Below the pieces are notes generated by a model. It ran no database searches and was not told the DNA's origin. It worked only from the letters and a program-made list of their open reading frames with translations. From NCBI GenBank assembly GCA_964572725.1, contig CAZNFW010000004.1, forward strand, positions 26,373 to 90,372: a stretch of DNA of 64,000 nucleotides, written 5' to 3'. The translations under genes and the position numbers were made by a program. This document shows, piece by piece, positions 1 to 64,000 of the stretch; within the stretch, counting starts at the first letter, position 1, and each line of letters opens with the position of its first letter. This DNA is from an uncultured Melioribacter sp. GTDB taxonomy: Bacteria; Bacteroidota; Ignavibacteria; Ignavibacteriales; Melioribacteraceae.

Positions 1-223
1 ACTTTTAATCACACATGGCACAATGGACGACAATGTTCATATGCAGAATTCCATTCAATTGATTTACGAATTGCAAAAATTAAATAAAGATTTTGAAATG
101 ATGATTTATCCAAATGCCCGTCATGGCATTACAATGCCGCTTAGAAACCATTCTCTCAAATTAAAAGTGCAGTTCTTGTTTAAATATTTACTTGGAAAAG
201 AATTGGACATTGAAAAAGATTAA
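1..223 (+). CDS. S9-family serine peptidase (DPP IV / prolyl oligopeptidase-like), C-terminal fragment; the 5' end lies outside the window
   Basis: The frame is open from the window edge. LLITHGTMDDNVH ... YPNARHGI matches the catalytic Asp and His segments of DPP IV-type S9 peptidases. Confidence 0.7.
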   Translation, partial: LLITHGTMDDNVHMQNSIQLIYELQKLNKDFEMMIYPNARHGITMPLRNHSLKLKVQFLFKYLLGKELDIEKD

Positions 224-247
224 AATCAATTAAAAAAGTGAGTAAAA

Positions 248-712
248 ATGGAATACAATGTAAATCCAAAAGAATATTATCCTCCAATGCATACGGCAGA
301 ACATCTATTAAATGGAACAATGGACAAAATGTTTAATTGTGGAAGAGCATTTAGTGCTCATATCGAAAAGAAAAAATCTAAATGTGATTATCACTTCAAT
401 AGAAATCTGACTGATGAAGAAATTAAAAAAATAGAAGAAAAAATTAATTCGCTAATTGCGCAAGATTTACCCGTTACAGAAGAATTTATGAAACGAGATG
501 AAGCAGCAAAATATTTCATCCTTCATCGGCTTCCCGAAGAAGCAGGCGAAATTCTCCGTGTAATTAAAATAGGCGATTATGATAAATGCTTATGCAGCGG
601 ACCTCATGTCAAATCCACAAAAGAAATCGGCTCGTTCAAAATCGTTTCTACAAGTTTTGAAAATGGAGTGTTAAGAATCAGGTTCAAGATTAATGAAACT
701 TCAAAAACATAA
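248..712 (+). CDS. alaX: Free-standing alanyl-tRNA editing protein (AlaX-S type, tRNA synthetase second additional domain)
   Basis: 154 aa with the zinc-binding HxxxH (HTAEH) and CxxxH (CSGPH) motifs typical of AlaRS/ThrRS editing domains. Confidence 0.7.
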   Translation: MEYNVNPKEYYPPMHTAEHLLNGTMDKMFNCGRAFSAHIEKKKSKCDYHFNRNLTDEEIKKIEEKINSLIAQDLPVTEEFMKRDEAAKYFILHRLPEEAGEILRVIKIGDYDKCLCSGPHVKSTKEIGSFKIVSTSFENGVLRIRFKINETSKT

Positions 713-1039
713 ATGAATAATGGAATAAGTTTAGAAAAAGCAGTTGAATATATTAAAACTTACAAAATTGTACTTGCATACTTCAGCACAAATGAGTGTA
801 ATGTTTGTAAAGTTTTAAAACCAAAAGTAAAAGAATTAATAGAACATGAATTTCCTCAAATAAACTTTCTTTACATAAATATTAATGAATCCAGAGATAC
901 CGCAGCACAATTTAGTGTATTTGCTGTCCCTACAATAATTTTATTTATTGAAGGAAGAGAATACATTAGAAAATCACGATTTGTTAATTTAGAAGAACTA
1001 AAAAGTGAGATAGACAGAATTTACAACATGATTTTCTAA
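713..1039 (+). CDS. Thioredoxin-fold protein with a CxxC (CNVC) motif
   Basis: 108 aa with CNVC followed by the cis-Pro context (AVPT) of the thioredoxin fold. Its ATG abuts the alaX stop codon. Confidence 0.65.
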   Translation: MNNGISLEKAVEYIKTYKIVLAYFSTNECNVCKVLKPKVKELIEHEFPQINFLYININESRDTAAQFSVFAVPTIILFIEGREYIRKSRFVNLEELKSEIDRIYNMIF

Positions 1040-1113
1040 AGTTTAACTGAGAATGATTGAATAATTTACTTAAACCCAGAATATCTAAAAATGTAAAAAC
1101 GGATTGCTTTTCT

Positions 1114-1121
1114 TATATTTG
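1114..1121 (+). promoter_or_regulatory. Candidate Bacteroidetes-type -7 promoter box (TAnnTTTG) upstream of valS
   Basis: TATATTTG lies 32 nt upstream of the valS ATG. No well-spaced -33 TTG was seen. Confidence 0.3.
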
Positions 1122-1152
1122 CATTTAATTTTCAGAAAAAGTTGAGATACAA

Positions 1153-3774
1153 ATGCTGCCAAGAAATCTTTCTGATATTCCAAAAGCTTATAATCCAAAA
1201 GATGTTGAAGACAAATGGTATAAATACTGGTATGACCATAATCTTTATCATTCAGAAGTTGACGAAACAAAAACACCCTATACGATTGTAATTCCTCCGC
1301 CAAACATAACCGGCATTCTTCACATTGGTCACATTCTTAATAATACACTTCAGGATATCTACATTCGTTATAAAAGAATGAAAGGATTTAATGCATGCTG
1401 GGTTCCGGGAATTGACCATGCATCAATTGCAACAGAAGCAAAAGTTGTTGCAATGCTAAAAGAAAGAAATATTACAAAAGATAAAATTTCTCGTGAAGAA
1501 TTTTTGAGATACTGTTATGAATGGAAAGAAAAATACGGAGGAATAATCTTTCAGCAGTTAAGAAAACTTGGAGTAAGCTGTGATTGGCAGCGCGAACGAT
1601 TTACAATGGATGACCATTATTATAGAAAAGTTATTGAAGCTTTCGTAAGATTATATAAAGAAGGTTACATATACCGCGGTTATAGAATGGTAAATTGGGA
1701 CCCGGCTTCTAAATCAGCAATTTCTGATGAAGAAGTTTTTTATAAAGAAGTTAAAGGAAAACTCTGGTATTTGAAATATCCTGTAAAAGATTCTAATGAA
1801 TATATAATTGTAGCTACTACACGTCCCGAAACAATGTTAGGGGATACTGGAGTTGCCGTTAATCCTGCAGATGAACGTTATAAACATTTAATTGGCAAAA
1901 AAGTAATTCTTCCAATTGTAGGAAGAGAAATACCAATTTTTGCTGATGAATATGTTGATATGACTTTTGGGACCGGAGCAGTAAAAGTAACCCCAGCTCA
2001 TGATGTAAATGATTACGATATGGGATTACGACATAATCTTGAAATTATTAACATATTCAACGAAGATGCTACAACAAATGGAAATGTTCCTCATGAATTT
2101 CAAGGATTGGATAGATATGAGGCAAGGAAAAAAGTTATAGACAGATTTATAGAATTAGGTTTACTTCACAAAGAAGAAGATTATATAACTAAAGTTGGTT
2201 ACTCTCAAAGAGGCAATGTTCCAATAGAACCATATCTTTCAGAACAATGGTTCATGAGAATGAAAGAATTAGCTGAACCAGCATTAAGGGTAGTTCTTGA
2301 AGGAAAAATAAAATTTCATCCCGAGCATTGGATTAAAACATATGAACACTGGATGACAAATATTAAAGATTGGTGTATCTCGCGTCAATTATGGTGGGGT
2401 CATCGCATTCCTGTTTGGTATCACAAAGAAACAGGAGAAATTTACTGCGAAGTTAATCCACCAGAAGATATAGAAAACTGGCGTCAGGATGATGATGTAT
2501 TAGATACATGGGCTTCAAGCTGGTTATGGGCGCAGGATGTTTTTACTAATGAACGAGACCAGAAATATTATTATCCAACAGACCTTCTTGTTACTGCTCC
2601 AGATATCATTTTCTTCTGGGTTGCAAGAATGATTATTGCCGGCATGCATTTTATGAATGAGATTCCATTTAAAGATGTTTATTTTACAAGCACTGTGCGC
2701 GACACTCAGGGAAGAAAAATGAGTAAATCACTTGGCAATTCTCCTGACCCGCTCGACTTAATAAATGAATATGGTGCTGACGCTCTGAGATTTACTATGA
2801 CTTACATCTCACCTCTCGGTCAGGATGTTTATTTCAGCAACGAAATGGTAGAGATAGGAAGAAACTTTGCAAATAAAATCTGGAATGCCGGCAGATTTTT
2901 ACTGATGAATGCTCAAAACATTAAAATAGATTTGTCACTGAAAGATAAACACATTGATTTTACAGATAGATGGATTTTTTCTCGTTTCCATAAAACAATT
3001 AAAGAATTTACAAATGCAATTGACAACTTCGAGGTAAATTCTGCTTCAAAAATTATTTATTCTTATGTATGGAATGACTTTTGTGATTGGTATGTAGAAC
3101 TTTCAAAATTTAGATTATATCATGGCAGCGATGAAGTAAAATCTGCTGTTCTAACAAGAGCAATTTTATTATATGAAGAAATGCTGAAACTTGTTCATCC
3201 TTTTATGCCATTTATTACAGAAGAAATATGGCAAATGCTCGATGAAAGAAAAAGCTGCGAAAGTATTTCAATAACTTCCTTTCCTGAATTCAATGAAAAA
3301 ATGATTGATGAAGAAGCTGAGAAAGAAATTGAATTTGTTCAAAACATTGTTACTGCAATTAGAAATATTCGTGGAGAAATGAATATTCCTCCAGCAAAAC
3401 AAATTAATGTTTATCTTAAAACAGATAAAATTACTGAAGAACAAAGCAACTACATAAAATCACTCGTAAAAATTGAAAATCTGATTATTGATTCTCAAAT
3501 TCAAAAACCAAAAGCGAGTGCCTCTGCAGTAGTTAAAGGATGTGATATTTTTGTGCCGCTCGAAGGATTAATTGATATAAATGTTGAAAGACATAGAATT
3601 CAGAAAGAAATTGCAAGGCTGACTTCTTCGCTTGAATCTGTAAAGAAAAAATTATCCAACGAAAGTTTTGTTGCAAAGGCTCCGGCAGATGTAATTGAAA
3701 GAGAAAAAAATAAATTAAATGATTGGCAAAAAGCTCTTGAAAAACTTCAAAGTATTCTGGCGGATTTAAATTAA
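1153..3774 (+). CDS. valS: Valine--tRNA ligase
   Basis: 873 aa with the class I HIGH motif (LHIGH), KMSKS, and the C-terminal coiled coil typical of ValRS. Confidence 0.97.
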   Translation: MLPRNLSDIPKAYNPKDVEDKWYKYWYDHNLYHSEVDETKTPYTIVIPPPNITGILHIGHILNNTLQDIYIRYKRMKGFNACWVPGIDHASIATEAKVVAMLKERNITKDKISREEFLRYCYEWKEKYGGIIFQQLRKLGVSCDWQRERFTMDDHYYRKVIEAFVRLYKEGYIYRGYRMVNWDPASKSAISDEEVFYKEVKGKLWYLKYPVKDSNEYIIVATTRPETMLGDTGVAVNPADERYKHLIGKKVILPIVGREIPIFADEYVDMTFGTGAVKVTPAHDVNDYDMGLRHNLEIINIFNEDATTNGNVPHEFQGLDRYEARKKVIDRFIELGLLHKEEDYITKVGYSQRGNVPIEPYLSEQWFMRMKELAEPALRVVLEGKIKFHPEHWIKTYEHWMTNIKDWCISRQLWWGHRIPVWYHKETGEIYCEVNPPEDIENWRQDDDVLDTWASSWLWAQDVFTNERDQKYYYPTDLLVTAPDIIFFWVARMIIAGMHFMNEIPFKDVYFTSTVRDTQGRKMSKSLGNSPDPLDLINEYGADALRFTMTYISPLGQDVYFSNEMVEIGRNFANKIWNAGRFLLMNAQNIKIDLSLKDKHIDFTDRWIFSRFHKTIKEFTNAIDNFEVNSASKIIYSYVWNDFCDWYVELSKFRLYHGSDEVKSAVLTRAILLYEEMLKLVHPFMPFITEEIWQMLDERKSCESISITSFPEFNEKMIDEEAEKEIEFVQNIVTAIRNIRGEMNIPPAKQINVYLKTDKITEEQSNYIKSLVKIENLIIDSQIQKPKASASAVVKGCDIFVPLEGLIDINVERHRIQKEIARLTSSLESVKKKLSNESFVAKAPADVIEREKNKLNDWQKALEKLQSILADLN

Positions 3775-3807
3775 CACTATTTATAACTTTCAATTAACTT
3801 TAATAAA

Positions 3808-4788
3808 ATGTTTTTAGAAGAAGAGCCCTCGAAGAAGCACATAATTGAAGCTCATGAAAGAATAAAAAACTATATTCACAAAACTCCAATTTTAACTTCA
3901 AGTTCACTTAATTCTTTATTCGGCTGTAATCTTTTCTTCAAATGTGAAAATTTTCAAAAGATTGGTGCATTCAAAATCAGAGGGGCAAGCAACGCTGTAC
4001 TTTCATTAAACAATGATGAAATTAAAAGTGGAGTAGCAACACATTCATCAGGCAATCATGCAGCTGCAATAGCTTTTTCGGCAAAAATTAGAAATGTTCC
4101 TGCTTACATTGTAATGCCCAATAATGCATTAAAATCAAAAAAGAAAGCAGTCGAAAGTTATGGAGGAAAAATAATTTACTGTGAACCAAATCTCAAATCA
4201 AGAGAAGAAACTTTAAATGAAGTAATTAGAAAAACTAATGCGGTTTTTATTCATTCTTATGATAATTATTCTGTAATAGCAGGACAAGCAACCTGTGCAA
4301 AAGAAATTTTTGAAGAGCTTTCTGACAAAATTAAAATAGATTTTATAATTGCTCCGGTTGGTGGCGGTGGATTATTAAGCGGAACTTCTTTAAGCACAAA
4401 ATATTTTTATCCTCATGCAAAAGTTATTGGAGCTGAACCAAAAGGAGCCGACGATGCTTTTCGTTCAATTCGTGATAATGTAATTTATCCTTCAATTAAT
4501 CCTCAAACAATTTGCGATGGTTTGCTCACTCAACTTTCTGAAAGAACTTTTTCTATCATTAAGAAAAATGTTTATAAAATTTTAACTGCTGAAGAAAAAA
4601 ATATTATTTTTTGCATGAAATTAATCTGGGAAAGAATGAAAATAATTGTTGAACCATCAAGTGCTGTTGCTCTTGCAGTTGTGTGGGAAAACAAAGAAAT
4701 ATTTATAGATAAGAATATTGCAATTATAATTTCTGGAGGAAATGTAGATTTAGAAAATTTTTCATTCAAAATGGAAGCAGGTTTTTAA
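3808..4788 (+). CDS. PLP-dependent threonine/serine dehydratase family protein (serine racemase / threo-3-hydroxyaspartate ammonia-lyase-like, no ACT domain)
   Basis: 326 aa with the PLP-lysine motif FKCENFQKIGAFKIRGA and the glycine loop APVGGGGLLSG. Confidence 0.8.
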   Translation: MFLEEEPSKKHIIEAHERIKNYIHKTPILTSSSLNSLFGCNLFFKCENFQKIGAFKIRGASNAVLSLNNDEIKSGVATHSSGNHAAAIAFSAKIRNVPAYIVMPNNALKSKKKAVESYGGKIIYCEPNLKSREETLNEVIRKTNAVFIHSYDNYSVIAGQATCAKEIFEELSDKIKIDFIIAPVGGGGLLSGTSLSTKYFYPHAKVIGAEPKGADDAFRSIRDNVIYPSINPQTICDGLLTQLSERTFSIIKKNVYKILTAEEKNIIFCMKLIWERMKIIVEPSSAVALAVVWENKEIFIDKNIAIIISGGNVDLENFSFKMEAGF

Positions 4789-4810
4789 TTACAATTTGAA
4801 AAAATAAAAA

Positions 4811-4850
4811 AGCCTGAATGAAGGACTTGTCTTCATCAGGCTTTTATTTT
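4811..4850. terminator. Bidirectional intrinsic terminator between convergent genes
   Basis: The stem is agcctgaatgaag / cttcatcaggct (one bulged A). It is flanked by an A-run on the left and a T-run on the right, so either strand reads hairpin then U-tract. Confidence 0.65.
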
Positions 4851-4865
4851 TAATAACCAATTCAA

Positions 4866-6293
4866 TTATACATCAAAGTATTGCTCAAATTCGAATGGAT
4901 GTGGACGAAGTGCCATTGGTTTAATTTCCTTTTCAATTTTATAATTAATCCATGCATTAATTACATCTTCGGTAAATACATCTCCTTTAAGTAAATATTC
5001 GTGATCATCTGCAAGAGCTTTCAATGCAGCACCAAGAGATTCAGGAGTTGATGGTACGTTCTTTAATTCTTCTGGCGACATATCATAAATATCTTTATCG
5101 AGTGGTTCCCCGGGGTCAATTCTATTAATAATTCCATCAAGACCAGCCATTAAAATTGCTGAAAAAGCAAGATATGGATTGCTTGATGGATCAGGGCAAC
5201 GAAACTCTATACGTTTTGATTTAGGAGAAGGGGAATACATAGGAATTCTAATTGATGCACTTCTATTTCTTTGAGAATAAGCAAGATTAACAGGAGCCTC
5301 GAAACCGGGAACAAGTCTTTTGTAAGAATTTGTTGTTGGATTAGTAAATGCAAGAAGTGATGGTGCATGTTTCAATAAACCACCAATAAAATATAAAGCC
5401 ATTTCACTCAAACCTGCATAACCTCCGCCAGCAAACAATGGTTTATCTTTCAACCATAAACTAACATGAACATGCATGCCACTGCCATTATCACCAAAAA
5501 TTGGTTTGGGCATATAAGTAACTGTTTTGTTGTGTTTTCTTGCTGTATTTTTTACAATGTATTTGAACATCAACAGCTGATCAGCGGCTCTTAATAATGG
5601 CTTAAATTTCATATCGATTTCGCATTGACCTCCGCTTGCAACTTCGTGATGCTGAGCTTCTACTTCAATTCCAACTTTAATCAGGTTTTGAACCATTTCA
5701 TTTCTTAAGTCCATTAACTTATCTGTTGGAGGTACAGGGAAATATCCTTCTTTATAACGTGGTTTGTAACCAAGATTAGGATTTTCTTCTCTACCGGAAT
5801 TCCATTTTCCTTCTATTGAGTCAAGATGATAAAATGCAAAATTTGGTCCCGAATCAAAACGAACATCATCAAATACAAAAAATTCTGCCTCGGGCCCAAA
5901 ATAAGAAGTATCGGCAATTCCGGTTGATTTTAAGTAAGCTTCTGCTTTTTGAGCAATATTTCTCGGACAACGAGCATATTTTTCTTTTGTAATTGGCTCA
6001 TAAACATCACAAATCAGAGATAATGTTGGTGCTTCTATGAAAGGATCTAAAAACATTGTTTCGGGATCAGGAATAATAAGCATATCACTTTCATTTATAC
6101 TTTTCCAGCCTCTTATTGATGAACCATCAAATCCAAATCCACTTTCGAAAGATGATTCATCGAGCTGATTTGCTGGGACAGTAAAGTGCTGCCATTGACC
6201 CGGAAAATCCATGAATTTAAAATCAATAAATTCAATTTTGTTATCTTTAATAAACGATAGTACTTTTTCGATTGGTGATTCTGTTTTGCCCAT
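4866..6293 (-). CDS. glnA: Glutamine synthetase, type I
   Basis: 475 aa with GSI signatures ([32 protein letters not shown]) and a KDIYDM motif at the position of the adenylylation Tyr. Confidence 0.95.
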
Positions 6294-6305
6294 TTTTGTT
6301 ACTCC

Positions 6306-6752
6306 TTATATGTTTATTTTAGTTGTCTCTTTAATTGTTGATAATACAAAATTTGTTACTGTTCTTGTTACACCCTGCCAGGATTGAATTCTGCTTAACA
6401 ATTGTTCCAATGACTTGGTATCCTTTACTATGGCTTTAAGTATGTGAGAACCTTCTCCTAAAATTGCATGACATTCTAATATCTCGGGTGTTTTTTTAAC
6501 ATGCTCAATTAATTTTTCATAATTTTTTGATGAGTCCATAAACACAACTATAAAAACCATAATATCATATCCAAATACATGACGATTCAATTTAGCATAA
6601 TAACCTTCGATAACATTATTGTCTTCAAGCTTTTTTAATCTTTCGCTAAGCGAAGGTAAAGATAAACCAATAAGCTCCGCCAGTTCACTTCTTTTTGTTC
6701 TGCCGTTTTCCTGGAGCTTTTTAAGTATTGAAATATCTAATTCATCAATCAT
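6306..6752 (-). CDS. Lrp/AsnC family transcriptional regulator
   Basis: 148 aa with an N-terminal HTH (LDISILKKLQENGRTKRSELAELIGLS) and a C-terminal RAM/AsnC_trans_reg domain. It ends 12 nt upstream of glnA. Confidence 0.9.
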   Translation of the reverse strand: MIDELDISILKKLQENGRTKRSELAELIGLSLPSLSERLKKLEDNNVIEGYYAKLNRHVFGYDIMVFIVVFMDSSKNYEKLIEHVKKTPEILECHAILGEGSHILKAIVKDTKSLEQLLSRIQSWQGVTRTVTNFVLSTIKETTKINI

Positions 6753-6874
6753 ATTTACTCTTATTTTTTTAGGTAATTTATAAATTATAATTTAAAATAT
6801 AAGGCATAATAAGAAATTTTGCAAATGTTTTTTTAATTAGGCGGGCATTTTTTTGTATTTCAATTGATAGCAAT

Positions 6875-8011
6875 TTATAAAATTCTAAACCGCAATGCTT
6901 CAAAAATCTTTTTTACTGTCTCACTTTCGTTATTTAATTTAATGGTATAATTATTAAACTCTCTCCTTATTCTGTAATGCTTTCTTATGTTATCAAAATA
7001 TTTCCCGAATTCCTCAGGTTTATAATTCTTTGCATGTTTCAAAAGCTGACTATCTTCCTTAATGTTATAAATTTTTTTACAAATTTCATTAAGCACTTTT
7101 TCTATTGCTTCATTAATATCAACTGTGATTAATGAATCTTCTACTTTATTTACTACGGGATGCCACGATGGCTTAAATTTCATATAATTACAAAATTTAT
7201 TGTATATGAAAACAGTACTGTTTATTTTTCCTTCATACGAATAACCTGCAATATGAGGTGTACCAATGTTTACTAAATCAAGCAGTTGTGCATCTATCAT
7301 GGGTTCGTTTTCCCATACATCAAGTACTGTAATTAAATCTTTTTTTTCCGCTAATCTTTTTTTAAGAATTTTATTATCTACTACAGGGCCACGTGAAGAA
7401 TTAATTAATATTGTACCTTCCTTTATCAATCCAATATTACTTTCATCAAGGAGATGAAAAGTTTTATCAATTCCACTTTTATTAAGCGGGACATGAAATG
7501 TTACGACATCACAAGACAGGGCTTCATTTAAAGAACAAAATTCCTCAGGATATCCTTCTCTTTGAAGAGGTGGATCGTTAACTAAAACCTTAAATCCAAG
7601 TGCACGTGCAAACTTAGCTACCTTTTTTCCGATGTTGCCGTATCCAATTATTCCAATCGTGCTTTCATTAAACTTTTTATTAAATTCATAAAATATTGAT
7701 GAGACAGCACAAATAATATATTCAGCAACAGAATATGCATTACAACCGGAAGCATCTGCAAATGCAATATTCTTTTCTCTAAGATAATCCTTATCAATAT
7801 GGTCAGTTCCAATTGTTGCAGTAGCTACAAATTTAATATTCGTATTTTCGAGCAATTCTTTATTAACTTTTGTTACTGAACGCACAAGCAGAACCTCAGC
7901 GTCTTTTAAATCTCTGTTTGTAATCGACCTGCCGGCTAATAATTTTACATCGCCAAAAGAACCAAATGCTTCTTTAACTTGGGGAATATTTTCATCTGCT
8001 ATTATTAACAT
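6875..8011 (-). CDS. pdxB: 4-phosphoerythronate dehydrogenase
   Basis: 378 aa, colinear with E. coli PdxB (ADENIP...LLVRSVTKVN...ATIGTDHID, GxGxxG loop GYGNIG, HIAGYS, plus the PdxB-specific C-terminal dimerisation domain). Confidence 0.88.
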   Translation of the reverse strand: MLIIADENIPQVKEAFGSFGDVKLLAGRSITNRDLKDAEVLLVRSVTKVNKELLENTNIKFVATATIGTDHIDKDYLREKNIAFADASGCNAYSVAEYIICAVSSIFYEFNKKFNESTIGIIGYGNIGKKVAKFARALGFKVLVNDPPLQREGYPEEFCSLNEALSCDVVTFHVPLNKSGIDKTFHLLDESNIGLIKEGTILINSSRGPVVDNKILKKRLAEKKDLITVLDVWENEPMIDAQLLDLVNIGTPHIAGYSYEGKINSTVFIYNKFCNYMKFKPSWHPVVNKVEDSLITVDINEAIEKVLNEICKKIYNIKEDSQLLKHAKNYKPEEFGKYFDNIRKHYRIRREFNNYTIKLNNESETVKKIFEALRFRIL

Positions 8012-8224
8012 GAATATTAACTCCCTAAAAAATTATTCTTGAAATTCAAATATAGGAATGTTATTTACTTTATTAAATTCCATCAAAATATTTTTTCTTT
8101 TGCGCTTAGAGTTTTCAAAATTTAATCATCTTTTTCTTAAGATTTGTAATCACTTTAATATTTGTTTATTTTTGCCAAAATTTTTTGGTTCCACAATAAA
8201 AAATCAAAGGAGTACCTGTATAAA

Positions 8225-9991
8225 ATGAAATTTAAAAAACGAACACATACATGTGGTGAGTTAAGAGAAGCAAACATTGGTCAGGAAGTTGTATTAAACG
8301 GATGGGTTGCAACCAGACGGGATTTGGGCGGTGTAATTTTTATAGAACTCAGAGACAGATATGGAATTACTCAGATTGTTTTTGAACCTGGACACAATGC
8401 AGAAGCACATGAACTTGCAAAAAAACTTAGAAGCGAATATGTAATTTCTGTTGAAGGAAAAGTAAGGAAGCGACCTGAGGGAACTGAAAACCCTGCTTTA
8501 GAAACAGGAACCATTGATGTAATGGCTGATAAACTTATTATTTTAAATCCTTCCGAAACCCCACCTTTCCCGATAGAAGATAATATCGATGTGAATGAAG
8601 ACATACGATTAAAATACAGGTATCTTGATTTAAGAAGACCCGAAATGCAGAAAAATCTTTTGCTTCGACATAAGATGTATCAGCTTACAAGAAAATACTT
8701 TGATTCAAATGGATTTATTGAAATAGAAACTCCTGTTCTAATGAAAAGCACGCCTGAAGGTGCAAGAGATTTTCTTGTCCCAAGCAGAATGCATAAAGGA
8801 AAATTCTATGCGCTCCCTCAATCACCTCAAACTTACAAACAAATTTTAATGGTCGCTGGATTTGACAGATATTTTCAGATTGTAAAATGTTTTAGAGATG
8901 AAGATTTAAGAGCCGACCGTCAATATGAATTTACTCAAATTGATGTTGAAATGTCTTTTGTTGATGTAGAAGATGTTCTGGAAATGGCTGAAGGATTAAT
9001 GAAAATTTTCTTCAAAGAAATCTGGGATATTGAACTTAACACACCCATTCCTCGCTTAACTTTTGATGAGGCTATGGAAAAATACGGCAGCGACAAGCCA
9101 GATTTGAGATTTGGTTTAGAACTAAAAACATTGAATGATGTTTTCAAAAATTCAGAATTCAGAGTTTTTAAAGAATCAATTTCCAAAAATGGAATTATCA
9201 CCGGTCTTCTTGCAGAAGGCTGCGGAGATTATACAAGAAATCAATTAGATGGATTGACTGACTATGCTAAGAAATTAGGTGCTGGAGGATTAATCTGGAT
9301 GCGTGTAAAAGAAAATGATGTTGAAGCTCCAATTGCAAAATTCTTGAGTGAAGACGAAAAAAAGAACTTAATTACAGCTCTTCATGCAAAACCAGGGGAT
9401 TTAATATTGCTGTTAACAGGGGAGAAGTTAAGAACGCTTTCAATAATGGGCACATTACGTCTCGAAATGGCAAAGCGAATGAATTTAATTAAACCAGATG
9501 CAAAACCAGCTCTTCTCTGGGTTACAGATTTCCCCTTATTTGAATGGGATGAGGAAACAAAACGTTATTATGCCATGCATCATCCTTTTACATCACCAAG
9601 ACTTAAAGACATTGATTTGATGGAAACAGACCCGCTTAAAGTAAAAGCCCGCGCTTATGACCTTGTATTAAATGGAAATGAAATTGCAGGCGGTAGTATT
9701 AGAATTCACAATGCAGATTTGCAAGCCAAAATGTTCAAAGTTCTTGGTATTGATGAAACTGAAGCCAAAGAAAAATTTGGATTTTTGATGAATGCATTTA
9801 AATATGGTGCGCCTCCACACGGTGGAATTGCATTTGGCTTTGATAGACTCGTTATGCTTTTTGCTAAAAAATCATCTATTCGTGATGTAATTGCATTCCC
9901 AAAAACTTCAAGCGGAATATCTTTAATGGACGATTCACCTTCTTATGTGGACGAATCACAATTAACAGAACTTCATATAAAAGTCAGATAA
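8225..9991 (+). CDS. aspS: Aspartate--tRNA ligase
   Basis: Class II AspRS motifs are present (FRDEDLRADRQ, GGSIRIH, GIAFGFDRL). I prefer the ATG at 8225 (MKFKKRTHTCGELR) over the TTG at 8162 used in the ORF track. Confidence 0.96.
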   Translation: MKFKKRTHTCGELREANIGQEVVLNGWVATRRDLGGVIFIELRDRYGITQIVFEPGHNAEAHELAKKLRSEYVISVEGKVRKRPEGTENPALETGTIDVMADKLIILNPSETPPFPIEDNIDVNEDIRLKYRYLDLRRPEMQKNLLLRHKMYQLTRKYFDSNGFIEIETPVLMKSTPEGARDFLVPSRMHKGKFYALPQSPQTYKQILMVAGFDRYFQIVKCFRDEDLRADRQYEFTQIDVEMSFVDVEDVLEMAEGLMKIFFKEIWDIELNTPIPRLTFDEAMEKYGSDKPDLRFGLELKTLNDVFKNSEFRVFKESISKNGIITGLLAEGCGDYTRNQLDGLTDYAKKLGAGGLIWMRVKENDVEAPIAKFLSEDEKKNLITALHAKPGDLILLLTGEKLRTLSIMGTLRLEMAKRMNLIKPDAKPALLWVTDFPLFEWDEETKRYYAMHHPFTSPRLKDIDLMETDPLKVKARAYDLVLNGNEIAGGSIRIHNADLQAKMFKVLGIDETEAKEKFGFLMNAFKYGAPPHGGIAFGFDRLVMLFAKKSSIRDVIAFPKTSSGISLMDDSPSYVDESQLTELHIKVR

Positions 9992-10004
9992 ATCTGCCAA
10001 TAAA

Positions 10005-10037
10005 GAAAGGTTATTCGTTTTTTACGAATGACCTTTC
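10005..10037 (+). terminator. Hairpin downstream of aspS (possible terminator, no clear U-tract)
   Basis: A 14-bp stem gaaaggttattcgt / acgaatgacctttc (one G-U pair) with a ttttt loop starts 14 nt after the aspS stop. Confidence 0.4.
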
Positions 10038-10175
10038 TAAATTATAAAACTAAAGAAAAACTAAAAACTTTCGATAATGTAAGTAAAGAATACTACTTTT
10101 CTTCCAGTTTCTACCAAATTATTGAACTAATTTATGTATTACTATTTTCTAAAAATTTTTGTCCCACTCATTGAA

Positions 10176-10238
10176 ATAGAGGGAAGTTCTTCAGTCCGAT
10201 GTTTTGCCCTCGACATCGGTTCCTGCACTTCCCTCTAT
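10176..10238. other. Nested GC-rich hairpin element (candidate small structured RNA or REP-like palindrome)
   Basis: An outer 12-bp stem atagagggaagt / acttccctctat encloses an inner 7-bp stem ccgatgt / acatcgg. It sits in a 330-nt non-coding gap. Confidence 0.3.
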
Positions 10239-10322
10239 CCCCTAATGTGCTAATTAAACTTAATTCCATTGGTATTTATTAATAATTAATTTTATTTTTA
10301 ATCATCATTAATTAATCCAGAA

Positions 10323-12143
10323 ATGAAAGAAACAAACAAATATAAAATTGGATTACTCTCTGATAAGATTGATATACAGAAAATCATTAATCATTATAAA
10401 TTGACCTTTGCTTTTTTACTGCTTGGATGGACTATTGTCATAATTTTTTTTCTTTTGTGGAAAATATCTGAGCTCAATTCCACTCACCGTGAATTAATTT
10501 TGAATGAAGCTCGAATCCTTGCAGAACGCGACACACTTTATACAAACTGGGTTTTATCCCACGGCGGTGTTTATATAAAAAATGATAAAAATAATCTTAA
10601 CTTTGTTTCGCCTCCTTTAATATTTAAGCGAATGCAACCTCAATTAAAAGACAATAATAAGTTGATAATAAAATTAACTTCTTATAATTCCGACAACCCT
10701 GAATATAAAGCTGACGAATGGGAATCAAAATCATTTGAGACTTTCAAGAAAGGAAAAAATGAATTTTATTCCTTTGATACACTTAATAACAAAAAATACT
10801 TTAGATATATCATTCCATTGAAAATTAAAAAAGAATGTTTATCCTGTCATGAAAACGAAAAAATTGGAGATATCAAAGGAGCATACAGCATTGCAATTCT
10901 TTCTTCAAATTATGATAAATATTACAATCATCAACTTAATAACGACATAATTCTTCATGCTTTTATCTGGATTATTGGTTCAATTATCTACATCTTCATT
11001 TTCATAAAGTTGTATTCATATTTGAAAGAAATCCAATTAAGTCAATCTCAGTTTTATGAATTTCTCAATAATTCCCCGATGAGCACATTCATTAAAGACA
11101 GTGAAGGAAATTTAATTTATATAAATAAAATTGCAGAACAATATCTCCCAGAAAAATTCAGAAATGGCAATTGGAAAGGATTAAAAGATTCTGATATTTG
11201 GGGACCTGAAATTGTTCAAAAACTGCGTGAACATGATACTGAAGTTCTAATTTCGATGCAGTCAAAAGTATTTGAAGAGACAATTATAAGCGAAGGTAAA
11301 AAGTATGTATGGTTAACACATAAGTTCCCATTGAAAGATACATCAAATGGAAAAGTTTATATAATTGGTCTGGAGATTGATATAACTGAAAGAAAAGAAA
11401 AAGAAGAAGAAATTAAAAAGTATACCAAACAACTTGAAGAATTAAATAAAAATAAAGACAAATTTATTTCTGTTTTAGCTCATGATTTAAGAGGTCCATT
11501 TACACCCATACTTGGTTACACAGAATTGCTGTTCAGCAGTGCTGAATATCTTACTTATCAGGAAATCAAAGAATACGCACATAGTCTTGATGTAATTGTA
11601 AAAAATCAATTTCAACTGCTTGAAAATGTACTTGATTGGAGTCGTCTTGAAGGAAATAGATTGAAAATTGAACCTAAAGAATTAAATTTATTCGATGAAG
11701 TCAAGAAAGTATTAAATCTCTACCATCCGATTTACAGTGACAAAGAAATTCACATAATTGAAAAAGTAGATCCCGCTTATGAAATAGTTACAGACCAGCA
11801 TTCACTAAATACTATTCTGCGAAATTTAATTTCTAATGCAATTAAGTTTACACCTCGTAAAGGAACAATTCATATTATTGCATCAAAAGAAAATGATGGT
11901 TTTAAAATTAAAATTGTTGATTCAGGTATAGGAATTCCAGAAGAAAATCTACCAAAGATATTTGGCGGTGAATATGGTTTTACGACAAGAGGTACAAACA
12001 ACGAAAAGGGAACTGGACTTGGTTTAACATTATGCAAAGAATTGGTTGAAAAACTTGGCGGGAAAATTTGGGTTGAAAGTCAAGTCGGAAAAGGAAGCAC
12101 ATTTACAATTTATCTTCCAAACTTGAAAATTGAGAATCAATAG
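10323..12143 (+). CDS. Sensor histidine kinase with an N-terminal CxxCH heme-binding (DUF3365/Tll0287-like) sensor domain, TM, PAS, HisKA and HATPase
   Basis: The order is a TM helix, an extracytoplasmic region containing CLSCHE...GDIKGAYSIAI, a second TM, a PAS domain, the H-box SVLAHDLRGP, and the N/G boxes (NAIKFT, DSGIGIP, GTGLGL). Confidence 0.85.
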   Translation: MKETNKYKIGLLSDKIDIQKIINHYKLTFAFLLLGWTIVIIFFLLWKISELNSTHRELILNEARILAERDTLYTNWVLSHGGVYIKNDKNNLNFVSPPLIFKRMQPQLKDNNKLIIKLTSYNSDNPEYKADEWESKSFETFKKGKNEFYSFDTLNNKKYFRYIIPLKIKKECLSCHENEKIGDIKGAYSIAILSSNYDKYYNHQLNNDIILHAFIWIIGSIIYIFIFIKLYSYLKEIQLSQSQFYEFLNNSPMSTFIKDSEGNLIYINKIAEQYLPEKFRNGNWKGLKDSDIWGPEIVQKLREHDTEVLISMQSKVFEETIISEGKKYVWLTHKFPLKDTSNGKVYIIGLEIDITERKEKEEEIKKYTKQLEELNKNKDKFISVLAHDLRGPFTPILGYTELLFSSAEYLTYQEIKEYAHSLDVIVKNQFQLLENVLDWSRLEGNRLKIEPKELNLFDEVKKVLNLYHPIYSDKEIHIIEKVDPAYEIVTDQHSLNTILRNLISNAIKFTPRKGTIHIIASKENDGFKIKIVDSGIGIPEENLPKIFGGEYGFTTRGTNNEKGTGLGLTLCKELVEKLGGKIWVESQVGKGSTFTIYLPNLKIENQ

Positions 12144-12156
12144 ATAAACAGTTCAA

Positions 12157-13842
12157 TCAAAACTCAAGCGTCATTTTCAAGTAAGCATAATTTGTAAAGA
12201 ACGATTTTTCTTTTGTAATGTTTTTTTCAATCAAATAACTGTAATTCAAATCAAAAAATATTTCTCTAAAAGGTTCATAACGAAAACTAAGTGTAAAAAT
12301 ATCTTTATTAATTCTTTCACCATCCAAAAATTTGATATGCTGCGGGTCAACATCTTGTCTGAACGGCTGAAGTGCATCACCGCCGGCATTAAAAACTAAA
12401 TTGCCTAATGCATCATAAATATTTTCACCTGAACGAATATGCTGATATTCAAAATTTCCTCTCAGCTTTTCAGAAAAATTATAAGAAAGTTTGGTATAAA
12501 TTTCGTCTGCATTTGGTCCAATTCTATGACCGAGTAATTCACTGTGTGCTGTGTAAGAATTTTTTATATTGGTATGAGTATAAACATATGGACGAATTTT
12601 TGTATACTCTAAAATGAATGATAAATCACTCAATGAAAATGGTGAATACCAGAAAATACCTATTTGATATGCACTTTTGTTTGAATACAATTCCAAATCC
12701 TGAAGGTGAGAAAGAATATTTTCATCAAGAAAAAAAGTTGCCTGCAGTTCAAGATTTTTAAGGAAGTCTGATTGGAAATCTAAAAAGAGAACGCCGTTAT
12801 CTCTATCCTGCAGCGACATTTCCTCAAACTTATAAAATGCAAAAGGATTCAAGTAAGCAAGGTCAATGCCTCTTCCTGTATAAACAATAGCTTCTCCAAT
12901 TCCTGCTTCAAATAAATTTTTGAATGTAAATTTCATTTTGTTATAAGCATAAAACTTTGTGTAATTAAGAGAACGGTCTTCGTGAAATTCTCCAACTGTA
13001 GTTGCATGCAGAGAAGAGAAATTTATTATTCCATAATTAAAATCCATTTTTATAAAGTCGAGATAAGGATGATCCCCGCTAAGCACAAGTCTGCTACCAT
13101 ATCCATATCCCAATTTTATTTTTTCTCTTCCAATTTGAAATGATAATTTCATTTTATCAATCGGTTCAGTGAAAAATCTTAAGTATCCTTCTGTAAAATC
13201 GTAATTGCTGATATTTTCAATATTTTCATAAAATTTGAAATTATATCTTAAACGCGGGTCAAATGTAGTTGCATAATTTGTTGAACCTGCAACTCCGCCT
13301 TTCTGTACAACTAAATTATAACCAAGTTTATCGAATAGTGTACCGCGAAGTCTAAAGCCAATATCAAATAATTCAGAATTATTGATTTCAGGTTTTAATA
13401 TTTGTCCATGCATAGCTCTGCCCAGCATTTCGAGATATAAATTTGCTTTCTCCTTGCGGTAAGTATAAATGTATTTAATTTTATTTGAAAATATATCTGT
13501 TATATCCTTTGAAAATTTTTCCGAATAACCTAAAAACTGCATTGTATTAGTTGAATCGGCTAATTCATCATAAAATTCATCTTGAAATTTTTTTAACAAT
13601 TTTTTTTCGGTTGCACTTAATAAATTATATTTTGCTTGAATTTCCTCGAGACATTTTCGAACTTCTGCACGAGACATAATTGGATTATCATCATGAATGT
13701 AATTCAATATTTTCTTTACCTTCATCTCTTTCAAAAATATATAGACATTATGATCAACCGGAACATTTTCCTGCTGGGAATAAATAATTAAGGATGAAAA
13801 AAATATAAGCACTGCAACAAAGAAAAATTTTTTCATGGGCAA
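12157..13842 (-). CDS. Outer-membrane beta-barrel protein, possibly capsule assembly Wzi family
   Basis: It has a signal peptide, an N-terminal helical segment resembling the Wzi N-terminus, then alternating aromatic/polar beta-strand patterns ending in ...LKMTLEF. Confidence 0.45.
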   Translation of the reverse strand: MPMKKFFFVAVLIFFSSLIIYSQQENVPVDHNVYIFLKEMKVKKILNYIHDDNPIMSRAEVRKCLEEIQAKYNLLSATEKKLLKKFQDEFYDELADSTNTMQFLGYSEKFSKDITDIFSNKIKYIYTYRKEKANLYLEMLGRAMHGQILKPEINNSELFDIGFRLRGTLFDKLGYNLVVQKGGVAGSTNYATTFDPRLRYNFKFYENIENISNYDFTEGYLRFFTEPIDKMKLSFQIGREKIKLGYGYGSRLVLSGDHPYLDFIKMDFNYGIINFSSLHATTVGEFHEDRSLNYTKFYAYNKMKFTFKNLFEAGIGEAIVYTGRGIDLAYLNPFAFYKFEEMSLQDRDNGVLFLDFQSDFLKNLELQATFFLDENILSHLQDLELYSNKSAYQIGIFWYSPFSLSDLSFILEYTKIRPYVYTHTNIKNSYTAHSELLGHRIGPNADEIYTKLSYNFSEKLRGNFEYQHIRSGENIYDALGNLVFNAGGDALQPFRQDVDPQHIKFLDGERINKDIFTLSFRYEPFREIFFDLNYSYLIEKNITKEKSFFTNYAYLKMTLEF

Positions 13843-13970
13843 TAGAGAATTATTTATGTGTATTCAAATTTAAGAAATAAATTGTGATTAATAACAGCAA
13901 TGAAAAAGTAAATTTAGTTATGCTAAAAAGATTTGTTAAGATTCATCAAAAAACTTGTCAACTTATAATT

Positions 13971-15275
13971 TCATGCATCAACATTTTTAGGTGCAAGAAA
14001 TTTATTGTAAAGAAGCAAACCAATTATTGTAAGTAATCCAATAGAACTAAAAATTATCCAGAGCAGTGTAGGATTTTTAAGATTATCTACAAAATGCACA
14101 TAAAGATTTGCTCCAAGTATTCCGCCAATTCCGCTTCCCAATACACCATATAAAAATGCATAGCCAAGATATAGAGCTTTTTTATCTTCGGGGGCAATTA
14201 GTCCTACATAACTAATAAATTTGGGATGGGCAGTCATTTCTCCAATTGAGAATATGAATATTCCAGTAATAAAAACAAATGGATGAGTTGATATTGCGAG
14301 AATTGCCATTCCTACTGTGCCAAGAGCAATTCCGCCTATCATTGTTGGAAGAGCTTTTTTATTCTTAACAAAATTTGAAATAAAAATTTGCAGAATTATT
14401 ATTGTCCCGGCATTTATTACAGTAACATGCTCAACATCAAATTTCCAATTTGGATTTGAAACAAAAATTGACAGAAACGAATTAACAATATTATTTACAG
14501 GAGTAGTATCAACATAATCTTTTACGTACCAGAGAACCGTATCAAATTGTTGAAAATATAAAATCCAGAATCCCGAATAAATTACAATCATAATCACAAA
14601 CCGAAAATCTCCAAGCACTTTTAACATATCAATCAAAACATTTTTTAATGTTTTAGTGCTCTCAGGTTTTTCTGGTTCTTTATACACAAAAAGATTTAAG
14701 AAAAAAAGCCATCCTGTTCCAACAGCAGCCATTATAAAAATATACTTCCAGGAAATTTGCTTAAGAATTGGAACAAGAATTAAAGGAAATAAAAATGCAC
14801 CCAGATTTATTGACCAATAATAAATTCCAAAAGCAAGTGTAGAATTAGATTTATCTGTTGTTCTTGCTATTGTTCCAGAAATTATTGGTTTGAAAAAGCC
14901 CGCACCAATTGCCATTAAAATCAGGCTAATAAATACAGGAACATAAGAAGCAAATAACGATGTAAGAAAGTATCCCAGACTCATCATTACAAAAGCAAAC
15001 ATTAATGTTTTTCTGTAGCCAAATCTATCTGCTATTGCACCTGAAAGTATCGGAAGAAAATAAAGCAACGGTGTAATTGTACTTTTAATTATACCAACAC
15101 TTTCTTTCGAAAAACCCAATCCTCCTTCGCTTACATTTAAAACAAGATAAACAGATAATACAGACATAACTCCGTAGTAAGATCCGCGTTCAAAAAATTC
15201 CATAACAATTACTGTCCAGAAATTTTTTGAGAAGGATTTAAAGGTGCCGGCTTTAGCAGATGAGCTAAATTCCAT
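13971..15275 (-). CDS. POT/PTR-family di-/tripeptide:proton symporter (MFS)
   Basis: The EFFERGSYYG motif (ExxERFxYYG signature of the POT family) is present, with about 12 predicted TM helices. Confidence 0.85.
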   Translation of the reverse strand: MEFSSSAKAGTFKSFSKNFWTVIVMEFFERGSYYGVMSVLSVYLVLNVSEGGLGFSKESVGIIKSTITPLLYFLPILSGAIADRFGYRKTLMFAFVMMSLGYFLTSLFASYVPVFISLILMAIGAGFFKPIISGTIARTTDKSNSTLAFGIYYWSINLGAFLFPLILVPILKQISWKYIFIMAAVGTGWLFFLNLFVYKEPEKPESTKTLKNVLIDMLKVLGDFRFVIMIVIYSGFWILYFQQFDTVLWYVKDYVDTTPVNNIVNSFLSIFVSNPNWKFDVEHVTVINAGTIIILQIFISNFVKNKKALPTMIGGIALGTVGMAILAISTHPFVFITGIFIFSIGEMTAHPKFISYVGLIAPEDKKALYLGYAFLYGVLGSGIGGILGANLYVHFVDNLKNPTLLWIIFSSIGLLTIIGLLLYNKFLAPKNVDA

Positions 15276-15340
15276 AAATCTCCAATAATTAATGGAAGGG
15301 TAAAATATTATTGATTTTACAGTTTAGAAACATTAAAAAA

Positions 15341-18300
15341 TTACTTTGTAACAAGTTCTTTATCATCAATATGAAGAAGTTCCTTTTCAACTTCACCTAC
15401 TACTACATTGCTTACAGATTTAGTTTTCTCAGATAAGTAAGAATAAATAACAGGGATTACAAACAAAGTTAAAATAGTAGAAAAAATTAAACCGCCAATT
15501 ACTGCAATTCCCATTGAAACACGACTTTCTGAACCAGCACCAAGTGCAAGAGCAATTGGTAAAGTTCCTAATATTGTTGAAAAGCTTGTCATTAAAATAG
15601 GTCTCAATCGTAAATTTGCTGCTTCCTTAACAGCTTCAATTACTGAAAATCCCTGTGCTTTTTTCTGATTAGCAAATTCTACAATTAAAATTCCGTTTTT
15701 TGTTACAAGTCCAATTAACATAATTTGACCAATTTGGCTAAAGATGTTTAATGTTTGATTAAAATACCAGAGAGAAAACAGAGCACCTGCAATTGCAAGT
15801 GGAACTGTAAACATGATAATAAATGGGTCTCTAAAACTTTCAAACTGTGCTGCGAGAGTTAGATATATAAGAATTAAAGCTAAAACAAAAGTAAAAAGAA
15901 GACTGGAAGAGCTTTCGACAAAATCCTTGGAAGCACCTTCAAGAGCAGTTGAAAAATTTTCATCAAGAACTTTTTTTGCAATTGCATCCATTGCTTTAAT
16001 TCCATCTCCAATTGTTTTACCCGGTGCAAGACTTGCCGAAAAGGTTGCGCTTACATATCTATTAAATCTATAAAGTTGCGGCGGATTACTTCTTTCTCTC
16101 ATTGTTATAAGATTATCAAGTTGAATTAATTCACCGCGGTTATTTCTTACATATAATGAAGCAAGATCTACTGGTTTATTTCTATTTTCACGAAGAACTT
16201 GACCAATAACCTGATATTGTTTTCCATTCATTATGAAATAACCAAATCTTTGGCCGCTGTAAGCAAGCTGAAGTGTTTGAGTAATATCCATTGCAGTAAC
16301 ACCAAGTTCTCTTGCTTTAGTTCTATTAATTTCAACTACAATTTCAGGTTTATTGAATTTTAGATTAACATCAATATTTGCAAATGTAGGGTCTTGTTGA
16401 GCTGCTTCAAGAAATTTTGGAACAACTTCTTTTAACTTTTCAAAGTTTGGAGCCTGCACAACATATTGAACAGGAAGTCCTCCTCTTCTTGTTGAAATTG
16501 ACTGACTTTGAATAACGAAGGAACGTGCATCATTTAGTTTTCGAGTTATTCCTGTAATTTGTTCTGCTATTTCCTGTTGAGTTCTATTTCTCTTAGATGC
16601 ATCAGTAAGAGTCAATCTGACAAATCCGCTATTAGCACCACTGGCTCCGCCGCCTCCAGCAGTTACAGAAATTATTGCTTCAGTTTCTTTAATAGAATCC
16701 TGAAGAATTTTTGTCATTTGTAAAATATATCTGTCCATCATTTCGAATGATGTTCCTTCAGGCATTGTGGATTGAACACGAATTTCGCCACGGTCTTCAA
16801 TAGGTGCAAGTTCTGACTGCAGATTTGTACCAATTAAAAAAATTATCCCGATTGAAACAATCATAATAACAAAAGCAAGCCATCTTCTTTTCATAAAACT
16901 TTCAAGCGCATTACGATATGAATCTTCAATCCACTTAAAAAAAGGCTCTGTTTTATAATAGAACCAGCTATGCTTCTCTTTCGATTTCAGGAATCTTGAA
17001 CTTAACATTGGTGTCAATGTGAGAGCTACAAAAGCAGATATTATCACAGAACCTGCAATAACAACTCCAAATTCTACAAACAATCTACCAGTTATTCCGC
17101 GAAGAAACATAATTGGAAGAAATACAGCTGCAAGCGTAATAGTTGTAGATATAACTGCAAAGAAAATTTCTGATGAACCCTTTGTTGCTGCCTCAACAGG
17201 ATTCATTCCCTGTTCTATTTTTTTGTAAATATTTTCAAGAACAACTATTGCGTCGTCGACCACTATTCCAATAGCAAGCACCAATCCCAAAAGTGTAAGT
17301 ACATTTATCGAAAAATTCGCAAGATACATAATGAAAAATGAACCAATTAAAGAAACTGGAATGGCAATTATTGGAATTAATGTAGTTCTCCAATCTCTTA
17401 AGAAGAAAAAGATAATTAAAATAACCAATGCAAATGCAAGCAAAATTGTTTCTTTTACTTCTGCAATTGAATTACGAATGTATTTTGTTACATCGAACCC
17501 GACGCCAAGCTCTACATCGGGGGGCAAATCTTTTTTAATCTGTTCAATACGTTTGTAAAATTCATCTGCTATCTGGATATGATTAGCCACGGGTTGAGGA
17601 ATTATAACAACTCCAACCATTGGAATACCATCTCTTCTTAAAATAGAACGATCGTTCTCAGGATATAATTCTGCATATCCCACATCTTTAAGACGAACAA
17701 TTGCACCATTTGATTCTTTAATGATAAGGTCATTAAAATCATCAACTGTTGACAAGCGGCTTAGAGTTCTTACAGTTAATTCTGTATTATTTCCTTCAAT
17801 TCTGCCGGATGGCAATTCAATATTTTCTCTATTCAAAGCATTTCTAATATCAAGCGGAGTAACACCATGTGCTGCAAGTTTTGATGGATCCATCCACAAA
17901 CGCATGGAATATCTGCGTTCACCCCAGATATTAACCTGACTTACTCCCGGAATTGTCTGTAATCTTTCTTTAAAAATATTTTGAGCAATATCAGTCAATT
18001 GAAGAAGATTCTTTTTATCACTTTTAATATTCAAGAAAACAATTGGGACTGCATCTGCATCAGCTTTAGATATAGTTGGCGGGTCAACATCCAGAGGAAG
18101 ACGTGCACGTGCAATTGATACTCTGTCTCTTACATCATTTGCAGCAGCTTCGAGGTCTACTGAAACATCAAATTCCACAGTAATTACACTTCTTCCATCA
18201 CGACTAACTGAAGTTAATGAGCGAATTCCTGCTATTCCATTAATTTGTTCTTCAAGTGGTTCTGTAATTTGAGATTCTATAACATCAGCATTTGCTCCAA

Positions 18301-18454
18301 CATAGCTTGTTGATACTGTAATTATTGGTGGGTCAATGCTTGGATATTCTCTTACTCCCAAAAAGGTATAACCAATAATTCCAAATAAAACAATTGTAAG
18401 CGACATTACTATCGCAAGAACCGGTCTTCGTATACTTATTGATGATAAACTCAT
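15341..18454 (-). CDS. RND efflux transporter permease (AcrB/HAE family)
   Basis: 1037 aa with the SIRRPVLA N-terminus, a 12-TM / two-large-loop architecture, and the conserved VVDDAIVVLENI segment. Confidence 0.95.
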   Translation of the reverse strand: MSLSSISIRRPVLAIVMSLTIVLFGIIGYTFLGVREYPSIDPPIITVSTSYVGANADVIESQITEPLEEQINGIAGIRSLTSVSRDGRSVITVEFDVSVDLEAAANDVRDRVSIARARLPLDVDPPTISKADADAVPIVFLNIKSDKKNLLQLTDIAQNIFKERLQTIPGVSQVNIWGERRYSMRLWMDPSKLAAHGVTPLDIRNALNRENIELPSGRIEGNNTELTVRTLSRLSTVDDFNDLIIKESNGAIVRLKDVGYAELYPENDRSILRRDGIPMVGVVIIPQPVANHIQIADEFYKRIEQIKKDLPPDVELGVGFDVTKYIRNSIAEVKETILLAFALVILIIFFFLRDWRTTLIPIIAIPVSLIGSFFIMYLANFSINVLTLLGLVLAIGIVVDDAIVVLENIYKKIEQGMNPVEAATKGSSEIFFAVISTTITLAAVFLPIMFLRGITGRLFVEFGVVIAGSVIISAFVALTLTPMLSSRFLKSKEKHSWFYYKTEPFFKWIEDSYRNALESFMKRRWLAFVIMIVSIGIIFLIGTNLQSELAPIEDRGEIRVQSTMPEGTSFEMMDRYILQMTKILQDSIKETEAIISVTAGGGGASGANSGFVRLTLTDASKRNRTQQEIAEQITGITRKLNDARSFVIQSQSISTRRGGLPVQYVVQAPNFEKLKEVVPKFLEAAQQDPTFANIDVNLKFNKPEIVVEINRTKARELGVTAMDITQTLQLAYSGQRFGYFIMNGKQYQVIGQVLRENRNKPVDLASLYVRNNRGELIQLDNLITMRERSNPPQLYRFNRYVSATFSASLAPGKTIGDGIKAMDAIAKKVLDENFSTALEGASKDFVESSSSLLFTFVLALILIYLTLAAQFESFRDPFIIMFTVPLAIAGALFSLWYFNQTLNIFSQIGQIMLIGLVTKNGILIVEFANQKKAQGFSVIEAVKEAANLRLRPILMTSFSTILGTLPIALALGAGSESRVSMGIAVIGGLIFSTILTLFVIPVIYSYLSEKTKSVSNVVVGEVEKELLHIDDKELVTK

Positions 18455-18496
18455 ACTGATTCTTTCTCTTTTTTATCAAACATCTATTTAAGACAA

Positions 18497-19564
18497 TTAA
18501 TTAACTAAATTTAATTTTACTTTAATATTTGGTTTTAATTGAATAATGCCAGAAGTGATTAATGTATCACCTGTTTTAAGTCCATTTAATATCTGAACTT
18601 CTTTTTCTGTTCTAATCCCTGTTGTAACATACTGAGGTACAGCCCTGCCATTACGATAAATAAAAACTTTTTCGCCTTCAAAATCTGGAACAACTGTTTC
18701 AGATGGAACTAATATTGCATTATTAAATTCTTCAAGAACAATATCAATTTCTACATAAGCTCCCGGCGTAAGTTCACCTCTTTCATTTGGAATTAATGCG
18801 CGAGCCTGAACTGTTCTTGTATTCTGGTCTATTTTTGGTTCTACTGCATAAATTTTTCCTGTGTATACTTTGCCTGTTGAAGATGATTTAACATATATTG
18901 TTTTACCTTCCTTAATCAATCCAAAATATTTTTGAGGAACTGAGAAATCAACTTTAATTGGATTAGTATTTTGAAGTGTGGCAATTCTTGTTTGGGGTGA
19001 TATGTAACTTCCAACGCTAACAGAACGAAGTCCAATTATTCCATCAAATGGTGCCCGAATTTCTGTTTTTTCTATTTGTGCTTGTGTAAATTCAATATCT
19101 GCAAGTACAGAATTAAGCTCGCCAAGCGCAACATCATATTCCTGCTGACTTGTAAGATTTTTTTCGAGAAGCTGCCTGTATCTGTATTCTTTATCCCGTG
19201 CTAAAGTTTCGCGAGACTTATTTTTCTTTAATGTTGCTTGAAGTTCTGCATCGTTAATCTTAACAAGAAGTTCTCCTTTTTTAACTTTTTTTCCTTCTTC
19301 AAATAGAATCTGAGTAATCTTGCCAGTAATTTCACTTCTAATTTCTACTTCTTCATTACTCATCAGTGTTCCATTGGAAAAAATTTTATTCTGCAAATAT
19401 TTGGGTTTAATTATAATACCATTTACACTTAATGCTTGTAATCTTGGATTTTGTGAAAGTGTATCATTGTTCTTGTTTTTATTTAATATAAGTTTGGGTA
19501 AAATTAAAACAATTAGTAAAACAAGAATGACAATCCAGATAGAAATTCTTTTTATATTTTTCAT
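18497..19564 (-). CDS. RND efflux periplasmic adaptor (membrane fusion protein)
   Basis: It has an N-terminal anchor, a coiled-coil hairpin, and lipoyl/beta-barrel segments (IRAPFDGIIG). It lies 42 nt upstream of the RND permease. I prefer the start at M11 (MKNIKR). Confidence 0.9.
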   Translation of the reverse strand: MKNIKRISIWIVILVLLIVLILPKLILNKNKNNDTLSQNPRLQALSVNGIIIKPKYLQNKIFSNGTLMSNEEVEIRSEITGKITQILFEEGKKVKKGELLVKINDAELQATLKKNKSRETLARDKEYRYRQLLEKNLTSQQEYDVALGELNSVLADIEFTQAQIEKTEIRAPFDGIIGLRSVSVGSYISPQTRIATLQNTNPIKVDFSVPQKYFGLIKEGKTIYVKSSSTGKVYTGKIYAVEPKIDQNTRTVQARALIPNERGELTPGAYVEIDIVLEEFNNAILVPSETVVPDFEGEKVFIYRNGRAVPQYVTTGIRTEKEVQILNGLKTGDTLITSGIIQLKPNIKVKLNLVN

Positions 19565-19714
19565 AAATAACCTGTTATTAAAAATTAAGTTCAATCAATT
19601 TATAGGACTTTGACAAGTTAAGTTTCCATTTAGATTAATTAATAATAAATAACATCTTAAAAAATGTATTATCTGAGAATTAGAAATGTTGTTTTGAAGA
19701 TGAAAGAGAATTTT

Positions 19715-19828
19715 TTATGTATTTGAATCATTATTTCTGGTTTTAAAAATTTTATAAAAGCAATAATAAACAAGACTAAGAATTGCACCCCATGCAAGAA
19801 ACATAAAAATGTAGCCAGAAGTTTTCAT
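19715..19828 (-). CDS. Candidate 37-aa single-TM miniprotein (not in the ORF track)
   Basis: My own translation is MKTSGYIFMFLAWGAILSLVYYCFYKIFKTRNNDSNT. It has one hydrophobic helix followed by a basic/polar tail. It sits in the 450-nt gap upstream of the RND operon on the same strand. Confidence 0.25.
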   Translation of the reverse strand: MKTSGYIFMFLAWGAILSLVYYCFYKIFKTRNNDSNT

Positions 19829-20047
19829 AGTTCATTAATTTTTTATTAAACAAAAAAATACAAAGTGAACATAAGTATAGTAAGTGAAAGTATCAATATA
19901 AACCAAGCAAAAGAAATTAATAATAAAATTTTCTCGGTATTTTATTTATGTAATGAACTTTTATGTAAATAAACAGTTTGTATACTTAAACCGAATTAAA
20001 AGAATCTCTGTCAAATAACCGATTTCAGTATAAATAAGGTAACTTTT

Positions 20048-22468
20048 ATGGTAAAAAATATTATCAGGATTTCTTTGGGATTCTTATTAATATCATTTTT
20101 ATCCTACGCACAGCCGCGTCAAATTGGTGGCGGACAAATAGCTGGATATGTTTTTGATGCTTCTTCTTCTGTTCCAATGGAATTTGCAAATATTGTTTTA
20201 TTTAGAACCTCAGACAGCACGCAGGTAACAGGAACAGTTACAAACTCTCAGGGTTATTTTTCACTCGAAAATATTAGAAGCGGAAATTATTATTTAAGAG
20301 TTAGTTTCATTGGATTTGAAAATACATTTATAAATCAAATTCAGATGAGAGGCAACACAAAAATTGATTTAGGGAAAATTTATCTTAAACCAAAAACTAT
20401 TCAAACAAAAGATGTGGTAGTAAGCGGGGAGAGAGCTCAGATTTCTTATCAAATTGACAAAAAAGTAATTAATGTAAGCGAGAGCTTTTCATCAATTTCT
20501 GGAACTGCAGTAGATGTTCTGGAAAATATTCCCTCGGTTACAGTAGATATTGATGGTAATGTAAGTTTAAGAGGCAGCGGAAACTTTACTGTATTAATTG
20601 ATGGTCGTCCTTCTATTTTGCAGGGCAGCGAAGCACTGCAGCAAATTCCAGCAAGTGCAATCGAAAACATTGAAATAATAACCAATCCATCCGCAAAATA
20701 TGACCCAGAGGGAACTGCTGGCATAATTAATATAGTCATGAAAAAAAATAAAAATATTGGTGCAAGTGGAATGTTAAATCTGAATGGCGGTTTGAGAAAT
20801 AAATATGGCGGCGAGGCTGTGGGCGATTTTAAGAAAGACAATATCCAAATAACACTTGGTGCAAATTATAATAACAGAAATATGTATATGGATTTAGTAG
20901 AGCGAAACTGGACTAATGATGGAACAAAAACTTCGTATTACAATTCCGACGGCAGAATGAATAGAAAAATGAATTTCTGGGGTTTACGAGGAAATATAAC
21001 TATTAACTATGGCAGCAATGATTTATCATTCGGCGGAAGATTGGGAGGAAGGTCTTTTGGAGGAAACTCAAATAGAAATTACAGTGAATGGACTTCGCTG
21101 AATGAAACTCCATCAAGTTATTTAAGCTACACAGATGATAATCGTTCAGGTGATTATTATTCCTTCTTTACAAATTATACTCACAAATTTGAACAAAAAG
21201 GTCATGAGTTATCTGCTGAAGCTTATTACAGTTCAAGCCAATCAAACGATGAATCAACAAATAAGTTATTTAATATCAATCAAATAATTAATGGAAAAAG
21301 AGCAGAAGAAGATGAACCAGAGAGTGAATTCAGAACCAAAATTGATTATACGCTGCCACTTGGTGTAAATAGAAAATTTGAAGCAGGATATCAGGGAATA
21401 ATTGAAAAATCAGGCGAAGATCATAAGTTATATGATTTTAACAAAACTTCAGAACTTTTTGAACTCAATTCTCAATACAGCAACAAATCAGATTTTTCAA
21501 GAAACGAACTTGCATTCTATACAATTTACTCTGATAAAATTTCTTCTTTTGGATATCAGCTTGGTTTTAGAACAGAATATACCGGCATTAAAACAGTGTT
21601 AAACGAAACTAATCAGAGTTTCACCATTGACAGATGGGATTATTTTCCAACAATTCATTTATCATACGAAATTGTTCCAGGACATCAAATAATGTCAAGT
21701 TATACAAGAAGAATTAATCGTCCTCGCGGATGGGATTACGAACCGTTTTATACTTGGATGGATGCTTACAATGTGCGAGTTGGAAATCCATCTTTGTTAC
21801 CCGAACTAATTGATTCATATGAATTAAGTTATCAAGCATTATTAGGAAAAACAGTTTTTTCTATTGATACATATTACAGAGTAACAAATAATAAAATTGA
21901 ACATGTTCGTTCTGTATTTTCAGAAAATGTTAATCTCGAATCTGTAAAAAATGTTGGCAAAGATTATTCATTAGGAACAGAACTATTCTTTAATTTTGAT
22001 TTAATCAAAAACTGGAATGTAAACTTAATGGGTAATTTATATAATTATAAAATCGAGGGAGATTTAAATGGAATAACATTTTCGCGTAATAGTTTTAATT
22101 GGAATCTAAGATTTAATAATAACATTAAGTTATTAAGTTCTACCCAGCTGCAAATTAATTTAATGTATAATAGTCCTACTGTTTCTTCACAGGGCAGGAG
22201 AGAAGGTTTTATTTCAACAAATATTGGAATCAAACAAGATTTACTTGGAAAAATGTTAACTGCAACTTTACAGGTTAGAGATTTATTTGGAGCATCAAAA
22301 TTTAAATCCGAGAGTCAATCATTTGACTTTTATAACTATCGTTCTGCTACACGAGAATGGCCAATGGTTATGTTAAATTTAAGATTCAACATCAATAATT
22401 ATAAAAATGACAGAAGAACCCAGGAACGTCCAGAAGAAATGGAAATGGAAGGAGATTACGAAAATTAA
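20048..22468 (+). CDS. TonB-dependent outer-membrane receptor with an N-terminal carboxypeptidase-regulatory-like domain
   Basis: It has a signal peptide, a CarboxypepD_reg-like segment (GYVFDASS...NIVLF...TNSQGYFSLE), a plug (DVLENIPSVTVD), and a long beta-barrel. Confidence 0.85.
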   Translation: MVKNIIRISLGFLLISFLSYAQPRQIGGGQIAGYVFDASSSVPMEFANIVLFRTSDSTQVTGTVTNSQGYFSLENIRSGNYYLRVSFIGFENTFINQIQMRGNTKIDLGKIYLKPKTIQTKDVVVSGERAQISYQIDKKVINVSESFSSISGTAVDVLENIPSVTVDIDGNVSLRGSGNFTVLIDGRPSILQGSEALQQIPASAIENIEIITNPSAKYDPEGTAGIINIVMKKNKNIGASGMLNLNGGLRNKYGGEAVGDFKKDNIQITLGANYNNRNMYMDLVERNWTNDGTKTSYYNSDGRMNRKMNFWGLRGNITINYGSNDLSFGGRLGGRSFGGNSNRNYSEWTSLNETPSSYLSYTDDNRSGDYYSFFTNYTHKFEQKGHELSAEAYYSSSQSNDESTNKLFNINQIINGKRAEEDEPESEFRTKIDYTLPLGVNRKFEAGYQGIIEKSGEDHKLYDFNKTSELFELNSQYSNKSDFSRNELAFYTIYSDKISSFGYQLGFRTEYTGIKTVLNETNQSFTIDRWDYFPTIHLSYEIVPGHQIMSSYTRRINRPRGWDYEPFYTWMDAYNVRVGNPSLLPELIDSYELSYQALLGKTVFSIDTYYRVTNNKIEHVRSVFSENVNLESVKNVGKDYSLGTELFFNFDLIKNWNVNLMGNLYNYKIEGDLNGITFSRNSFNWNLRFNNNIKLLSSTQLQINLMYNSPTVSSQGRREGFISTNIGIKQDLLGKMLTATLQVRDLFGASKFKSESQSFDFYNYRSATREWPMVMLNLRFNINNYKNDRRTQERPEEMEMEGDYEN

Positions 22469-22489
22469 AATCCCAAATTTTTCATCTCA

Positions 22490-22520
22490 GGGTACAGTAT
22501 TAAACCTGTACCCATTTTTT
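22490..22520 (+). terminator. Intrinsic terminator after the TonB-dependent receptor gene
   Basis: The stem gggtacag / ctgtaccc (8 bp, 8-nt loop) is followed by atttttt. Confidence 0.7.
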
Positions 22521-22664
22521 ATTTTTATTAAAATTGTAGAACCAACCACATAATTATATTTCAAATCAATAATGATTAATTTTTCCAAAAACAATTTAAT
22601 TACAAATAGAAATAAGAATATCGTTATTGAACTCTTAATTTGAACATCATTAAATTATTTTATC

Positions 22665-22691
22665 TTGATAACTTGATATTAAGTATATTTG
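22665..22691 (+). promoter_or_regulatory. Candidate Bacteroidetes-type promoter (TTG-N16-TATATTTG) for the SGNH hydrolase gene
   Basis: TTG lies at 22665-22667 and TATATTTG (TAnnTTTG) at 22684-22691, about 40 nt upstream of the ATG at 22732. Confidence 0.35.
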
Positions 22692-22731
22692 ATTTAAGTA
22701 TTTATTTTTATAAACAACTTTGAGAATTATT

Positions 22732-24735
22732 ATGAGAACAGAAAATTCTATTAAAGCTTTCAGACCTGAACTTTCTTACACAACCATATTAATTTTCTTT
22801 TTATTGATTTTCACAGGATTTATTTCAGGACAATCAAAAAAATGGGTTGGCACATGGGCTACTGCACCTCAACTTGTTGAACCCAATAATATGCCTCCAT
22901 CACCAGGTTTAACAAATAATTCACTTAGACAAATTGTAAGAGTTTCTATTGGCGGTGATACTATAAGACTTAAACTTTCCAATGAATTTAGTTATCAAGC
23001 TGTTGAAATAAAATCAGTTCAAATAGCTGCATCTACGGGAGGAAGTTCAATTGATGTTTCAACAAATAAAGAATTAACTTTTAATGGAAAATCAGAATTT
23101 ACAATAAATCCCGGAACAGCAGTTACATCCGACCCTGTAGCATTTCCTTTAAAACCAAGAATGGATGTAGCCATAACAATTTATTATGGCAAAACATCGT
23201 CAACAGTTACAGGTCATCCGGGTTCTCGAACAACATCATATATAATTTCTGGAAATAATCCTGATGTAAAAGATTTTACTGGTGCTGTTACAACTGACCA
23301 CTGGTATAATATCAATGCGATTGAAGTTTTAGTCCCATCAAACTATGCTTGTGTTGCAATACTTGGCAATTCTATTACAGACGGAAGAGGTTCAACAACA
23401 AACATGCAAAACAGATGGACTGATATTTTTTCGGAACAACTCCTTAAAGATCCAAGAACTCAACATATTGGAGTTTTAAATCTTGGAATAGGCGGCAATT
23501 GTGTGCTTTCACAATGTCTTGGTCCTTCAGCTGTAAGCCGATTTGACAGAGATATACTTGATCAGTCGGGTGTGCGATGGATTATCGTTTTTGAGGGAGT
23601 CAATGACATTGGAGGTGTAAAAACCTCAGAAGCAGCAAATAATGTTGCGAACAATCTTATTGATGCTTATAAACAGATGATAGCAAAAGCTCATGCCAAG
23701 AATATAAAAATTTATGGTGCTACTATAATGCCATTTAAGGGAAATCAATATTACAATCAATATAGTGAATCATGCAGAAGCATTGTAAATCAATGGATTC
23801 GAACTAAAGGAAATTTTGATGCATTTATTGACTTCGATAAAATTATGCGCGACCTAAAGGATACATTAAAAATTATTTCATCATTTCAGAATGATGGTCT
23901 GCACCCAGATGCTGAAGGATACAAAAAAATGGGAGAGTCTATTGACTTAAATTTATTTATCGGTGAAGATACAACATTTCAACAGGGTAATCTTGAGTAT
24001 CTTTGGTTCGAAGCAGAAAGATTTGTCAAAGAAGGAAGCAATTATAATATTATATCAGATGCTGCTACTTCAAATGGAAAGTATATAACTGTTAGAACAG
24101 GAATTCAATCACTTAATAATCCGCCAGCACTTCAAGAAGATTTGCTTACAATTCCTTTTGAAGTAAAATACGATACAGCTTACAATGTTTTTGCACGTAT
24201 AAATTGTCCCACTTATGATGACGACTCATTCTGGATAACAATTGACAACAACCAATTTTATAACTCTAATGGATTAAAAACTAACAGCTGGGAATGGAAA
24301 AAACTAAACAGTTATGAATTAACCAAAGGAAATCACACACTTCAAATCGGTTACCGTGAAGATGGCGCTTGTCTTGACAAAATTTGTATTACAAATGATA
24401 TATCTGCTCCAGTTGGTCTTGGTGGTATCGATTCTCTATTAACCACTGAAATAACCTCTGAGAAATTACAATACGATTTTTTTTTAGCTCAAAACTATCC
24501 AAATCCTTTCAATCCATCCACAACAATAAATTTTAGTATTTCAAAAAGTTCGTTTGTGACATTAAAAATATACAATATACTTGGAAAAGAAATATCTACT
24601 TTAGTATCAGAAAAATTGCCAGCAGGTTTTTATTCAATTAATTGGAATGCTGCTAATTTATCAAGCGGAGTTTATTTTTATAGATTTATTGCTGGAAGCT
24701 TTTCACAAACAAAAAAACTAATATTATTAAGATAA
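22732..24735 (+). CDS. Secreted SGNH/GDSL hydrolase with a carbohydrate-binding-like module and a T9SS C-terminal sorting domain
   Basis: Block I is ILGNSITDGRGS and block V is DGLHPDAEGY. The C-terminus is NYPNPFNPSTTINF...GVYFYRF. The ORF-track TTG at 22720 is an alternative start. Confidence 0.8.
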   Translation: MRTENSIKAFRPELSYTTILIFFLLIFTGFISGQSKKWVGTWATAPQLVEPNNMPPSPGLTNNSLRQIVRVSIGGDTIRLKLSNEFSYQAVEIKSVQIAASTGGSSIDVSTNKELTFNGKSEFTINPGTAVTSDPVAFPLKPRMDVAITIYYGKTSSTVTGHPGSRTTSYIISGNNPDVKDFTGAVTTDHWYNINAIEVLVPSNYACVAILGNSITDGRGSTTNMQNRWTDIFSEQLLKDPRTQHIGVLNLGIGGNCVLSQCLGPSAVSRFDRDILDQSGVRWIIVFEGVNDIGGVKTSEAANNVANNLIDAYKQMIAKAHAKNIKIYGATIMPFKGNQYYNQYSESCRSIVNQWIRTKGNFDAFIDFDKIMRDLKDTLKIISSFQNDGLHPDAEGYKKMGESIDLNLFIGEDTTFQQGNLEYLWFEAERFVKEGSNYNIISDAATSNGKYITVRTGIQSLNNPPALQEDLLTIPFEVKYDTAYNVFARINCPTYDDDSFWITIDNNQFYNSNGLKTNSWEWKKLNSYELTKGNHTLQIGYREDGACLDKICITNDISAPVGLGGIDSLLTTEITSEKLQYDFFLAQNYPNPFNPSTTINFSISKSSFVTLKIYNILGKEISTLVSEKLPAGFYSINWNAANLSSGVYFYRFIAGSFSQTKKLILLR

Positions 24736-24862
24736 AAACACTTTACTTTTTTCATAAAAAGTAATATTAGATTTTTGCATCTGATAGAACTACCATCCAA
24801 ATTTTAGATAAATATTTCAACAAGCTGAGCAGCAGTTATTATGGTAGAATAGTTCTAAAAAA

Positions 24863-24895
24863 AGCGACCCATAATTAAATAGGTCGCTTATTTTA
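24863..24895. terminator. Bidirectional intrinsic terminator between the SGNH hydrolase and slyD-like genes
   Basis: The stem is agcgacc / ggtcgct. An A-run lies on the left (a U-tract for the minus strand) and tatttt on the right. Confidence 0.6.
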
Positions 24896-24921
24896 AAGAT
24901 GCAAAAATATTTATACAATAA

Positions 24922-25350
24922 TTACAAAATCTCGATTAACTGAATATTGAAATTCAAATCCTCGCCGGCCAATTCATGATTTGCATCTATCATTACACCA
25001 TCAGGCAATACTTCAACAACACGCAAAGCAAGAATTTGATTATCTGCTGTCTGCATGTGTAGTTTCATACCAACTTCTGGATTTAAATCCGGTGGAAGAT
25101 TTGCATTGCTTATTTTGATAATCAAATCATCCCTTCGAGCACCATAAGCTTCCTCAGCTGGAATTGTAATGTTAATTGATTCCCCAGGCTGCAGACCAAT
25201 TACAGCTTCTTCAAATTTTTCCAGAATTGTTCCATCGCCTATGGTAAACTCTAAAGGCTCACCATTAACTGATGAATCAAATTGTCTGCCGTCTTTCAGC
25301 GTTCCTGTATAGTGAACTCTTACAGTATCGCCGCTTTTTGCTACTGCCAT
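24922..25350 (-). CDS. slyD: FKBP-type peptidyl-prolyl isomerase, SlyD-like (no His-rich tail)
   Basis: 142 aa. VHYTGTLKDGRQFDSS and IDANHELAGEDLNFNIQLIEI align with the SlyD FKBP and IF-domain architecture. Confidence 0.85.
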   Translation of the reverse strand: MAVAKSGDTVRVHYTGTLKDGRQFDSSVNGEPLEFTIGDGTILEKFEEAVIGLQPGESINITIPAEEAYGARRDDLIIKISNANLPPDLNPEVGMKLHMQTADNQILALRVVEVLPDGVMIDANHELAGEDLNFNIQLIEIL

Positions 25351-25652
25351 ATTAAATTACCTCCAACGACTATAAGTCGTTTATTTTGATTTGTTATTAA
25401 TTTGTTTTTACCACTTAAGAAATTCTTTCAGTTTCTACAGAAATGATTTCCTTTATTATGGATTTGCTAATAAACGAGTTGCAACAACGTGGAATACAAA
25501 GTGAACGAGCAGCAACCTGCTCAAATATAAACAATTATATATTTATTAAAAATTTTATTCGAAAATTTTTTACATACTTTTTATTGCATAATTAAATTTG
25601 CTTTATAACTGATATTATTCGTTTTTCATAACCTCAAAAAGTAATAATTATA

Positions 25653-25660
25653 TATTTTTG
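25653..25660 (+). promoter_or_regulatory. Candidate -7 promoter box (TAnnTTTG) for trmB
   Basis: TATTTTTG ends 22 nt upstream of the trmB ATG. Confidence 0.3.
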
Positions 25661-25682
25661 CAAAATAATTTTCTTAACATTT

Positions 25683-26330
25683 ATGCCAAGAAGAAAACAT
25701 ATAAAAATTGCTGAGGTCAGAACTTTTCAAAATGTTTTTGATTATAAGCAGGAAAATATCGAAAAAAAAATTATAGACTTTTTTGGGACATCTAAACCTG
25801 TAACTTTAGAACTTGGATGCGGACAGGCAGATTATTCAATTAATCTTGCAAAAATTTATCCTCATCGAAATTTTATTGGCATTGACAGAAAAGCTGCACG
25901 ACTGTGGAATGCATCAAAAAACGCAACTCAAGAAAATTTGAATAATGTGGCTTTCTTAATTGCTTATATTGAAAAACTTGATGAGATTTTCAAGCAAATA
26001 AAATCTGAGGAAATCTGGATAACTTTTCCCGACCCATATCCAAGAAGAAGCAGTATGAAAAAACGTCTTGTTCATCCAAGATTTCTTGAAGTGTATAAAA
26101 AACTTTTATTGCCTGAAGGAAAAATATTTTTAAAGACTGATGATGATACTTTATATTCCTACACATTAAAAGTTATTGAAGAGGAAAATTTAATTTTGCA
26201 CAAAGCTACAGAAGACCTTTATAAATCAAATTCACTCACTGAAGAAGAAAAAATTCAAACAAAATATGAAAAACAACATTTAGCGGAAGGGAAAAAAATT
26301 AAGTTAATTTGTTTTTCTTTTAATAACTGA
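25683..26330 (+). CDS. trmB: tRNA (guanine46-N7)-methyltransferase
   Basis: It has the SAM motif LELGCGQADY and the FPDPYPRR motif characteristic of TrmB. Confidence 0.9.
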   Translation: MPRRKHIKIAEVRTFQNVFDYKQENIEKKIIDFFGTSKPVTLELGCGQADYSINLAKIYPHRNFIGIDRKAARLWNASKNATQENLNNVAFLIAYIEKLDEIFKQIKSEEIWITFPDPYPRRSSMKKRLVHPRFLEVYKKLLLPEGKIFLKTDDDTLYSYTLKVIEEENLILHKATEDLYKSNSLTEEEKIQTKYEKQHLAEGKKIKLICFSFNN

Positions 26331-26332
26331 GT

Positions 26333-26767
26333 CTATTTTCTTTTAATTATAAGCTCAATCTTATAATCTTCCACATTAATTCTTCTATCAAGTTCGGGAT
26401 AAGGCATTAATGAATTTAATCTGATTAAATAATCATACACCACAGCAGACTTAGGTTCAAGAGTAGTATGAAGTGAAGCTCGAGTAATAATATCATGTTT
26501 TGAAAAACTAAGTTTTACTTCACCGTCGCCCTCCCATATACACATTGCATTTCTCGGACATCTTGAATCTGCAACAACTTCTTCAAATGTTATTGTCAAA
26601 TTATCATCAAGCAATATTTTTTCTTTAAAATTTAATTGGACAATAATAGAATCATCTTCTTTAACTGAATATTTTTTAAGTTCTGGAAATAAAATGCTCT
26701 CATGTTCAAAGCAGGAGGATAGCAAAAAGGCAGCTGTTATTAAACAACTTACTAATACTTTTTTCAT
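26333..26767 (-). CDS. Hypothetical lipoprotein
   Basis: It has a signal peptide with the lipobox LLSSC and a conserved-looking DSRCPRNAMCIWEGDG segment. I recognise no function. Confidence 0.55.
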   Translation of the reverse strand: MKKVLVSCLITAAFLLSSCFEHESILFPELKKYSVKEDDSIIVQLNFKEKILLDDNLTITFEEVVADSRCPRNAMCIWEGDGEVKLSFSKHDIITRASLHTTLEPKSAVVYDYLIRLNSLMPYPELDRRINVEDYKIELIIKRK

Positions 26768-26802
26768 AATAAATTCCTCTTAAAACTTTGTTAATAAAAA
26801 AT

Positions 26803-27510
26803 TTATTCGAATAATTTTATTTCTTCCTCAGTCAAAAATCTGAATTTTCCTTTTTCAAGATTTCCTAATTTAATCTTTCCTATAGAAATTCTGATTAATC
26901 TCAAAACATTAATTCCTAGATGTGATAACATTCTTCTTATATGCCTGTTTTTACCTTCATCAAGAACAATTTCAATCCAGCTGTTCTTTTTTCCACATCT
27001 AACAATCTTCACATTTTTTACATTCAAAAATTCTCCATCTGCATAAAATCCTTTTACAAGTTTTTTAATTAAATCTTCATCCGCAATTCTGTCAATTTTA
27101 ACATGATACTTTTTTTCAATATGACTCTCAGGATTTAATATTTTATTTGCCCATTGTGTATCGTTTGTAAAAAGCAGAAGTCCTTCACTTGCTTTATCAA
27201 GTCTGCCAACGGGGAAAATATAAGATAAATTATAATTTTCAAAACATTTAAATACCGTATCGCGATTTTTCTCATCAGACATTGTTGTTACAAGACCATG
27301 CGGTTTATTCAATGCAATATAAATTTTAGGGGATTCATTAATAATTTTATCTTCAACTGATATTTTATCCTTACTTAGATTAACTCTTTTATAAATATCT
27401 GTAATTATCTTACCATTTACAAGAACTTTACCTTCTGCAATTAATTTTTCACCTTGTTTTCGAGAACAATACCCAAGTTTTGATAATGCTCGAGGAAGAC
27501 TTGCAATCAT
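26803..27510 (-). CDS. Pseudouridine synthase, RsuA/RluB family (S4 domain plus catalytic domain)
   Basis: It has an S4-like N-terminus (LSKLGYCSRKQGEKLI) and the catalytic motif GRLDKASEGLLLFTND. I prefer the start at the internal ATG 27510. Confidence 0.85.
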   Translation of the reverse strand: MIASLPRALSKLGYCSRKQGEKLIAEGKVLVNGKIITDIYKRVNLSKDKISVEDKIINESPKIYIALNKPHGLVTTMSDEKNRDTVFKCFENYNLSYIFPVGRLDKASEGLLLFTNDTQWANKILNPESHIEKKYHVKIDRIADEDLIKKLVKGFYADGEFLNVKNVKIVRCGKKNSWIEIVLDEGKNRHIRRMLSHLGINVLRLIRISIGKIKLGNLEKGKFRFLTEEEIKLFE

Positions 27511-27613
27511 AATCAATGAATTAATTTTTTCAATAAAAAATAATTTTTTTGTTCGATAAAGTTCAACAAAATTCCCTCTCATTCGATTATTAAGTAGTAA
27601 TTTATCATTTTTT

Positions 27614-29206
27614 GTGAGCTTCGCTTTGAAAAATTTTCTTAAGAAACTTTTTATAAATAAATATTCTCTTTTAAAAGAAAGAGCTCAGTTATGTGAGGAG
27701 AGAAATAAACTTATACTTAAAAACTTAAACGGGGTTGCCTACCAGATTGATATAAGAAACCCGCAAATAATTTATATGGAGGGAAATGTTGAGGAACTTA
27801 CAGGTTATTCTATTGATGATTTCGTAAGCGGGAAAAAATATTGGATAGATATTATTTATAGTGAAGATGTAAATAAATTCTTAAATGAAGCAAAAAATTT
27901 AGCTTTAACTGATAATTATACTGCTGACAATGAATATAGAATAATCCACAAAAATGGAAATATAGTATGGGTTAGAGATATAGCAGCAAAATTTAATGTT
28001 GATAAAAAAATTATTCATGGAATTTTATATGATATAACAACTTACAAAGAAAAAGAGGAGAAATTAAAATTAGTCAGTCACTCTGTTGATAACGCAAGGA
28101 TTCCTATTGTGTGGGTTGGCAGCAAAGGAGAAATTTTATATGCAAATAAAGCAGCCTGCAAATCACTGGAATATACAGAAGAAGAAATTTTAAAATTGAC
28201 AGTTTTTGATATTGACCCAAACATTAAAAGAGAAACATGGGAAGAACATTGGCAAAAAACACTTGAAAAGGATTCATTTGTGTTCCAGACAATTCACCGT
28301 TCAAAATCAGGAAAAGAATATCCTGTTGAAATATTTGTTGATACAATTAAATACAAAGGTCAGTATATTCACACTGATATTGTAAATGACATTTCTGAAA
28401 GAAAAAAATATGAACAGCAGCTAATCGAAGCAAAAGAAAAGGCAGAATTATCAGATAAATTGAAAACTGCTTTCTTGTCGCAAATGTCACACGAAATAAG
28501 AAGCCCGCTTCAAAAAATACTTGGATTTGTTGAACTTATTAAAGAATATGTTGAACTTACAAATAATTACATTGACCCAGAAATTTATGAGTATTTCACA
28601 CTTATTAATTTATCCAGCAGAAGATTGATAAGAACAATTGATACTATTTTGAATATGTCGGAAATGCATACTAATTCTTACACTCCAATATTTATAGAAC
28701 GAGATCTTCATTCTTTAATATATGATATTTACCAAGAATTTAAACATGATGCTTCAGTTAAAAAATTAGCTTTCAGTTTTGATAACTTTACAAATAATTC
28801 TATAGTAAGAATAGATGAATACAGCACAATCCAGATATTTGAAAATTTGATTGACAATGCAATAAAATATACCGACAAAGGATTTGTAAAAATATCTCTG
28901 GGAAGAGATTATAAAAATAATTTATATATTGAAATCAGTGATTCTGGAATTGGAATGACAAAAGAATTTATGAATAAATTGTTTTTCCCTTTTAATCAGG
29001 AAGAAATTGGTTATACAAGAACTTATGAAGGTTTGGGATTGGGACTTGCTCTCGTTAAAAAATATTGTGACTTAAACAATGCAATAATTGATGTAAAAAG
29101 TGAAAAAGGAGTCGGAACAACTATAAGAGTTACATTTCAAGCATTTCATTCAAGTAACTCTCACTCAACTAATTCTTACCAAACTATTGGACAAAATAAG
29201 AAATAG
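27614..29206 (+). CDS. Cytoplasmic PAS/PAC sensor histidine kinase
   Basis: It has two PAS/PAC repeats, the H-box SQMSHEIRSPL, and ATPase boxes (NAIKYT, DSGIGM, GLGLGL). There is no TM segment. It starts on GTG. Confidence 0.85.
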   Translation: MSFALKNFLKKLFINKYSLLKERAQLCEERNKLILKNLNGVAYQIDIRNPQIIYMEGNVEELTGYSIDDFVSGKKYWIDIIYSEDVNKFLNEAKNLALTDNYTADNEYRIIHKNGNIVWVRDIAAKFNVDKKIIHGILYDITTYKEKEEKLKLVSHSVDNARIPIVWVGSKGEILYANKAACKSLEYTEEEILKLTVFDIDPNIKRETWEEHWQKTLEKDSFVFQTIHRSKSGKEYPVEIFVDTIKYKGQYIHTDIVNDISERKKYEQQLIEAKEKAELSDKLKTAFLSQMSHEIRSPLQKILGFVELIKEYVELTNNYIDPEIYEYFTLINLSSRRLIRTIDTILNMSEMHTNSYTPIFIERDLHSLIYDIYQEFKHDASVKKLAFSFDNFTNNSIVRIDEYSTIQIFENLIDNAIKYTDKGFVKISLGRDYKNNLYIEISDSGIGMTKEFMNKLFFPFNQEEIGYTRTYEGLGLGLALVKKYCDLNNAIIDVKSEKGVGTTIRVTFQAFHSSNSHSTNSYQTIGQNKK

Positions 29207-30182
29207 ATTTATTCTTTATGTACCCTTTTTGAATAAGTTCATCAGTTGCTTCAGTAACAATAAATTGATACAGCCAGTTTAACCATTCCCAGAAAGTTGT
29301 TTCTTCTTTATAAACAGAATTCAGATAATACTTAACAAGTTTTGGTTTTTGTTTATTGAGATTTTCTATTAAATCATTTGAAATAATCGCTGCCATCTCA
29401 TCAAAATATTTTTCTTCATTTTTATTTATTTGTAACACAACATAATCCATAATTTTCTTTGAGGCTACTTGATAAGAATTTTTTTCAAAATAATTCTTTG
29501 AATAAACTTTTATGGAATCATCTAATTCTTTATATGCTTTTTCAAAATAAATTAATGAATCATTACTATCCTTTAACTGAAAAAGAGCTGCATAAAATTT
29601 TTTGTTTCCTCTTTTTGGCGGCAAAGATTTTATAAAATTTTCTTGAATATTTTTTAGCTGCCATTTATTCAAAACCACATTGCTTAATACAAACAAAGAA
29701 ACAGCATCAAATGAATTCTTCACAAATTCTGATTTCCGTTTATAATCTGCTTCTGTAAAATGCTCTGAATAAAAACTTTTTATTTTAGAGAGCCGTGCAA
29801 CTATAATCTCTGCTGCAGTTTTTCCAATCGGCTTTGCAATATTTTTTAATTGTTCCCGATTTTCTAAATCCACAATCATGCAAGAGGGAACAAAAGTACC
29901 ATTATCTTTCTTTTTAATCAGACTATTTCCATACAGAAAATTTATTTTTTCTTCATACTCTGCATCATTCAAACCAAGATGCTTTTTAATTTTGTCTTTA
30001 TCAAAATTATTATGCAGCAGAATTAATATTTCTTTGAAATATTTTTTATTAAGCTCTGTTTCTATGGAATCATTTTGAGGTATCGTTTTAATTATAAAAG
30101 CTCCCTGCAATACTTCGTTTATGTTTTTCTTGGTGCTGCATGATGTAATCACAAGAATGAATAGAAATAAATATTTCTTCAT
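29184..30182 (-). CDS. Hypothetical lipoprotein
   Basis: It has a signal peptide with the lipobox VITSC and no recognisable domain. Its 3' end overlaps the convergent kinase gene by 23 nt. Confidence 0.5.
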   Translation of the reverse strand: MKKYLFLFILVITSCSTKKNINEVLQGAFIIKTIPQNDSIETELNKKYFKEILILLHNNFDKDKIKKHLGLNDAEYEEKINFLYGNSLIKKKDNGTFVPSCMIVDLENREQLKNIAKPIGKTAAEIIVARLSKIKSFYSEHFTEADYKRKSEFVKNSFDAVSLFVLSNVVLNKWQLKNIQENFIKSLPPKRGNKKFYAALFQLKDSNDSLIYFEKAYKELDDSIKVYSKNYFEKNSYQVASKKIMDYVVLQINKNEEKYFDEMAAIISNDLIENLNKQKPKLVKYYLNSVYKEETTFWEWLNWLYQFIVTEATDELIQKGYIKNKSISYFVQ

Positions 30183-30190
30183 TACCGTTA

Positions 30191-31183
30191 TTAATCTTTT
30201 TGACCAATTAAAAGAGAAAAACCAAAACTTGTATCTTTCCTTTCAATTTTTGAAATACCTGCACTATTGAGCCACTCACTCATTTCAGATTCTGTATATG
30301 TATCCCCGCTTTTAGTATTGACAAGCATATTAATAGCAAATATTGCACCGCCAGCAGGCTTCGTTCTGTCTTCATCCATTATCCAGTCTTTAATAATAAT
30401 TTGTCCATTTTTATTTAAAGCATCAAAGCATTTTTTAATAAGTAATTTATTCTCATCATAACTATTGCTGTGAACTACAGCAGAAAGAAAAATCATGTCG
30501 TAATCATCACCAATATTATCAATACGGTAATCACCCTCAATAAATGAGATATTGTTTTTATACAAAAAATCCTCAACATATTTTTTAGTTAAAGGAATAA
30601 CTTCTGGCAAATCAAAAATGACAGCTTTCATATCAGGATTAGATTCAACAAATTTCATTGCAAATGCACCTGAGCCTCCGCCAACATCGAGCAATTTTTT
30701 AACATTTTTGAAATCTATCATATATGAAACAATTTTTGCTTCTTTCAAAGCACGGTAATGCATTGCTGCTATGAATGAATTTATCCAGTATGAATTTTCT
30801 GTGTTTCTCTTATAAACTGCGGTTCCTTTTTTTACCGCTTCGGTTAAAGTATCCCATGATTTCCATAACTCATTTGTATGAAACAATCCTCCCATAAATT
30901 CAGGTTTTCCTTCCACAAGAAATTGCGATGCGCTTTCCGAGTTATAAAACTTACCATGAATTTTTTTAAGTAAACCCATTGCACACAAAGCATTCATTAA
31001 TCTATCTGTTGCTTTTTCATCTGTGTTTAATTTTTGAGCAACTTCTTTTGATGTAAGCATATGTTTATCAACTATAGTAAAAATTTTTAATTCTATTGCT
31101 GTCAAAAGAATTCTGCTTTGTTGAAATGAATATGCAATATTTCTAATATCTTCTGCGCTTAAAAATTTTTCTGATGAATTCAT
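30191..31183 (-). CDS. SAM-dependent O-methyltransferase (family 2, with an N-terminal winged-helix dimerisation domain)
   Basis: It has SAM motif I LLDVGGGSGAFA. The length and layout are typical of Methyltransf_2 enzymes. Confidence 0.75.
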   Translation of the reverse strand: MNSSEKFLSAEDIRNIAYSFQQSRILLTAIELKIFTIVDKHMLTSKEVAQKLNTDEKATDRLMNALCAMGLLKKIHGKFYNSESASQFLVEGKPEFMGGLFHTNELWKSWDTLTEAVKKGTAVYKRNTENSYWINSFIAAMHYRALKEAKIVSYMIDFKNVKKLLDVGGGSGAFAMKFVESNPDMKAVIFDLPEVIPLTKKYVEDFLYKNNISFIEGDYRIDNIGDDYDMIFLSAVVHSNSYDENKLLIKKCFDALNKNGQIIIKDWIMDEDRTKPAGGAIFAINMLVNTKSGDTYTESEMSEWLNSAGISKIERKDTSFGFSLLIGQKD

Positions 31184-31185
31184 AT

Positions 31186-32121
31186 TTATATTCTTCTTCT
31201 AAAACCTTCGCCAAGAACTTCATGAACATTGTAAATAATTACAAATGCAGATGGGTCAATTGATTTGACAACATCAACAAGTTTAGAAACTTCTCTCAAA
31301 GGAACTACAGTAAGCAGCATTTCGCGTTCGACATTTCGGAAAGCTCCGCGTGTTTTAACTGCGGTACAACCTCGTCCCATTTCTTTTAAAATTGATTCAG
31401 TAATTTCATCAAATTTATCAGAAATTATATAAGCAGCACGTGCATAATCAAAACCGTCAATTATCATATCAATCAATCGGGAAGATACAAACAACAAAAA
31501 CACAGCATAAAATGTTAAAGTCAATGCCGGCCGTTCGGGTGAAAGATTTTTGACATCAATAATAAATCCAGCCAGCGCAATAACAAAAAAATCAATTATC
31601 ATGATTGCCTGACCGGGTTTAATTCCAAAACGTTTGTGAAGTATTGAAGCAATTATATCAGAACCGGCTGTTGTGCCTTTGAATTTAAAAATAATTCCCA
31701 GTCCAACTCCAAGTAAAACAGAACCAATAATAATCATAAAAAGAAAATCATTTTTATAAAGGTCTAATACAGCTTGAGATTTATGTAATTGAATTTTATG
31801 CAGTCCCGGAATATCACCTCTGAATAAATCTATAAAAAATGAGTTAAGAGAAAAACCAACAAAGGTCCTCATTCCAAATTTTTTGCCTAATTCTTTTAAT
31901 CCCCATATAAATAAAGGAACATTAAGCACCCACACAAGAATTCCAACTGAAATTTTATTTCCTGATAAATAATAAATAGCCATAGCCAGACCGCTGACTC
32001 CTCCTGGAACAACACGAGCATCTACAAGGAAAACACCAATTCCAAGTGACATTATTGCGGAGCCAAATACAATTGCAATATAATCAACAATTGGATATTT
32101 GTTAAAAATTTCTTTAATCAT
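31186..32121 (-). CDS. YitT-family membrane protein (DUF2179 C-terminal domain)
   Basis: It has five to six TM helices with GGVSGLAMA and GTTAGSDI motifs, plus a soluble C-terminal domain. Confidence 0.75.
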   Translation of the reverse strand: MIKEIFNKYPIVDYIAIVFGSAIMSLGIGVFLVDARVVPGGVSGLAMAIYYLSGNKISVGILVWVLNVPLFIWGLKELGKKFGMRTFVGFSLNSFFIDLFRGDIPGLHKIQLHKSQAVLDLYKNDFLFMIIIGSVLLGVGLGIIFKFKGTTAGSDIIASILHKRFGIKPGQAIMIIDFFVIALAGFIIDVKNLSPERPALTLTFYAVFLLFVSSRLIDMIIDGFDYARAAYIISDKFDEITESILKEMGRGCTAVKTRGAFRNVEREMLLTVVPLREVSKLVDVVKSIDPSAFVIIYNVHEVLGEGFRRRI

Positions 32122-32166
32122 ATTTATGCTTTTCTTCTAAAATAGTGAGAACAAAAGCTTTAAAAA

Positions 32167-32487
32167 TCAAAGCTCTCCTTTTTTATACATCATTTGAGTT
32201 TTTATTCTCAGCAGCTGCCGTTCAATTATTAAATCAGCAAGTTTTTCGGGTATTGCAGTTTTATCTTTAGAGTGCAATATTTCATGAACTTTGTTTTCAT
32301 CAACATCAATTCTATAAAGATTAATTATGAACCTGTCAAAATTTTGGGACATCAGTTCTTTAATTTTTTCAATTAAATATTCCCTAATGAACTTTTGTTC
32401 TTTTTTTTCTAAAAGTGCTTCACCTGGAATTGACAGGTCTTTGCTTAATTTCTGAATTAATAAAGAATAAATTTCTTCTTCTGCCAT
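32167..32487 (-). CDS. Hypothetical protein
   Basis: 106-aa ORF in a co-directional gene string. It has helical, charged composition and no motif I recognise. Confidence 0.45.
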   Translation of the reverse strand: MAEEEIYSLLIQKLSKDLSIPGEALLEKKEQKFIREYLIEKIKELMSQNFDRFIINLYRIDVDENKVHEILHSKDKTAIPEKLADLIIERQLLRIKTQMMYKKGEL

Positions 32488-32500
32488 ATAGATAATATTT

Positions 32501-33727
32501 TTATTTTATATAAACCATTGCTCTAACTTCAGAAAAATTTCCGGCAGTTAATTTATAAAAATAAATTCCACTTGAAAGAAAATAATTATCTGGATAAAAT
32601 TTTATTTGATATGTACCGGCAGATTTAAAATCTTCAACAATTGTTGCTTTTTCTCTTCCGAGCAAATCAAAAACCTTTAGTGTTACATATGAAGAAAATG
32701 GGATTGAGTAATTAATAGCCGTTTCATTATTGAAAGGATTAGGATAATTCTGCTTGAGATAAAATGAATTATATTTTTTATCATATTTTACATCAGTAAT
32801 ACCTGAAAATTTAAAAACAGCGTAAACCGGCAAATGGTCTGATGCAGAAATTAAAGAGTCAGCCAGTTCTCTTCCAAAAGAATTATAACCATAATTAATA
32901 GCCTTATTAAAATGATTGCCATCATTACCTACGATTGTATAAGTACCATTTACATATTCAATTCCGCCGGGATCTTTTACTGCCTGCGAAATTAATATCA
33001 TATCAAAACGAACTGTCAAATTTGAAGCATACATTGTGTGTGTAAAAGCATAATCAGGATTATCGCCCCATTCACCAATTGCATCAAGCGGGTCAATAAC
33101 ATAACCTTTTACAGTTTTATCAATTAATTTTTGAACTGCCGGTTCGGAGCCAAATAAAGTATTGAAGTCCCCAAGCACAATAAAATTTTTGTTTGCTGGA
33201 AGTTGTGCTGTTCTCTTTCTCAATGAATCCACAGCAATAGCACGCCGCCGCATATTGTCTGAATTATCTCCTGTAAGTGAATTTGCTTTTAAGTGAACAG
33301 AAAAAATTATTAATGTATCATTTGTTAATTTGTTGATTAATGGAAATTCATTAATTGGCCTTGTTTCTGCCTGATGAACAATATTACCAAGTGAAATAAA
33401 CTTATCATCCCTGTAAAACAATACACTATTCATATTTGTTGATTCAATAAATTCTGCAACTGCATATTTGTTATCAACTACATAATTTAATAATTGATTG
33501 ACAGAAGCTTTATCTCTTACTTCCTGACAAACAAGAATATCCGGCGCAACATAATTAATTACATATCTCAAAGCAGGATTATCCCAGTCTAATTGATTTG
33601 GATTCGAAGGTGTTGGATTGTAAGCTGTGTAATCGTGAATATTATAAGTCATTATTTTGATGTATTGCTGAGAATACAGTGTTGCTGAAAAAAATAAAAA
33701 AATCAGTAATAAAGTTTTTGGTTTCAT
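32501..33727 (-). CDS. Secreted endonuclease/exonuclease/phosphatase (EEP) family protein with a T9SS C-terminal sorting domain
   Basis: It has a signal peptide and EEP motifs (MTYNI, CQEV, GDFN, SDHLPV). The C-terminus is NYPNPFNNETAINY...GIYFYKL. Confidence 0.8.
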   Translation of the reverse strand: MKPKTLLLIFLFFSATLYSQQYIKIMTYNIHDYTAYNPTPSNPNQLDWDNPALRYVINYVAPDILVCQEVRDKASVNQLLNYVVDNKYAVAEFIESTNMNSVLFYRDDKFISLGNIVHQAETRPINEFPLINKLTNDTLIIFSVHLKANSLTGDNSDNMRRRAIAVDSLRKRTAQLPANKNFIVLGDFNTLFGSEPAVQKLIDKTVKGYVIDPLDAIGEWGDNPDYAFTHTMYASNLTVRFDMILISQAVKDPGGIEYVNGTYTIVGNDGNHFNKAINYGYNSFGRELADSLISASDHLPVYAVFKFSGITDVKYDKKYNSFYLKQNYPNPFNNETAINYSIPFSSYVTLKVFDLLGREKATIVEDFKSAGTYQIKFYPDNYFLSSGIYFYKLTAGNFSEVRAMVYIK

Positions 33728-33808
33728 TTATAAAACTAAATTGTTATTAAATTTGTTATGATGATAAACTTTCGATATGAAAAATATAAAATTATGATAT
33801 TAACCAAA

Positions 33809-34420
33809 ATGTATATTAAAAAAATTGAACTGCGGTTAATTAAAGCATTCTATTTTAGTTTTATTTTTATAATATTAATATCATCATGCAAAAGCAATTT
33901 GCCTGTAATAGAAGATTTTAGCAAAGAAAATTTTCCGTTGATTAATCAGTCCGAAGAGAAAATTAATTTTCCTTCCCATTTTGCAGGTAAAATAATTGTT
34001 ACTGGATACATATTTACAAACTGTCCGGACATTTGCCCTCTTACAATAAATAACATGCGTTTAATTCAAGATAGATTAAAAAAAGAAAAAATAAAAGATG
34101 TAGAATTTGTCTCGATAAGTTTTGACCCTTTGCAGGACACTCCCGAAGTGCTAAGAAATTTTGCAGAAATTAGAAATCTTGACTTGCAAAACTGGCAATT
34201 TCTTACAGGTGAAAAAAAAGTAATTGATTCATTAATTAAAAAAGCAGGAGTTTATGTAATCCCGTCTGATTCAACTGTTTTTAAAGACAGAAGAAAAATT
34301 TATTATTATATTCATACAGACAGAATTCAACTTTTCGATAAACATGGAAGAGTAAGAAAAAATTATACGGGAAGTAAAATTAATATTGAAGAAATAATCA
34401 ACGACATAAAAAATTTATAA
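33809..34420 (+). CDS. SCO1/SenC family copper chaperone / thiol-disulfide oxidoreductase (lipoprotein)
   Basis: It has the CxxxC motif FTNCPDICP and a conserved downstream His (YIHTD), plus the lipobox ILISSC. The ORF-track start at 33758 is less likely because it would sit 30 nt from the divergent gene. Confidence 0.85.
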   Translation: MYIKKIELRLIKAFYFSFIFIILISSCKSNLPVIEDFSKENFPLINQSEEKINFPSHFAGKIIVTGYIFTNCPDICPLTINNMRLIQDRLKKEKIKDVEFVSISFDPLQDTPEVLRNFAEIRNLDLQNWQFLTGEKKVIDSLIKKAGVYVIPSDSTVFKDRRKIYYYIHTDRIQLFDKHGRVRKNYTGSKINIEEIINDIKNL

Positions 34421-34442
34421 CTATAAAGAAAAGAGAATATTT

Positions 34443-34634
34443 ATGAGTTCATTTTCATGTCAATTTATAGATAGCGAAAAAAGTTATTGCATAAGATTAA
34501 AAAAAGACTGCATTCCGGGAAGACCGGGTTGCGTATTAAAAGGAAGATTTGTATTTGCAATTCCAGCAGAAAAAAGAATGAACCAACAAGCTGATAAAAA
34601 TCAAAACGATAAAAAAAGCAACAAGATTAAATAA
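34443..34634 (+). CDS. Hypothetical 63-aa protein with four N-terminal Cys and a Lys/Asn/Gln-rich tail
   Basis: The Cys spacing is C6-x9-C16-x6-C23-x6-C30. It starts 22 nt downstream of the SCO1-family gene on the same strand. Confidence 0.4.
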   Translation: MSSFSCQFIDSEKSYCIRLKKDCIPGRPGCVLKGRFVFAIPAEKRMNQQADKNQNDKKSNKIK

Positions 34635-34760
34635 AATATGTATCCTTTCAAAATATAATACCTATCGGCTTTTTAAAAAATTCTACTTGGATAAATGTCT
34701 TTTTTTTATATATTGAAATTAAATTTCAGTTTACATTTAATAAAAAAATAGAGTATAAGA

Positions 34761-35912
34761 ATGAAATTAACCAAATTGTTTTCGGAATTTTTTGAAAGTG
34801 AAAAAGCAGGCGGAATTATACTTGTCATTATGACTATAATTTCACTTGCTGCAGCTAATTCTGCATGGCAAATTAGTTATATAAATTTCTGGAACTACAA
34901 TATTGGCGGACATTCACTTGCACACTGGATTAATGATGGATTAATGGCAATATTCTTTTTATTAATTGGTCTAGAACTGGAAAGAGAAATTTATCAGGGC
35001 GAGTTATCAGATATAAAAAATGCATCTCTGCCAATTTTTGCTGCTGTTGGTGGTATGATTTTTCCTGCATCTATTTTTTTACTATTAAACTTTGGAACTG
35101 AAACTCAGTCTGGTGCCGGAATCCCAATGGCAACAGACATTGCATTTGCAATTGGAATTCTTTCCTTGTTAGGCAAAAGAGTTCCTGCATCGCTAAAAAT
35201 ATTTTTAACTGCCCTCGCTGTAATTGATGACCTTGGTGCTATTTTAATAATTGCATTTTTTTATACTACAAGTCTTTCATTTTATAATTTACTCATTGCT
35301 CTTGGAATATTTGTTATCTTAATTATATTAAACAGACTAAAAGTTCACAGCTTGACTCCATATTTAATTGGCGGAATAATTATGTGGTATTTTATGCTTC
35401 ATTCTGGAGTTCATGCTACTATAACTGGGGTTTTGCTTGCATTTGCAATTCCATTTACCGACGGAGGAGAAAAATCGCCCTCATATAAACTTCAACACTT
35501 TTTACACAAACCTGTAGCTTTTATAATTCTTCCAATCTTTGCTCTTGCAAATACCTGCATTGCTATTGAAACTGAACTTTATAATAATTTAATAGAAAAT
35601 TACAGTCTTGGAATAATTTTAGGTTTAGTAATTGGTAAGCCTTTAGGAATTACAATTTTATCTTATGCAGGTGTTAAATTAAAACTTTGTCAACTTCACT
35701 CTGAATTAAAATGGAAAAATATTATCGGAGTTGGACTTATAGCAGGCATAGGATTTACAATGTCAATATTCATCACACTTCTTGCATACGATAAAATTCA
35801 ATTAATAAACAGTTCTAAAATTGCAATATTAATTGCTTCATTAATTGCTGGTGTAATCGGTTATATTGTTTTAAGATTAACCTTAAAAGAAACTATAGAA
35901 AATGAAAGTTAA
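34761..35912 (+). CDS. nhaA: Na+/H+ antiporter NhaA
   Basis: 383 aa. The conserved NhaA segments are FFLLIGLELEREI and the AVIDDLGAI Asp pair. Confidence 0.95.
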   Translation: MKLTKLFSEFFESEKAGGIILVIMTIISLAAANSAWQISYINFWNYNIGGHSLAHWINDGLMAIFFLLIGLELEREIYQGELSDIKNASLPIFAAVGGMIFPASIFLLLNFGTETQSGAGIPMATDIAFAIGILSLLGKRVPASLKIFLTALAVIDDLGAILIIAFFYTTSLSFYNLLIALGIFVILIILNRLKVHSLTPYLIGGIIMWYFMLHSGVHATITGVLLAFAIPFTDGGEKSPSYKLQHFLHKPVAFIILPIFALANTCIAIETELYNNLIENYSLGIILGLVIGKPLGITILSYAGVKLKLCQLHSELKWKNIIGVGLIAGIGFTMSIFITLLAYDKIQLINSSKIAILIASLIAGVIGYIVLRLTLKETIENES

Positions 35913-35928
35913 TAAATTAAGCGAGTAA

Positions 35929-37077
35929 TTATGTCACCTTAATTGAAATAACACTAACATCATCTTCTAATTCACCGTCAGTAAATTTCATAATTTCATT
36001 TTTTAATGCATCTATTGTTTTGTCATTTGAGGATAATGAACTTAAAAAATTAATTAATCTTTCCTGACCGTATTGTTCACCATTTTTATTTCTTGACTCT
36101 GTTATGCCGTCCGTAATTAAAATAATTTCATCTCCTGATTGTAACTGAATTTCATGGTCTTCATATTGACCTGACTGACTAAATCCAAGCAGCAATCCTG
36201 TTGAATGAAAATATTTTGCCTGATTAGATGATTTATGAATTATTGGCAAATCTCCGGCTCCAGAATATTTTGCAACTTTATTTTTTACATCAATAATAAT
36301 TACAGAAAGAGTAATAAATACTTCTGAAATTCTTTCGTCCTTGTAAACAGATTCATTAATTCTTTGAAGAATTTCACTTGGTTTAAATTCTTTTGAGGAT
36401 TCAAGTACAAACCTTGCTGCACTACGAACATAACCGGCATAAGCAACGGCAAAGTACCATGCACCCCATCTTTTTCCCATTACATCACCAAGTATAACTA
36501 CAAGATTATTATCGTCTATACTAAAATAATCTATAAAATCCCCACCGGGCACATTTTTATATGGCATATACAGTTGATTAATTTCAAGTCCTTGAAATTT
36601 TGGCGGTGTATCAGGCACTACGGTAGCAACCATTGTATCAGCAGCTTTTTGAACTTCATCAACAACTTTGACTCTTTCTTTTTCCAGACTCTTTAGAATT
36701 GCCGATACCTTTGCAATAACAACTTTTGGACTTGATGTTTTGATAATATAATCTTCTATTTCCAAATCAAATCCTTTAAGAATATCTTCTTCTGAACCTT
36801 TTGCAGTAAGGAACACAAAAGGAATAGCTTTTAATTCTGGGTCTTTGAGCAATTCTTTTCTGAATTCAAATCCGTCCATCTCGGGCATCATTACATCGCT
36901 TATAATTAAATCAGGTTTAATTTCCTGAGCAAGTTTTAATCCTTCTTTTCCATTAGAAGCATGTTCGCATTTAAATCCTGCTTTGCTCAAATTGTGCATA
37001 AAAAGTTTTGCTATATTAAATTCATCTTCTACAAGAAGTATTTTACCTATTATTTTATTGTTTTCAATTGCTGCCAA
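35929..37077 (-). CDS. Response-regulator receiver fused to a PP2C/SpoIIE-type Ser/Thr phosphatase (RsbU-like)
   Basis: The REC domain has LLVEDE ... DLIISDVMMPEMDG. The C-terminal PPM domain has GGDFIDY, GDVMGKR, ITDGITE and the terminal DDVSVI. Confidence 0.85.
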   Translation of the reverse strand: MAAIENNKIIGKILLVEDEFNIAKLFMHNLSKAGFKCEHASNGKEGLKLAQEIKPDLIISDVMMPEMDGFEFRKELLKDPELKAIPFVFLTAKGSEEDILKGFDLEIEDYIIKTSSPKVVIAKVSAILKSLEKERVKVVDEVQKAADTMVATVVPDTPPKFQGLEINQLYMPYKNVPGGDFIDYFSIDDNNLVVILGDVMGKRWGAWYFAVAYAGYVRSAARFVLESSKEFKPSEILQRINESVYKDERISEVFITLSVIIIDVKNKVAKYSGAGDLPIIHKSSNQAKYFHSTGLLLGFSQSGQYEDHEIQLQSGDEIILITDGITESRNKNGEQYGQERLINFLSSLSSNDKTIDALKNEIMKFTDGELEDDVSVISIKVT

Positions 37078-37092
37078 ATTAAAACCCCAGAT

Positions 37093-37437
37093 TTAATTTA
37101 TCTTAAAACTCCTAATTGCATCCTGAAGTTCAGGATACGACTCAAATACTCTGAATAATCTTGTCAATTCGAACATAGATCTAACAGCAGGTTTAAATCC
37201 AACAAGTTTTAAATCACCACCAAGATTTGCAACTTTTTTAAGTGCATTTACAATCACGCCAAGAAATGTTGAATCGATAAAATCAACTTTGCTTAAATCA
37301 ATAATTACATTTTTATAACCCTTATCAATTTTTTCATATATCATATTCTTTAGATTGCCCGATTCTTTTAATGTTGCTCTTTCAACATTTATTATTTCAA
37401 CAACTATATCATCAATTATTTCTTCTATTATTTCCAT
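37093..37437 (-). CDS. STAS-domain protein (anti-sigma-factor antagonist, SpoIIAA/RsbV-like), copy 1
   Basis: 114 aa. The DFIDSTFLG motif has Ser/Thr at the position phosphorylated in SpoIIAA/RsbV, and LGGDLKLVG follows. Confidence 0.85.
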   Translation of the reverse strand: MEIIEEIIDDIVVEIINVERATLKESGNLKNMIYEKIDKGYKNVIIDLSKVDFIDSTFLGVIVNALKKVANLGGDLKLVGFKPAVRSMFELTRLFRVFESYPELQDAIRSFKIN

Positions 37438-37445
37438 AATAACTC

Positions 37446-38816
37446 CTACTTAATTTCTATATTATATTTTTTTATTAAACGATACAAAGTTGCTCTTCCA
37501 ATTTTTAATTTTCTAGCTGCTTCAACCATATTCCTACCTGTTACTTTAATTGCATGGCGAATAGCAAGTTCTTCTAATTTTTCAATTGGAATTATTGGTG
37601 AATCATCTGAAAACAGAGCCGTTTTAGAATCAACAGCTATAGTTTGAGAAGTTATTGAAGGCGGAAGAACATCCACATCTATATAATCTCCATCAGTAAG
37701 AATCATACATCTTTCGAGAGTATTTTCAAGTTCACGAACATTTCCAGGCCAGTTATAATCATACATAAGTTTTAATGCACTTTTTGTTACGCCTTTAATA
37801 TTTTTGCCATGTTTTTGATTTAACTGTTTAATAAAGTGTTCTATTAAAACAACTATATCGGCTTTTCTTTCTCTTAATGGTGGAATATAAATAGGAAAAG
37901 AACTTAATCGATAATACAAATCTTCCCGAAAAAGTTTTTTATCGACACACTCTTTTAAATCTCTGTTTGTCGCAGAAATAATTCTCACATCTGTTTTAAT
38001 AATTTCGTTTCCTCCGACTCTTTCAAATTCTTTTTGCTGAATAACGCGAAGTATTTTTGCTTGAAGCGACATTTCCATTTCGCCAATTTCATCAAGAAAA
38101 ATTGTACCTCCATTTGCCAGTTCAAACTTCCCAATTTTTCTTTGATGTGCACCTGTGAATGCCCCCTTTTCATGACCAAATAATTCGCTTTCAAGAAGTT
38201 CTCTTGGTATTGATGCACAATTAACTACAACAAAAGGAGCATTTTTTCTTTTTCCATTATAATGGATTGCTCTGGCAATTAATTCTTTACCTGTTCCGCT
38301 TTCTCCCTGAATTAATACTGTTATATCATTATCAAGAACTTTCGAAACCATTCTGAAGGCTTCCTGCATTTTTTTATCTGCAGAAACAATGTTATCGAAG
38401 CTGTATTCTTTTTGAATATTTTCTTTCAGCTTTTTTAATTCTCGTTCTAGGTCATAATTCTTAATTGCATTTCTGATTGCAGATTCAAGTTTGCTTTTTT
38501 CAATAGGTTTAGGGAAATAATCAAAAGCTCCGAGTCTGATTGATTCAAGTGCAACTTCAATGCTCCCTTGTGCAGAAAGCATAATTACAGGCAATTGAGG
38601 ATTTTGTTGTTTTATCTTTACAAGCAATTCATTACCATTAATATCAGGCAGCATTATATCAAGCAAAATCAAATCTGGTTCTTCAGAAAGTGCTTCAATC
38701 ACGTCTGCGCCTGAAAGAAATGTTTTTACTTTGTAACCCCATTGGTTTTTACACCAATGTGTAAGCATTTTTAATATTGATTCTTCATCATCAACTATAA
38801 AAATTAATTTTTCCAA
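37446..38816 (-). CDS. Sigma-54-dependent response regulator (NtrC family: REC, AAA+, Fis-type HTH)
   Basis: It has REC (DLILLDIMLPDING), Walker A GESGTGKE, the sigma-54 contact loop GAFTGA, Walker B FLDEIGE, and the C-terminal HTH GRATLYRLIKK. Confidence 0.95.
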   Translation of the reverse strand: MEKLIFIVDDEESILKMLTHWCKNQWGYKVKTFLSGADVIEALSEEPDLILLDIMLPDINGNELLVKIKQQNPQLPVIMLSAQGSIEVALESIRLGAFDYFPKPIEKSKLESAIRNAIKNYDLERELKKLKENIQKEYSFDNIVSADKKMQEAFRMVSKVLDNDITVLIQGESGTGKELIARAIHYNGKRKNAPFVVVNCASIPRELLESELFGHEKGAFTGAHQRKIGKFELANGGTIFLDEIGEMEMSLQAKILRVIQQKEFERVGGNEIIKTDVRIISATNRDLKECVDKKLFREDLYYRLSSFPIYIPPLRERKADIVVLIEHFIKQLNQKHGKNIKGVTKSALKLMYDYNWPGNVRELENTLERCMILTDGDYIDVDVLPPSITSQTIAVDSKTALFSDDSPIIPIEKLEELAIRHAIKVTGRNMVEAARKLKIGRATLYRLIKKYNIEIK

Positions 38817-38831
38817 TTTACCCCTCTTAAG

Positions 38832-40727
38832 TTATTTGGGTAATCTAATGATAAATGTTGTTCCTTTGTTTTCTTCACTTTTTACTCTGATAATGCCTTT
38901 GTGCATATCTACAATTTGTTTTACGATTACAAGACCCATTCCTGCTCCAGATACAGGTGCATTTGGTCTGTATATTTTACTAAATTTTTGAAACAACTTT
39001 GGAATTTCCTTTTCGGGGATTCCTATACCTGTATCACTGATTGTAATCTCTGCCTCTTTGCCATAATCACTTATCATCAAGGAAATTCTTCCGCCATTTG
39101 GTGTATACTTAATTGCATTTGAAATAAGATTACTTAAAGCCTGTTTGATTCTTTTTTTATCGGCATAAATTTTTACTTCTTTTTCAGGATATTCTTTTGA
39201 TAAAACAATTTCTTTCTTTTTAATATCCTCAGAAAATTCTGCCGCAGTTTCATCCATAAGTTTTTTGATTTCAAATTCTTCTTTCTTTAATTCTTCTTCG
39301 CCAGTTTCAAGTTTTGAAAAATCAAGAACATCATTAATAATCTTAGCCAATCTTCTGCCTTCACTCAAAATTATTTCACTAAATTCTTTTATAGTTTCCC
39401 GTGGTAAATCTTCATCTGTTGCAATTGTTTCTGCAAAACCAACAACCGAAGCAAGCGGTGTTCTTAATTCATGTGAAATGTTTGATATAAATTCGCTCTT
39501 AAGTTTGCTTAATTCTTCAAGCAGACTAATCTTTTGACGTGCTCTTTCTCTTTCAATTGATATTATTCTGTTTGCTTCTATGAGTTTAGCATTCAAATCA
39601 CGAATTTTTTGTTCATCAATTTTTCTATTTGTAATATTCCTACCAATACCAATCATGCCAGAAACTTCGCCGTCAACTATCATAGGCTTTGAATGAATTT
39701 CAAATGTAATACTTTTGTCAAATCTGTCAACAAATGCAACTTCAAAAACAACTTTTTCTTGTGTAGTTAGTATTCTTGAAAAAGCTTCTGCAATTTTTTG
39801 TTCGTCTTCTTTATCTATAAAATCCAGAAAGTGTTTTCCAATCATTTCTTCTGGTTTATAACCAAGTGTATTAGCTCCATTTTTATTTACCATGTTAAAG
39901 TAACCAAATCCATTTAATATAAAAATCAAATCGTCTGCTGTATCTATCAGCATTCTAAATTTTTCTTCGGAGTTTTCAAGTTTAAGTCTTGTTATCTTTT
40001 CTTCTGTTATATCGAGAATTATTCCCACAATTCTAATAACATTCCCGCCTCTTAAAATTGGTATACCAGAATGCTTAACCCAGTGTTCTTTTCCAAATCT
40101 ATCTTTCATTTTATATTCTATAATAGAAGATTCGCCAGTTCTTAATTTTTCAATAAATTTTTTAAATGCTCCAAAATGTTCTTTTGCAATAGTTCTAAGA
40201 ATTAAAAATTTATTTTCATAAATTTCTTCGGGTGTAAATCCGAACAATTGTCTGACTGCCTCAGTAATAAAATAATATTCACTTCCATCTGCACTTGTAG
40301 AATACAGAACTGCTTGAATACTTCCAATTGATTCTTTTAATAATTGTTCTATTCCGATTTCTTTTGTAGCATCCGTAAATAACGAGATTACATAAGATTC
40401 ACTATTTTTTTCTGGTATAAACAATGAATTAACAATAAAAAATTTTTCTGAAGAATTTTTATCAATATATTTTAATCTAAAAATTGGAATGCTTTTTTCT
40501 TCTATTGCTGCTTTAATGAAAGGTAATTCTTGAAGTGATAATAAATTATTGCTTATGTCATAAAATTTTTCTTTGTTCCAGAAATTTATGCCGAAATTTT
40601 CGGGATTATCAAACAGATTTTTTAATTTACTGTTTGACACAATTTGTTTTGCTTTCGGGTAATTAATTAAAACAGGCGCATCAATTTCTTCAATAAGCTC
40701 TATAATATTTGTTGAACTATTAATCAT
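38832..40727 (-). CDS. Cytoplasmic multi-PAS sensor histidine kinase
   Basis: It has several PAS/PAC repeats, the H-box SHELRTPL, and ATPase boxes NAIKYT, DTGIGIP, GAGMGL. There is no TM segment. Confidence 0.9.
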   Translation of the reverse strand: MINSSTNIIELIEEIDAPVLINYPKAKQIVSNSKLKNLFDNPENFGINFWNKEKFYDISNNLLSLQELPFIKAAIEEKSIPIFRLKYIDKNSSEKFFIVNSLFIPEKNSESYVISLFTDATKEIGIEQLLKESIGSIQAVLYSTSADGSEYYFITEAVRQLFGFTPEEIYENKFLILRTIAKEHFGAFKKFIEKLRTGESSIIEYKMKDRFGKEHWVKHSGIPILRGGNVIRIVGIILDITEEKITRLKLENSEEKFRMLIDTADDLIFILNGFGYFNMVNKNGANTLGYKPEEMIGKHFLDFIDKEDEQKIAEAFSRILTTQEKVVFEVAFVDRFDKSITFEIHSKPMIVDGEVSGMIGIGRNITNRKIDEQKIRDLNAKLIEANRIISIERERARQKISLLEELSKLKSEFISNISHELRTPLASVVGFAETIATDEDLPRETIKEFSEIILSEGRRLAKIINDVLDFSKLETGEEELKKEEFEIKKLMDETAAEFSEDIKKKEIVLSKEYPEKEVKIYADKKRIKQALSNLISNAIKYTPNGGRISLMISDYGKEAEITISDTGIGIPEKEIPKLFQKFSKIYRPNAPVSGAGMGLVIVKQIVDMHKGIIRVKSEENKGTTFIIRLPK

Positions 40728-40784
40728 TAATAAAATTATCTATTAATTTTATTCTAAAATAATAAATTCATTCAAGTAAACATA

Positions 40785-41906
40785 CTAAGTTTTATTCCTC
40801 CACATCTGGAAAAAGACAAAAAACAACAAACATAATATAGAAGCAAATAGCCAGTAGCCAAATCTTTTATCTAAATCTACGAGCAGAGCTCCTAAGAGTG
40901 GTCCAGCTATTGTTCCAACACCATACATCATAATAAAATAGCCATTTGCTTGAGCCATAAATTTCTTTTCAACTTTTTCAATAGTGTAACTTAAACCAAC
41001 AGTATAAATAGCAGGAACAATCCCGCCGATTAAAAAGAAAACACCAATCAGGAAAACAAAATTACCATTGATTGATGGAAGTATAATAAGCACAGATAAT
41101 AAAAGTGAAATTAACAGCAACAGTTTGCGTCTATTATACTTATCACTAATAAATCCAATTATATAAAGCAACAAAATGCCGCCTGTAACAAATGATGCAA
41201 TAAAATATGAAACCTGACTAACATCAAATAAATTTCTTAAGCCATACATTGGAATTACAACAATAATTGACGATTCAAAAAAACCGTACAATGCTGCAGA
41301 CACTACACTTATCAAAGGCATTTTAGCAAAGGGCATTTTTACTGATTTTTTATCTGCATGAACATTATTAATTTCTTTAAACATTGTAATCTGAAGAATA
41401 AACACTATAAACATTACTATAGAACCTATAACAAAAGGAAGCCATGAAGCAATTTTAATTGTCCATATTAAAATAGTTCCGGCTGCAATACCTATTGATA
41501 AAATTACTGCATAAAGATTTATATTCTTACCTCTATTACTTTCATCACTGTAGAAATTAATAATAAATTCTGTTGAGACAAAAATCATTGTACCGCCAAT
41601 TCCCATCAACAATTTAATTCCAAATAATAAAGGATACACATACCAGAAAACATGGAGCAGTGCACCAATAGACCAAATCAATAAGCCCAATCCTAAAATT
41701 TTCTTAACATTAAATTTGTCAATTAATATTCCTGCAACTGGCGAGAATAATACAACACTCAAATAATTTACCATTGTAATAGTTCCAGTAATAAATGCTG
41801 GCGCCTTATTTTGCTCAAGCAGCATAACAGTTACAGGAGTAACCAACCCAAATCCTATTCCCCCAATGCCAATCCCAACCAAAGCAATGTAAAAATTTTT
41901 ATGCAT
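40785..41906 (-). CDS. MFS transporter
   Basis: 373 aa with about 11-12 TM helices and an MFS-like loop motif (LIDKFNVKK). The substrate is unknown. Confidence 0.75.
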   Translation of the reverse strand: MHKNFYIALVGIGIGGIGFGLVTPVTVMLLEQNKAPAFITGTITMVNYLSVVLFSPVAGILIDKFNVKKILGLGLLIWSIGALLHVFWYVYPLLFGIKLLMGIGGTMIFVSTEFIINFYSDESNRGKNINLYAVILSIGIAAGTILIWTIKIASWLPFVIGSIVMFIVFILQITMFKEINNVHADKKSVKMPFAKMPLISVVSAALYGFFESSIIVVIPMYGLRNLFDVSQVSYFIASFVTGGILLLYIIGFISDKYNRRKLLLLISLLLSVLIILPSINGNFVFLIGVFFLIGGIVPAIYTVGLSYTIEKVEKKFMAQANGYFIMMYGVGTIAGPLLGALLVDLDKRFGYWLFASILCLLFFVFFQMWRNKT

Positions 41907-41976
41907 GATTATTTCACAAGCAGATTATTTATTAAATAAATAGATTTACAATGTCTTTTAATTACATTTGAATATA

Positions 41977-43200
41977 ATGGAAGCAAAATATAAAAATAAA
42001 CCCGAACTTTTAGCTCCTGCTGGCGACTGGAGTATGCTTAATGCAGCAATTAAAGCAGGTGCAAATGCAATTTATTTTGGTGTTGAAAGCCTTAATATGC
42101 GGGCAATGGCAAAAAATTTTGAACTCAAGGATTTGAGAGAAATTTCACAGATATGCAGAAAAAACAAAATTAAATCTCATCTTACACTAAACACTATAAT
42201 TTTTGAAAATGAACTTGATGAATTAGACAGAATTATTAGTGCTGCAAAAGAAAACGGAATTGATATGATAATTGGATGGGATTTAGCTGTACTTCAAAAA
42301 TGTAAAGAATATGATATGCCATTTTGTGTGAGCACACAGGCTTCGATTTCTAATTCTGAGGCTGCTAAATTCTATAAAAATCTTGGTGCAAAAAGAATAG
42401 TGCTTGCAAGAGAATGCACACTTGATAAAATTATCGAAATAAAAAACAAAGTTGATATAGAAATCGAAACATTTATACACGGAGCCATGTGCATAGCTGT
42501 AAGCGGCAGATGCTTTATGAGTCATGAAGTATTTAATAAAAGTGCTAATCGAGGAGAATGCCTTCAACCCTGCAGAAGAGAATATGAAATTTATGATAAA
42601 GACGAAAAATTTAGTTTAAGAATTGGGGATGGTTATGTTCTTTCTCCTAAAGATTTATGCACAATTGATTTCATTGACAAATTAATTGAAGCAAATATTG
42701 ATGCTTTCAAAATTGAAGGCAGAAAAAGAAGTCCTGAATACATTTACAAAGTTACATCCGTTTATAGAAATGCTATAGACTTATATTTCGAAAACAAATT
42801 AACAGATGAAATCAAACTAAAATTAACAGAAGAACTTTCAAAAGTTTATAACCGTGGATTTTCAAAAGGATTTTACTTTGGAACACCTGGAACAGAAGAT
42901 TTTGCTAACGCATACGGAAGCATTGCAACTACAAGAAAAATTTATGTGGGCAAAGTTTTAAACTATTACAAGAAAAACAAAATTGCTTACGTAAAAATTG
43001 AAGCTAACGATTTAAACATTGGTGATTCAATCTACATTATTGGCAATACTACTGGAGTGGTTGAATTAAAAATAGAAGAAATGATGCGGGAAGAAAATAA
43101 AATTATAAAAGCCGAAAAAGGATATGATATTACTTTCCCGTGCAAAGAACTTGTAAGAGAAAATGACAAGGTTTATAAAATTACTTCCACTCAAGCTTAG
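41977..43200 (+). CDS. Peptidase U32 family protein (collagenase-like / RNA hydroxylation-associated family)
   Basis: It has PELLAPAG and the U32 signature E.FIHGAMCIAVSGRCFMS. I prefer the ATG at 41977 over the TTG at 41968. Confidence 0.85.
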   Translation: MEAKYKNKPELLAPAGDWSMLNAAIKAGANAIYFGVESLNMRAMAKNFELKDLREISQICRKNKIKSHLTLNTIIFENELDELDRIISAAKENGIDMIIGWDLAVLQKCKEYDMPFCVSTQASISNSEAAKFYKNLGAKRIVLARECTLDKIIEIKNKVDIEIETFIHGAMCIAVSGRCFMSHEVFNKSANRGECLQPCRREYEIYDKDEKFSLRIGDGYVLSPKDLCTIDFIDKLIEANIDAFKIEGRKRSPEYIYKVTSVYRNAIDLYFENKLTDEIKLKLTEELSKVYNRGFSKGFYFGTPGTEDFANAYGSIATTRKIYVGKVLNYYKKNKIAYVKIEANDLNIGDSIYIIGNTTGVVELKIEEMMREENKIIKAEKGYDITFPCKELVRENDKVYKITSTQA

Positions 43201-43552
43201 GTTTTGAATTCATTATACCAAAACTTGCTAAAGCTTCATCAAGAGTTGAAAAAACCTTAAATACTTTGTCCATACGTGTGACCATAAAGACAAGCGAGGG
43301 AACATCTTTATTATAAACCAATCTCAAATCTCCTCCCAAAGAATTAACTTTCTTGAGCTGAGAAACTAAAGCACCCAAAAATGTTGAATCGATATATTCG
43401 CACAAAGTAAGGTCAATAATAATTTTTTTAATTCCTTCATTAATAACTTCTGTGACAAAATCTTTGAATTTTACAGCTTTTGTTAAAGTAGCTCTTGTTA
43501 AATAAATATGTATTACTGCTACATCTTTATATTTTTCAGTTTTAAATTCCAT
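43181..43552 (-). CDS. STAS-domain protein (anti-sigma-factor antagonist-like), copy 2
   Basis: 123 aa, paralogous to 37093..37437. Shared motifs are IDSTFLG, LKKV..LGGDL.LV and F.VF....A..SF. Confidence 0.8.
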   Translation of the reverse strand: MEFKTEKYKDVAVIHIYLTRATLTKAVKFKDFVTEVINEGIKKIIIDLTLCEYIDSTFLGALVSQLKKVNSLGGDLRLVYNKDVPSLVFMVTRMDKVFKVFSTLDEALASFGIMNSKPKLEWK

Positions 43553-43640
43553 AAACGAACAAAATTTTTTCTAATCTTAATATATAAATATTTGATTAGT
43601 TATGAAAATTATACGCTGCAATAAAGTTTCGAAACCTTTT

Positions 43641-43687
43641 AAAATAAAAAAGGCGAAGGGTATTGAAACTTGAACTTACCTTCGCCT
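43641..43687 (-). terminator. Strong intrinsic terminator (minus strand)
   Basis: On the minus strand the stem is aggcgaagg(ta) / (ta)cccttcgcct (9-12 bp, one bulged G), followed by ttttttatttt. The plus-strand reading has no U-tract. Confidence 0.7.
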
Positions 43688-43715
43688 CTTAAGGACGGAG
43701 CTTGTTTGTGTGTGT
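43641..43715 (-). ncRNA. Candidate ~75-nt sigma-54-dependent small RNA, or the terminated leader of the STAS-2 gene
   Basis: The predicted TSS is about 12 nt below the -12 GC. The transcript would read ACACACACAAACAAGCUCCGUCCUUAAG, then the terminator hairpin, then the U-tract. Confidence 0.35.
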
Positions 43716-43726
43716 ATAGCAACAAC

Positions 43727-43741
43727 GCAATTTAAGTGCCA
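43727..43741 (-). promoter_or_regulatory. Sigma-54 (-24/-12) promoter
   Basis: The minus strand reads TGGCACttaaaTTGC, an exact match to the TGGCAC-N5-TTGC consensus. It lies in an intergenic region, and two sigma-54 activators are encoded within 10 kb. Confidence 0.7.
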
Positions 43742-43845
43742 TTTATAAAAATGAAATTTTTCTAATATTTCACTGCATTATTATTTTATTTTATGCGAAT
43801 ATTTTTCGTGGCATCGGAAAATTATTCGGTCAATGTTTTGAAGAA

Positions 43846-44655
43846 TTAAAATGGAATTCTAATACTTAATTGAATTCCATTCTTAAACATCATAAATGAA
43901 TTTGACTCTGGATTTATAATTTCTTTCATGAAAATTTCATTATCATTAAAAAACAATAAATCAAGCTGACTATAAACCCACAGTGCAATGTAGGATATTA
44001 TTAAAATGTTTCTTGTTTTATATGATTTATTGTATAAATCATATTTCTGCTGAATCAACAAATTATCAACTTCATTCAAATAATCATTTTCTTTTTTGTT
44101 TGTATCGTAGATATAATAAACAGCAGCAGAAAGATTTATTAAAGAAAGAGCCCCGAGAAGTGAGCCTTTTGCTTTTAGACCGCAGGAAAATTGTCCTAAA
44201 CCGGGCAGAAAAATATTTCTTATTAAAGAATTTCTCAGAAGTGAATAATCAAAAAATTTCTGCTTTGAAATTTGCGTGCTATCAATCGGAATAGTTTCTG
44301 TTTTTAATGTATTGATAAAATCAACTTTTACCTGATTAAAAATTGTAATAAGCTTAGGAGATATTTTTGAAGGGTCAGCATTGTAGTCACTTTTTATCTT
44401 CAAAATTTCTTTGAAACTTTCTTTTGTTGAATCTTCAAAACCAAGTGTATAAAATGATACTGCTCTCATCAAATAAATGTCAATTAAAAGCGTATCGGGC
44501 AAAGATTTTTCTTTTAACAATACATTTGAATATTTAATTACATTTTCATATTCAAAAGAATCATATTCTCTTTTGACTTTTTCAAATGAGATTTCCTGAG
44601 CAAAAGTATTTAATGAATATAAAAACAATAAAAAGAAGAATATTTTTTTAATCAT
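43846..44655 (-). CDS. Hypothetical exported/membrane protein, with a TPR-like N-terminal half and a C-terminal membrane segment (possibly DUF5683-like)
   Basis: It has a signal peptide, helical repeats, and an FLPGLGQFSCG...LGALSL hydrophobic region. Its start overlaps the upstream gene by 4 nt (ATGA). Confidence 0.45.
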   Translation of the reverse strand: MIKKIFFFLLFLYSLNTFAQEISFEKVKREYDSFEYENVIKYSNVLLKEKSLPDTLLIDIYLMRAVSFYTLGFEDSTKESFKEILKIKSDYNADPSKISPKLITIFNQVKVDFINTLKTETIPIDSTQISKQKFFDYSLLRNSLIRNIFLPGLGQFSCGLKAKGSLLGALSLINLSAAVYYIYDTNKKENDYLNEVDNLLIQQKYDLYNKSYKTRNILIISYIALWVYSQLDLLFFNDNEIFMKEIINPESNSFMMFKNGIQLSIRIPF

Positions 44656-45941
44656 TTGAGAAGAACCATTTTTCTGGTTTGAATTAGATTATCTGTTTTC
44701 AAACATACAAAATAAATTCCTGCTGGAACTTCTTTGCCAAATTTATCTTTTCCATTCCAATCAATTGAATATCTTCCAGCATAAAGATTTCCATGTTTCA
44801 ATGTTATTATATGCTGACCAAGCAGAGAATAAATATCAAGTGAAACAGAAGAATATCTTGATAATTCAAATGAAATTGTTGTATTTGGATTAAAAGGATT
44901 AGGATAGTTCTGAAATAATACATCGGTTTTTGGCAGTTCATTTTTTTCTTCATTATCGGATTTAGTTGTAACAAGTGCAAGTTTTTCAAGATATGGAACA
45001 ATATTTCCATTTTCATCTCTTCCGCCAAAAACAACAATTGTATTTCCATAATTAATTGCCATTGGATTTCTTCTTGCATATTTAAGAGAGGGGAATGGAT
45101 AAACAAGAACTCTTCCATCACTTAAAATGTCAATTGCTTCAACGGACTTGAGAGCTCTATCGGTTTCATTAAAACCGCCAATTATAAAACCTCTTTTTAA
45201 TACAGAATTGTAAATAGCCACTCCTCCGGCTCGGGGAGTTAAAAGTTTTTGCGGCAGTTCTTCTATTTTATTTTTAGCAATATCAAATTTATTAATTGAA
45301 GAAAGAGCACCATTTAAAATTCCACCAAAAATATAAATGTTATTATCAAGAAGAATACTCATCTGCTGCTTTGGCTGATTTTGACTTGTGGTTCCGTAAG
45401 TAAAATTTATTTTTTTGTTTATTAAATCATATCCAATAATATAAGGAAGTTCTGCAGCTCCGCTCGGGATAGGTTCACCTCCTATAACATACAACAAATT
45501 ATTTTTTATATATCCAGTAGAAAAAGCTCTTGCAAAATTATCCTGAGTATCAAAAACAATAGGATCAGATGGAATCGATTTATAATTCCATGATTCCATA
45601 ATATTTTTTTCCTGAGAAAACTCACTTACTCCGCCAAAATATAGAATTTGCGACTGCCATATGTTTGCCACAAACAAATATCTCGGCTGATTCATTTTGC
45701 CAACAATTTTCCATTCACCCGAAAGAATATTGTATTCCTGAATCCAGTCAACAACTTCTTTTGAAGAATTTTCTCCACCAAGTACATAAAATTTATTGCT
45801 AACTGTATCGTATACAACCTGGCCTCCCGAAACAGGAAACTTCATATCCCATCCGGTTACAACCTGCCATTCCCAATTCTGTGCAAGAATTGGCAGGGCA
45901 AATAATATCAATATGGTAAAAATTTTTCTTCTCATACTCAC
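44652..45941 (-). CDS. Secreted Kelch-repeat beta-propeller protein with a T9SS C-terminal sorting domain
   Basis: It has a signal peptide and repeated ...YV.GG... / W..V Kelch-like blades. The C-terminus is NYPNPFNPNTTISF...GIYFVCL. Confidence 0.8.
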   Translation of the reverse strand: MSMRRKIFTILILFALPILAQNWEWQVVTGWDMKFPVSGGQVVYDTVSNKFYVLGGENSSKEVVDWIQEYNILSGEWKIVGKMNQPRYLFVANIWQSQILYFGGVSEFSQEKNIMESWNYKSIPSDPIVFDTQDNFARAFSTGYIKNNLLYVIGGEPIPSGAAELPYIIGYDLINKKINFTYGTTSQNQPKQQMSILLDNNIYIFGGILNGALSSINKFDIAKNKIEELPQKLLTPRAGGVAIYNSVLKRGFIIGGFNETDRALKSVEAIDILSDGRVLVYPFPSLKYARRNPMAINYGNTIVVFGGRDENGNIVPYLEKLALVTTKSDNEEKNELPKTDVLFQNYPNPFNPNTTISFELSRYSSVSLDIYSLLGQHIITLKHGNLYAGRYSIDWNGKDKFGKEVPAGIYFVCLKTDNLIQTRKMVLLK

Positions 45942-45974
45942 CTCTTTCTAATGTATAGGACAACTTCTATACCA

Positions 45975-47528
45975 TCATTTTTCCTTTAATACAAATTTAA
46001 GTTGAATAGTATCTCCCTGTTTAATATAAAAACTTGTATCAATATCCCGATAATTTGGATTTTTAACAGATAATCTCACAAAACCGGGAAAAACTCTTAT
46101 TAATTCTTTCATAGGAGTTTGACCTTTGAAATCCCCGTTTACATAAATGTTACCCCACGGATTAACTTTGCAATTTATATATCCCATCAACGATTCAAGT
46201 GAAACTTTTAAGTTTGTTACCTGCGAATGATTTATTTTAATAACTTCAGAATAAATTGGATAGTCGGGATGAACTAATTTAACAGTGTGTTCTCCTTCTG
46301 TTAAAGTTAATGGTTTGGTCATTGGTGTAGTTTCAAGTTTTTCTCCATCAACATAAACATCAGCCCATGGGAAACATTCAACAAATAATCCTCCATATTT
46401 AAGTGTAGTTATCTCAGCAGCTCTATTTGTTTGATTCTCTGTTGTTTGAGCAGCAATCAAACTGGAATCATTTTTATCACCGGGTGATAGTTTTTCCCTC
46501 TGTGCAACTTTTTCTTTTGCCGGTTCATTTTTTTGTTGATTTATCTTTTGTTCAGATGGCAAAGCTTTTTTTAATTGTATTTGATTTAAGAAAACAGTCA
46601 GCGCTATTAATAGAACTATTAAAGCAACCCCCGAAATAATAATCTTTGTCTTTCTTCTATTGTAGTTTACATCTTTGCTCAAAGAAATTGTCAATTGTTC
46701 TGGTTGAACATTTAATTCATTTAATACTTCAAGTGCAGAATTATAGCGAAACGCAGGTTTTTTCTTTAAAAGACGAATAATAATTTGTCTAATTTCTTCT
46801 GATATTTCACTCAGTCCTTCAATAATACTGTTTTCATTGTAAGACATTATTTCGTTTAAAGTAAGAGTAACATTTTCTTTTAAGAATGGGTTTTTTCCTG
46901 TAAACATTTCATATATCACAACGCCTGCGGAAAACAAATCACTTTGATAAGTTAGTTTTGCTCCTGCTACCTGTTCTGGCGACATGTAACTGGGCGTTCC
47001 AACAATTGAATAAGGACTTGTCACAAAATTATCTTCTGCAGAGAGTGCCAGTCCAAAATCACCCAGTTTTAAGTTCATGTTATTGTCAATAAAAATATTT
47101 TCTGGTTTTATATCTCGATGAATAATTTTATTTGAATGAGCAAAATGAATGGCTTTGAAAAGTTGTATTGTTAAAAGTTTTTTTTCTTCATAAGAAAGAT
47201 TTCGGTGTTTTAATAAATTTCTTAAACTTTCGCCTTCAATGTATTCAAATGAAATGTAGAAATATTCTTTGCTTGTTCCAAAATCGAGAACTTTAATAAT
47301 ATTAGGATGGTCAAGTTTTGCAAGTAATTTTGCTTCACGTTTGAATCTTTCGATTAATGTTTGGTCAGATATTTTTTCTGTATTAAGGACTTTCAGAATA
47401 ATTTTTTTATTTAGATAAATATGATTGGCAAGATAAACTGCAGCGTGTTCATCTTTTTTGAGTACATCAAGAATTTCAAACTTCTCGAATAATATTTCTG
47501 TTGAACTAAGCATCGTTTTGCTGTTCAC
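45975..47528 (-). CDS. Hanks-type Ser/Thr protein kinase with a TM helix and extracytoplasmic PEGA domains
   Basis: It has the catalytic loop HRDIKPENI, DFG, and an SPEQ (APE-like) motif. A TM helix IIISGVALIVLLIALTVFL follows, then two PEGA-like repeats (VYVDGEKLETTP, IYVNGDFKGQTP). Confidence 0.9.
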   Translation of the reverse strand: MNSKTMLSSTEILFEKFEILDVLKKDEHAAVYLANHIYLNKKIILKVLNTEKISDQTLIERFKREAKLLAKLDHPNIIKVLDFGTSKEYFYISFEYIEGESLRNLLKHRNLSYEEKKLLTIQLFKAIHFAHSNKIIHRDIKPENIFIDNNMNLKLGDFGLALSAEDNFVTSPYSIVGTPSYMSPEQVAGAKLTYQSDLFSAGVVIYEMFTGKNPFLKENVTLTLNEIMSYNENSIIEGLSEISEEIRQIIIRLLKKKPAFRYNSALEVLNELNVQPEQLTISLSKDVNYNRRKTKIIISGVALIVLLIALTVFLNQIQLKKALPSEQKINQQKNEPAKEKVAQREKLSPGDKNDSSLIAAQTTENQTNRAAEITTLKYGGLFVECFPWADVYVDGEKLETTPMTKPLTLTEGEHTVKLVHPDYPIYSEVIKINHSQVTNLKVSLESLMGYINCKVNPWGNIYVNGDFKGQTPMKELIRVFPGFVRLSVKNPNYRDIDTSFYIKQGDTIQLKFVLKEK

Positions 47529-49005
47529 CCATCTCTTTTAATTTTAGTTGAATCCATCGAACTGAAACATCAAGTGATTTTGCAGTTAATGTTCTATTGC
47601 CATTAAATTCTTCAAGACGTTTTTTAAGCAGCAGCAATTCAAATTCTTTAAGTGTTCCTTTGAAATTCATTAAGTCCTGATTATCTTCAAGAATTATATG
47701 TTCTGCATAAATTTTATCAGAATCACATAAAATAAGTGCTCTCTGAATTACATTTATTAGCTGACGAACATTACCGGGCCAATAATAACTTTCCATTTTT
47801 TTGATTGCAGAAGAATCTATAGGAATATTTTTTTTCGCAATCTTTTTAACAAAGTAGCTTGCAAGCAATGGAATATCTTCCCGTCGTTCTCTCAATGGCG
47901 GCATTTTAATCGGAAATACATTTAACCTGTAAAACAAATCTTCTCTAAATTGACCTTCTTTAGTAAGCGCATTTAAATCTTTATTTGTAGCTGCAATTAT
48001 TCTTACATCTACTTTTTTTACTCTTGTATCGCCAAGACGAATTATCTCGCGGTTTTCAAGAACTCTTAAAAGTTTTGCCTGAAGTGCATTTGAAATATCA
48101 GCAATTTCATCAAGGAAAAATGTCCCTCCATCTGCAGCTTCAATCAAACCTTGTTTGTCTGTGTTTGCTCCAGTAAAAGCTCCTTTCTTATATCCAAACA
48201 GCTCACTTTCAAGGAGACTATCCGGGATTGAACCGCAAAACTGAGCAAGAAATGGTTTGTCTTTTCTTCTGCTTAATTGATGAATTGCACGTGCAGCAAC
48301 TTCTTTTCCCGTTCCGCTTTCTCCAGTTATTAAAACTGTTGCATCTGTTTGTGCAACTTTATGAATTAACTTTGTTAGATTTTGAATGGCGGTGCTGTTG
48401 CCAACCATTTCAGGAATAATTTCAGAGGATTGAAGTTTATTGGTTAATATTCTGTTTTCTTTTTCTAATTCTTCGAGTTTTATTATTCTGTCTAATGTTA
48501 AAGATACAAGATTCGAAAAGAAGTTTAAGAAAATTAAATTCTCTTCTGTAAATTCACGTCGGTCTAATGTGCTGTCCGCAATAATTACTCCCCAGACTTT
48601 GTCGTCACGCATTATAGGAACACCAATTACAGATTTAATTCTATGAATTTGCACGCTCTGAAATTGTGATAAATTTGGGTCGCCCATTACATCGTGATAT
48701 AAAAGCGGCCGTTTTTCTTTGATTACTTTTTGAAGAATTCCTGAAGAAAATTGATTCAGGTCAGTTATGCTTTCATTTGAAATTTTTCTTGCTGTTATAA
48801 TTGAAAAACTATCTGTTGCCTCATCGTATTTTACAAATAAACCTCGTTCTGCATTGATAATTTTTATTACGATATCAATTACATCTTCTATAAAAGATTC
48901 TTGATAACTCGATGAGTTAAGAAGTTGACTGAATTCAAAGAGTGCTTCAAATTCTTCTTTAGAGAGATTTTTTATGTAATTAATATTTTCTGGTATAAAT
49001 TTCAT
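47506..49005 (-). CDS. Sigma-54-dependent transcriptional activator with an N-terminal GAF domain
   Basis: It has a GAF-like N-terminus, Walker [22 protein letters not shown], and a C-terminal HTH. Its stop overlaps the kinase gene start by 23 nt. Confidence 0.9.
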
Positions 49006-49020
49006 GATTAATCTCTGAAA

Positions 49021-50967
49021 TTATTTTACCGTAAATGTTCCCGGTTTTGAAATTGAACTATTTCCAAAATCATCTATACAAATTACAACCCAGAAATAAT
49101 CACCCGCAGGCAAAGTTATGTCGCATGTTGTTTCAGTTGCATCTTTCGAAATATTTTTTTTCTCCCAAACTAAAATTGGAGCGGTTTCATCTGTGTAAAC
49201 CTGAACTGCATATTTAAAATTGAATCCCGGACTAAATTTTTTCCAGACGAATGTAGGACTGCTGCTTACCACAGCTCTATTAACTGGTGAATCAATTATA
49301 ATTTCTTGTGTAATTAGTCTTTTAATATTAGATGACCCAATTGTAAATATTCTTCCCGATTTATCTTTTGCTACAATTGTAAAATCTGTACCAATTGCAT
49401 CTTCGATGGAGTTTATCTTTAAATCTATTGTTCTGAAATTATTTTCATATTTGTTTGTTTCTAAATTGTAGATTAATCTCTTATAAAAATTTAATGAATT
49501 GTTTTTAACAAAAACTGTATCAACATCATTTTCATCATCAGCAATTGTTGCTTGAACATAAAGTCTTTGAACCTGAATATCAGGATATCTGTTCTGAACC
49601 GTTGTAAAAATTGAAAGTTCTGTTAAACGCGGATCAGCATTCAAGAATCTGTCGTCTATTTGTTTAACAGGTCGATTATCAAATTGAACAAAAACAGAAT
49701 CTTTGCTGTAACCGTCTTTCTCAAAATAAAGCCATCCGTTATTTTGAACTACATTGTCTAATTGGTATTTTCCTGCAGCATCCGTTTGAGTAATCATTGA
49801 TTGATTTTTCCAAAATACTTTTACATTTGGAATTACTCTGCGCGGCAGTGCTACTGTTTTAACATAACCTAAAATTGTAGCTGTAGTATAACTCAAAGTC
49901 CTATCGCTCATTCTTAAAGAGTTTTGACCATTCCAGCTTACATAAACTGAATCTTTTTTGAATCCATATTTTTCGAAATAAAGCCATCCATCTTTTATAG
50001 AAACATTTTGAAGTTTATAATAACCGCTCGAATTTGTTTCGCTGAAAATATTTTGATTTTTCCATAAAACTTTAACATCCTTCAAAGGATTTCGTGAAAT
50101 ATCATAAACAAATCCATCAATCGTTCCAATTGTGTAATAAAGAATTACTTCATTAACTCTTATTGTTTTTTGATTATTCCATCTAACATAAACAGAATCT
50201 TTGGCAAAGCCGTCCTTTTCAAAATAAAGCCATCCATCATTCATAGAAATATTTTCCAGTTTATAATAACCTTCATAATTTGTTTGCACAAGAATATTTT
50301 GATTCTTCCAGAAAACATTTACATTTGACAAAGCTGAACGGGGAACAGCATAAACAAATCCATCAAGTGTTCCAATAGTTGGATATAAAATTACATCAGA
50401 AATATGTTTGACTTCTTCATTATTCCACTCAACAAAAAAAGAATCGCGGGATAATCCTTCCTTTTCAAAATAAAGCCATCCATCATTCATAGAAATATTT
50501 TCCAGTTTATAATAACCATCGGAATTTGTTTCAGCAAAAACCTTCTGATTTTTCCACAAAACTCTTACATTTTCAACAGCATTTCTTGGAACTGTGTAAA
50601 CATATCCATCAAGCTGACCACGAGTATAACTTAAAATGAATTCTTGCAAATGTTTTATTTTTTGATTATTCCATTCCACATAAATAGAATCTTGTGATAA
50701 TCCTTCTTTTTCAAAAATTAACATCCCATCTTTCATTTGAATATTTTCAATTCTGAAATAACCTTGAGAATTGGTTAGTGCAAAAACATTTTGATTTTTC
50801 CAGATTACTTTTACACCTGCTAAAGCAGCACGATTAGAAGATAAAACATAACCGTCAATTAAACCCAATTTATTGTTAGGATTTCGAGAATCAAGCAGAT
50901 TTAATCTTGGTGCATCACAAGATATTATACCCAGAAGAGTCAGTATTATCAGTAATATTTTTTTCAT
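49021..50967 (-). CDS. Lipoprotein with five tandem 82-aa carboxypeptidase-regulatory-like repeats and an Ig/FN3-like C-terminal region
   Basis: It has the lipobox LLGIISC. Five units match the pattern xDG(Y/F)V....V.V.WKNQ....TN..GYYKLENISMNDGWLYFEK.G...DS.YV.WNN. Confidence 0.7.
   Translation of the reverse strand: MKKILLIILTLLGIISCDAPRLNLLDSRNPNNKLGLIDGYVLSSNRAALAGVKVIWKNQNVFALTNSQGYFRIENIQMKDGMLIFEKEGLSQDSIYVEWNNQKIKHLQEFILSYTRGQLDGYVYTVPRNAVENVRVLWKNQKVFAETNSDGYYKLENISMNDGWLYFEKEGLSRDSFFVEWNNEEVKHISDVILYPTIGTLDGFVYAVPRSALSNVNVFWKNQNILVQTNYEGYYKLENISMNDGWLYFEKDGFAKDSVYVRWNNQKTIRVNEVILYYTIGTIDGFVYDISRNPLKDVKVLWKNQNIFSETNSSGYYKLQNVSIKDGWLYFEKYGFKKDSVYVSWNGQNSLRMSDRTLSYTTATILGYVKTVALPRRVIPNVKVFWKNQSMITQTDAAGKYQLDNVVQNNGWLYFEKDGYSKDSVFVQFDNRPVKQIDDRFLNADPRLTELSIFTTVQNRYPDIQVQRLYVQATIADDENDVDTVFVKNNSLNFYKRLIYNLETNKYENNFRTIDLKINSIEDAIGTDFTIVAKDKSGRIFTIGSSNIKRLITQEIIIDSPVNRAVVSSSPTFVWKKFSPGFNFKYAVQVYTDETAPILVWEKKNISKDATETTCDITLPAGDYFWVVICIDDFGNSSISKPGTFTVK
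49630..50859 (-). repeat. Intragenic tandem repeat, five copies of 246 nt
   Basis: The period is 246 nt. An identical 58-nt block, ccttttcaaaataaagccatccatcattcatagaaatattttccagtttataataacc, occurs at 50214-50271 and again at 50460-50517. Confidence 0.85.
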
Positions 50968-51010
50968 TTTATAATGAATTAAATCAATTATAAAAATAAA
51001 CTATTTGTGC

Positions 51011-51035
51011 AAATTTTTCGTAGTGCGAAAAATTT
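51011..51035. other. A/T-rich perfect hairpin or palindrome between the phzF-like gene and the repeat-lipoprotein operon
   Basis: The arms aaatttttcg and cgaaaaattt flank a tagtg loop. This could be the terminator of the nad operon or an operator for the downstream operon. Confidence 0.3.
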
Positions 51036-51105
51036 TTTGTGTAAATATGCTTATATTTTTTAAAATAAAGTAGATTCAAATTAAAAGAAATTTTGGGAAA
51101 GCGAT

Positions 51106-51888
51106 TTATAAGTAAATACTCCCTGTCATATATAAAACAGCTCTGCCAGAAATTTTAACTCGTTTCCCCACATTTTCACAAAAGAGTTCACCGCCCCTTT
51201 TTGAAACTTGATGAGCTGTTAGCTTCTTCTTATTAAGTTTTTCTGACCAGTATGGAGTTAATACTGTGTGTGCCGAACCAGTAACAGGATCTTCATCAAC
51301 TCCTTCATTTGGCACAAACACTCTCGACACAAAATCAACAGTTTTGCTTTTTGCAGTTATTATCACAGCATGTTTATGAAGTTTTCGAATTAAATTAAAG
51401 TTTGGTGAATAATTTTTTATAAAATCTTCATCATCAAAAACTATTAAAAGAAAGAAACCATTTTCAAGAACTTCAACTGGAGTTTTATTAAAACACTCAT
51501 TCAACTCAGATGGATGATTTGTTTCATGCGGTTTATTAGCTGGAAAATCTAAAGTTAACAGTTCACCATTTCGTTCAACAATTAATTCTCCGCTCTTAGA
51601 AGTGAAAATAATTTTATCTCTATCTTTCTCAATAAAATTGAATAACACAAAACTTGAAGCAAGAGTTGCATGACCGCATAATGGAACTTCTGATTGAGGA
51701 GTCATCCATCGAATATGATATTTGTCTCCTTCTTTTACAAAAAAGGCTGTCTCGGATAAATTATTTTCCATGGCAATATTTTGCAGTATTGCATCATCAA
51801 GCCATTCTTTAAGCGGAACTACAGCTGCTGGATTGCCAGAAAAAATTTTTCCTGTAAATGCATCAACCTGATAAATTGGCAGTATCAT
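51106..51888 (-). CDS. PhzF-family isomerase-like protein
   Basis: 260 aa with the VDAFT N-terminus, the NLSETAF motif, and the two-domain PhzF/DapF-like layout. Confidence 0.85.
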   Translation of the reverse strand: MILPIYQVDAFTGKIFSGNPAAVVPLKEWLDDAILQNIAMENNLSETAFFVKEGDKYHIRWMTPQSEVPLCGHATLASSFVLFNFIEKDRDKIIFTSKSGELIVERNGELLTLDFPANKPHETNHPSELNECFNKTPVEVLENGFFLLIVFDDEDFIKNYSPNFNLIRKLHKHAVIITAKSKTVDFVSRVFVPNEGVDEDPVTGSAHTVLTPYWSEKLNKKKLTAHQVSKRGGELFCENVGKRVKISGRAVLYMTGSIYL

Positions 51889-51889
51889 T

Positions 51890-52438
51890 TTATCTCCTGT
51901 TATTATTAAAAAACATTTCTTTATGCAAAAATGGAATCACTGCAACTTTTAAACCTTCAACATAAAGTTCTTTTCTGTTCATTACACCATTAGTAAAAAA
52001 TCCTATTGCACCATTTTTTTGTTTGGTATTTTTTTGATTCATAATTTCATCCATTACATCACCAAGCTCAATTCCATTTAATAATTTTTTAAAAACAAAT
52101 TCCGGCAGTTCAAAGTGAGGTGATGTTCCAAATGAAATTTTTCCTTCTTTATCCATAACACACATACATCCAAAAGCAAACCATTTATTAAAATAATTTT
52201 TTATCCCGCCTTCTATTCCAATAAAAAAATCTCCGTTTAATTTTTCTCTTTCATTAATTTCTTTCAACTTTTGAGCACGATTCTTAGCCCCAGTGAATGT
52301 TTCTTCATTAATTGGTTGAGAAGAAACACCTGAATCTACTTCAATCCCTATTACTTCTACATTATCAAAGTAATATGAAAATGCTTCTTTCACTGATTCA
52401 ATTTTTACAGGATTTTTTGAACCTACAAGAACTATCAT
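51890..52438 (-). CDS. yjjX: Inosine/xanthosine triphosphatase (YjjX family, DUF84)
   Basis: It is colinear with E. coli YjjX (GSKNPVK, SGVSSQP, GAKNRA, IGIEGG, GAIGFFT). Confidence 0.85.
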   Translation of the reverse strand: MIVLVGSKNPVKIESVKEAFSYYFDNVEVIGIEVDSGVSSQPINEETFTGAKNRAQKLKEINEREKLNGDFFIGIEGGIKNYFNKWFAFGCMCVMDKEGKISFGTSPHFELPEFVFKKLLNGIELGDVMDEIMNQKNTKQKNGAIGFFTNGVMNRKELYVEGLKVAVIPFLHKEMFFNNNRR

Positions 52439-52456
52439 TTTTTATAAAATAATTTT

Positions 52457-53392
52457 TTAGACAATTGAAAGCATTCGTTCAATTGAAAGTCTTGCTTTTT
52501 GTGCTACTTCTTCTGGTACTTTTACTTCATATAATTCATTCAACAAAGAATAATATAATTTTTCCAATGTTATCATCTTCATGTATTCACAAACTGCATT
52601 TTCACTTAAAGGATAAAATTTTGCCTCCGGTCTTACTTTTCTTAATCTATGAAGAATGCCAACTTCTGTTGCAATTACAAATTCATTTGCTTTAGAATTT
52701 GTAACATGTTTAATCATTCCTTCCGTGGAATAAATATGAATATTTTTGCAATCAAAATAGAGCTGGGATTTCAACATGCATGAAGACGAACATCCACATT
52801 CAGGATGAATTAAAAATTCAGCATCGGGATGTTCATTTCTTGCATCATCAAAACTTATATCACCAATTTTTTCATGAACATGACAGGCACCGTTCCATAT
52901 TTCAATTTCCCTGCCTGTTACAGTGCTTACATATAATCCCAAGAATTTGTCTGGAAGGAATAATATTTTTTTGTTTTCAGGAATTGCCTGAACAACTTTA
53001 ACTGCATTTGAAGATGTAACACAATAATCACTTTCTGCTTTTACTTCTGCAGTTGTATTGACATAAGAAACAACGACATAATCCGGGTGCTCTTCTTTCC
53101 ATTTTTTAAGTTGTTCTGCATTAATTGTTGAGGCAAGCGAACACCCTGCTTCTAAATCCGGGATAAGAACTTTTTTATCAGGAGAAATAATTGAAGCTGT
53201 TTCTGCCATAAAATGGACACCGCAGAAAACAATTATATCTGCTTTTGTTTTTGCTGCTTGCTGCGATAAGCCAAGTGAATCACCCACAAAATCTGCTAAA
53301 TCCTGTATTTCAGGAATTTGATAATTATGAGCAAGTATAACAGCATTTTTTTCTTTTCTTAATTTATTTATTTCATTTATTAAATCGTTCAT
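52457..53392 (-). CDS. nadA: Quinolinate synthase
   Basis: 311 aa. It has AHNYQ, VHFMAETA and HPEC motifs, with the Cys ligands of the NadA 4Fe-4S cluster. Confidence 0.95.
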   Translation of the reverse strand: MNDLINEINKLRKEKNAVILAHNYQIPEIQDLADFVGDSLGLSQQAAKTKADIIVFCGVHFMAETASIISPDKKVLIPDLEAGCSLASTINAEQLKKWKEEHPDYVVVSYVNTTAEVKAESDYCVTSSNAVKVVQAIPENKKILFLPDKFLGLYVSTVTGREIEIWNGACHVHEKIGDISFDDARNEHPDAEFLIHPECGCSSSCMLKSQLYFDCKNIHIYSTEGMIKHVTNSKANEFVIATEVGILHRLRKVRPEAKFYPLSENAVCEYMKMITLEKLYYSLLNELYEVKVPEEVAQKARLSIERMLSIV

Positions 53393-53413
53393 CTTTGTCT
53401 CACTGATTTTGCA

Positions 53414-54253
53414 TTAAATATTTTGTATTTTCATACTGATATCAAGAGCCCTGACTGAATGAGTAATAGCTCCAACCGAAATAAAATCAACTCCGGTTAA
53501 TGCAATTTTTCTTACATTTTCAAGTGTTACATTTCCCGAGGCTTCAACTAGAGCTTTGCCATCAATTAATTTAACTGCTTGTTCCATCAATTCTACGGTC
53601 ATATTATCAAGCATAATAATATCAACTTTATTCGATAATGCTTCTTTGACTTCCTCAAGATTTGTAGTTTCTACTTCAATCTTCATCTTTTTTTTAAGTT
53701 TTTTTCTTATTATATGAACAGCATTGGTAATACTTCCAGCAGCTTTAATATGATTATCTTTGATTAACACCATATCGTAAAGTCCAAAACGATGATTTGT
53801 TCCTCCTCCCGCCTTAACAGAATATTTGTCAAGCATTCTTAAGCAGGGAACGGTTTTGCGAGTATCAAGAATCTTTGTATTTAATCCTTCAAGTTGAGCT
53901 ATAAATTTTGCTGTTAATGTTGCAATCCCGCTCATTCTTTGTAAAAAATTTAGTGCCGTCCGTTCACCCGTTAATAAATCTCTAAGTGAACCTTTTACTT
54001 CTGCTATCTTAGTGTTTTTAGATACTTTATCACCATCATTAATAAATTTTTTAAAAGTAATTTTATTATCCAGTTTTTTGAATACCTCTTTAGCTACATT
54101 CAATCCAGCAATTACCCCATCTTCTTTGACAAAGATTTCTGCAATTCCTTTTTGAAAATCTGGCACAATCAAATTGGTGGTTACATCACCGCTTCCGATA
54201 TCTTCTTTTAATGCCAAATTAATTATTCGAACTAATTCTTTTTTGTTAATCAT
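53414..54253 (-). CDS. nadC: Nicotinate-nucleotide pyrophosphorylase (carboxylating)
   Basis: 279 aa with EDIGSGDVT, ERTALNFLQ, TRKT, IKDNH and MLDNM motifs. Confidence 0.95.
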   Translation of the reverse strand: MINKKELVRIINLALKEDIGSGDVTTNLIVPDFQKGIAEIFVKEDGVIAGLNVAKEVFKKLDNKITFKKFINDGDKVSKNTKIAEVKGSLRDLLTGERTALNFLQRMSGIATLTAKFIAQLEGLNTKILDTRKTVPCLRMLDKYSVKAGGGTNHRFGLYDMVLIKDNHIKAAGSITNAVHIIRKKLKKKMKIEVETTNLEEVKEALSNKVDIIMLDNMTVELMEQAVKLIDGKALVEASGNVTLENVRKIALTGVDFISVGAITHSVRALDISMKIQNI

Positions 54254-54276
54254 TTTCTTATAAAATTTTTTTGAAA

Positions 54277-55851
54277 TTATGATATAGGAATTAAAACAGG
54301 TTCTTTTCCTTTTTCCTGTATAATTAATTTTCTAAAATTTTCGTCTTCTTCGGGAAAATCTTCTCTTCTATGACAACCTCTGCTTTCTTCTCGAACTAGT
54401 GCAGCTTGTGCAATCATTTTTGCTACATTAATAAGGCTAATAATTCTTCCTGCATAGTATTCATTTTCATCTAAAGAAATATTTTTTGTCAAATCATTAA
54501 TTACATTAAGAGCTTCGAATAAGGAATCTTTTGTTCTTATAATGCCAACATTATTCCATAAAAGTTTAGCAATGATATTTTTTATTTCAAGAAAAGTTTG
54601 TTTGTTATTTTTATCCACATAAAAATTTAAGATGCTAAATTTAGAAAAATTCCTTCTCTCTTCTTTCAAATATTTTAAAGAATGTTCTACTGCTCTTTTA
54701 GAAAAGACAAGACATTCAAGCAAAGAATTGCTTGCAAGTCGATTTGCTCCATGAACTCCTGTAGAAGCAACTTCTCCAACTGCATAAAGCCGTTTAATAT
54801 TTGTTTCGGCATTTAAATCAGTTTTAATACCTCCTACCATATAATGAGCTGCGGGTGTTACAGGAACAAGATCTTTAGTTATATCAATTCCATATTTTAG
54901 AGCTTCTTTATAAATATTAGAAAATCTTTTTTTGATTTTATTTTCATTTAGATGATTGAGTTTTAAGAAGACATTCGGCTTATTAGTTTTTTTTAATTCA
55001 TTGAAAATTGCTTCTGATACAAGATCTCTTGTTGCAAGTTCTGTTATATTTTCATCATGTAGAAATCTTTTACCATCATAATTCAAAAGCAATGCTCCTT
55101 CACCTCTTACTGCTTCGCTGATAAGAAATGTTTCGTCTGTTCCAGTGTAAAACGATGTTGGATGAAACTGAATAAATTCCATGCTCTCGATTTTTACTCC
55201 AATATCATAAGCAAGCCACAAGCCTTCTCCCACTGTAGTATGCGGATTAGTAGAATGAGAAAAAATTGCAGAAGCTCCACCAGTAGCAAGAATAATGACT
55301 TTTCCAGTTATTAAAAAATTATCATTATTGTTGTGATTAAAAGCATAAGCTCCAATACATTCATCATTTTTCGAAATTAATTTATAAACTAATGTATTTT
55401 CAAAAATTTTTATGTTTTTGTTTTCATAAATAAACTTAAGAATAAAGTTAACCACTTCTTTACCCGTTGCATCTCCACCAGCATGCAGAACTCGATTTCT
55501 TGAATGACCTCCTTCGAGTCCCAATGATATCTCGCCATCTTCTTTATCGAACTGCATTCCAAGTTCAATAAGTTCTTTAACTCTTTCTAATCCTTCATTC
55601 ACAAGTATTTTAACTGCTTCTTTATTGCATAAACCACTACCAGCTTTAATCGTATCTTCATAATGTAATTGAGTGGAATCATTTTTCCCTATCGCAGCTG
55701 CTATGCCACCTTGTGCTAAATAAGAATTACTTATTTCAATAGTTGTTTTTGTTATTAAAGCAACGGTACCATACTTAGAAGCATAGAATGCCGAATATAA
55801 ACCTGCTAATCCTGCACCGATTATCACAAAATCATAATCGAAATTATTCAT
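54277..55851 (-). CDS. nadB: L-aspartate oxidase
   Basis: 524 aa with the FAD motif DFVIIGAGLAGL, plus AQGGIAA, HPT and SRGCH motifs. Confidence 0.95.
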   Translation of the reverse strand: MNNFDYDFVIIGAGLAGLYSAFYASKYGTVALITKTTIEISNSYLAQGGIAAAIGKNDSTQLHYEDTIKAGSGLCNKEAVKILVNEGLERVKELIELGMQFDKEDGEISLGLEGGHSRNRVLHAGGDATGKEVVNFILKFIYENKNIKIFENTLVYKLISKNDECIGAYAFNHNNNDNFLITGKVIILATGGASAIFSHSTNPHTTVGEGLWLAYDIGVKIESMEFIQFHPTSFYTGTDETFLISEAVRGEGALLLNYDGKRFLHDENITELATRDLVSEAIFNELKKTNKPNVFLKLNHLNENKIKKRFSNIYKEALKYGIDITKDLVPVTPAAHYMVGGIKTDLNAETNIKRLYAVGEVASTGVHGANRLASNSLLECLVFSKRAVEHSLKYLKEERRNFSKFSILNFYVDKNNKQTFLEIKNIIAKLLWNNVGIIRTKDSLFEALNVINDLTKNISLDENEYYAGRIISLINVAKMIAQAALVREESRGCHRREDFPEEDENFRKLIIQEKGKEPVLIPIS

Positions 55852-55964
55852 AGAAAAAAATTTTTTGTTTTCATAAAAGATAGAAAATTTACATGAAATA
55901 ATTTTTTAGAATCTTTTTTAATAGTTAATCATCTTATTGCTTATAAAAAATTCAGGAGAAAAAA

Positions 55965-56312
55965 ATGCTTAGAACAAATTTGAATCATATTTTATCTGAA
56001 GGAGAATACAATAAAATTCTCAAAGAAAATGAAAATGTAATGATTTGTTGTGGAAGAATGGGACCAATGTGCATTCCAGTTTATCAAGCAATGCAAGAAC
56101 TTGAAAATGAATATCCGCATGTTAAATTTTTTGATATGGAATTCGATATTCCAGATGCAAATGTTATCAGAAATCTTCCGGAGTGCAAAGGTTTTGCGGG
56201 TTTACCATTTACAGTTTATTATAAAAATGGTAAAGTTGTTAAAGCAACAAGCAGCATTCAAACAAAAGAACAAATTAAAAACATTCTTAATGAATATTTC
56301 GGGACTAAATAA
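55965..56312 (+). CDS. Thioredoxin-fold protein with a non-canonical active-site region
   Basis: 115 aa with thioredoxin-like layout (VMICCGRMGPMC ... GLPFTVYYKNGK). The overlapping alternative-frame ORF 56050..56382 is judged spurious. Confidence 0.55.
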   Translation: MLRTNLNHILSEGEYNKILKENENVMICCGRMGPMCIPVYQAMQELENEYPHVKFFDMEFDIPDANVIRNLPECKGFAGLPFTVYYKNGKVVKATSSIQTKEQIKNILNEYFGTK

Positions 56313-56545
56313 GATTAAGCATTTTTATATTATGTTTACCAGTGTTTATAAGCAGCGTGCTACTCTTAACAGGTTTACTTAGTTTCTAAAACTGTCTATT
56401 AGCATAAAGCTTCTTCAGGTAAATTCCAGTATGTTCTATCGAGATGGATTAAACTTTGATTTCATAAATAAAATTCAATAATTACATAAAAAATAATTAA
56501 TAATTATGCATAACTATGTATATTTATTAATATCTATTTCCATCT

Positions 56546-57211
56546 CTATTCTTTCCATATAAAATCAAACAAAAGATACGATGCTGTTAACATTATTACA
56601 TCATAACAAACAAGGACTAAAATTTCGACAACTGATGAAGAAATTGAATTTCCATCCATTGAAAATTTTGTAATTTCAAGAAGAATAAGAATTAAAGGAA
56701 GCAGAATTGGAAAAGATAAAACCGGGTAAAGCGTTCCTTTTGACGATGCCTTTGAAATTATCGCTGCAATAATTGTTGATGAAATTGCTATCCCAATATT
56801 TCCAAGAACAAATGCTATTAAGAACAACAAAAAATTTTTTATGATAAATGATTCAAATAAAAGCAAAAATAAAATAGTAATTGCAAAGTTCATTAAAAAA
56901 ACAAGAACAAGATTAAAAATTAATTTCCCCGAGAAAATTGTTGACGGCGATGCAATCAAATGAAGAGTCATTGTAGTGCCGCGTTCTTCTTCCGAAACAA
57001 ATACTCTCGATAATCCAGACATTGCAGAAAAAAATATTACAACCCATAGCAGTCCGCCAGTTAAATATTCTGTTATTTTTTCACTGCCTATAGAAAACAT
57101 TATTACGCTGATTGTGACAAGAATAAACATCGACAAAGCATTAATAGCATAACGTGTTCTTAGTTCCGACTCCCAATCTTTCTTAAATAAATAATATGAC
57201 TTCATAAACAT
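56546..57211 (-). CDS. CcmB-like heme exporter / ABC-2-type permease
   Basis: 221 aa with six TM helices. The N-terminal pattern (LFKKDWESELRTRY ... LSRVFVSEEERGT) is colinear with CcmB. Confidence 0.55.
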   Translation of the reverse strand: MFMKSYYLFKKDWESELRTRYAINALSMFILVTISVIMFSIGSEKITEYLTGGLLWVVIFFSAMSGLSRVFVSEEERGTTMTLHLIASPSTIFSGKLIFNLVLVFLMNFAITILFLLLFESFIIKNFLLFLIAFVLGNIGIAISSTIIAAIISKASSKGTLYPVLSFPILLPLILILLEITKFSMDGNSISSSVVEILVLVCYDVIMLTASYLLFDFIWKE

Positions 57212-57345
57212 TTACTGTTTTGATTCTGTATTCGAAAATAATTTTAATTTCCGAATGTTTCTTGAAAAAATTTGAAAATATTTTTCTATCTTACTCATAT
57301 TATCTGAGGCACAATAATAGAATTATCTTTTTTATATATTTGACC

Positions 57346-58509
57346 ATGAAAAAACAAAAACTCATGAAAAAGATTAACCCCGACTCAACAATAAAATTTT
57401 TTGTTTCTGTAATTGGACTGTTCATTATATTTTTTATTCTAAAAGAATTACGACACATCTTCATTCCTTTTGTAATCGCCTACATTTTATTTTTTGTTTT
57501 TGAACCAATGAATAATTTTTTAAAAGTAAGAAAAGTTCCTCTTGGCATTATTATCTTCATAGATATAATTATCACAATAGGGCTTTTTGTTGGAATATCA
57601 CAAATAATACTTACCTCATTTTTACAATTTGGAGAAAACATTTCTGTCTACACAGAAAAGTTGAGTCATATTATAAGAAACGTATCAAGGTCAATTGGTA
57701 TAAGAGACCCGCTTTTTACAAATTTTACAATGACCAAATTTCTTAGAACATTGAATTATGGAGATATTGCAAGCGGCATCTTTTCTTCAACGATTGATGT
57801 ATTTACAAATTTATTTCTAATTCTTTTCTTCTTCATTTTTATAAGCAGCGGACATGATAAAATTGTAGAAGCAATACGGCTTCGATATGTAGAGAAAAAT
57901 GTTAAATCAACAATTAAAAAATTGAGAAAAGAATTAAAACTGAAACAAGAACTCACAGATAGAGACGACGAATCTATCGATGAACAGCTTGCAACATTAA
58001 CAATTCAAAGAGAAATGAAACTTCGTAAGACTTTTAAGGATATTACAGAACAAATTCAAAAATATATAATCACTAAATTTCTAATCAGTCTTTCCCTTGG
58101 TTTTTTTATTGGAGTAATTCTATGGCTTTATGGGGTTGAGTTCTACATCGTCTGGGCTACAATTGCTGTTTTGCTTCATTTCATTCCAAACATCGGGTCG
58201 GTTATTGCTGTTATTCTGCCTGCATTAATGACACTTATTCAGTATGAATCTTTTGGATATGCACTTCTTGTAACTGCTACAATAATTGTTATTCAAAATA
58301 TTATAGGAAACATCATAGAGCCTCAAATATTTGGTAACAAACTTGGTTTAAACCCGCTTATAATTTTATTTTCTTTAATGGTCTGGGGCTATCTATGGGG
58401 AATAGTGGGAATGTTTTTATCAGTACCACTTACGGCAGTATTAAAAATTATCATTTCAAATTCGTCATCAAAAAACATGCGTTTTATTACAAATCTTATG
58501 AGTAATTAA
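57346..58509 (+). CDS. AI-2E family transporter (PerM/YhhT, UPF0118)
   Basis: It has the multi-TM layout, with a conserved C-terminal region (HFIPNIGSVIA ... IEPQIFGNKLGLNPL ... GMFLSVPLTA). I prefer the ATG at 57346. It contains a charged insertion of about 60 aa. Confidence 0.85.
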   Translation: MKKQKLMKKINPDSTIKFFVSVIGLFIIFFILKELRHIFIPFVIAYILFFVFEPMNNFLKVRKVPLGIIIFIDIIITIGLFVGISQIILTSFLQFGENISVYTEKLSHIIRNVSRSIGIRDPLFTNFTMTKFLRTLNYGDIASGIFSSTIDVFTNLFLILFFFIFISSGHDKIVEAIRLRYVEKNVKSTIKKLRKELKLKQELTDRDDESIDEQLATLTIQREMKLRKTFKDITEQIQKYIITKFLISLSLGFFIGVILWLYGVEFYIVWATIAVLLHFIPNIGSVIAVILPALMTLIQYESFGYALLVTATIIVIQNIIGNIIEPQIFGNKLGLNPLIILFSLMVWGYLWGIVGMFLSVPLTAVLKIIISNSSSKNMRFITNLMSN

Positions 58510-58564
58510 TTCTTATAAACTTTTCTTTCATTATCTTTGCAATTACAAATAAAAATTTATTTTA

Positions 58565-60058
58565 ATGAAAGTTGCTTTTGTTTCAAGTGAAGTTTATCCC
58601 TATGCGAAAACTGGCGGACTTGCAGATGTTTCAGGTTCACTGCCTCTTGAGCTTTCTAAATTAGGTCACGAAGTTAAAATTTTTATGCCAAAGTATAATA
58701 CATTTGGCGAAGTTGAACATGGTTTATCTTATAGATGGGATATTGGAGAAATTCCTATCCGTGTTGCAGGCAAAGTTCATTCAGTTCATGTTCATACAGC
58801 AAAACTGCCTAATTCTAATCCTACAGAAAAATCAAATGTGGAAGTATATTTTGTTGATTGTCCTCATTACTTCCACCGATTTCGTATTTATACAAATGAT
58901 TACGATGAAGACGAAAGATTCATTCTTTTTTCTAAAGGTGTTATTGAAATATTGCAAAGACTCCAATGGGCACCTGATGTAATTCATTGTAACGATTGGC
59001 AGACTGCATTAATTCCAATTCTTATTAGAGAAAATTATGGATGGGACAAATTATTTGAAAAAACCGCAACTGTTTTTACCATCCACAATATTGCATATCA
59101 AGGAAGATTTGCAAAAGATGCATTTTCAAAAGCAGAAATCAGATATGAACATTATCTCTATGGCGGAATAGGCGAATATTATGGCGATGTAAATTTTTTA
59201 AAGACTGCCATTTTCACAGCTGACGTATTAAACACTGTAAGCGAAACTTATGCAAAAGAACTTCTTACACCCGAATACGGCGAAGGCATGCATGAATATT
59301 TACAGATGAGAAAAGATGATTTCTATGGTATTCTAAATGGAGTAGACTATAATATCTGGAATCCCGAAATCGATAAATTTATTCCATATAACTATTCTAT
59401 AAATGATTTATCAGAAAAAATAAAAAACAAAAAATTTCTTCTAGAACATATCAATTTTTCATTTAATGAAAACATTCCTCTGATTGCAATGATTTCTCGA
59501 TTTGTCTCTCAAAAAGGTTTTGATATTTTAGCTTATGTAATTAATGAACTGATGAGTTTAAATGCTCAATGGATTATACTTGGAAGCGGTGAGCAAAGAT
59601 ATGAAGAACTCTTTTATTATATCTCGCATAAATTTCCAGATAAACTTCATGCATATATTGGTTATAACAATGAGCTTGCACATTTGATTGAAGCAGGAGC
59701 AGATATTTTTCTTATGCCTTCAAGATATGAACCATGCGGTCTCAATCAAATTTACTCCTTAAAATATGGAACAGTCCCCGTTGTAAGAAAAACAGGAGGT
59801 CTTGCAGATACTGTGCAGGATTGGAATGAGTATTTAGCAATGGGACAGGAAATTGGTACTGGTTATTCATTCTGGGACTATTCAGGTCATGCTTTATTAG
59901 ATACTGTTAAACGAGCTTTGAATGACTTTCAATTAAAAGACGTCTGGAAAAAAATTCAAATAAATGGAATGAATAAGGATTACTCGTGGAAAAAATCTGC
60001 AGAAAAATATATTCAACTTTACAAAAAAGCTATCCAAAAAAAGAAAAGCATTTATTAA
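58565..60058 (+). CDS. glgA: Glycogen (starch) synthase
   Basis: It has the N-terminal motif SEVYPYAKTGGLADV and the C-terminal PSRYEPCGLNQ and GTVPVVRKTGGLADTV motifs. Confidence 0.95.
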   Translation: MKVAFVSSEVYPYAKTGGLADVSGSLPLELSKLGHEVKIFMPKYNTFGEVEHGLSYRWDIGEIPIRVAGKVHSVHVHTAKLPNSNPTEKSNVEVYFVDCPHYFHRFRIYTNDYDEDERFILFSKGVIEILQRLQWAPDVIHCNDWQTALIPILIRENYGWDKLFEKTATVFTIHNIAYQGRFAKDAFSKAEIRYEHYLYGGIGEYYGDVNFLKTAIFTADVLNTVSETYAKELLTPEYGEGMHEYLQMRKDDFYGILNGVDYNIWNPEIDKFIPYNYSINDLSEKIKNKKFLLEHINFSFNENIPLIAMISRFVSQKGFDILAYVINELMSLNAQWIILGSGEQRYEELFYYISHKFPDKLHAYIGYNNELAHLIEAGADIFLMPSRYEPCGLNQIYSLKYGTVPVVRKTGGLADTVQDWNEYLAMGQEIGTGYSFWDYSGHALLDTVKRALNDFQLKDVWKKIQINGMNKDYSWKKSAEKYIQLYKKAIQKKKSIY

Positions 60059-60082
60059 TAATCACCTAAAAAGTTAATACCT

Positions 60083-61237
60083 ATGAAAACTACTCAGACT
60101 ATAATATTTTTTTCAATTGTATTTTCAATTTATGGGCTAATAAATTTTTACATTGCAAAAAGAATTATTTCAGTTGTTCCTGATAACTTAAAAAACCTCT
60201 CAATTATAGTTTTAGTTTTTCTAATTCTTTCTTACATAGCTGGCCGAATACTCGAAAACTACTGGGTTTCTTACATTAGTGATTTTTTAATATGGTGTGG
60301 TTCTTTCTGGATTGCTGTTATGTTTTATTCTTTTCTATTCTTATTTGCAATTGATTTGATTAGAATATTAAATCATTTCCTGCAGTTCTTTCCTTCTTTT
60401 ATAACAGAAAATCCAGATAAGGTGAAAAAGTTTCTAACAGCATGTGTTTCAATTTTAGTTTTTATCTTAATTATGGGGGGATATTTTACTTCAAAAATTA
60501 TAAACATTCGTAAATACGAAATATTTATAAATAAAAAAGCTGGCAACTTAAAATCACTAAATATTGTAATGGCATCAGATTTACATCTTGGAACTATTAA
60601 CGGAAAAATGTTTGCATACAAAATTGTTGACAAAATAAACAAACTCAATCCCGATATAATCCTTTTTGCTGGAGATATAATTGATGAAGATATAAAACCA
60701 GTCTTAAAAGACAATGTTGGAGAGGCATTATTCGAACTTAAGGCTAAATATGGAATTTTTGGAATAACTGGTAATCACGAATATATTGGAGGAGTAGACG
60801 ATGCTGTCAATTATCTGAATGCTCACAAAATTCAAATGATAAGAGACAGTTCAATTTTAATTGACAAAGCATTTTATATTATCGGCAGAGAAGACCGTTC
60901 AATAAACAGATTTTCAGAAAAAACCAGAAAAGAATTAAGTGAATTAGTAAAAGATGTTGACAAATCACTTCCAATTATTTTGATGGATCATCAGCCGTTT
61001 CATTTAGAAGAAGCAGAGCAAAATGGGATCGATTTACAATTATCCGGTCATACTCATTATGGTCAGCTTTGGCCATTGAATTATATAATAAAAAAAATTT
61101 ATGAATTACCGTGGGGATACAAATTAAAAGGCAGCACACATTACTATGTTTCATGCGGCGCCGGTGGATGGGGTCCGCCGATAAGATTAGGAAGTCTTCC
61201 TGAAATTGTAAATATCAAACTTCATTTTAATGAATAG
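60083..61237 (+). CDS. Membrane-anchored calcineurin-like metallophosphoesterase
   Basis: It has four N-terminal TM helices, then the DLHLG, GDIID, GNHEY and GHTH motifs. Confidence 0.85.
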   Translation: MKTTQTIIFFSIVFSIYGLINFYIAKRIISVVPDNLKNLSIIVLVFLILSYIAGRILENYWVSYISDFLIWCGSFWIAVMFYSFLFLFAIDLIRILNHFLQFFPSFITENPDKVKKFLTACVSILVFILIMGGYFTSKIINIRKYEIFINKKAGNLKSLNIVMASDLHLGTINGKMFAYKIVDKINKLNPDIILFAGDIIDEDIKPVLKDNVGEALFELKAKYGIFGITGNHEYIGGVDDAVNYLNAHKIQMIRDSSILIDKAFYIIGREDRSINRFSEKTRKELSELVKDVDKSLPIILMDHQPFHLEEAEQNGIDLQLSGHTHYGQLWPLNYIIKKIYELPWGYKLKGSTHYYVSCGAGGWGPPIRLGSLPEIVNIKLHFNE

Positions 61238-61244
61238 CTAATGT

Positions 61245-63035
61245 TTATAATGCTGTTCTTGTAATTTCCTGTTCTTTGTATTGAAGTTGATAGAGCCTGT
61301 AATATATACCGCGTTTTGCAAGAAGTTCCTGATGAGTTCCAATTTCTTTTAATTCACCTTTATGCATTACAATTATTTTATCTGCATTTTGAATAGTTGA
61401 CAATCTGTGTGCAATTACAATTGAAGTTCTGCCAGCTAAAAGTTTTTCAATGGCATTTTGAATTAACTCTTCTGTTTCTGTATCAACACTCGATGTAGCT
61501 TCATCTAAAATTAGAATTTGAGGATTATAAGCAAGGGCTCGAGCAAATGAAATTAATTGACGCTGTCCAACACTAAGAGTTGCACCTTTTTCTTTAACCT
61601 CTTCGTTGTATCCATTTGGCAATTTTGAAATAAAATCGTGAGCACCAACTGTTTTTGCAGCTTCGATAATTTGTTCATCTGAAATATTTTCCGCACCAAG
61701 CGAAATATTAGATTTGATAGTGCCAGAAAACAAAAAAACATCCTGTAAAACAACTGAAATATATTTTCGCAGATTATGCTTATCTAAATGTCGAATGTCA
61801 ATTCCATCAATTGTGATGCTTCCTTTTTCGATTTCATAAAATCGAGTCAGAATATTTATGAGACTTGTTTTACCAGCTCCAGTGGCACCTACGATAGCAA
61901 CTGTTTCGCCTGAATTAATTTTGAACGAAATATTTTTCAAAACATACTCGCCATCATTATATGCAAACCAGACATTTTTAAATTCTATCTCTCCTTTTAC
62001 ACTGTTTAGTATAATTGGTTTATCAGGATTTTTGATAAATGTTTTATCATCAAGCAGTTTGAAAATTCTTTCGGAAGAAGCCATAGCTGTTTGAAGAATA
62101 TTGTATTTTTCTGAAAGATCTCTTACAGGCCGCCAAAACATTTCTGTATATTGAAGAAAAGCAAACAGTACTCCAATAGTTAATTGTTTTTGAATTACCT
62201 CGCCGCCCCCATACCAAATAATCAATCCAATTGTAATAGAACTTAACAATTCAACGAATGGGAAAAAAACTGCATAATAAAACACCGACTTAATATTTGC
62301 ATTTCTGTAATCAGCGTTAATTGCAGAAAATTTTTTTAATTCATCTTGTTCTTTAACAAAATTTTGAACAATGTTCATTCCTGTAACATGTTCCTGCATG
62401 TATGAATTTAATCTTGCTAAATGATAACGAACATCACGATATGCTTCCCGAACTTTTTTTCTAAATAAAAATGTAGCATAGAAAAGAATTGGGATTACTG
62501 ACATTGTTACTAAAGCTAAATCCCACGATAATGAAAACATAAAAACAAAAATCCACACGATTACAAAAATGTCGCTGAATACAGCAACGATACCTGATGA
62601 GAACATTTCATTTAGAGATTCAACATCATTTGTTACTCGTGTAACAATTCTTCCAATTGGGGTTTTGTCAAAAAATTTCAAAGCTAGTTTTTGAACATGC
62701 GAGAATATTTCTACCCGCAAATCAAATATAATTTTTTGTCCCATTAATTCAGTATAATAGGTAAGAAAGTATTGAACCACTGCCTGAAAAAAGAGAGATG
62801 CAAATAAAATTAAGCTTATAAAAATCAATCCATTCCAATCCTTTGCAGAGATGTAATTATCAACTGCAACTTTAGTTAAATATGGGCGCAGAGGTCCTAA
62901 TGCAGCAACGAGAATGTTGAGAAGTATTGCAAGCACTACATATTTTTTATATGGCTTGACATACTCAAGCAAACGCCTCATTAATTTTGAGTCGTATGCT
63001 TTGCCTAATATTTCATCACCGAAATCTGATGCCAT
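61245..63035 (-). CDS. ABC transporter, fused permease/ATPase exporter (MsbA/multidrug type)
   Basis: It has six TM helices, Walker A GATGAGKTS, the signature LSVGQRQ, and Walker B ILILDEATS. Confidence 0.9.
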   Translation of the reverse strand: MASDFGDEILGKAYDSKLMRRLLEYVKPYKKYVVLAILLNILVAALGPLRPYLTKVAVDNYISAKDWNGLIFISLILFASLFFQAVVQYFLTYYTELMGQKIIFDLRVEIFSHVQKLALKFFDKTPIGRIVTRVTNDVESLNEMFSSGIVAVFSDIFVIVWIFVFMFSLSWDLALVTMSVIPILFYATFLFRKKVREAYRDVRYHLARLNSYMQEHVTGMNIVQNFVKEQDELKKFSAINADYRNANIKSVFYYAVFFPFVELLSSITIGLIIWYGGGEVIQKQLTIGVLFAFLQYTEMFWRPVRDLSEKYNILQTAMASSERIFKLLDDKTFIKNPDKPIILNSVKGEIEFKNVWFAYNDGEYVLKNISFKINSGETVAIVGATGAGKTSLINILTRFYEIEKGSITIDGIDIRHLDKHNLRKYISVVLQDVFLFSGTIKSNISLGAENISDEQIIEAAKTVGAHDFISKLPNGYNEEVKEKGATLSVGQRQLISFARALAYNPQILILDEATSSVDTETEELIQNAIEKLLAGRTSIVIAHRLSTIQNADKIIVMHKGELKEIGTHQELLAKRGIYYRLYQLQYKEQEITRTAL

Positions 63036-64000
63036 TATACAACTTTGTAGTAATTTTTATTTTCAAAAAATGAGATTATGTTTTCATAAGTAGTTTGCAG
63101 GATTCTTTCTATTGCTTCGTGTGAGTCAAATGCCATGTGGGGTGTAATAATAACATTTTCTCTTCTTAGCAATAAATTTCTTTTTAATAATGCTTCAATA
63201 TTTTCTTTGGATACATTTTTTGTAAGCATTTGATTTTCTTCCTTTAATAATTCTTCTCCTTCAAAAACATCCAAACCTGCCCCTCCAAAAATTCCTTTAT
63301 CAATTGCATAATAAAGCGCTGCAGGTTCTATAATTCCACTCCGAGCAGTATTAATAAACAATACACCTTTTTTTACTTTATCAATATTTTTCATATTAAT
63401 CATATGATGGGTGCTTTCATTATAAGGACAGTGCAGTGTAATAATATCAGATGAAGCAAGTAGTTCATCTAAAGTTACGTATTTAAAATCCAACAGTTCC
63501 TCGAGTATATGATTTTTCCTGACATCATAAGCAATCACATTCATTCCAAAACCTTTTGCAATTTTCATTACATGAACACCGATGCTTCCTGCTCCAATAA
63601 CTCCTATTGTTTTTCCTCGCAGGTCAAATCCTCTTAATCCTTCAAGTGAAAAGTTGCTCTGCTGTGAACGAATGTAAGCTTTATGCAAATTTCTTGACAA
63701 TGCAAGAATTAATGCAAATGTATGTTCGGCTACTGTGTTCTCACCATAATATGGCACATTACACACGGAAATATTTTTCTTTTTAGCATATTCAATATCA
63801 ATATGATTGTAACCTGTACTTCTCGTAGCAATTAGTTTAAGTTTTTTTGCCTTATCAATAATAGATTTATCCACATTATCATAAATAAATATCGATAGAA
63901 CATCTATATCTTTAAGAACAGGTGAATTTAAGGATAATTCTTCTTTGAAAAAGAATAATTCATATTTACTTTTATCAAATTTTTTGTTTAAGTAATTTTT
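63035..64000 (-). CDS. D-isomer-specific 2-hydroxyacid dehydrogenase (lactate/glycerate dehydrogenase-like); the 5' end lies outside the window
   Basis: It has the NAD loop GVIGAGSIG and the catalytic region TPHMAF. The frame stays open from 63875 to the window edge (my translation: KNYLNKKFDKSKYELFFFKEELSLNSPVLKDIDVLSIFIYDN), so the GTG at 63874 is probably not the real start. Confidence 0.85.
   Translation of the reverse strand, partial: KNYLNKKFDKSKYELFFFKEELSLNSPVLKDIDVLSIFIYDNVDKSIIDKAKKLKLIATRSTGYNHIDIEYAKKKNISVCNVPYYGENTVAEHTFALILALSRNLHKAYIRSQQSNFSLEGLRGFDLRGKTIGVIGAGSIGVHVMKIAKGFGMNVIAYDVRKNHILEELLDFKYVTLDELLASSDIITLHCPYNESTHHMINMKNIDKVKKGVLFINTARSGIIEPAALYYAIDKGIFGGAGLDVFEGEELLKEENQMLTKNVSKENIEALLKRNLLLRRENVIITPHMAFDSHEAIERILQTTYENIISFFENKNYYKVV

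What the first reader, a model, noticed from the sequence alone, without database searches (positions are those of the whole stretch)
43641..43741. A perfect sigma-54 promoter runs straight into an intrinsic terminator: candidate sigma-54-dependent sRNA or attenuator
On the minus strand, 43741-43727 reads TGGCACttaaaTTGC, an exact -24/-12 consensus. It was the only such match I found by eye in the window. The predicted +1 (about 43715) starts a CA-rich, apparently unpaired stretch, ACACACACAAACAAGCUCCGUCCUUAAG. A 9-12-bp GC-rich hairpin (43687-43651) and a UUUUUUAUUUU tract follow. That architecture (sigma-54 promoter, about 30-nt seed, terminator, about 75 nt in total) matches known sigma-54-dependent sRNAs such as Qrr and GlmY. 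I know of no described example in the FCB/Ignavibacteria lineage. The GCUCC segment could pair with GGAG-type ribosome-binding sites. Alternatively, the hairpin is a regulated attenuator in the roughly 165-nt leader of the STAS-2 gene, which starts at 43552.
Basis: partly seen in the sequence, partly recalled or inferred. Interest (0 to 1): 0.8.

Follow-up and report, generated by a model that had tools for sequence, protein, structure and literature searches.

The report
Conserved sigma-54-driven small RNA gene
This stretch is very probably a gene for a roughly 74-nucleotide regulatory RNA, switched on by the sigma-54 transcription machinery and conserved with its promoter and activator-binding sites across the Melioribacteraceae; no such RNA appears to have been described in this bacterial group.

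Summary
TGGCACTTAAATTGC (43741-43727, minus strand) is the only exact -24/-12 match in the window. About 12 nt downstream begins a CA-rich unpaired stretch, then a 12-bp GC-rich hairpin and a U-tract.

Comparison makes this more than a pattern match. A covariance model built from the RNA alone finds exactly one copy in the window, 43 genomes and 27 metagenome contigs. All are Melioribacteraceae, and all have the same neighbours wherever the contig reaches them. Every copy is preceded by GGCAY-N5-TTG at a fixed distance. In 62 of 67 cases, one or two CGAA-W5-TTCG palindromes lie 30-190 nt further upstream, as expected for an enhancer. The core GUCCUUAAG (usually CUCCGUCCUUAAG) and the stem are nearly invariant, while the flanks are randomised.

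The window encodes two sigma-54 activators with GAFTGA loops. The RNA occurs only next to the GAF-domain activator cluster.

The STAS gene downstream keeps its own promoter-like block with or without the RNA, and no antiterminator structure is conserved. The attenuator alternative is therefore weak.

There is no Rfam match and no paper. Targets, expression and the responsible activator remain untested. I file it as a new sRNA family of a known kind (sigma-54-dependent sRNAs such as Qrr, GlmY and CrcZ).

The parts
43816..43828 (-). Distal enhancer (UAS) half of a tandem pair: CGAATAATTTTCC, a CGAA-W5-TTCG-type palindrome with 1 mismatch, about 100-113 nt upstream of the predicted +1
   Evidence: The same palindrome type lies upstream of 62 of 67 orthologous promoters, and 23 of them have two copies.
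43796..43808 (-). Proximal enhancer (UAS) site CGAAAAATATTCG, an exact palindrome type, about 81-93 nt upstream of +1. It is the presumed binding site of a sigma-54 activator.
   Evidence: Background frequency is 0.153 per kb. This is the only such pair in the window.
43727..43741 (-). Sigma-54 promoter, -24 TGGCAC and -12 TTGC
   Evidence: Unique exact match in the window. GGCAY-N5-TTG(C/A/T) precedes all 70 distinct RNA copies at a fixed distance, with a freely varying spacer. Background for this pattern is 0.008 per 85-nt window.
43643..43715 (-). Predicted small RNA, about 73 nt, from the predicted +1 (43715 +/-2) to the U-tract
   Evidence: Covariance model R1 hit at 43643-43720, 68.6 bits, E about 1e-11. 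Predicted length across the family is 61-79 nt, median 74.
43702..43715 (-). CA-rich 5' end, ACACACACAAACAA, predicted unpaired
   Evidence: An (AC)n run is present in most copies and absent from the eight short-5'-end sequences (for example L025, L044, L057-L059).
43688..43700 (-). Invariant C/U-rich core CUCCGUCCUUAAG, the candidate seed; GUCCUUAAG is 96-100% conserved
   Evidence: RNAalifold predicts it unpaired except for the last 3 nt.
43648..43690 (-). Terminator hairpin: arms 43690-43679 and 43659-43648, 19-nt loop containing AAGUUU
   Evidence: dG -16.5, z -3.96. 97% of cells paired; compensatory C-G>U-A and G-C>A-U changes. A[AG]UUU occurs in 62 of 70 loops.
43641..43651 (-). U-tract UUUUUUAUUUU
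   Evidence: Across the family there are at least 6 U in the 9 nt after the stem.
43579..43608 (-). Sigma-70-like promoter of the STAS gene (TTTTCA-N18-TATATT), downstream of the terminator. It is not part of the RNA but bears on the attenuator alternative.
   Evidence: The equivalent block ..TTCA-TATATT.. lies 35-50 nt before the ATG in orthologues with and without the RNA.
43181..43552 (-). STAS-domain protein (anti-sigma-factor antagonist type), the conserved downstream neighbour
47506..49005 (-). GAF-AAA+-HTH_8 sigma-54 activator with a GAFTGA loop, about 3.8 kb upstream on the same strand; candidate activator of the promoter
   Evidence: It is 75-98% identical across the family, and the RNA is found only beside this gene cluster.

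Best explanation
Window 43715-43643 (minus strand) is an independent gene for a small RNA of about 74 nt.

Inferred mechanism:
- RNA polymerase with sigma-54 binds the -24/-12 element at 43741-43727.
- It stays closed until an enhancer-binding ATPase, bound to the tandem CGAA-W5-TTCG palindromes at 43828-43796, remodels it.
- The most likely activator is the GAF-domain protein encoded at 47506-49005, at the head of the same gene cluster. That protein sits next to a Ser/Thr kinase.
- Transcription starts at the CA run and stops at the GGCGAAGG/CCUUCGCC hairpin plus U-tract.
- The product has a single-stranded 5' part whose invariant C/U-rich core (CUCCGUCCUUAAG) resembles an anti-Shine-Dalgarno sequence. 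It most likely pairs in trans with G-rich sites of the AAGGA/GGAG type, at or near ribosome-binding sites of mRNAs encoded elsewhere, and changes their translation or stability.

Shown in silico: the anatomy, its co-conservation, the enhancer sites, and the presence of activators.

Inferred only: that the RNA is made, which activator drives it, that it acts by base pairing, and its targets.
For: The promoter is unique in the window. The hairpin is far more stable than shuffles.

A model built from the RNA only, without the promoter, finds one copy in the window, 43 of 80 related genome loci and 27 metagenome contigs. Wherever the contig extends far enough, the copy lies between the p269 gene and STAS.

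All 70 distinct copies carry GGCAY-N5-TTG at a fixed distance, against a background of 0.008 per 85-nt window, and the spacer is unconstrained.

Enhancer palindromes lie upstream of 62 of 67 promoters, against 0.153 per kb elsewhere. Their distance varies from 31 to 192 nt, as expected for DNA looping.

Core and stem are 90-100% conserved, whereas the 45 nt downstream sit at 0.42 majority frequency.

The stem is 97% paired with two compensatory pairs, and RNAalifold leaves the 5' part unpaired.

Both activators in the window have GAFTGA. The RNA is never found where the GAF-activator cluster is missing, although the other activator and its kinase stay in place there.

In two distant relatives the same enhancer plus promoter lies just downstream of the p269 homologue.
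Against: - There is no expression data of any kind.
- The -12 position is C in only 61% of copies (A 20%, T 19%). From my own knowledge of sigma-54 promoter compilations, this position is normally near-invariant.
- No target was found. Complementarity to the translation-initiation regions of 47 window genes and of the conserved neighbours is at background level.
- The stem and loop are conserved in sequence rather than by covariation. That fits protein recognition at least as well as simple termination.
- Eleven genomes keep the activator cluster but lack the RNA, so the cluster does not need it.
- Linking the RNA to the GAF activator rests on co-occurrence of physically adjacent DNA. A single deletion would give the same pattern.
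- rpoN itself was not seen.
Confidence: 0.6

Rival explanations
1. It is a protein-sequestering (sponge or decoy) RNA. It is the same sigma-54-driven transcript, but it works by binding a protein through the sequence-conserved hairpin (GGCGAAGG stem, AAGUUU loop) and/or the CA run. GlmY titrates RapZ in this way, and CrcZ titrates Hfq/Crc.
For: Six of the 8 core stem pairs never vary, and the loop motif A[AG]UUU is kept in 62 of 70 copies although loop length and the remaining loop sequence drift. That is more sequence constraint than a terminator needs. The CA-rich 5' end recalls the CA motifs of CrcZ (my own knowledge). No base-pairing target was found.
Against: There is only one copy of each motif, whereas known sponges carry several. 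The eight short-5'-end sequences (for example L025, L044, L057-L059) lack the CA run. Melioribacter copies have short loops without AAGUUU. The most conserved stretch is the unpaired C/U-rich core, which is typical of a seed.
Confidence: 0.2
2. It is a cis-acting leader or attenuator. The sigma-54 promoter serves the STAS gene, and the hairpin is a conditional terminator that some factor overrides.
For: The element is always on the same strand as STAS and upstream of it. Some read-through of any intrinsic terminator is possible.
Against: - RNAalifold finds no conserved alternative (antiterminator) pairing, only the terminator.
- The terminator is strong, with at least 6 U in all copies.
- The promoter lies 189 nt before the STAS ATG in the window and 206-594 nt before it in the loci scanned.
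- STAS has its own conserved promoter-like block 35-50 nt before the ATG. STAS orthologues without the element keep that block.
Confidence: 0.1
3. The RNA is mainly the processed 3' end of the upstream operon (through the p269 gene). The hairpin is that operon's terminator. The sigma-54 site adds little or is a silent binding site.
For: No terminator-like structure lies between the p269 stop (43846) and the promoter, so operon transcripts probably run into this hairpin. Non-productive sigma-54 binding sites are common in other bacteria (title and abstract of PMC4591121, listed).
Against: A silent site would not keep -24, -12 and a tandem enhancer at the correct geometry in 70 diverged sequences while the surrounding intergenic DNA is randomised. 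The two origins are not exclusive.
Confidence: 0.07
4. The promoter match is a chance match placed before an ordinary terminator.
For: A single exact match in 64 kb has about a 5% chance.
Against: All the comparative results above.
Confidence: 0.02

Closest known systems
Qrr1-5 of Vibrio (LuxO/sigma-54-dependent sRNAs)
   Same: Both are short RNAs made from a sigma-54 promoter with upstream activator sites, ended by an intrinsic terminator, and encoded beside the activator's own locus (qrr1 lies next to luxO). Both have a conserved unpaired region used as a seed.
   Different: There is no sequence or structure homology: no Rfam hit, even at E up to 10. Qrr RNAs have four stem-loops and several paralogues. 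This RNA has one hairpin and one copy. The activator here has a GAF domain, not a receiver domain. Dependence on Hfq is unknown.
CrcZ/CrcY of Pseudomonas (CbrB/sigma-54-dependent)
   Same: Both have a sigma-54 promoter, lie downstream of the gene cluster that encodes the activator, and contain a CA-rich sequence.
   Different: CrcZ is about 400 nt with several A-rich motifs and acts by sequestering Hfq/Crc. This RNA is about 74 nt with a single CA run that some lineages lack. There is no Rfam match.
GlmY (and GlmZ in some species) of Enterobacteria (GlrR/sigma-54)
   Same: Both are sigma-54-dependent small RNAs with activator sites upstream.
   Different: GlmY is about 150-180 nt, has three stem-loops, and acts by protein mimicry on RapZ. 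There is no homology.
Pxr of Myxococcus and NrsZ of Pseudomonas (NtrC-type activator/sigma-54 sRNAs)
   Same: Both are lineage-restricted sRNAs under sigma-54 and an enhancer-binding protein. In Myxococcus, sigma-54 activators are wired to Ser/Thr kinases, as the gene order suggests here.
   Different: There is no homology, and the size and fold differ. The kinase link here is only gene adjacency.
C-rich-seed sRNAs of Firmicutes (RsaE/RoxS type)
   Same: Both have an unpaired C-rich motif resembling an anti-Shine-Dalgarno sequence, expected to pair with G-rich ribosome-binding sites.
   Different: The promoter type, the fold (there the C-rich motifs sit in loops, often duplicated) and the phylum all differ. 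Pairing here is only inferred.

Membership tests
Sigma-54-dependent promoter | GG at -24 and GC at -12, 10 nt apart, within YTGGCACG-N4-TTGCW | tested here: met
   TGGCACTTAAATTGC at 43741-43727, the only exact match in the window.
Sigma-54-dependent promoter | The element is conserved in orthologous regions while the spacer drifts | tested here: met
   All 70 distinct copies have GGCAY-N5-TTG. T at -25 is 89%, the spacer positions are 37-54%, but the -12 C is only 61%. Background is 0.008 per 85 nt.
Sigma-54-dependent promoter | Upstream activator (enhancer) sites at about -70 to -200 | tested here: met
   Tandem CGAA-W5-TTCG palindromes at 43828-43796. Present for 62 of 67 promoters, 31-192 nt from -24.
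Sigma-54-dependent promoter | The genome encodes sigma-54 and at least one enhancer-binding protein | tested here: inconclusive
   Two activators with a Sigma54_activat domain and a GAFTGA loop are in the window. rpoN itself is not in the window or in any fetched locus, and whole genomes could not be searched.
Sigma-54-dependent promoter | The transcript start at +1 depends on rpoN and on the activator | not testable with these tools
   Needs dRNA-seq or 5'-RACE and mutants, or in vitro transcription.
Trans-acting base-pairing sRNA | Own promoter and own intrinsic terminator, with no ORF | tested here: met
   There is no start codon in the transcript, and a conserved in-frame TAA lies in the core (read directly from the sequence). 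Only mechanical ORFs overlap it.
Trans-acting base-pairing sRNA | A conserved single-stranded seed | tested here: met
   GUCCUUAAG is 96-100% conserved and the preceding CUCC 84-96%. It is unpaired in the MFE and alifold structures.
Trans-acting base-pairing sRNA | An identifiable mRNA target with conserved complementarity | tested here: inconclusive
   Nothing exceeds background among 47 window genes or the conserved neighbours. Whole genomes were not available.
Qrr (RF00378), GlmY (RF00128), GlmZ (RF00083), CrcZ (RF01675) and other Rfam families | A match to the family covariance model | tested here: not met
   No family reaches its gathering score in the window. None of these appears even at E up to 10 in 43400-44000. 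The accession numbers are from memory.
Transcription attenuator / riboswitch-type leader | Mutually exclusive terminator and antiterminator structures conserved across species | tested here: not met
   RNAalifold returns only the 8-bp terminator core. Possible 4-6-bp pairings in the 5' part differ between lineages (read directly from the alignment).
Transcription attenuator / riboswitch-type leader | Fixed coupling to the regulated downstream ORF, which has no promoter of its own | tested here: not met
   The distance is variable. A conserved TATATT promoter-like block lies between the terminator and STAS, and is also present in loci without the element.

The most novel reading that the evidence does not exclude
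The RNA is the dedicated output of a signalling chain with the logic of LuxO-Qrr but built from different parts: a eukaryote-like Ser/Thr kinase, then a GAF-domain activator, then sigma-54, then a single sRNA. These bacteria appear to use Shine-Dalgarno sequences rarely (3 of 47 genes in the window). In that setting the anti-Shine-Dalgarno-like seed (CUCC...UCCUUA) would act selectively on the few mRNAs that do carry such a site. This would be a regulatory niche not described for the FCB superphylum.
Probability: 0.15. Interest if true: 0.7.

Novelty: new member of a known kind. Interest (0 to 1): 0.5.

Why it matters
Regulatory RNAs of the Ignavibacteria are essentially uncharted. I found no paper on any sRNA in Melioribacter or its relatives, and no report of a sigma-54-dependent sRNA in the FCB group.

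This candidate comes with an unusually complete, testable set of parts:
- a defined promoter;
- a defined enhancer palindrome;
- two candidate activators, one beside a Ser/Thr kinase;
- a 13-nt invariant seed.

It also occurs in cultured strains (Rosettibacter primus, Melioribacter spp.). It could therefore serve as an entry point to post-transcriptional control and to the sigma-54 regulon in this phylum, and as a new Rfam family. It does not change how sigma-54 or sRNAs are thought to work.

Tried and rejected
- **Rfam.** Nothing at gathering score in the whole window. Only noise at E up to 10 around the site, including a 19-bit terminator-only resemblance to STnc40.
- **tRNA/tmRNA.** None.
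- **Second copies.** None in the window or in 160 loci. One weak hit, L087 at 27.5 bits, is an ordinary terminator after a T9SS-tail gene.
- **Small ORF reading.** Rejected. The transcript has no start codon, and there is a conserved in-frame stop.
- **Targets.** The exact complement of the seed occurs in the window only as the gene's own opposite strand. 8-mer complements in all loci show no recurrent position near a start codon; a recurrent AAGGACGG inside the CarboxypepD_reg gene is coding sequence. RNAduplex against the start regions of conserved neighbours gives means of -7 to -12 kcal/mol against a background median of -10.2. Against 47 window genes the best is -12.0, weaker than the typical best obtained with shuffled seeds (mean -14.3).
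- **Other promoter types.** A sigma-70-type or Bacteroidetes-type promoter reading of the conserved TTG does not fit, because no -10 or TAnnTTTG element sits at the right spacing (read directly from the sequence).
- **rpoN.** Not in the window. No RpoN-box motif in any fetched locus.
- **Literature.** No relevant hit in five searches.
- **Source organism.** The exact STAS protein is found only on a 1.3-kb contig.

Full report
**1. The observation**

On the minus strand, 43741-43727 reads TGGCACTTAAATTGC. This is the only exact TGGCAC-N5-TTGC match in the window. Shuffles expect 0.06, and 5 of 100 shuffles give at least one. With two mismatches allowed there are 29 sites against 34 expected, so only the exact site stands out.

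Twelve nucleotides after the -12 C, at 43715, begins ACACACACAAACAAGCUCCGUCCUUAAG. A hairpin follows with arms 43690-43679 and 43659-43648, an 8-bp core GGCGAAGG/CCUUCGCC and a 19-nt loop. Then comes UUUUUUAUUUU at 43651-43641.

The 76-nt stretch folds at -16.5 kcal/mol with its 5' 26 nt unpaired. The z-score is -3.96, and none of 200 shuffles folds as well. The STAS gene starts at 43552.

**2. Surroundings**

Reading along the minus strand, the genes are:
- a CarboxypepD_reg-repeat protein (49021-50967);
- a GAF-AAA+-HTH_8 sigma-54 activator (47506-49005);
- a Ser/Thr kinase with PEGA domains (45975-47528);
- a Kelch protein with a T9SS sorting tail (44652-45941);
- a 269-aa protein with no family match, called p269 here (43846-44655);
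- the element;
- the STAS gene (43181-43552).

Further along are a convergent U32 peptidase gene, an MFS transporter, a PAS histidine kinase and a second, response-regulator-type sigma-54 activator (37446-38816). Both activators carry the GAFTGA loop that contacts sigma-54. rpoN itself is not in the window. By established knowledge of these proteins, activators of this type act only with sigma-54.

**3. Related sequences**

The STAS protein has close orthologues (63-93% identity) annotated as Melioribacteraceae or Ignavibacteria. An alignment of them retrieved 80 genome loci; the closest is Rosettibacter primus at 93%.

Upstream of STAS, many loci show the same arrangement as the window. I built a covariance model from the RNA part only, starting about 8 nt after the -12 element, so that the promoter was not in the model.

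- The model finds exactly one copy in the window and one in each of 43 of the 80 loci, at 45-94 bits.
- A pattern scan of metagenome contigs followed by the model added 27 more copies.
- Every copy lies between the p269 homologue and STAS wherever the contig is long enough.
- One weak extra hit (L087) is an unrelated terminator.
- There is no second copy in the window.

**4. What is conserved**

Across 70 distinct sequences, counting from the first G of the -24 GG:
- T at -1 is 89%.
- GGCA is invariant; the search pattern fixed G, G and A and allowed only C or T at the third base, and all 70 have C.
- The next base is C or T.
- Four of the five spacer positions are 37-51% conserved; the first is 54%.
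- TTG is invariant; the pattern fixed the second T and the G and allowed only T or C at the first base, and all 70 have T.
- The -12 base is C 61%, A 20%, T 19%.

All 70 model hits carry this element at a fixed distance. The same pattern occurs only 0.008 times per 85-nt window elsewhere in the loci. The predicted start falls at the first bases of an (AC)n run.

Anchored profiles show the CUCC preceding the core at 84-96% and GUCCUUAAG at 96-100%. The 3' arm of the stem is at 0.99 and the tail at 0.87. The 45 nt downstream are at 0.42, which is no conservation.

Eight sequences, for example L025, L044 and L057-L059, lack the CA run. Their predicted start is about 5 nt before CCUCCGUCC. Three Melioribacter copies carry an extra small hairpin between the CA run and the core. 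Predicted length is 61-79 nt, median 74.

**5. Structure**

The 12-pair helix is 97% paired. Two pairs change on both sides: C-G to U-A in three Melioribacter sequences, and G-C to A-U in five others. Six pairs never vary. Sliding the partner drops pairing to 47-71%.

RNAalifold independently returns only the 8-bp core and leaves the 5' part open. Covariation is therefore modest; the stem is mostly conserved as sequence. The loop keeps an A[AG]UUU motif in 62 of 70 copies.

**6. Enhancer**

Upstream of the window promoter lie CGAATAATTTTCC (43828-43816) and CGAAAAATATTCG (43808-43796). Together they form a 12-nt inverted repeat separated by 9 nt. There is no other such pair in the window.

The palindrome CGAA-W5-TTCG, allowing one mismatch, occurs within 220 nt upstream of 62 of 67 promoters, and twice in 23 of them. 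It lies 31-192 nt (median about 104) from the -24 element. Its frequency elsewhere is 0.153 per kb. This is the geometry of a sigma-54 enhancer.

**7. Which activator**

Of the 43 genome loci with the RNA, 40 have the p269 gene cluster upstream. The other three are cut by contig ends. In 26 loci without that cluster there is no RNA, although most of them keep the kinase and response-regulator activator pair in place. Eleven loci keep the cluster but lack the RNA.

In two distant relatives the same palindromes plus a GGCAT-N5-TTG element again sit just after a p269 homologue. There they drive something else: a transcript of about 400 nt without a convincing ORF in L065, and a 124-aa signal-peptide protein in L078.

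This ties the enhancer to the GAF-activator cluster rather than to the STAS side. It remains association between adjacent DNA, not proof.

**8. sRNA or attenuator**

Four points argue against an attenuator:
- No alternative pairing is conserved.
- The terminator is strong in all copies.
- The promoter lies 189 nt before the STAS ATG in the window and 206-594 nt before it in the loci scanned.
- STAS orthologues carry a conserved block (GTTTTCTATT...TTCA-TATATT-G) 35-50 nt before the ATG. In the window it corresponds to TTTTCA-N18-TATATT at 43608-43579. The block is present whether or not the RNA is there.

No terminator lies between the p269 stop and the promoter. Operon transcripts probably also end at this hairpin, so a processed 3'-end species may coexist with the primary transcript.

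**9. Function**

The invariant core contains CUCC and UCCUUA. These resemble the 3' end of 16S rRNA (my own knowledge), so the core would pair with GGAG or AAGGA-type sites.

Only 3 of 47 window ORFs have such a motif at -20 to -4, so potential sites are few. I found no target:
- The complement of the seed occurs only as the gene's own opposite strand.
- Complement 8-mers in all loci are not positioned recurrently near start codons.
- Duplex energies with neighbours and window genes are at background or below shuffled-seed controls.

Whole genomes were not available. Base pairing in trans is therefore my preferred mechanism by analogy. A protein-binding role is a serious rival because of the sequence-conserved hairpin.

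**10. Comparison with what is known**

Sigma-54-dependent sRNAs are a known kind: Qrr, GlmY, CrcZ, Pxr and NrsZ (my own knowledge; Qrr/LuxO also appear in the abstracts listed). None of their Rfam models, nor any other, matches here. The fold, a single terminator hairpin, also differs from theirs. Five literature searches found nothing on sRNAs in Melioribacter or Ignavibacteria, or on sigma-54-dependent sRNAs in the FCB group.

**11. Verdict**

This is a real, strongly conserved, lineage-restricted transcription unit with all the sequence hallmarks of an activator-dependent sigma-54 promoter driving a small non-coding RNA. I classify it as a new family of a known kind.

My rough estimates, conditional on the preceding step, are about 0.85 that it is a sigma-54-driven sRNA gene, about 0.5 that it acts by base pairing, and about 0.55 that the GAF activator drives it. 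I give 0.6 for the explanation as a whole, weighted toward the first claim.

Interest is 0.5. It is a good, experimentally tractable candidate in an unexplored phylum, but it is not surprising in principle.

Noticed in passing
L065:6287-6760: In a distant Melioribacteraceae MAG, the same enhancer palindrome (GCGAAAAATATTCGC) and TGGCATTAATTTTGG follow the p269 homologue. They are followed by about 400 nt without a convincing ORF and then a strong terminator. This may be a different, longer sigma-54-driven RNA.
   Followed up: partly
L078:380-856: Two enhancer palindromes plus TGGCATTTAATTTGA sit downstream of a p269-like gene end. They drive a 124-aa signal-peptide protein that resembles the N-terminal part of p269. 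The enhancer-promoter module at this position is therefore older than the sRNA.
   Followed up: partly
window 43579-43608 and the equivalent positions in L001-L062: STAS orthologues share a conserved promoter-like block (GTTTTCTATT...TTCA-TATATT-G) 35-50 nt before the ATG. Several of these leaders also begin CA-rich, for example TATATTgACACACACAA in L017, which echoes the 5' end of the sRNA.
   Followed up: partly
whole window (47 ORFs of at least 120 aa): Only 3 ORFs have AGGAG, GGAGG or AAGGA at -20 to -4, so Shine-Dalgarno use looks rare, as in Bacteroidota. Glutamine synthetase (4866-6293, minus strand) is one of the three.
   Followed up: no
window 43181-43200: The STAS gene (minus strand) and the convergent U32 peptidase gene (41968-43200, plus strand) overlap by 20 nt at their 3' ends.
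   Followed up: no
window 37446-40727: A PAS histidine kinase and an NtrC-type sigma-54 activator (with GAFTGA) form a second sigma-54 signalling pair. It stays in conserved synteny with STAS even in genomes that lack the sRNA and the GAF cluster. Its target promoter was not found in the window.
   Followed up: partly
window 43688-43693 (minus strand): The CUUAAG in the invariant core is a palindrome (CCUUAAGG in many variants), so two RNA molecules could pair with each other. Melioribacter copies have CUUAAU instead.
   Followed up: no
window 43624-43639: The palindrome AAAGGTTTCGAAACTTT lies just after the U-tract, and its sequence can also pair with the terminator loop (I3 and I13). It is not conserved in the closest relative L001, so it is probably incidental.
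   Followed up: partly
window 47506-47528: The GAF activator gene and the Ser/Thr kinase gene overlap by 23 nt, which suggests translational coupling. The pair is syntenic in nearly all loci that have the cluster.
   Followed up: no

Follow-up and report, generated by a model that had tools for sequence, protein, structure and literature searches.

A conserved envelope-signaling gene cluster in Melioribacteraceae with a predicted small RNA as its probable sigma-54-dependent output

We analyzed a 64-kb stretch of DNA (the window) from an uncultured Melioribacter sp. Comparison with related loci suggests that a region within it is probably a conserved envelope-signaling module of a non-two-component type, and that its transcriptional output in Melioribacteraceae is a small regulatory RNA. 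The module pairs a sigma-54 enhancer-binding protein (EBP) with a Hanks-type kinase and exported proteins, and a sigma-54 promoter follows its last gene.

A packed operon with a four-gene core

The region opens with five genes packed into positions 43846-50967, with coordinates exactly as given in the initial annotation:

49021..50967 (-): gene 1, lipoprotein with five CarbopepD_reg_2 repeats (ORF, Pfam, translation)
47506..49005 (-): gene 2, GAF - AAA+ (GAFTGA) - HTH sigma-54 EBP (ORF, Pfam)
45975..47528 (-): gene 3, Hanks-type Ser/Thr kinase with one TM helix and two extracytoplasmic PEGA domains (ORF, Pfam)
44652..45941 (-): gene 4, secreted Kelch beta-propeller with T9SS C-terminal sorting domain, accessory (Pfam/NCBIfam)
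43846..44655 (-): gene 5, signal peptide, TPR-like periplasmic domain, PGLGQ motif and two-helix membrane hairpin (AlphaFold2 model)

The ORF calls place the junctions, from gene 1 to gene 5, at +15, -23 (overlap), +33 and -4 (overlap) nt, the 23 nt being shared by the EBP and kinase reading frames, which backs the earlier proposal of a single transcription unit. The five genes are co-directional, and no terminator separates gene 5 from the downstream small RNA (sRNA) block. The gene identities first proposed are also borne out, by Pfam (PEGA, Kelch, CarbopepD_reg_2, GAF and Sigma54_activat were all found) and, for gene 5, by an AlphaFold model. The order lipoprotein C-terminal part, EBP, kinase, (Kelch), gene 5 is kept in loci L001-L021, which span Ignavibacteriales, Calditrichota (including Caldithrix abyssi) and other MAGs, and in L081-L088. 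The suggested five-gene synteny therefore holds in part: a four-gene core is conserved in relatives, but the Kelch gene is not constant. It is absent from L004, 6, 7, 12, 15, 16, 18, 20 and 21 and from L085, 95, 102, 109, 117, 123 and 124, so that about half of the distant loci and several close ones lack it. Judged by gene order, the conserved unit is the lipoprotein C-terminal part, EBP, kinase and TPR-like membrane protein, and the Kelch protein is an accessory member.

The lipoprotein has a lipobox (IIS|C) at its N-terminus, as read from the translation, and its CarbopepD_reg_2 repeats (five, 1.7e-39) are mirrored in the DNA by a 246-bp tandem repeat of 3.6 copies (49922-50815). Its conserved beta-rich C-terminal region covers about 290 aa, and distant loci keep only residues ~360-648. 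Gene 4 matches Kelch repeats and Por_Secre_tail. Gene 5 matched no Pfam or NCBIfam family; its AlphaFold model (pLDDT 80.6) has a short TPR-like helical N-domain and the two-helix membrane hairpin, with small TPR proteins as the best Foldseek matches, all weak (E >=0.16). Those of its homologs that are named are all "hypothetical protein," most are unnamed, and one has DUF5683.

The EBP carries GAF, Sigma54_activat (7e-71) and AAA_lid_14, and its HTH_8 match falls below threshold (20.9 bits, cut-off 22); GAFTGA and Walker A/B are legible in its sequence, and its identity across Melioribacteraceae is about 80%. Some sources name its homologs "Nif-specific regulatory protein," and the domain order is that of NifA-type GAF EBPs. 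We reject assignment to NifA: the protein falls under all NCBIfam equivalog cut-offs (for nifA, 400 bits against 529), no nif genes lie nearby, and the probable target is the sRNA or T9SS cargo.

The kinase matches Pkinase (2e-55) and two PEGA domains (9.5e-15) with the TM helix in between. The initial annotation had raised possible degeneracy of its catalytic residues. The VAIK-Lys, alphaC-Glu, HRD, Asn, DFG and SPE residues are all kept, but the Gly-rich loop is fully degenerate and reads LKKDEHAAVY instead in all orthologs. With no glycine left in this P-loop, the kinase may not bind ATP or be catalytically active. Nothing in either sequence marks the EBP, a GAF protein that lacks both FHA and receiver domains, as a substrate of the kinase; phosphorylation of the EBP by the kinase is purely our conjecture.

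A sigma-54 promoter, candidate enhancer sites and a predicted small RNA

Past the last stop codon, and ahead of gene 1, we mapped the following features:

51007..51038 (no strand): possible autoregulatory site, variant dyad ...TTTTTCGCAC / ACGAAAAATTTGCAC, about 47 nt ahead of the gene 1 ATG
43816..43828 (no strand): distal candidate upstream activator site (UAS) dyad GGAAAATTATTCG, one mismatch to CGAA-N5-TTCG (pattern, relatives)
43796..43808 (no strand): proximal candidate UAS dyad CGAATATTTTTCG, centered about -87 from the predicted start (pattern, relatives)
43727..43741 (-): sigma-54 promoter TGGCAC-N5-TTGC (-24/-12), TGGCACTTAAATTGC (pattern match, conservation)
43642..43715 (-): predicted ~74-nt sRNA, with an unstructured 5' part ACACACACAAACAAGCUCCGUCCUUAAG, terminator hairpin and U-tract (sequence, fold, covariance model)
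43640..43690 (-): intrinsic terminator, stem GGCGAAGG / CCUUCGCC with a 19-nt loop, then UUUUUUAUUUU (fold)
43181..43552 (-): STAS anti-sigma-factor antagonist (Pfam/NCBIfam; syntenic with the sRNA)

A pattern search of the 64 kb agrees with the initial annotation that the only consensus promoter lies at 43741: TGGCACTTAAATTGC is the sole exact TGGCAC-N5-TTGC, and its first base is 105 nt from the stop codon at 43846. An exact match in one window is by itself not beyond chance, so the significance of the promoter rests on its conservation in relatives. A metagenome scan by DNA pattern, blind to protein information, recovered 39 true loci and, together with genome loci, gave 43 unique sRNA homologs. 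The promoter is present in all of them as T(38/43)GGC(42/43)A[C/T]-N5-TTG, 11-13 nt ahead of a CA run. Its core, GG-N10-G, is kept at a fixed distance in 43/43, while spacer and flanks drift freely; the -12 element is TTGC in only 22, TTGA in 11 and TTGT in 10. In the distant loci (Ignavibacteriales, Calditrichota and others), TGGCA[CT] recurs past gene 5 in 15/15 cases, at 88-500 nt and on the same strand (background, 0.25 per kb), with lineage-specific dyads ahead. By this comparison the link from operon to promoter is well supported.

The two dyads lie about 40-60 bp past the last stop, 20 bp apart, with the promoter about 55 bp further; they are the only such dyads in the whole window. Their spacing of exactly 20 bp is the same in 13 related loci, and a CGAA-N5-TTCG dyad occurs 60-220 bp upstream in 37/41 related loci (30 exact), a density of 4.6 per kb against a background of 0.29 per kb (16-fold). 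The half-site tracks the EBP recognition helix: VSVRW[IV]Q goes with CGAA, ISLRSLQ with ATGCAA or ATGAA, and VSLRWLQ with TGCAAC, a co-variation that spans about four phylogenetically non-independent lineages. The variant dyad ahead of gene 1, to which TGCGAAAAATTTGCGCA in L081, L082, L108 and L116 is similar, suggests autoregulation, on weaker evidence than that for the UAS.

What does this promoter transcribe? The predicted product begins 12 nt after the -12 element with a highly conserved, unstructured, (CA)n-rich 5' half; the block has no start codon and stops short of the STAS gene. Its terminator folds at -16.5 kcal/mol (z = -4.15), with a stem of 9-12 bp plus a U-run. A gene 5 homolog directly precedes the sRNA in 46/46 loci with room. 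There is one copy per locus, and in the window the covariance model finds a single match (43638-43716, 83 bits). Among the metagenome matches, the invariance of GUCCUUAA and the terminator stem is partly imposed by the search pattern. RNAalifold recovers the terminator alone, with almost no covariation and a single compensatory change, C-G to U-A, in L081. The sRNA matches no Rfam family, and neither the 64-kb window nor the operon's own mRNA offers a conspicuous target. The window's locus was not found in any RNA run examined; for a related locus, the only metatranscriptome contigs found span the STAS gene, not the sRNA. The predicted product is most likely a regulatory RNA of ~74 nt that has not been described before, and not an mRNA. 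The earlier proposal that the promoter is the module's output is strongly backed as regards the promoter itself, which follows gene 5 in all Melioribacteraceae and 15/15 distant loci, but it missed the probable product, a terminated non-coding RNA ahead of STAS.

Alternative readings of the locus

It is tempting to view the "sRNA" as a 5' leader of STAS, with the terminator overridden by attenuation or antitermination and the anti-sigma antagonist as output. STAS is next on the same strand in 40/41 loci, STAS adjacency and the RNA co-occur only in Melioribacteraceae, and a weak four-segment layout (AAGG...CCUU...GAAGG...CCUUC) could permit 2:3 pairing. However, the terminator is strong, with no conserved alternative structure predicted, and where the RNA is conserved it lacks structure, as an aptamer would not. 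Between terminator and STAS ATG lie 84 to 365 nt of unrelated sequence, depending on the locus, and past the terminator STAS is preceded by a conserved promoter-like motif of its own, TTTTCTATT-N12-14-ATTCATATATT (scored in the relatives, with the window left out). L001 carries the RNA and no STAS. We consider the leader reading unlikely. The block could also be simply the operon's 3' UTR and terminator, the promoter sequence having arisen by chance: since no terminator follows gene 5, operon read-through must stop at the sRNA hairpin, and one exact match per 64 kb is not significant alone. Yet the GG-N10-G core with TGGCA[CT] holds its distance in 43/43 loci while neighboring bases drift, dyads sit at enhancer distance with helical phasing, and the promoter-after-gene-5 rule extends to 15/15 distant loci with a different downstream product, which makes a chance origin very improbable.

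Another operon encodes a possible competing activator:

38832-40727: PAS histidine kinase, operon partner of the NtrC-type EBP (Pfam)
37446..38816 (-): NtrC-type response-regulator EBP (Pfam)
37093-37437: second STAS of this operon (Pfam)
35929-37077: REC-PP2C phosphatase of this operon (Pfam)

If this response regulator, under its histidine kinase, activated the promoter, the five-gene cluster would merely lie upstream. It is a complete EBP including HTH_8, all Melioribacteraceae (and they alone) have it in synteny about 5 kb downstream of the RNA, and known sigma-54 sRNAs are as a rule under two-component control. However, 15/15 distant loci keep dyad and sigma-54 promoter after gene 5 with the NtrC-type system absent within 10 kb, the dyad sequence follows the GAF-EBP recognition helix, and a related dyad lies ahead of the GAF-EBP operon, with none found near the histidine kinase/response regulator operon. 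Control by the NtrC-type protein is unlikely.

Known systems and proposed mechanism

Sigma-54 promoters activated by an adjacent EBP are familiar from Qrr/LuxO (Vibrio) and GlmY/GlrR (Enterobacteria), whose products are short sRNAs of the Hfq type that combine a conserved single-stranded seed with a hairpin at the end. LuxO autoregulates, both LuxO and GlrR are receiver-domain EBPs that receive their input from phosphorelays, and Qrr genes are present in several copies. The present sRNA, in contrast to Qrr, is single copy, with a CA-repeat 5' end, no known chaperone and a presumed Hanks-kinase input. Myxococcus FHA-domain EBPs were reportedly linked to Ser/Thr kinases by Jelsbak et al. in 2005; there, as in the present proposal, Hanks-type rather than histidine kinases would feed sigma-54 activators. 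Those EBPs bear an FHA phosphopeptide-binding domain, whereas ours has GAF and no FHA, and the present kinase differs in its PEGA ectodomains and conserved non-glycine P-loop.

Two sigma-54 sRNAs encoded just downstream of an EBP gene provide precedents. NrsZ of Pseudomonas aeruginosa, after ntrC, also directly follows an operon encoding its presumed EBP and has a TGGCAC-N5-TTGC-type promoter, upstream activator sites and a terminated non-coding product (PMC4253122). However, it shares no sequence or Rfam relationship with the present sRNA, is about 226 nt with three repeated stem-loops and is processed (PMC4253122), its activator is a phosphorylated receiver-domain two-component protein rather than a GAF EBP paired with a Hanks kinase, and its host belongs to a phylum other than Ignavibacteriota. 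Pxr of Myxococcus xanthus, from a lineage rich in Ser/Thr kinases, likewise holds a conserved intergenic position just after an EBP gene, nla19, with its own sigma-54 promoter and enhancer site; it is not homologous, folds into three stem-loops where ours has a single-stranded 5' half and terminator, and Nla19 is a response regulator (PMC5568312).

In the mechanism we favor, the periplasmic PEGA domains, lipoprotein and TPR-like membrane protein (joined by the Kelch T9SS protein in loci that have it) would report the state of the envelope or surface, and the co-translated transmembrane kinase would set the activity of the cytoplasmic GAF EBP. The EBP would bind the dyads as enhancer and open the sigma-54 promoter via ATP hydrolysis; through the variant dyad before gene 1 it may also autoregulate the operon. 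The sRNA would act in trans through its single-stranded 5' region (ACACACACAA..., CUCCGUCCUUAAG), of which CUCCGUCCUUAAG is anti-Shine-Dalgarno-like, on mRNAs or an RNA-binding protein. In the distant loci (other Ignavibacteriales, Calditrichota), the promoter after gene 5 usually drives a large T9SS cargo gene, and because this same-position promoter serves T9SS cargo in sister lineages, the sRNA targets are plausibly envelope or T9SS-cargo genes. The module would then have an sRNA as its output in Melioribacteraceae and usually a T9SS cargo gene in more distant relatives.

The operon and its conserved core

The five minus-strand ORFs lie exactly where the initial annotation placed them, and its domain calls were each borne out by searches against Pfam and NCBIfam. 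The junctions from gene 1 to gene 5 measure +15, -23, +33 and -4 nt.

Genes of the operon, with Pfam and NCBIfam assignments
49021-50967, minus strand: gene 1, lipobox followed by five CarbopepD_reg_2 repeats
47506-49005, minus strand: gene 2, the enhancer-binding protein (EBP), GAF - Sigma54_activat (GAFTGA present) - HTH_8
45975-47528, minus strand: gene 3, the kinase, Pkinase, one TM helix and two PEGA domains
44652-45941, minus strand: gene 4, Kelch repeats and a T9SS Por_Secre_tail
43846-44655, minus strand: gene 5, no family match

Taken one by one, these parts are ordinary gene content; the initial annotation had singled out their combination. The finding is real and the order is kept in relatives, but the interpretation as a five-gene set holds only in part. 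In orthologous loci from a genome scan (L001-L021), tblastn recovered the lipoprotein (only its C-terminal ~290 aa is retained in distant orthologs), the EBP, the kinase and gene 5. Loci with this order come from Ignavibacteriales, Calditrichota (among them Caldithrix abyssi) and some unclassified FCB MAGs. Roughly half of these loci have the Kelch gene and the others lack it, as do several close relatives, which makes Kelch an accessory to a conserved unit of four genes. Across the Melioribacteraceae, the region as a whole runs PhzF, gene 1, EBP, kinase, (Kelch), gene 5, the predicted RNA described below, STAS (an anti-sigma-factor antagonist gene) and, on the other strand, a U32 peptidase. 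A minus-strand NAD biosynthesis cluster (52457-55851; nadB-like FAD oxidase, nadC and nadA), an ordinary housekeeping context, lies upstream of the PhzF-like gene. The locus was also found in DNA runs from subsurface and hot-spring metagenomes. One scan locus, L019 (JBQVMC010000143.1), is a 2.8-kb contig labelled as a Methanosarcinaceae archaeon MAG that carries bacterial lipoprotein and GAF-EBP genes (63% identity); the contig most likely reached that MAG through contamination during binning.

The CarbopepD_reg_2 modules of the lipoprotein are encoded by a tandem DNA repeat at 49922-50815 (246 bp, 3.6 copies, 75% identity). The lipoprotein is 488-650 aa long in close relatives, so the repeat number is evolving. 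For the C-terminal domain, a PDB sequence search gave only weak matches to adhesin Ig-like domains, and single-sequence AlphaFold gave no usable model (pLDDT 39). Gene 4 encodes a T9SS cargo protein with a type A CTD (TIGR04183, 41.7 bits against a cut-off of 23), with a signal peptide read from the translation. Gene 5 has no Pfam match even at E = 10 and no PDB sequence match. Its AlphaFold model, built with 43 homologs (pLDDT 80.6), combines a short N-domain of TPR-like fold with a long two-helix hairpin and carries a conserved PGLGQ motif, and Foldseek matched it to small TPR proteins alone, with weak E-values. Fold and matches together make "TPR-like membrane protein," the name used in the initial annotation, a fair label.

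Gene 2 is a bacterial EBP, with a Sigma54_activat AAA+ domain (Pfam, 7.4e-71), Walker A and B motifs and GAFTGA; it has a GAF domain, and FHA and receiver domains are absent. HTH_8 scores 20.9 bits, slightly below the cut-off of 22, and the HTH is kept in orthologs. The protein shares 93-95% identity with those of Melioribacter MAGs, and identity across the Melioribacteraceae is about 80%; an exact-protein lookup found no identical copy on record. We rejected NifA as an identity, as the TIGR01817 equivalog score is 399.7 bits against a cut-off of 528.85, and the source name of the homologs, "Nif-specific regulatory protein," is not supported for the same reason. At every locus, the EBP and kinase genes overlap or adjoin, which argues for coupling of the two.

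The initial annotation had allowed that the kinase might prove inactive, with catalytic residues degenerate on proper alignment. These residues are all intact and invariant in the orthologs: the Lys of the VAIK position (IILKVL), the alphaC Glu (FKREA), HRDIKPEN, DFG, and SPE at the APE position. The glycine-rich loop GxGxxGxV, however, is fully replaced; residues ~22-31 read LKKDEHAAVY, with no glycine. The replacement, [LI]KKDxHxxV[YF], occurs in every ortholog from Melioribacteraceae to Calditrichota, thus in two phyla, and a nonorthologous neighboring kinase in another locus (L024) retains the glycine loop (IGEGGMAQ). Judged by these residues, the PEGA kinase with this loop is a distinct kinase subfamily. 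Its catalytic residues are invariant and therefore, strictly, not degenerate; kinase activity should still not be assumed.

Promoter, candidate enhancers and a predicted small RNA

The initial annotation had noted a sigma-54 promoter 105 nt past the gene 5 stop as the only consensus match in the window, and so it is: TGGCACTTAAATTGC at 43741-43727 (minus strand) is the only exact TGGCAC-N5-TTGC, with GG at -24 and G(C) at -12, 10 nt apart. All 43 close loci and all 15 distant loci retain GG and the -13 G; the -12 C occurs in only 22 of the 43. Among the 43 unique loci, the promoter takes the form T(38/43)GGC(42/43)A[C/T]-N5-TTG[C22/A11/T10], with spacer and flanks that vary freely. A CA run begins 11-13 nt past the motif in these loci, a fixed distance that would place the start site at or just before the run. 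RpoN was not among the Pfam-scanned window proteins, which cover about half of the large ORFs. A one-mismatch site, TGGAACTAATATTGC (TGGAAC-N5-TTGC; 18704-18718, plus strand), lies inside an ORF of the opposite strand, and we treated it as a chance match rather than a promoter on account of that location.

As read from the sequence, a sigma-54 promoter here would have both a cognate GAFTGA AAA+ activator and enhancer sites ~80-150 bp upstream. The candidate sites are CGAA-N5-TTCG dyads between the gene 5 stop and the promoter.

Candidate enhancer dyads, with centers relative to the predicted start
43796-43808: proximal dyad, CGAATATTTTTCG, exact, center about -87
43816-43828: distal dyad, GGAAAATTATTCG, center about -107, 20 bp from the proximal dyad

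These are the only two such dyads in 64 kb (at most one mismatch, A/T spacer). A dyad lies within 300 bp upstream of the promoter in 37 of 41 unique loci from relatives (30 of them exact), at 16 times the background density, and paired dyads are always exactly 20 bp apart (13 cases). A variant dyad, ACGAAAAATTTGCAC adjoining TTTTTCGCAC, sits about 47 nt 5' of the gene 1 ATG and recurs in four relatives as TGCGAAAAATTTGCGCA. This suggests autoregulation, on weaker evidence than that for the promoter dyads. Separately, in eight loci (L001, L002, L085, L091, L092, L102, L107 and L117) a dyad-like aTGAAAATTTTTCG falls on the predicted start of the gene 1 ortholog, over the start codon and the codons that follow it (MKIFR); it could be a chance effect of the coding sequence or an EBP site that extends over the start.

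Past the -12 element come twelve bases, after which the minus strand reads ACACACACAAACAAGCUCCGUCCUUAAGA, GGCGAAGG-(19 nt)-CCUUCGCC and UUUUUUAUUUU. The predicted product of the promoter is an RNA of ~74 nt, running roughly from 43715 to 43642. Its terminator hairpin folds at -16.5 kcal/mol (z = -4.15 against shuffles) and was missed by a generic terminator scan, which allowed loops of up to 8 nt, solely because its loop is longer. The RNA stretch contains no start codon and lies about 95 nt from the STAS gene (43552-43181), with unrelated sequence in between. The block has its own promoter, an intrinsic terminator, no ORF and conserved intergenic sequence, and we consider it very likely that it is a sigma-54-driven small RNA (sRNA) gene. 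Rfam 15, which includes Qrr, GlmY/Z and CrcZ, gave no match in the whole window at the gathering score. At a permissive E-value, it gave nothing credible in 43400-43900, where the best match overlapping the RNA was STnc40, at 19 bits against 45.

The same block was seen 3' of gene 5 in six relatives (L001, L002, L081, L082, L085 and L087). We also scanned metagenome contigs by DNA pattern only (GTCCTTAA, 2-4 nt, GGYGAAGG, 5-25 nt, CCTTCRCC), with no protein constraint. This yielded 40 loci (39 true and one GC-rich false positive), and together with the genome loci gave 43 unique RNA sequences. The RNA lies directly 3' of a gene 5 homolog in 46/46 loci with enough flank and 5' of STAS in 40/41, with a single copy at each locus, the window included. 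The scan forces conservation of the bases in its own pattern, but places no constraint on the promoter, the U-tract or the 5' (CA)4-5 run. RNAalifold supported the terminator alone, with one compensatory change (C-G to U-A, in L081), and found no other structure; a possible small 5' hairpin (AAGG...CCUU) was not consistently supported. The 5' ~35 nt are best read as single stranded. A covariance model (R1) found no diverged copy in the distant orthologous loci, so the RNA is confined to a Melioribacteraceae-type clade.

Among the sequencing runs searched, none of RNA contained the window locus. Groundwater metatranscriptome contigs on one related locus (L096) covered the STAS gene and not the sRNA. 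At 7668-7745 of that locus, an 81-nt unitig from run X17 lies exactly over the sRNA at 2-3 times the k-mer depth of its flanks. We did not take this depth as expression, and attribute it to identical RNA sequence across co-occurring strains with differing flanks. No target was found for the RNA in the 64 kb. Duplex folding of its 5' half against 51 window start regions and the whole operon/STAS transcript gave best energies of -13 and -17 kcal/mol, no better than shuffled RNAs, and a search for UG-rich complements stayed at chance level.

Control of the promoter and competing readings

In the distant loci, TGGCA[CT] occurs on the same strand 88-500 nt past the gene 5 stop in 15/15 cases, against a background of 0.25 per kb per strand, and a lineage-specific dyad lies between gene 5 and the promoter. 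In most of these loci, the promoter precedes a gene for a secreted protein of 634-1026 aa. Five such proteins that we translated (L011, L012, L018, L020 and L021) have the look of CarboxypepD_reg-type repeats and a T9SS-type sorting end (NYPNPFNP...K), and match the gene 4 T9SS domain by tblastn. By this comparison, the operon-to-promoter link is older than the RNA. Three Ignavibacteriales loci among them have a promoter with an unusual TGGx at -12, no long ORF after it, and terminator-like hairpins 330-620 nt downstream (L003 ~15280-15620, L004 ~14120-14740 and L006 ~14150-14400), so their output may be other noncoding RNAs or small ORFs.

The dyad half-site tracks the recognition helix of the EBP. 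VSVRW[IV]Q occurs with CGAA...TTCG; ISLRSLQ, in the Caldithrix group, with ATGCAA...TTGCAT or ATGAA...TTCAT; and VSLRWLQ with TGCAAC...TTGCA. This co-change, in a few lineages only, is the strongest indication available that the dyads would be read by the GAF EBP rather than by another activator, and the GAF EBP is probably the activator of the sRNA promoter. A second candidate activator is encoded 5 kb downstream, in another signaling operon.

Second signaling operon, 35929-40727, minus strand
38832-40727: PAS histidine kinase
37446-38816: NtrC-type REC-sigma-54 activator (response regulator)
37093-37437: STAS protein
35929-37077: REC-SpoIIE/PP2C phosphatase

Together with the STAS gene at 43181-43552, this operon resembles a partner-switching module that is wired to a two-component system. 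We saw no anti-sigma kinase. The NtrC-type EBP is syntenic in the Melioribacteraceae, which would suit a role at the sRNA promoter, but in distant loci that retain dyad and promoter it is not found within 10 kb, and we think it unlikely to be the activator.

Two further readings concern the RNA itself. That it might be a leader of STAS is suggested by their tight synteny and by a weak 2:3 pairing that can be drawn by eye. However, the terminator is strong and the sole structure predicted, the spacer varies from 84 to 365 nt, and L001 has the RNA without STAS. STAS also has its own promoter-like motif downstream of the terminator, TTTTCTATT-N12-14-ATTCATATATT (second half also given as ATTCATATATTGA), which lies 32-53 nt 5' of its ATG and is conserved (L095-L124; e.g., L107 ~10040-10075). 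A leader function therefore seems improbable. As the block follows gene 5 with no terminator in between, operon read-through must end at the same hairpin, with the RNA as its 3' end; that the block is merely the 3' untranslated region of the operon is nonetheless very improbable, as the conserved promoter argues for an independent start.

We return to an independent sRNA under the GAF EBP. The gene order, promoter, dyads, terminated noncoding product (as read from sequence) and their conservation are the ground for a mechanism whose steps we infer with decreasing confidence. Most confidently, the GAF EBP would bind the phased dyads and activate the sigma-54 promoter. The RNA may then act in trans through its single-stranded 5' half, with the CA run or CUCCGUCCUUAAG pairing with mRNA start regions; its CUCC and CCUUA elements are anti-Shine-Dalgarno-like, and the window start regions show GGAG as the ribosome-binding site of this organism. 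With less confidence, the PEGA kinase, lipoprotein and TPR-like membrane protein would sense envelope state and set EBP activity. The sequence holds no sign that the kinase phosphorylates the EBP, and its control of the sRNA promoter is a tentative proposal, somewhat below an even chance. Least confidently, and by analogy with sister lineages, the targets could be envelope or T9SS-cargo genes. We lean toward this explanation as a whole, at somewhat better than even odds.

Relation to known systems and significance

Qrr/LuxO and GlmY/GlrR are sRNAs of the EBP-sigma-54 layout, and sigma-54 sRNAs beside activator genes (Qrr, GlmY, NrsZ and Pxr) are central switches in Proteobacteria; all known ones are, to our knowledge, fed by phosphorelays. 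The order of EBP operon, enhancer, sigma-54 promoter and sRNA is common to this locus, NrsZ and Pxr. NtrB/C and RpoN induce NrsZ, which is located between ntrC and PA5126 (PMC4253122); Pxr, downstream of nla19, has a sigma-54 promoter and an enhancer site of its own (PMC5568312). In contrast to all four systems, the RNA here is very simple, with a CA-repeat head and no sequence or Rfam relationship to them, and it accompanies a GAF EBP and a Hanks kinase instead of a two-component system, in another phylum.

Literature searches (Melioribacter or Ignavibacteria with sigma-54 or sRNA; PEGA kinases with EBPs) returned nothing on the module or on Ignavibacteria sRNAs, and neither these nor Rfam turned up a described regulatory RNA in the phylum. 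As far as we found, the cross-phylum hard-wiring of the module to a single sigma-54 promoter, with a T9SS cargo gene replaced by a new sRNA family, is undescribed. The most far-reaching reading, which we hold at just short of an even chance, is that a kinase/GAF-EBP module with a lipoprotein and a TPR-like protein, found in at least two phyla (Ignavibacteriota and Calditrichota), is tied firmly in cis to a single sigma-54 promoter, and that in Melioribacteraceae its output was switched from a T9SS surface protein to a (CA)n-headed RNA. This would be the first described sRNA family of the phylum and a sigma-54 sRNA run by a Ser/Thr kinase in place of a two-component system.

The locus offers a clean candidate sRNA family with at least 43 unique sequences, and a testable triplet of enhancer, promoter and activator for an uncharacterized signaling module that is widespread in the FCB superphylum. 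It would also be a natural case of output rewiring, from protein gene to sRNA, at a fixed promoter position, and it points to a kinase family with intact catalytic residues and no glycine-rich loop. If the kinase-to-EBP link is true, it would broaden the view of envelope sensing by sigma-54 systems and fit the suggestion that the bacterial exterior is under sigma-54 control (PMC3162934).
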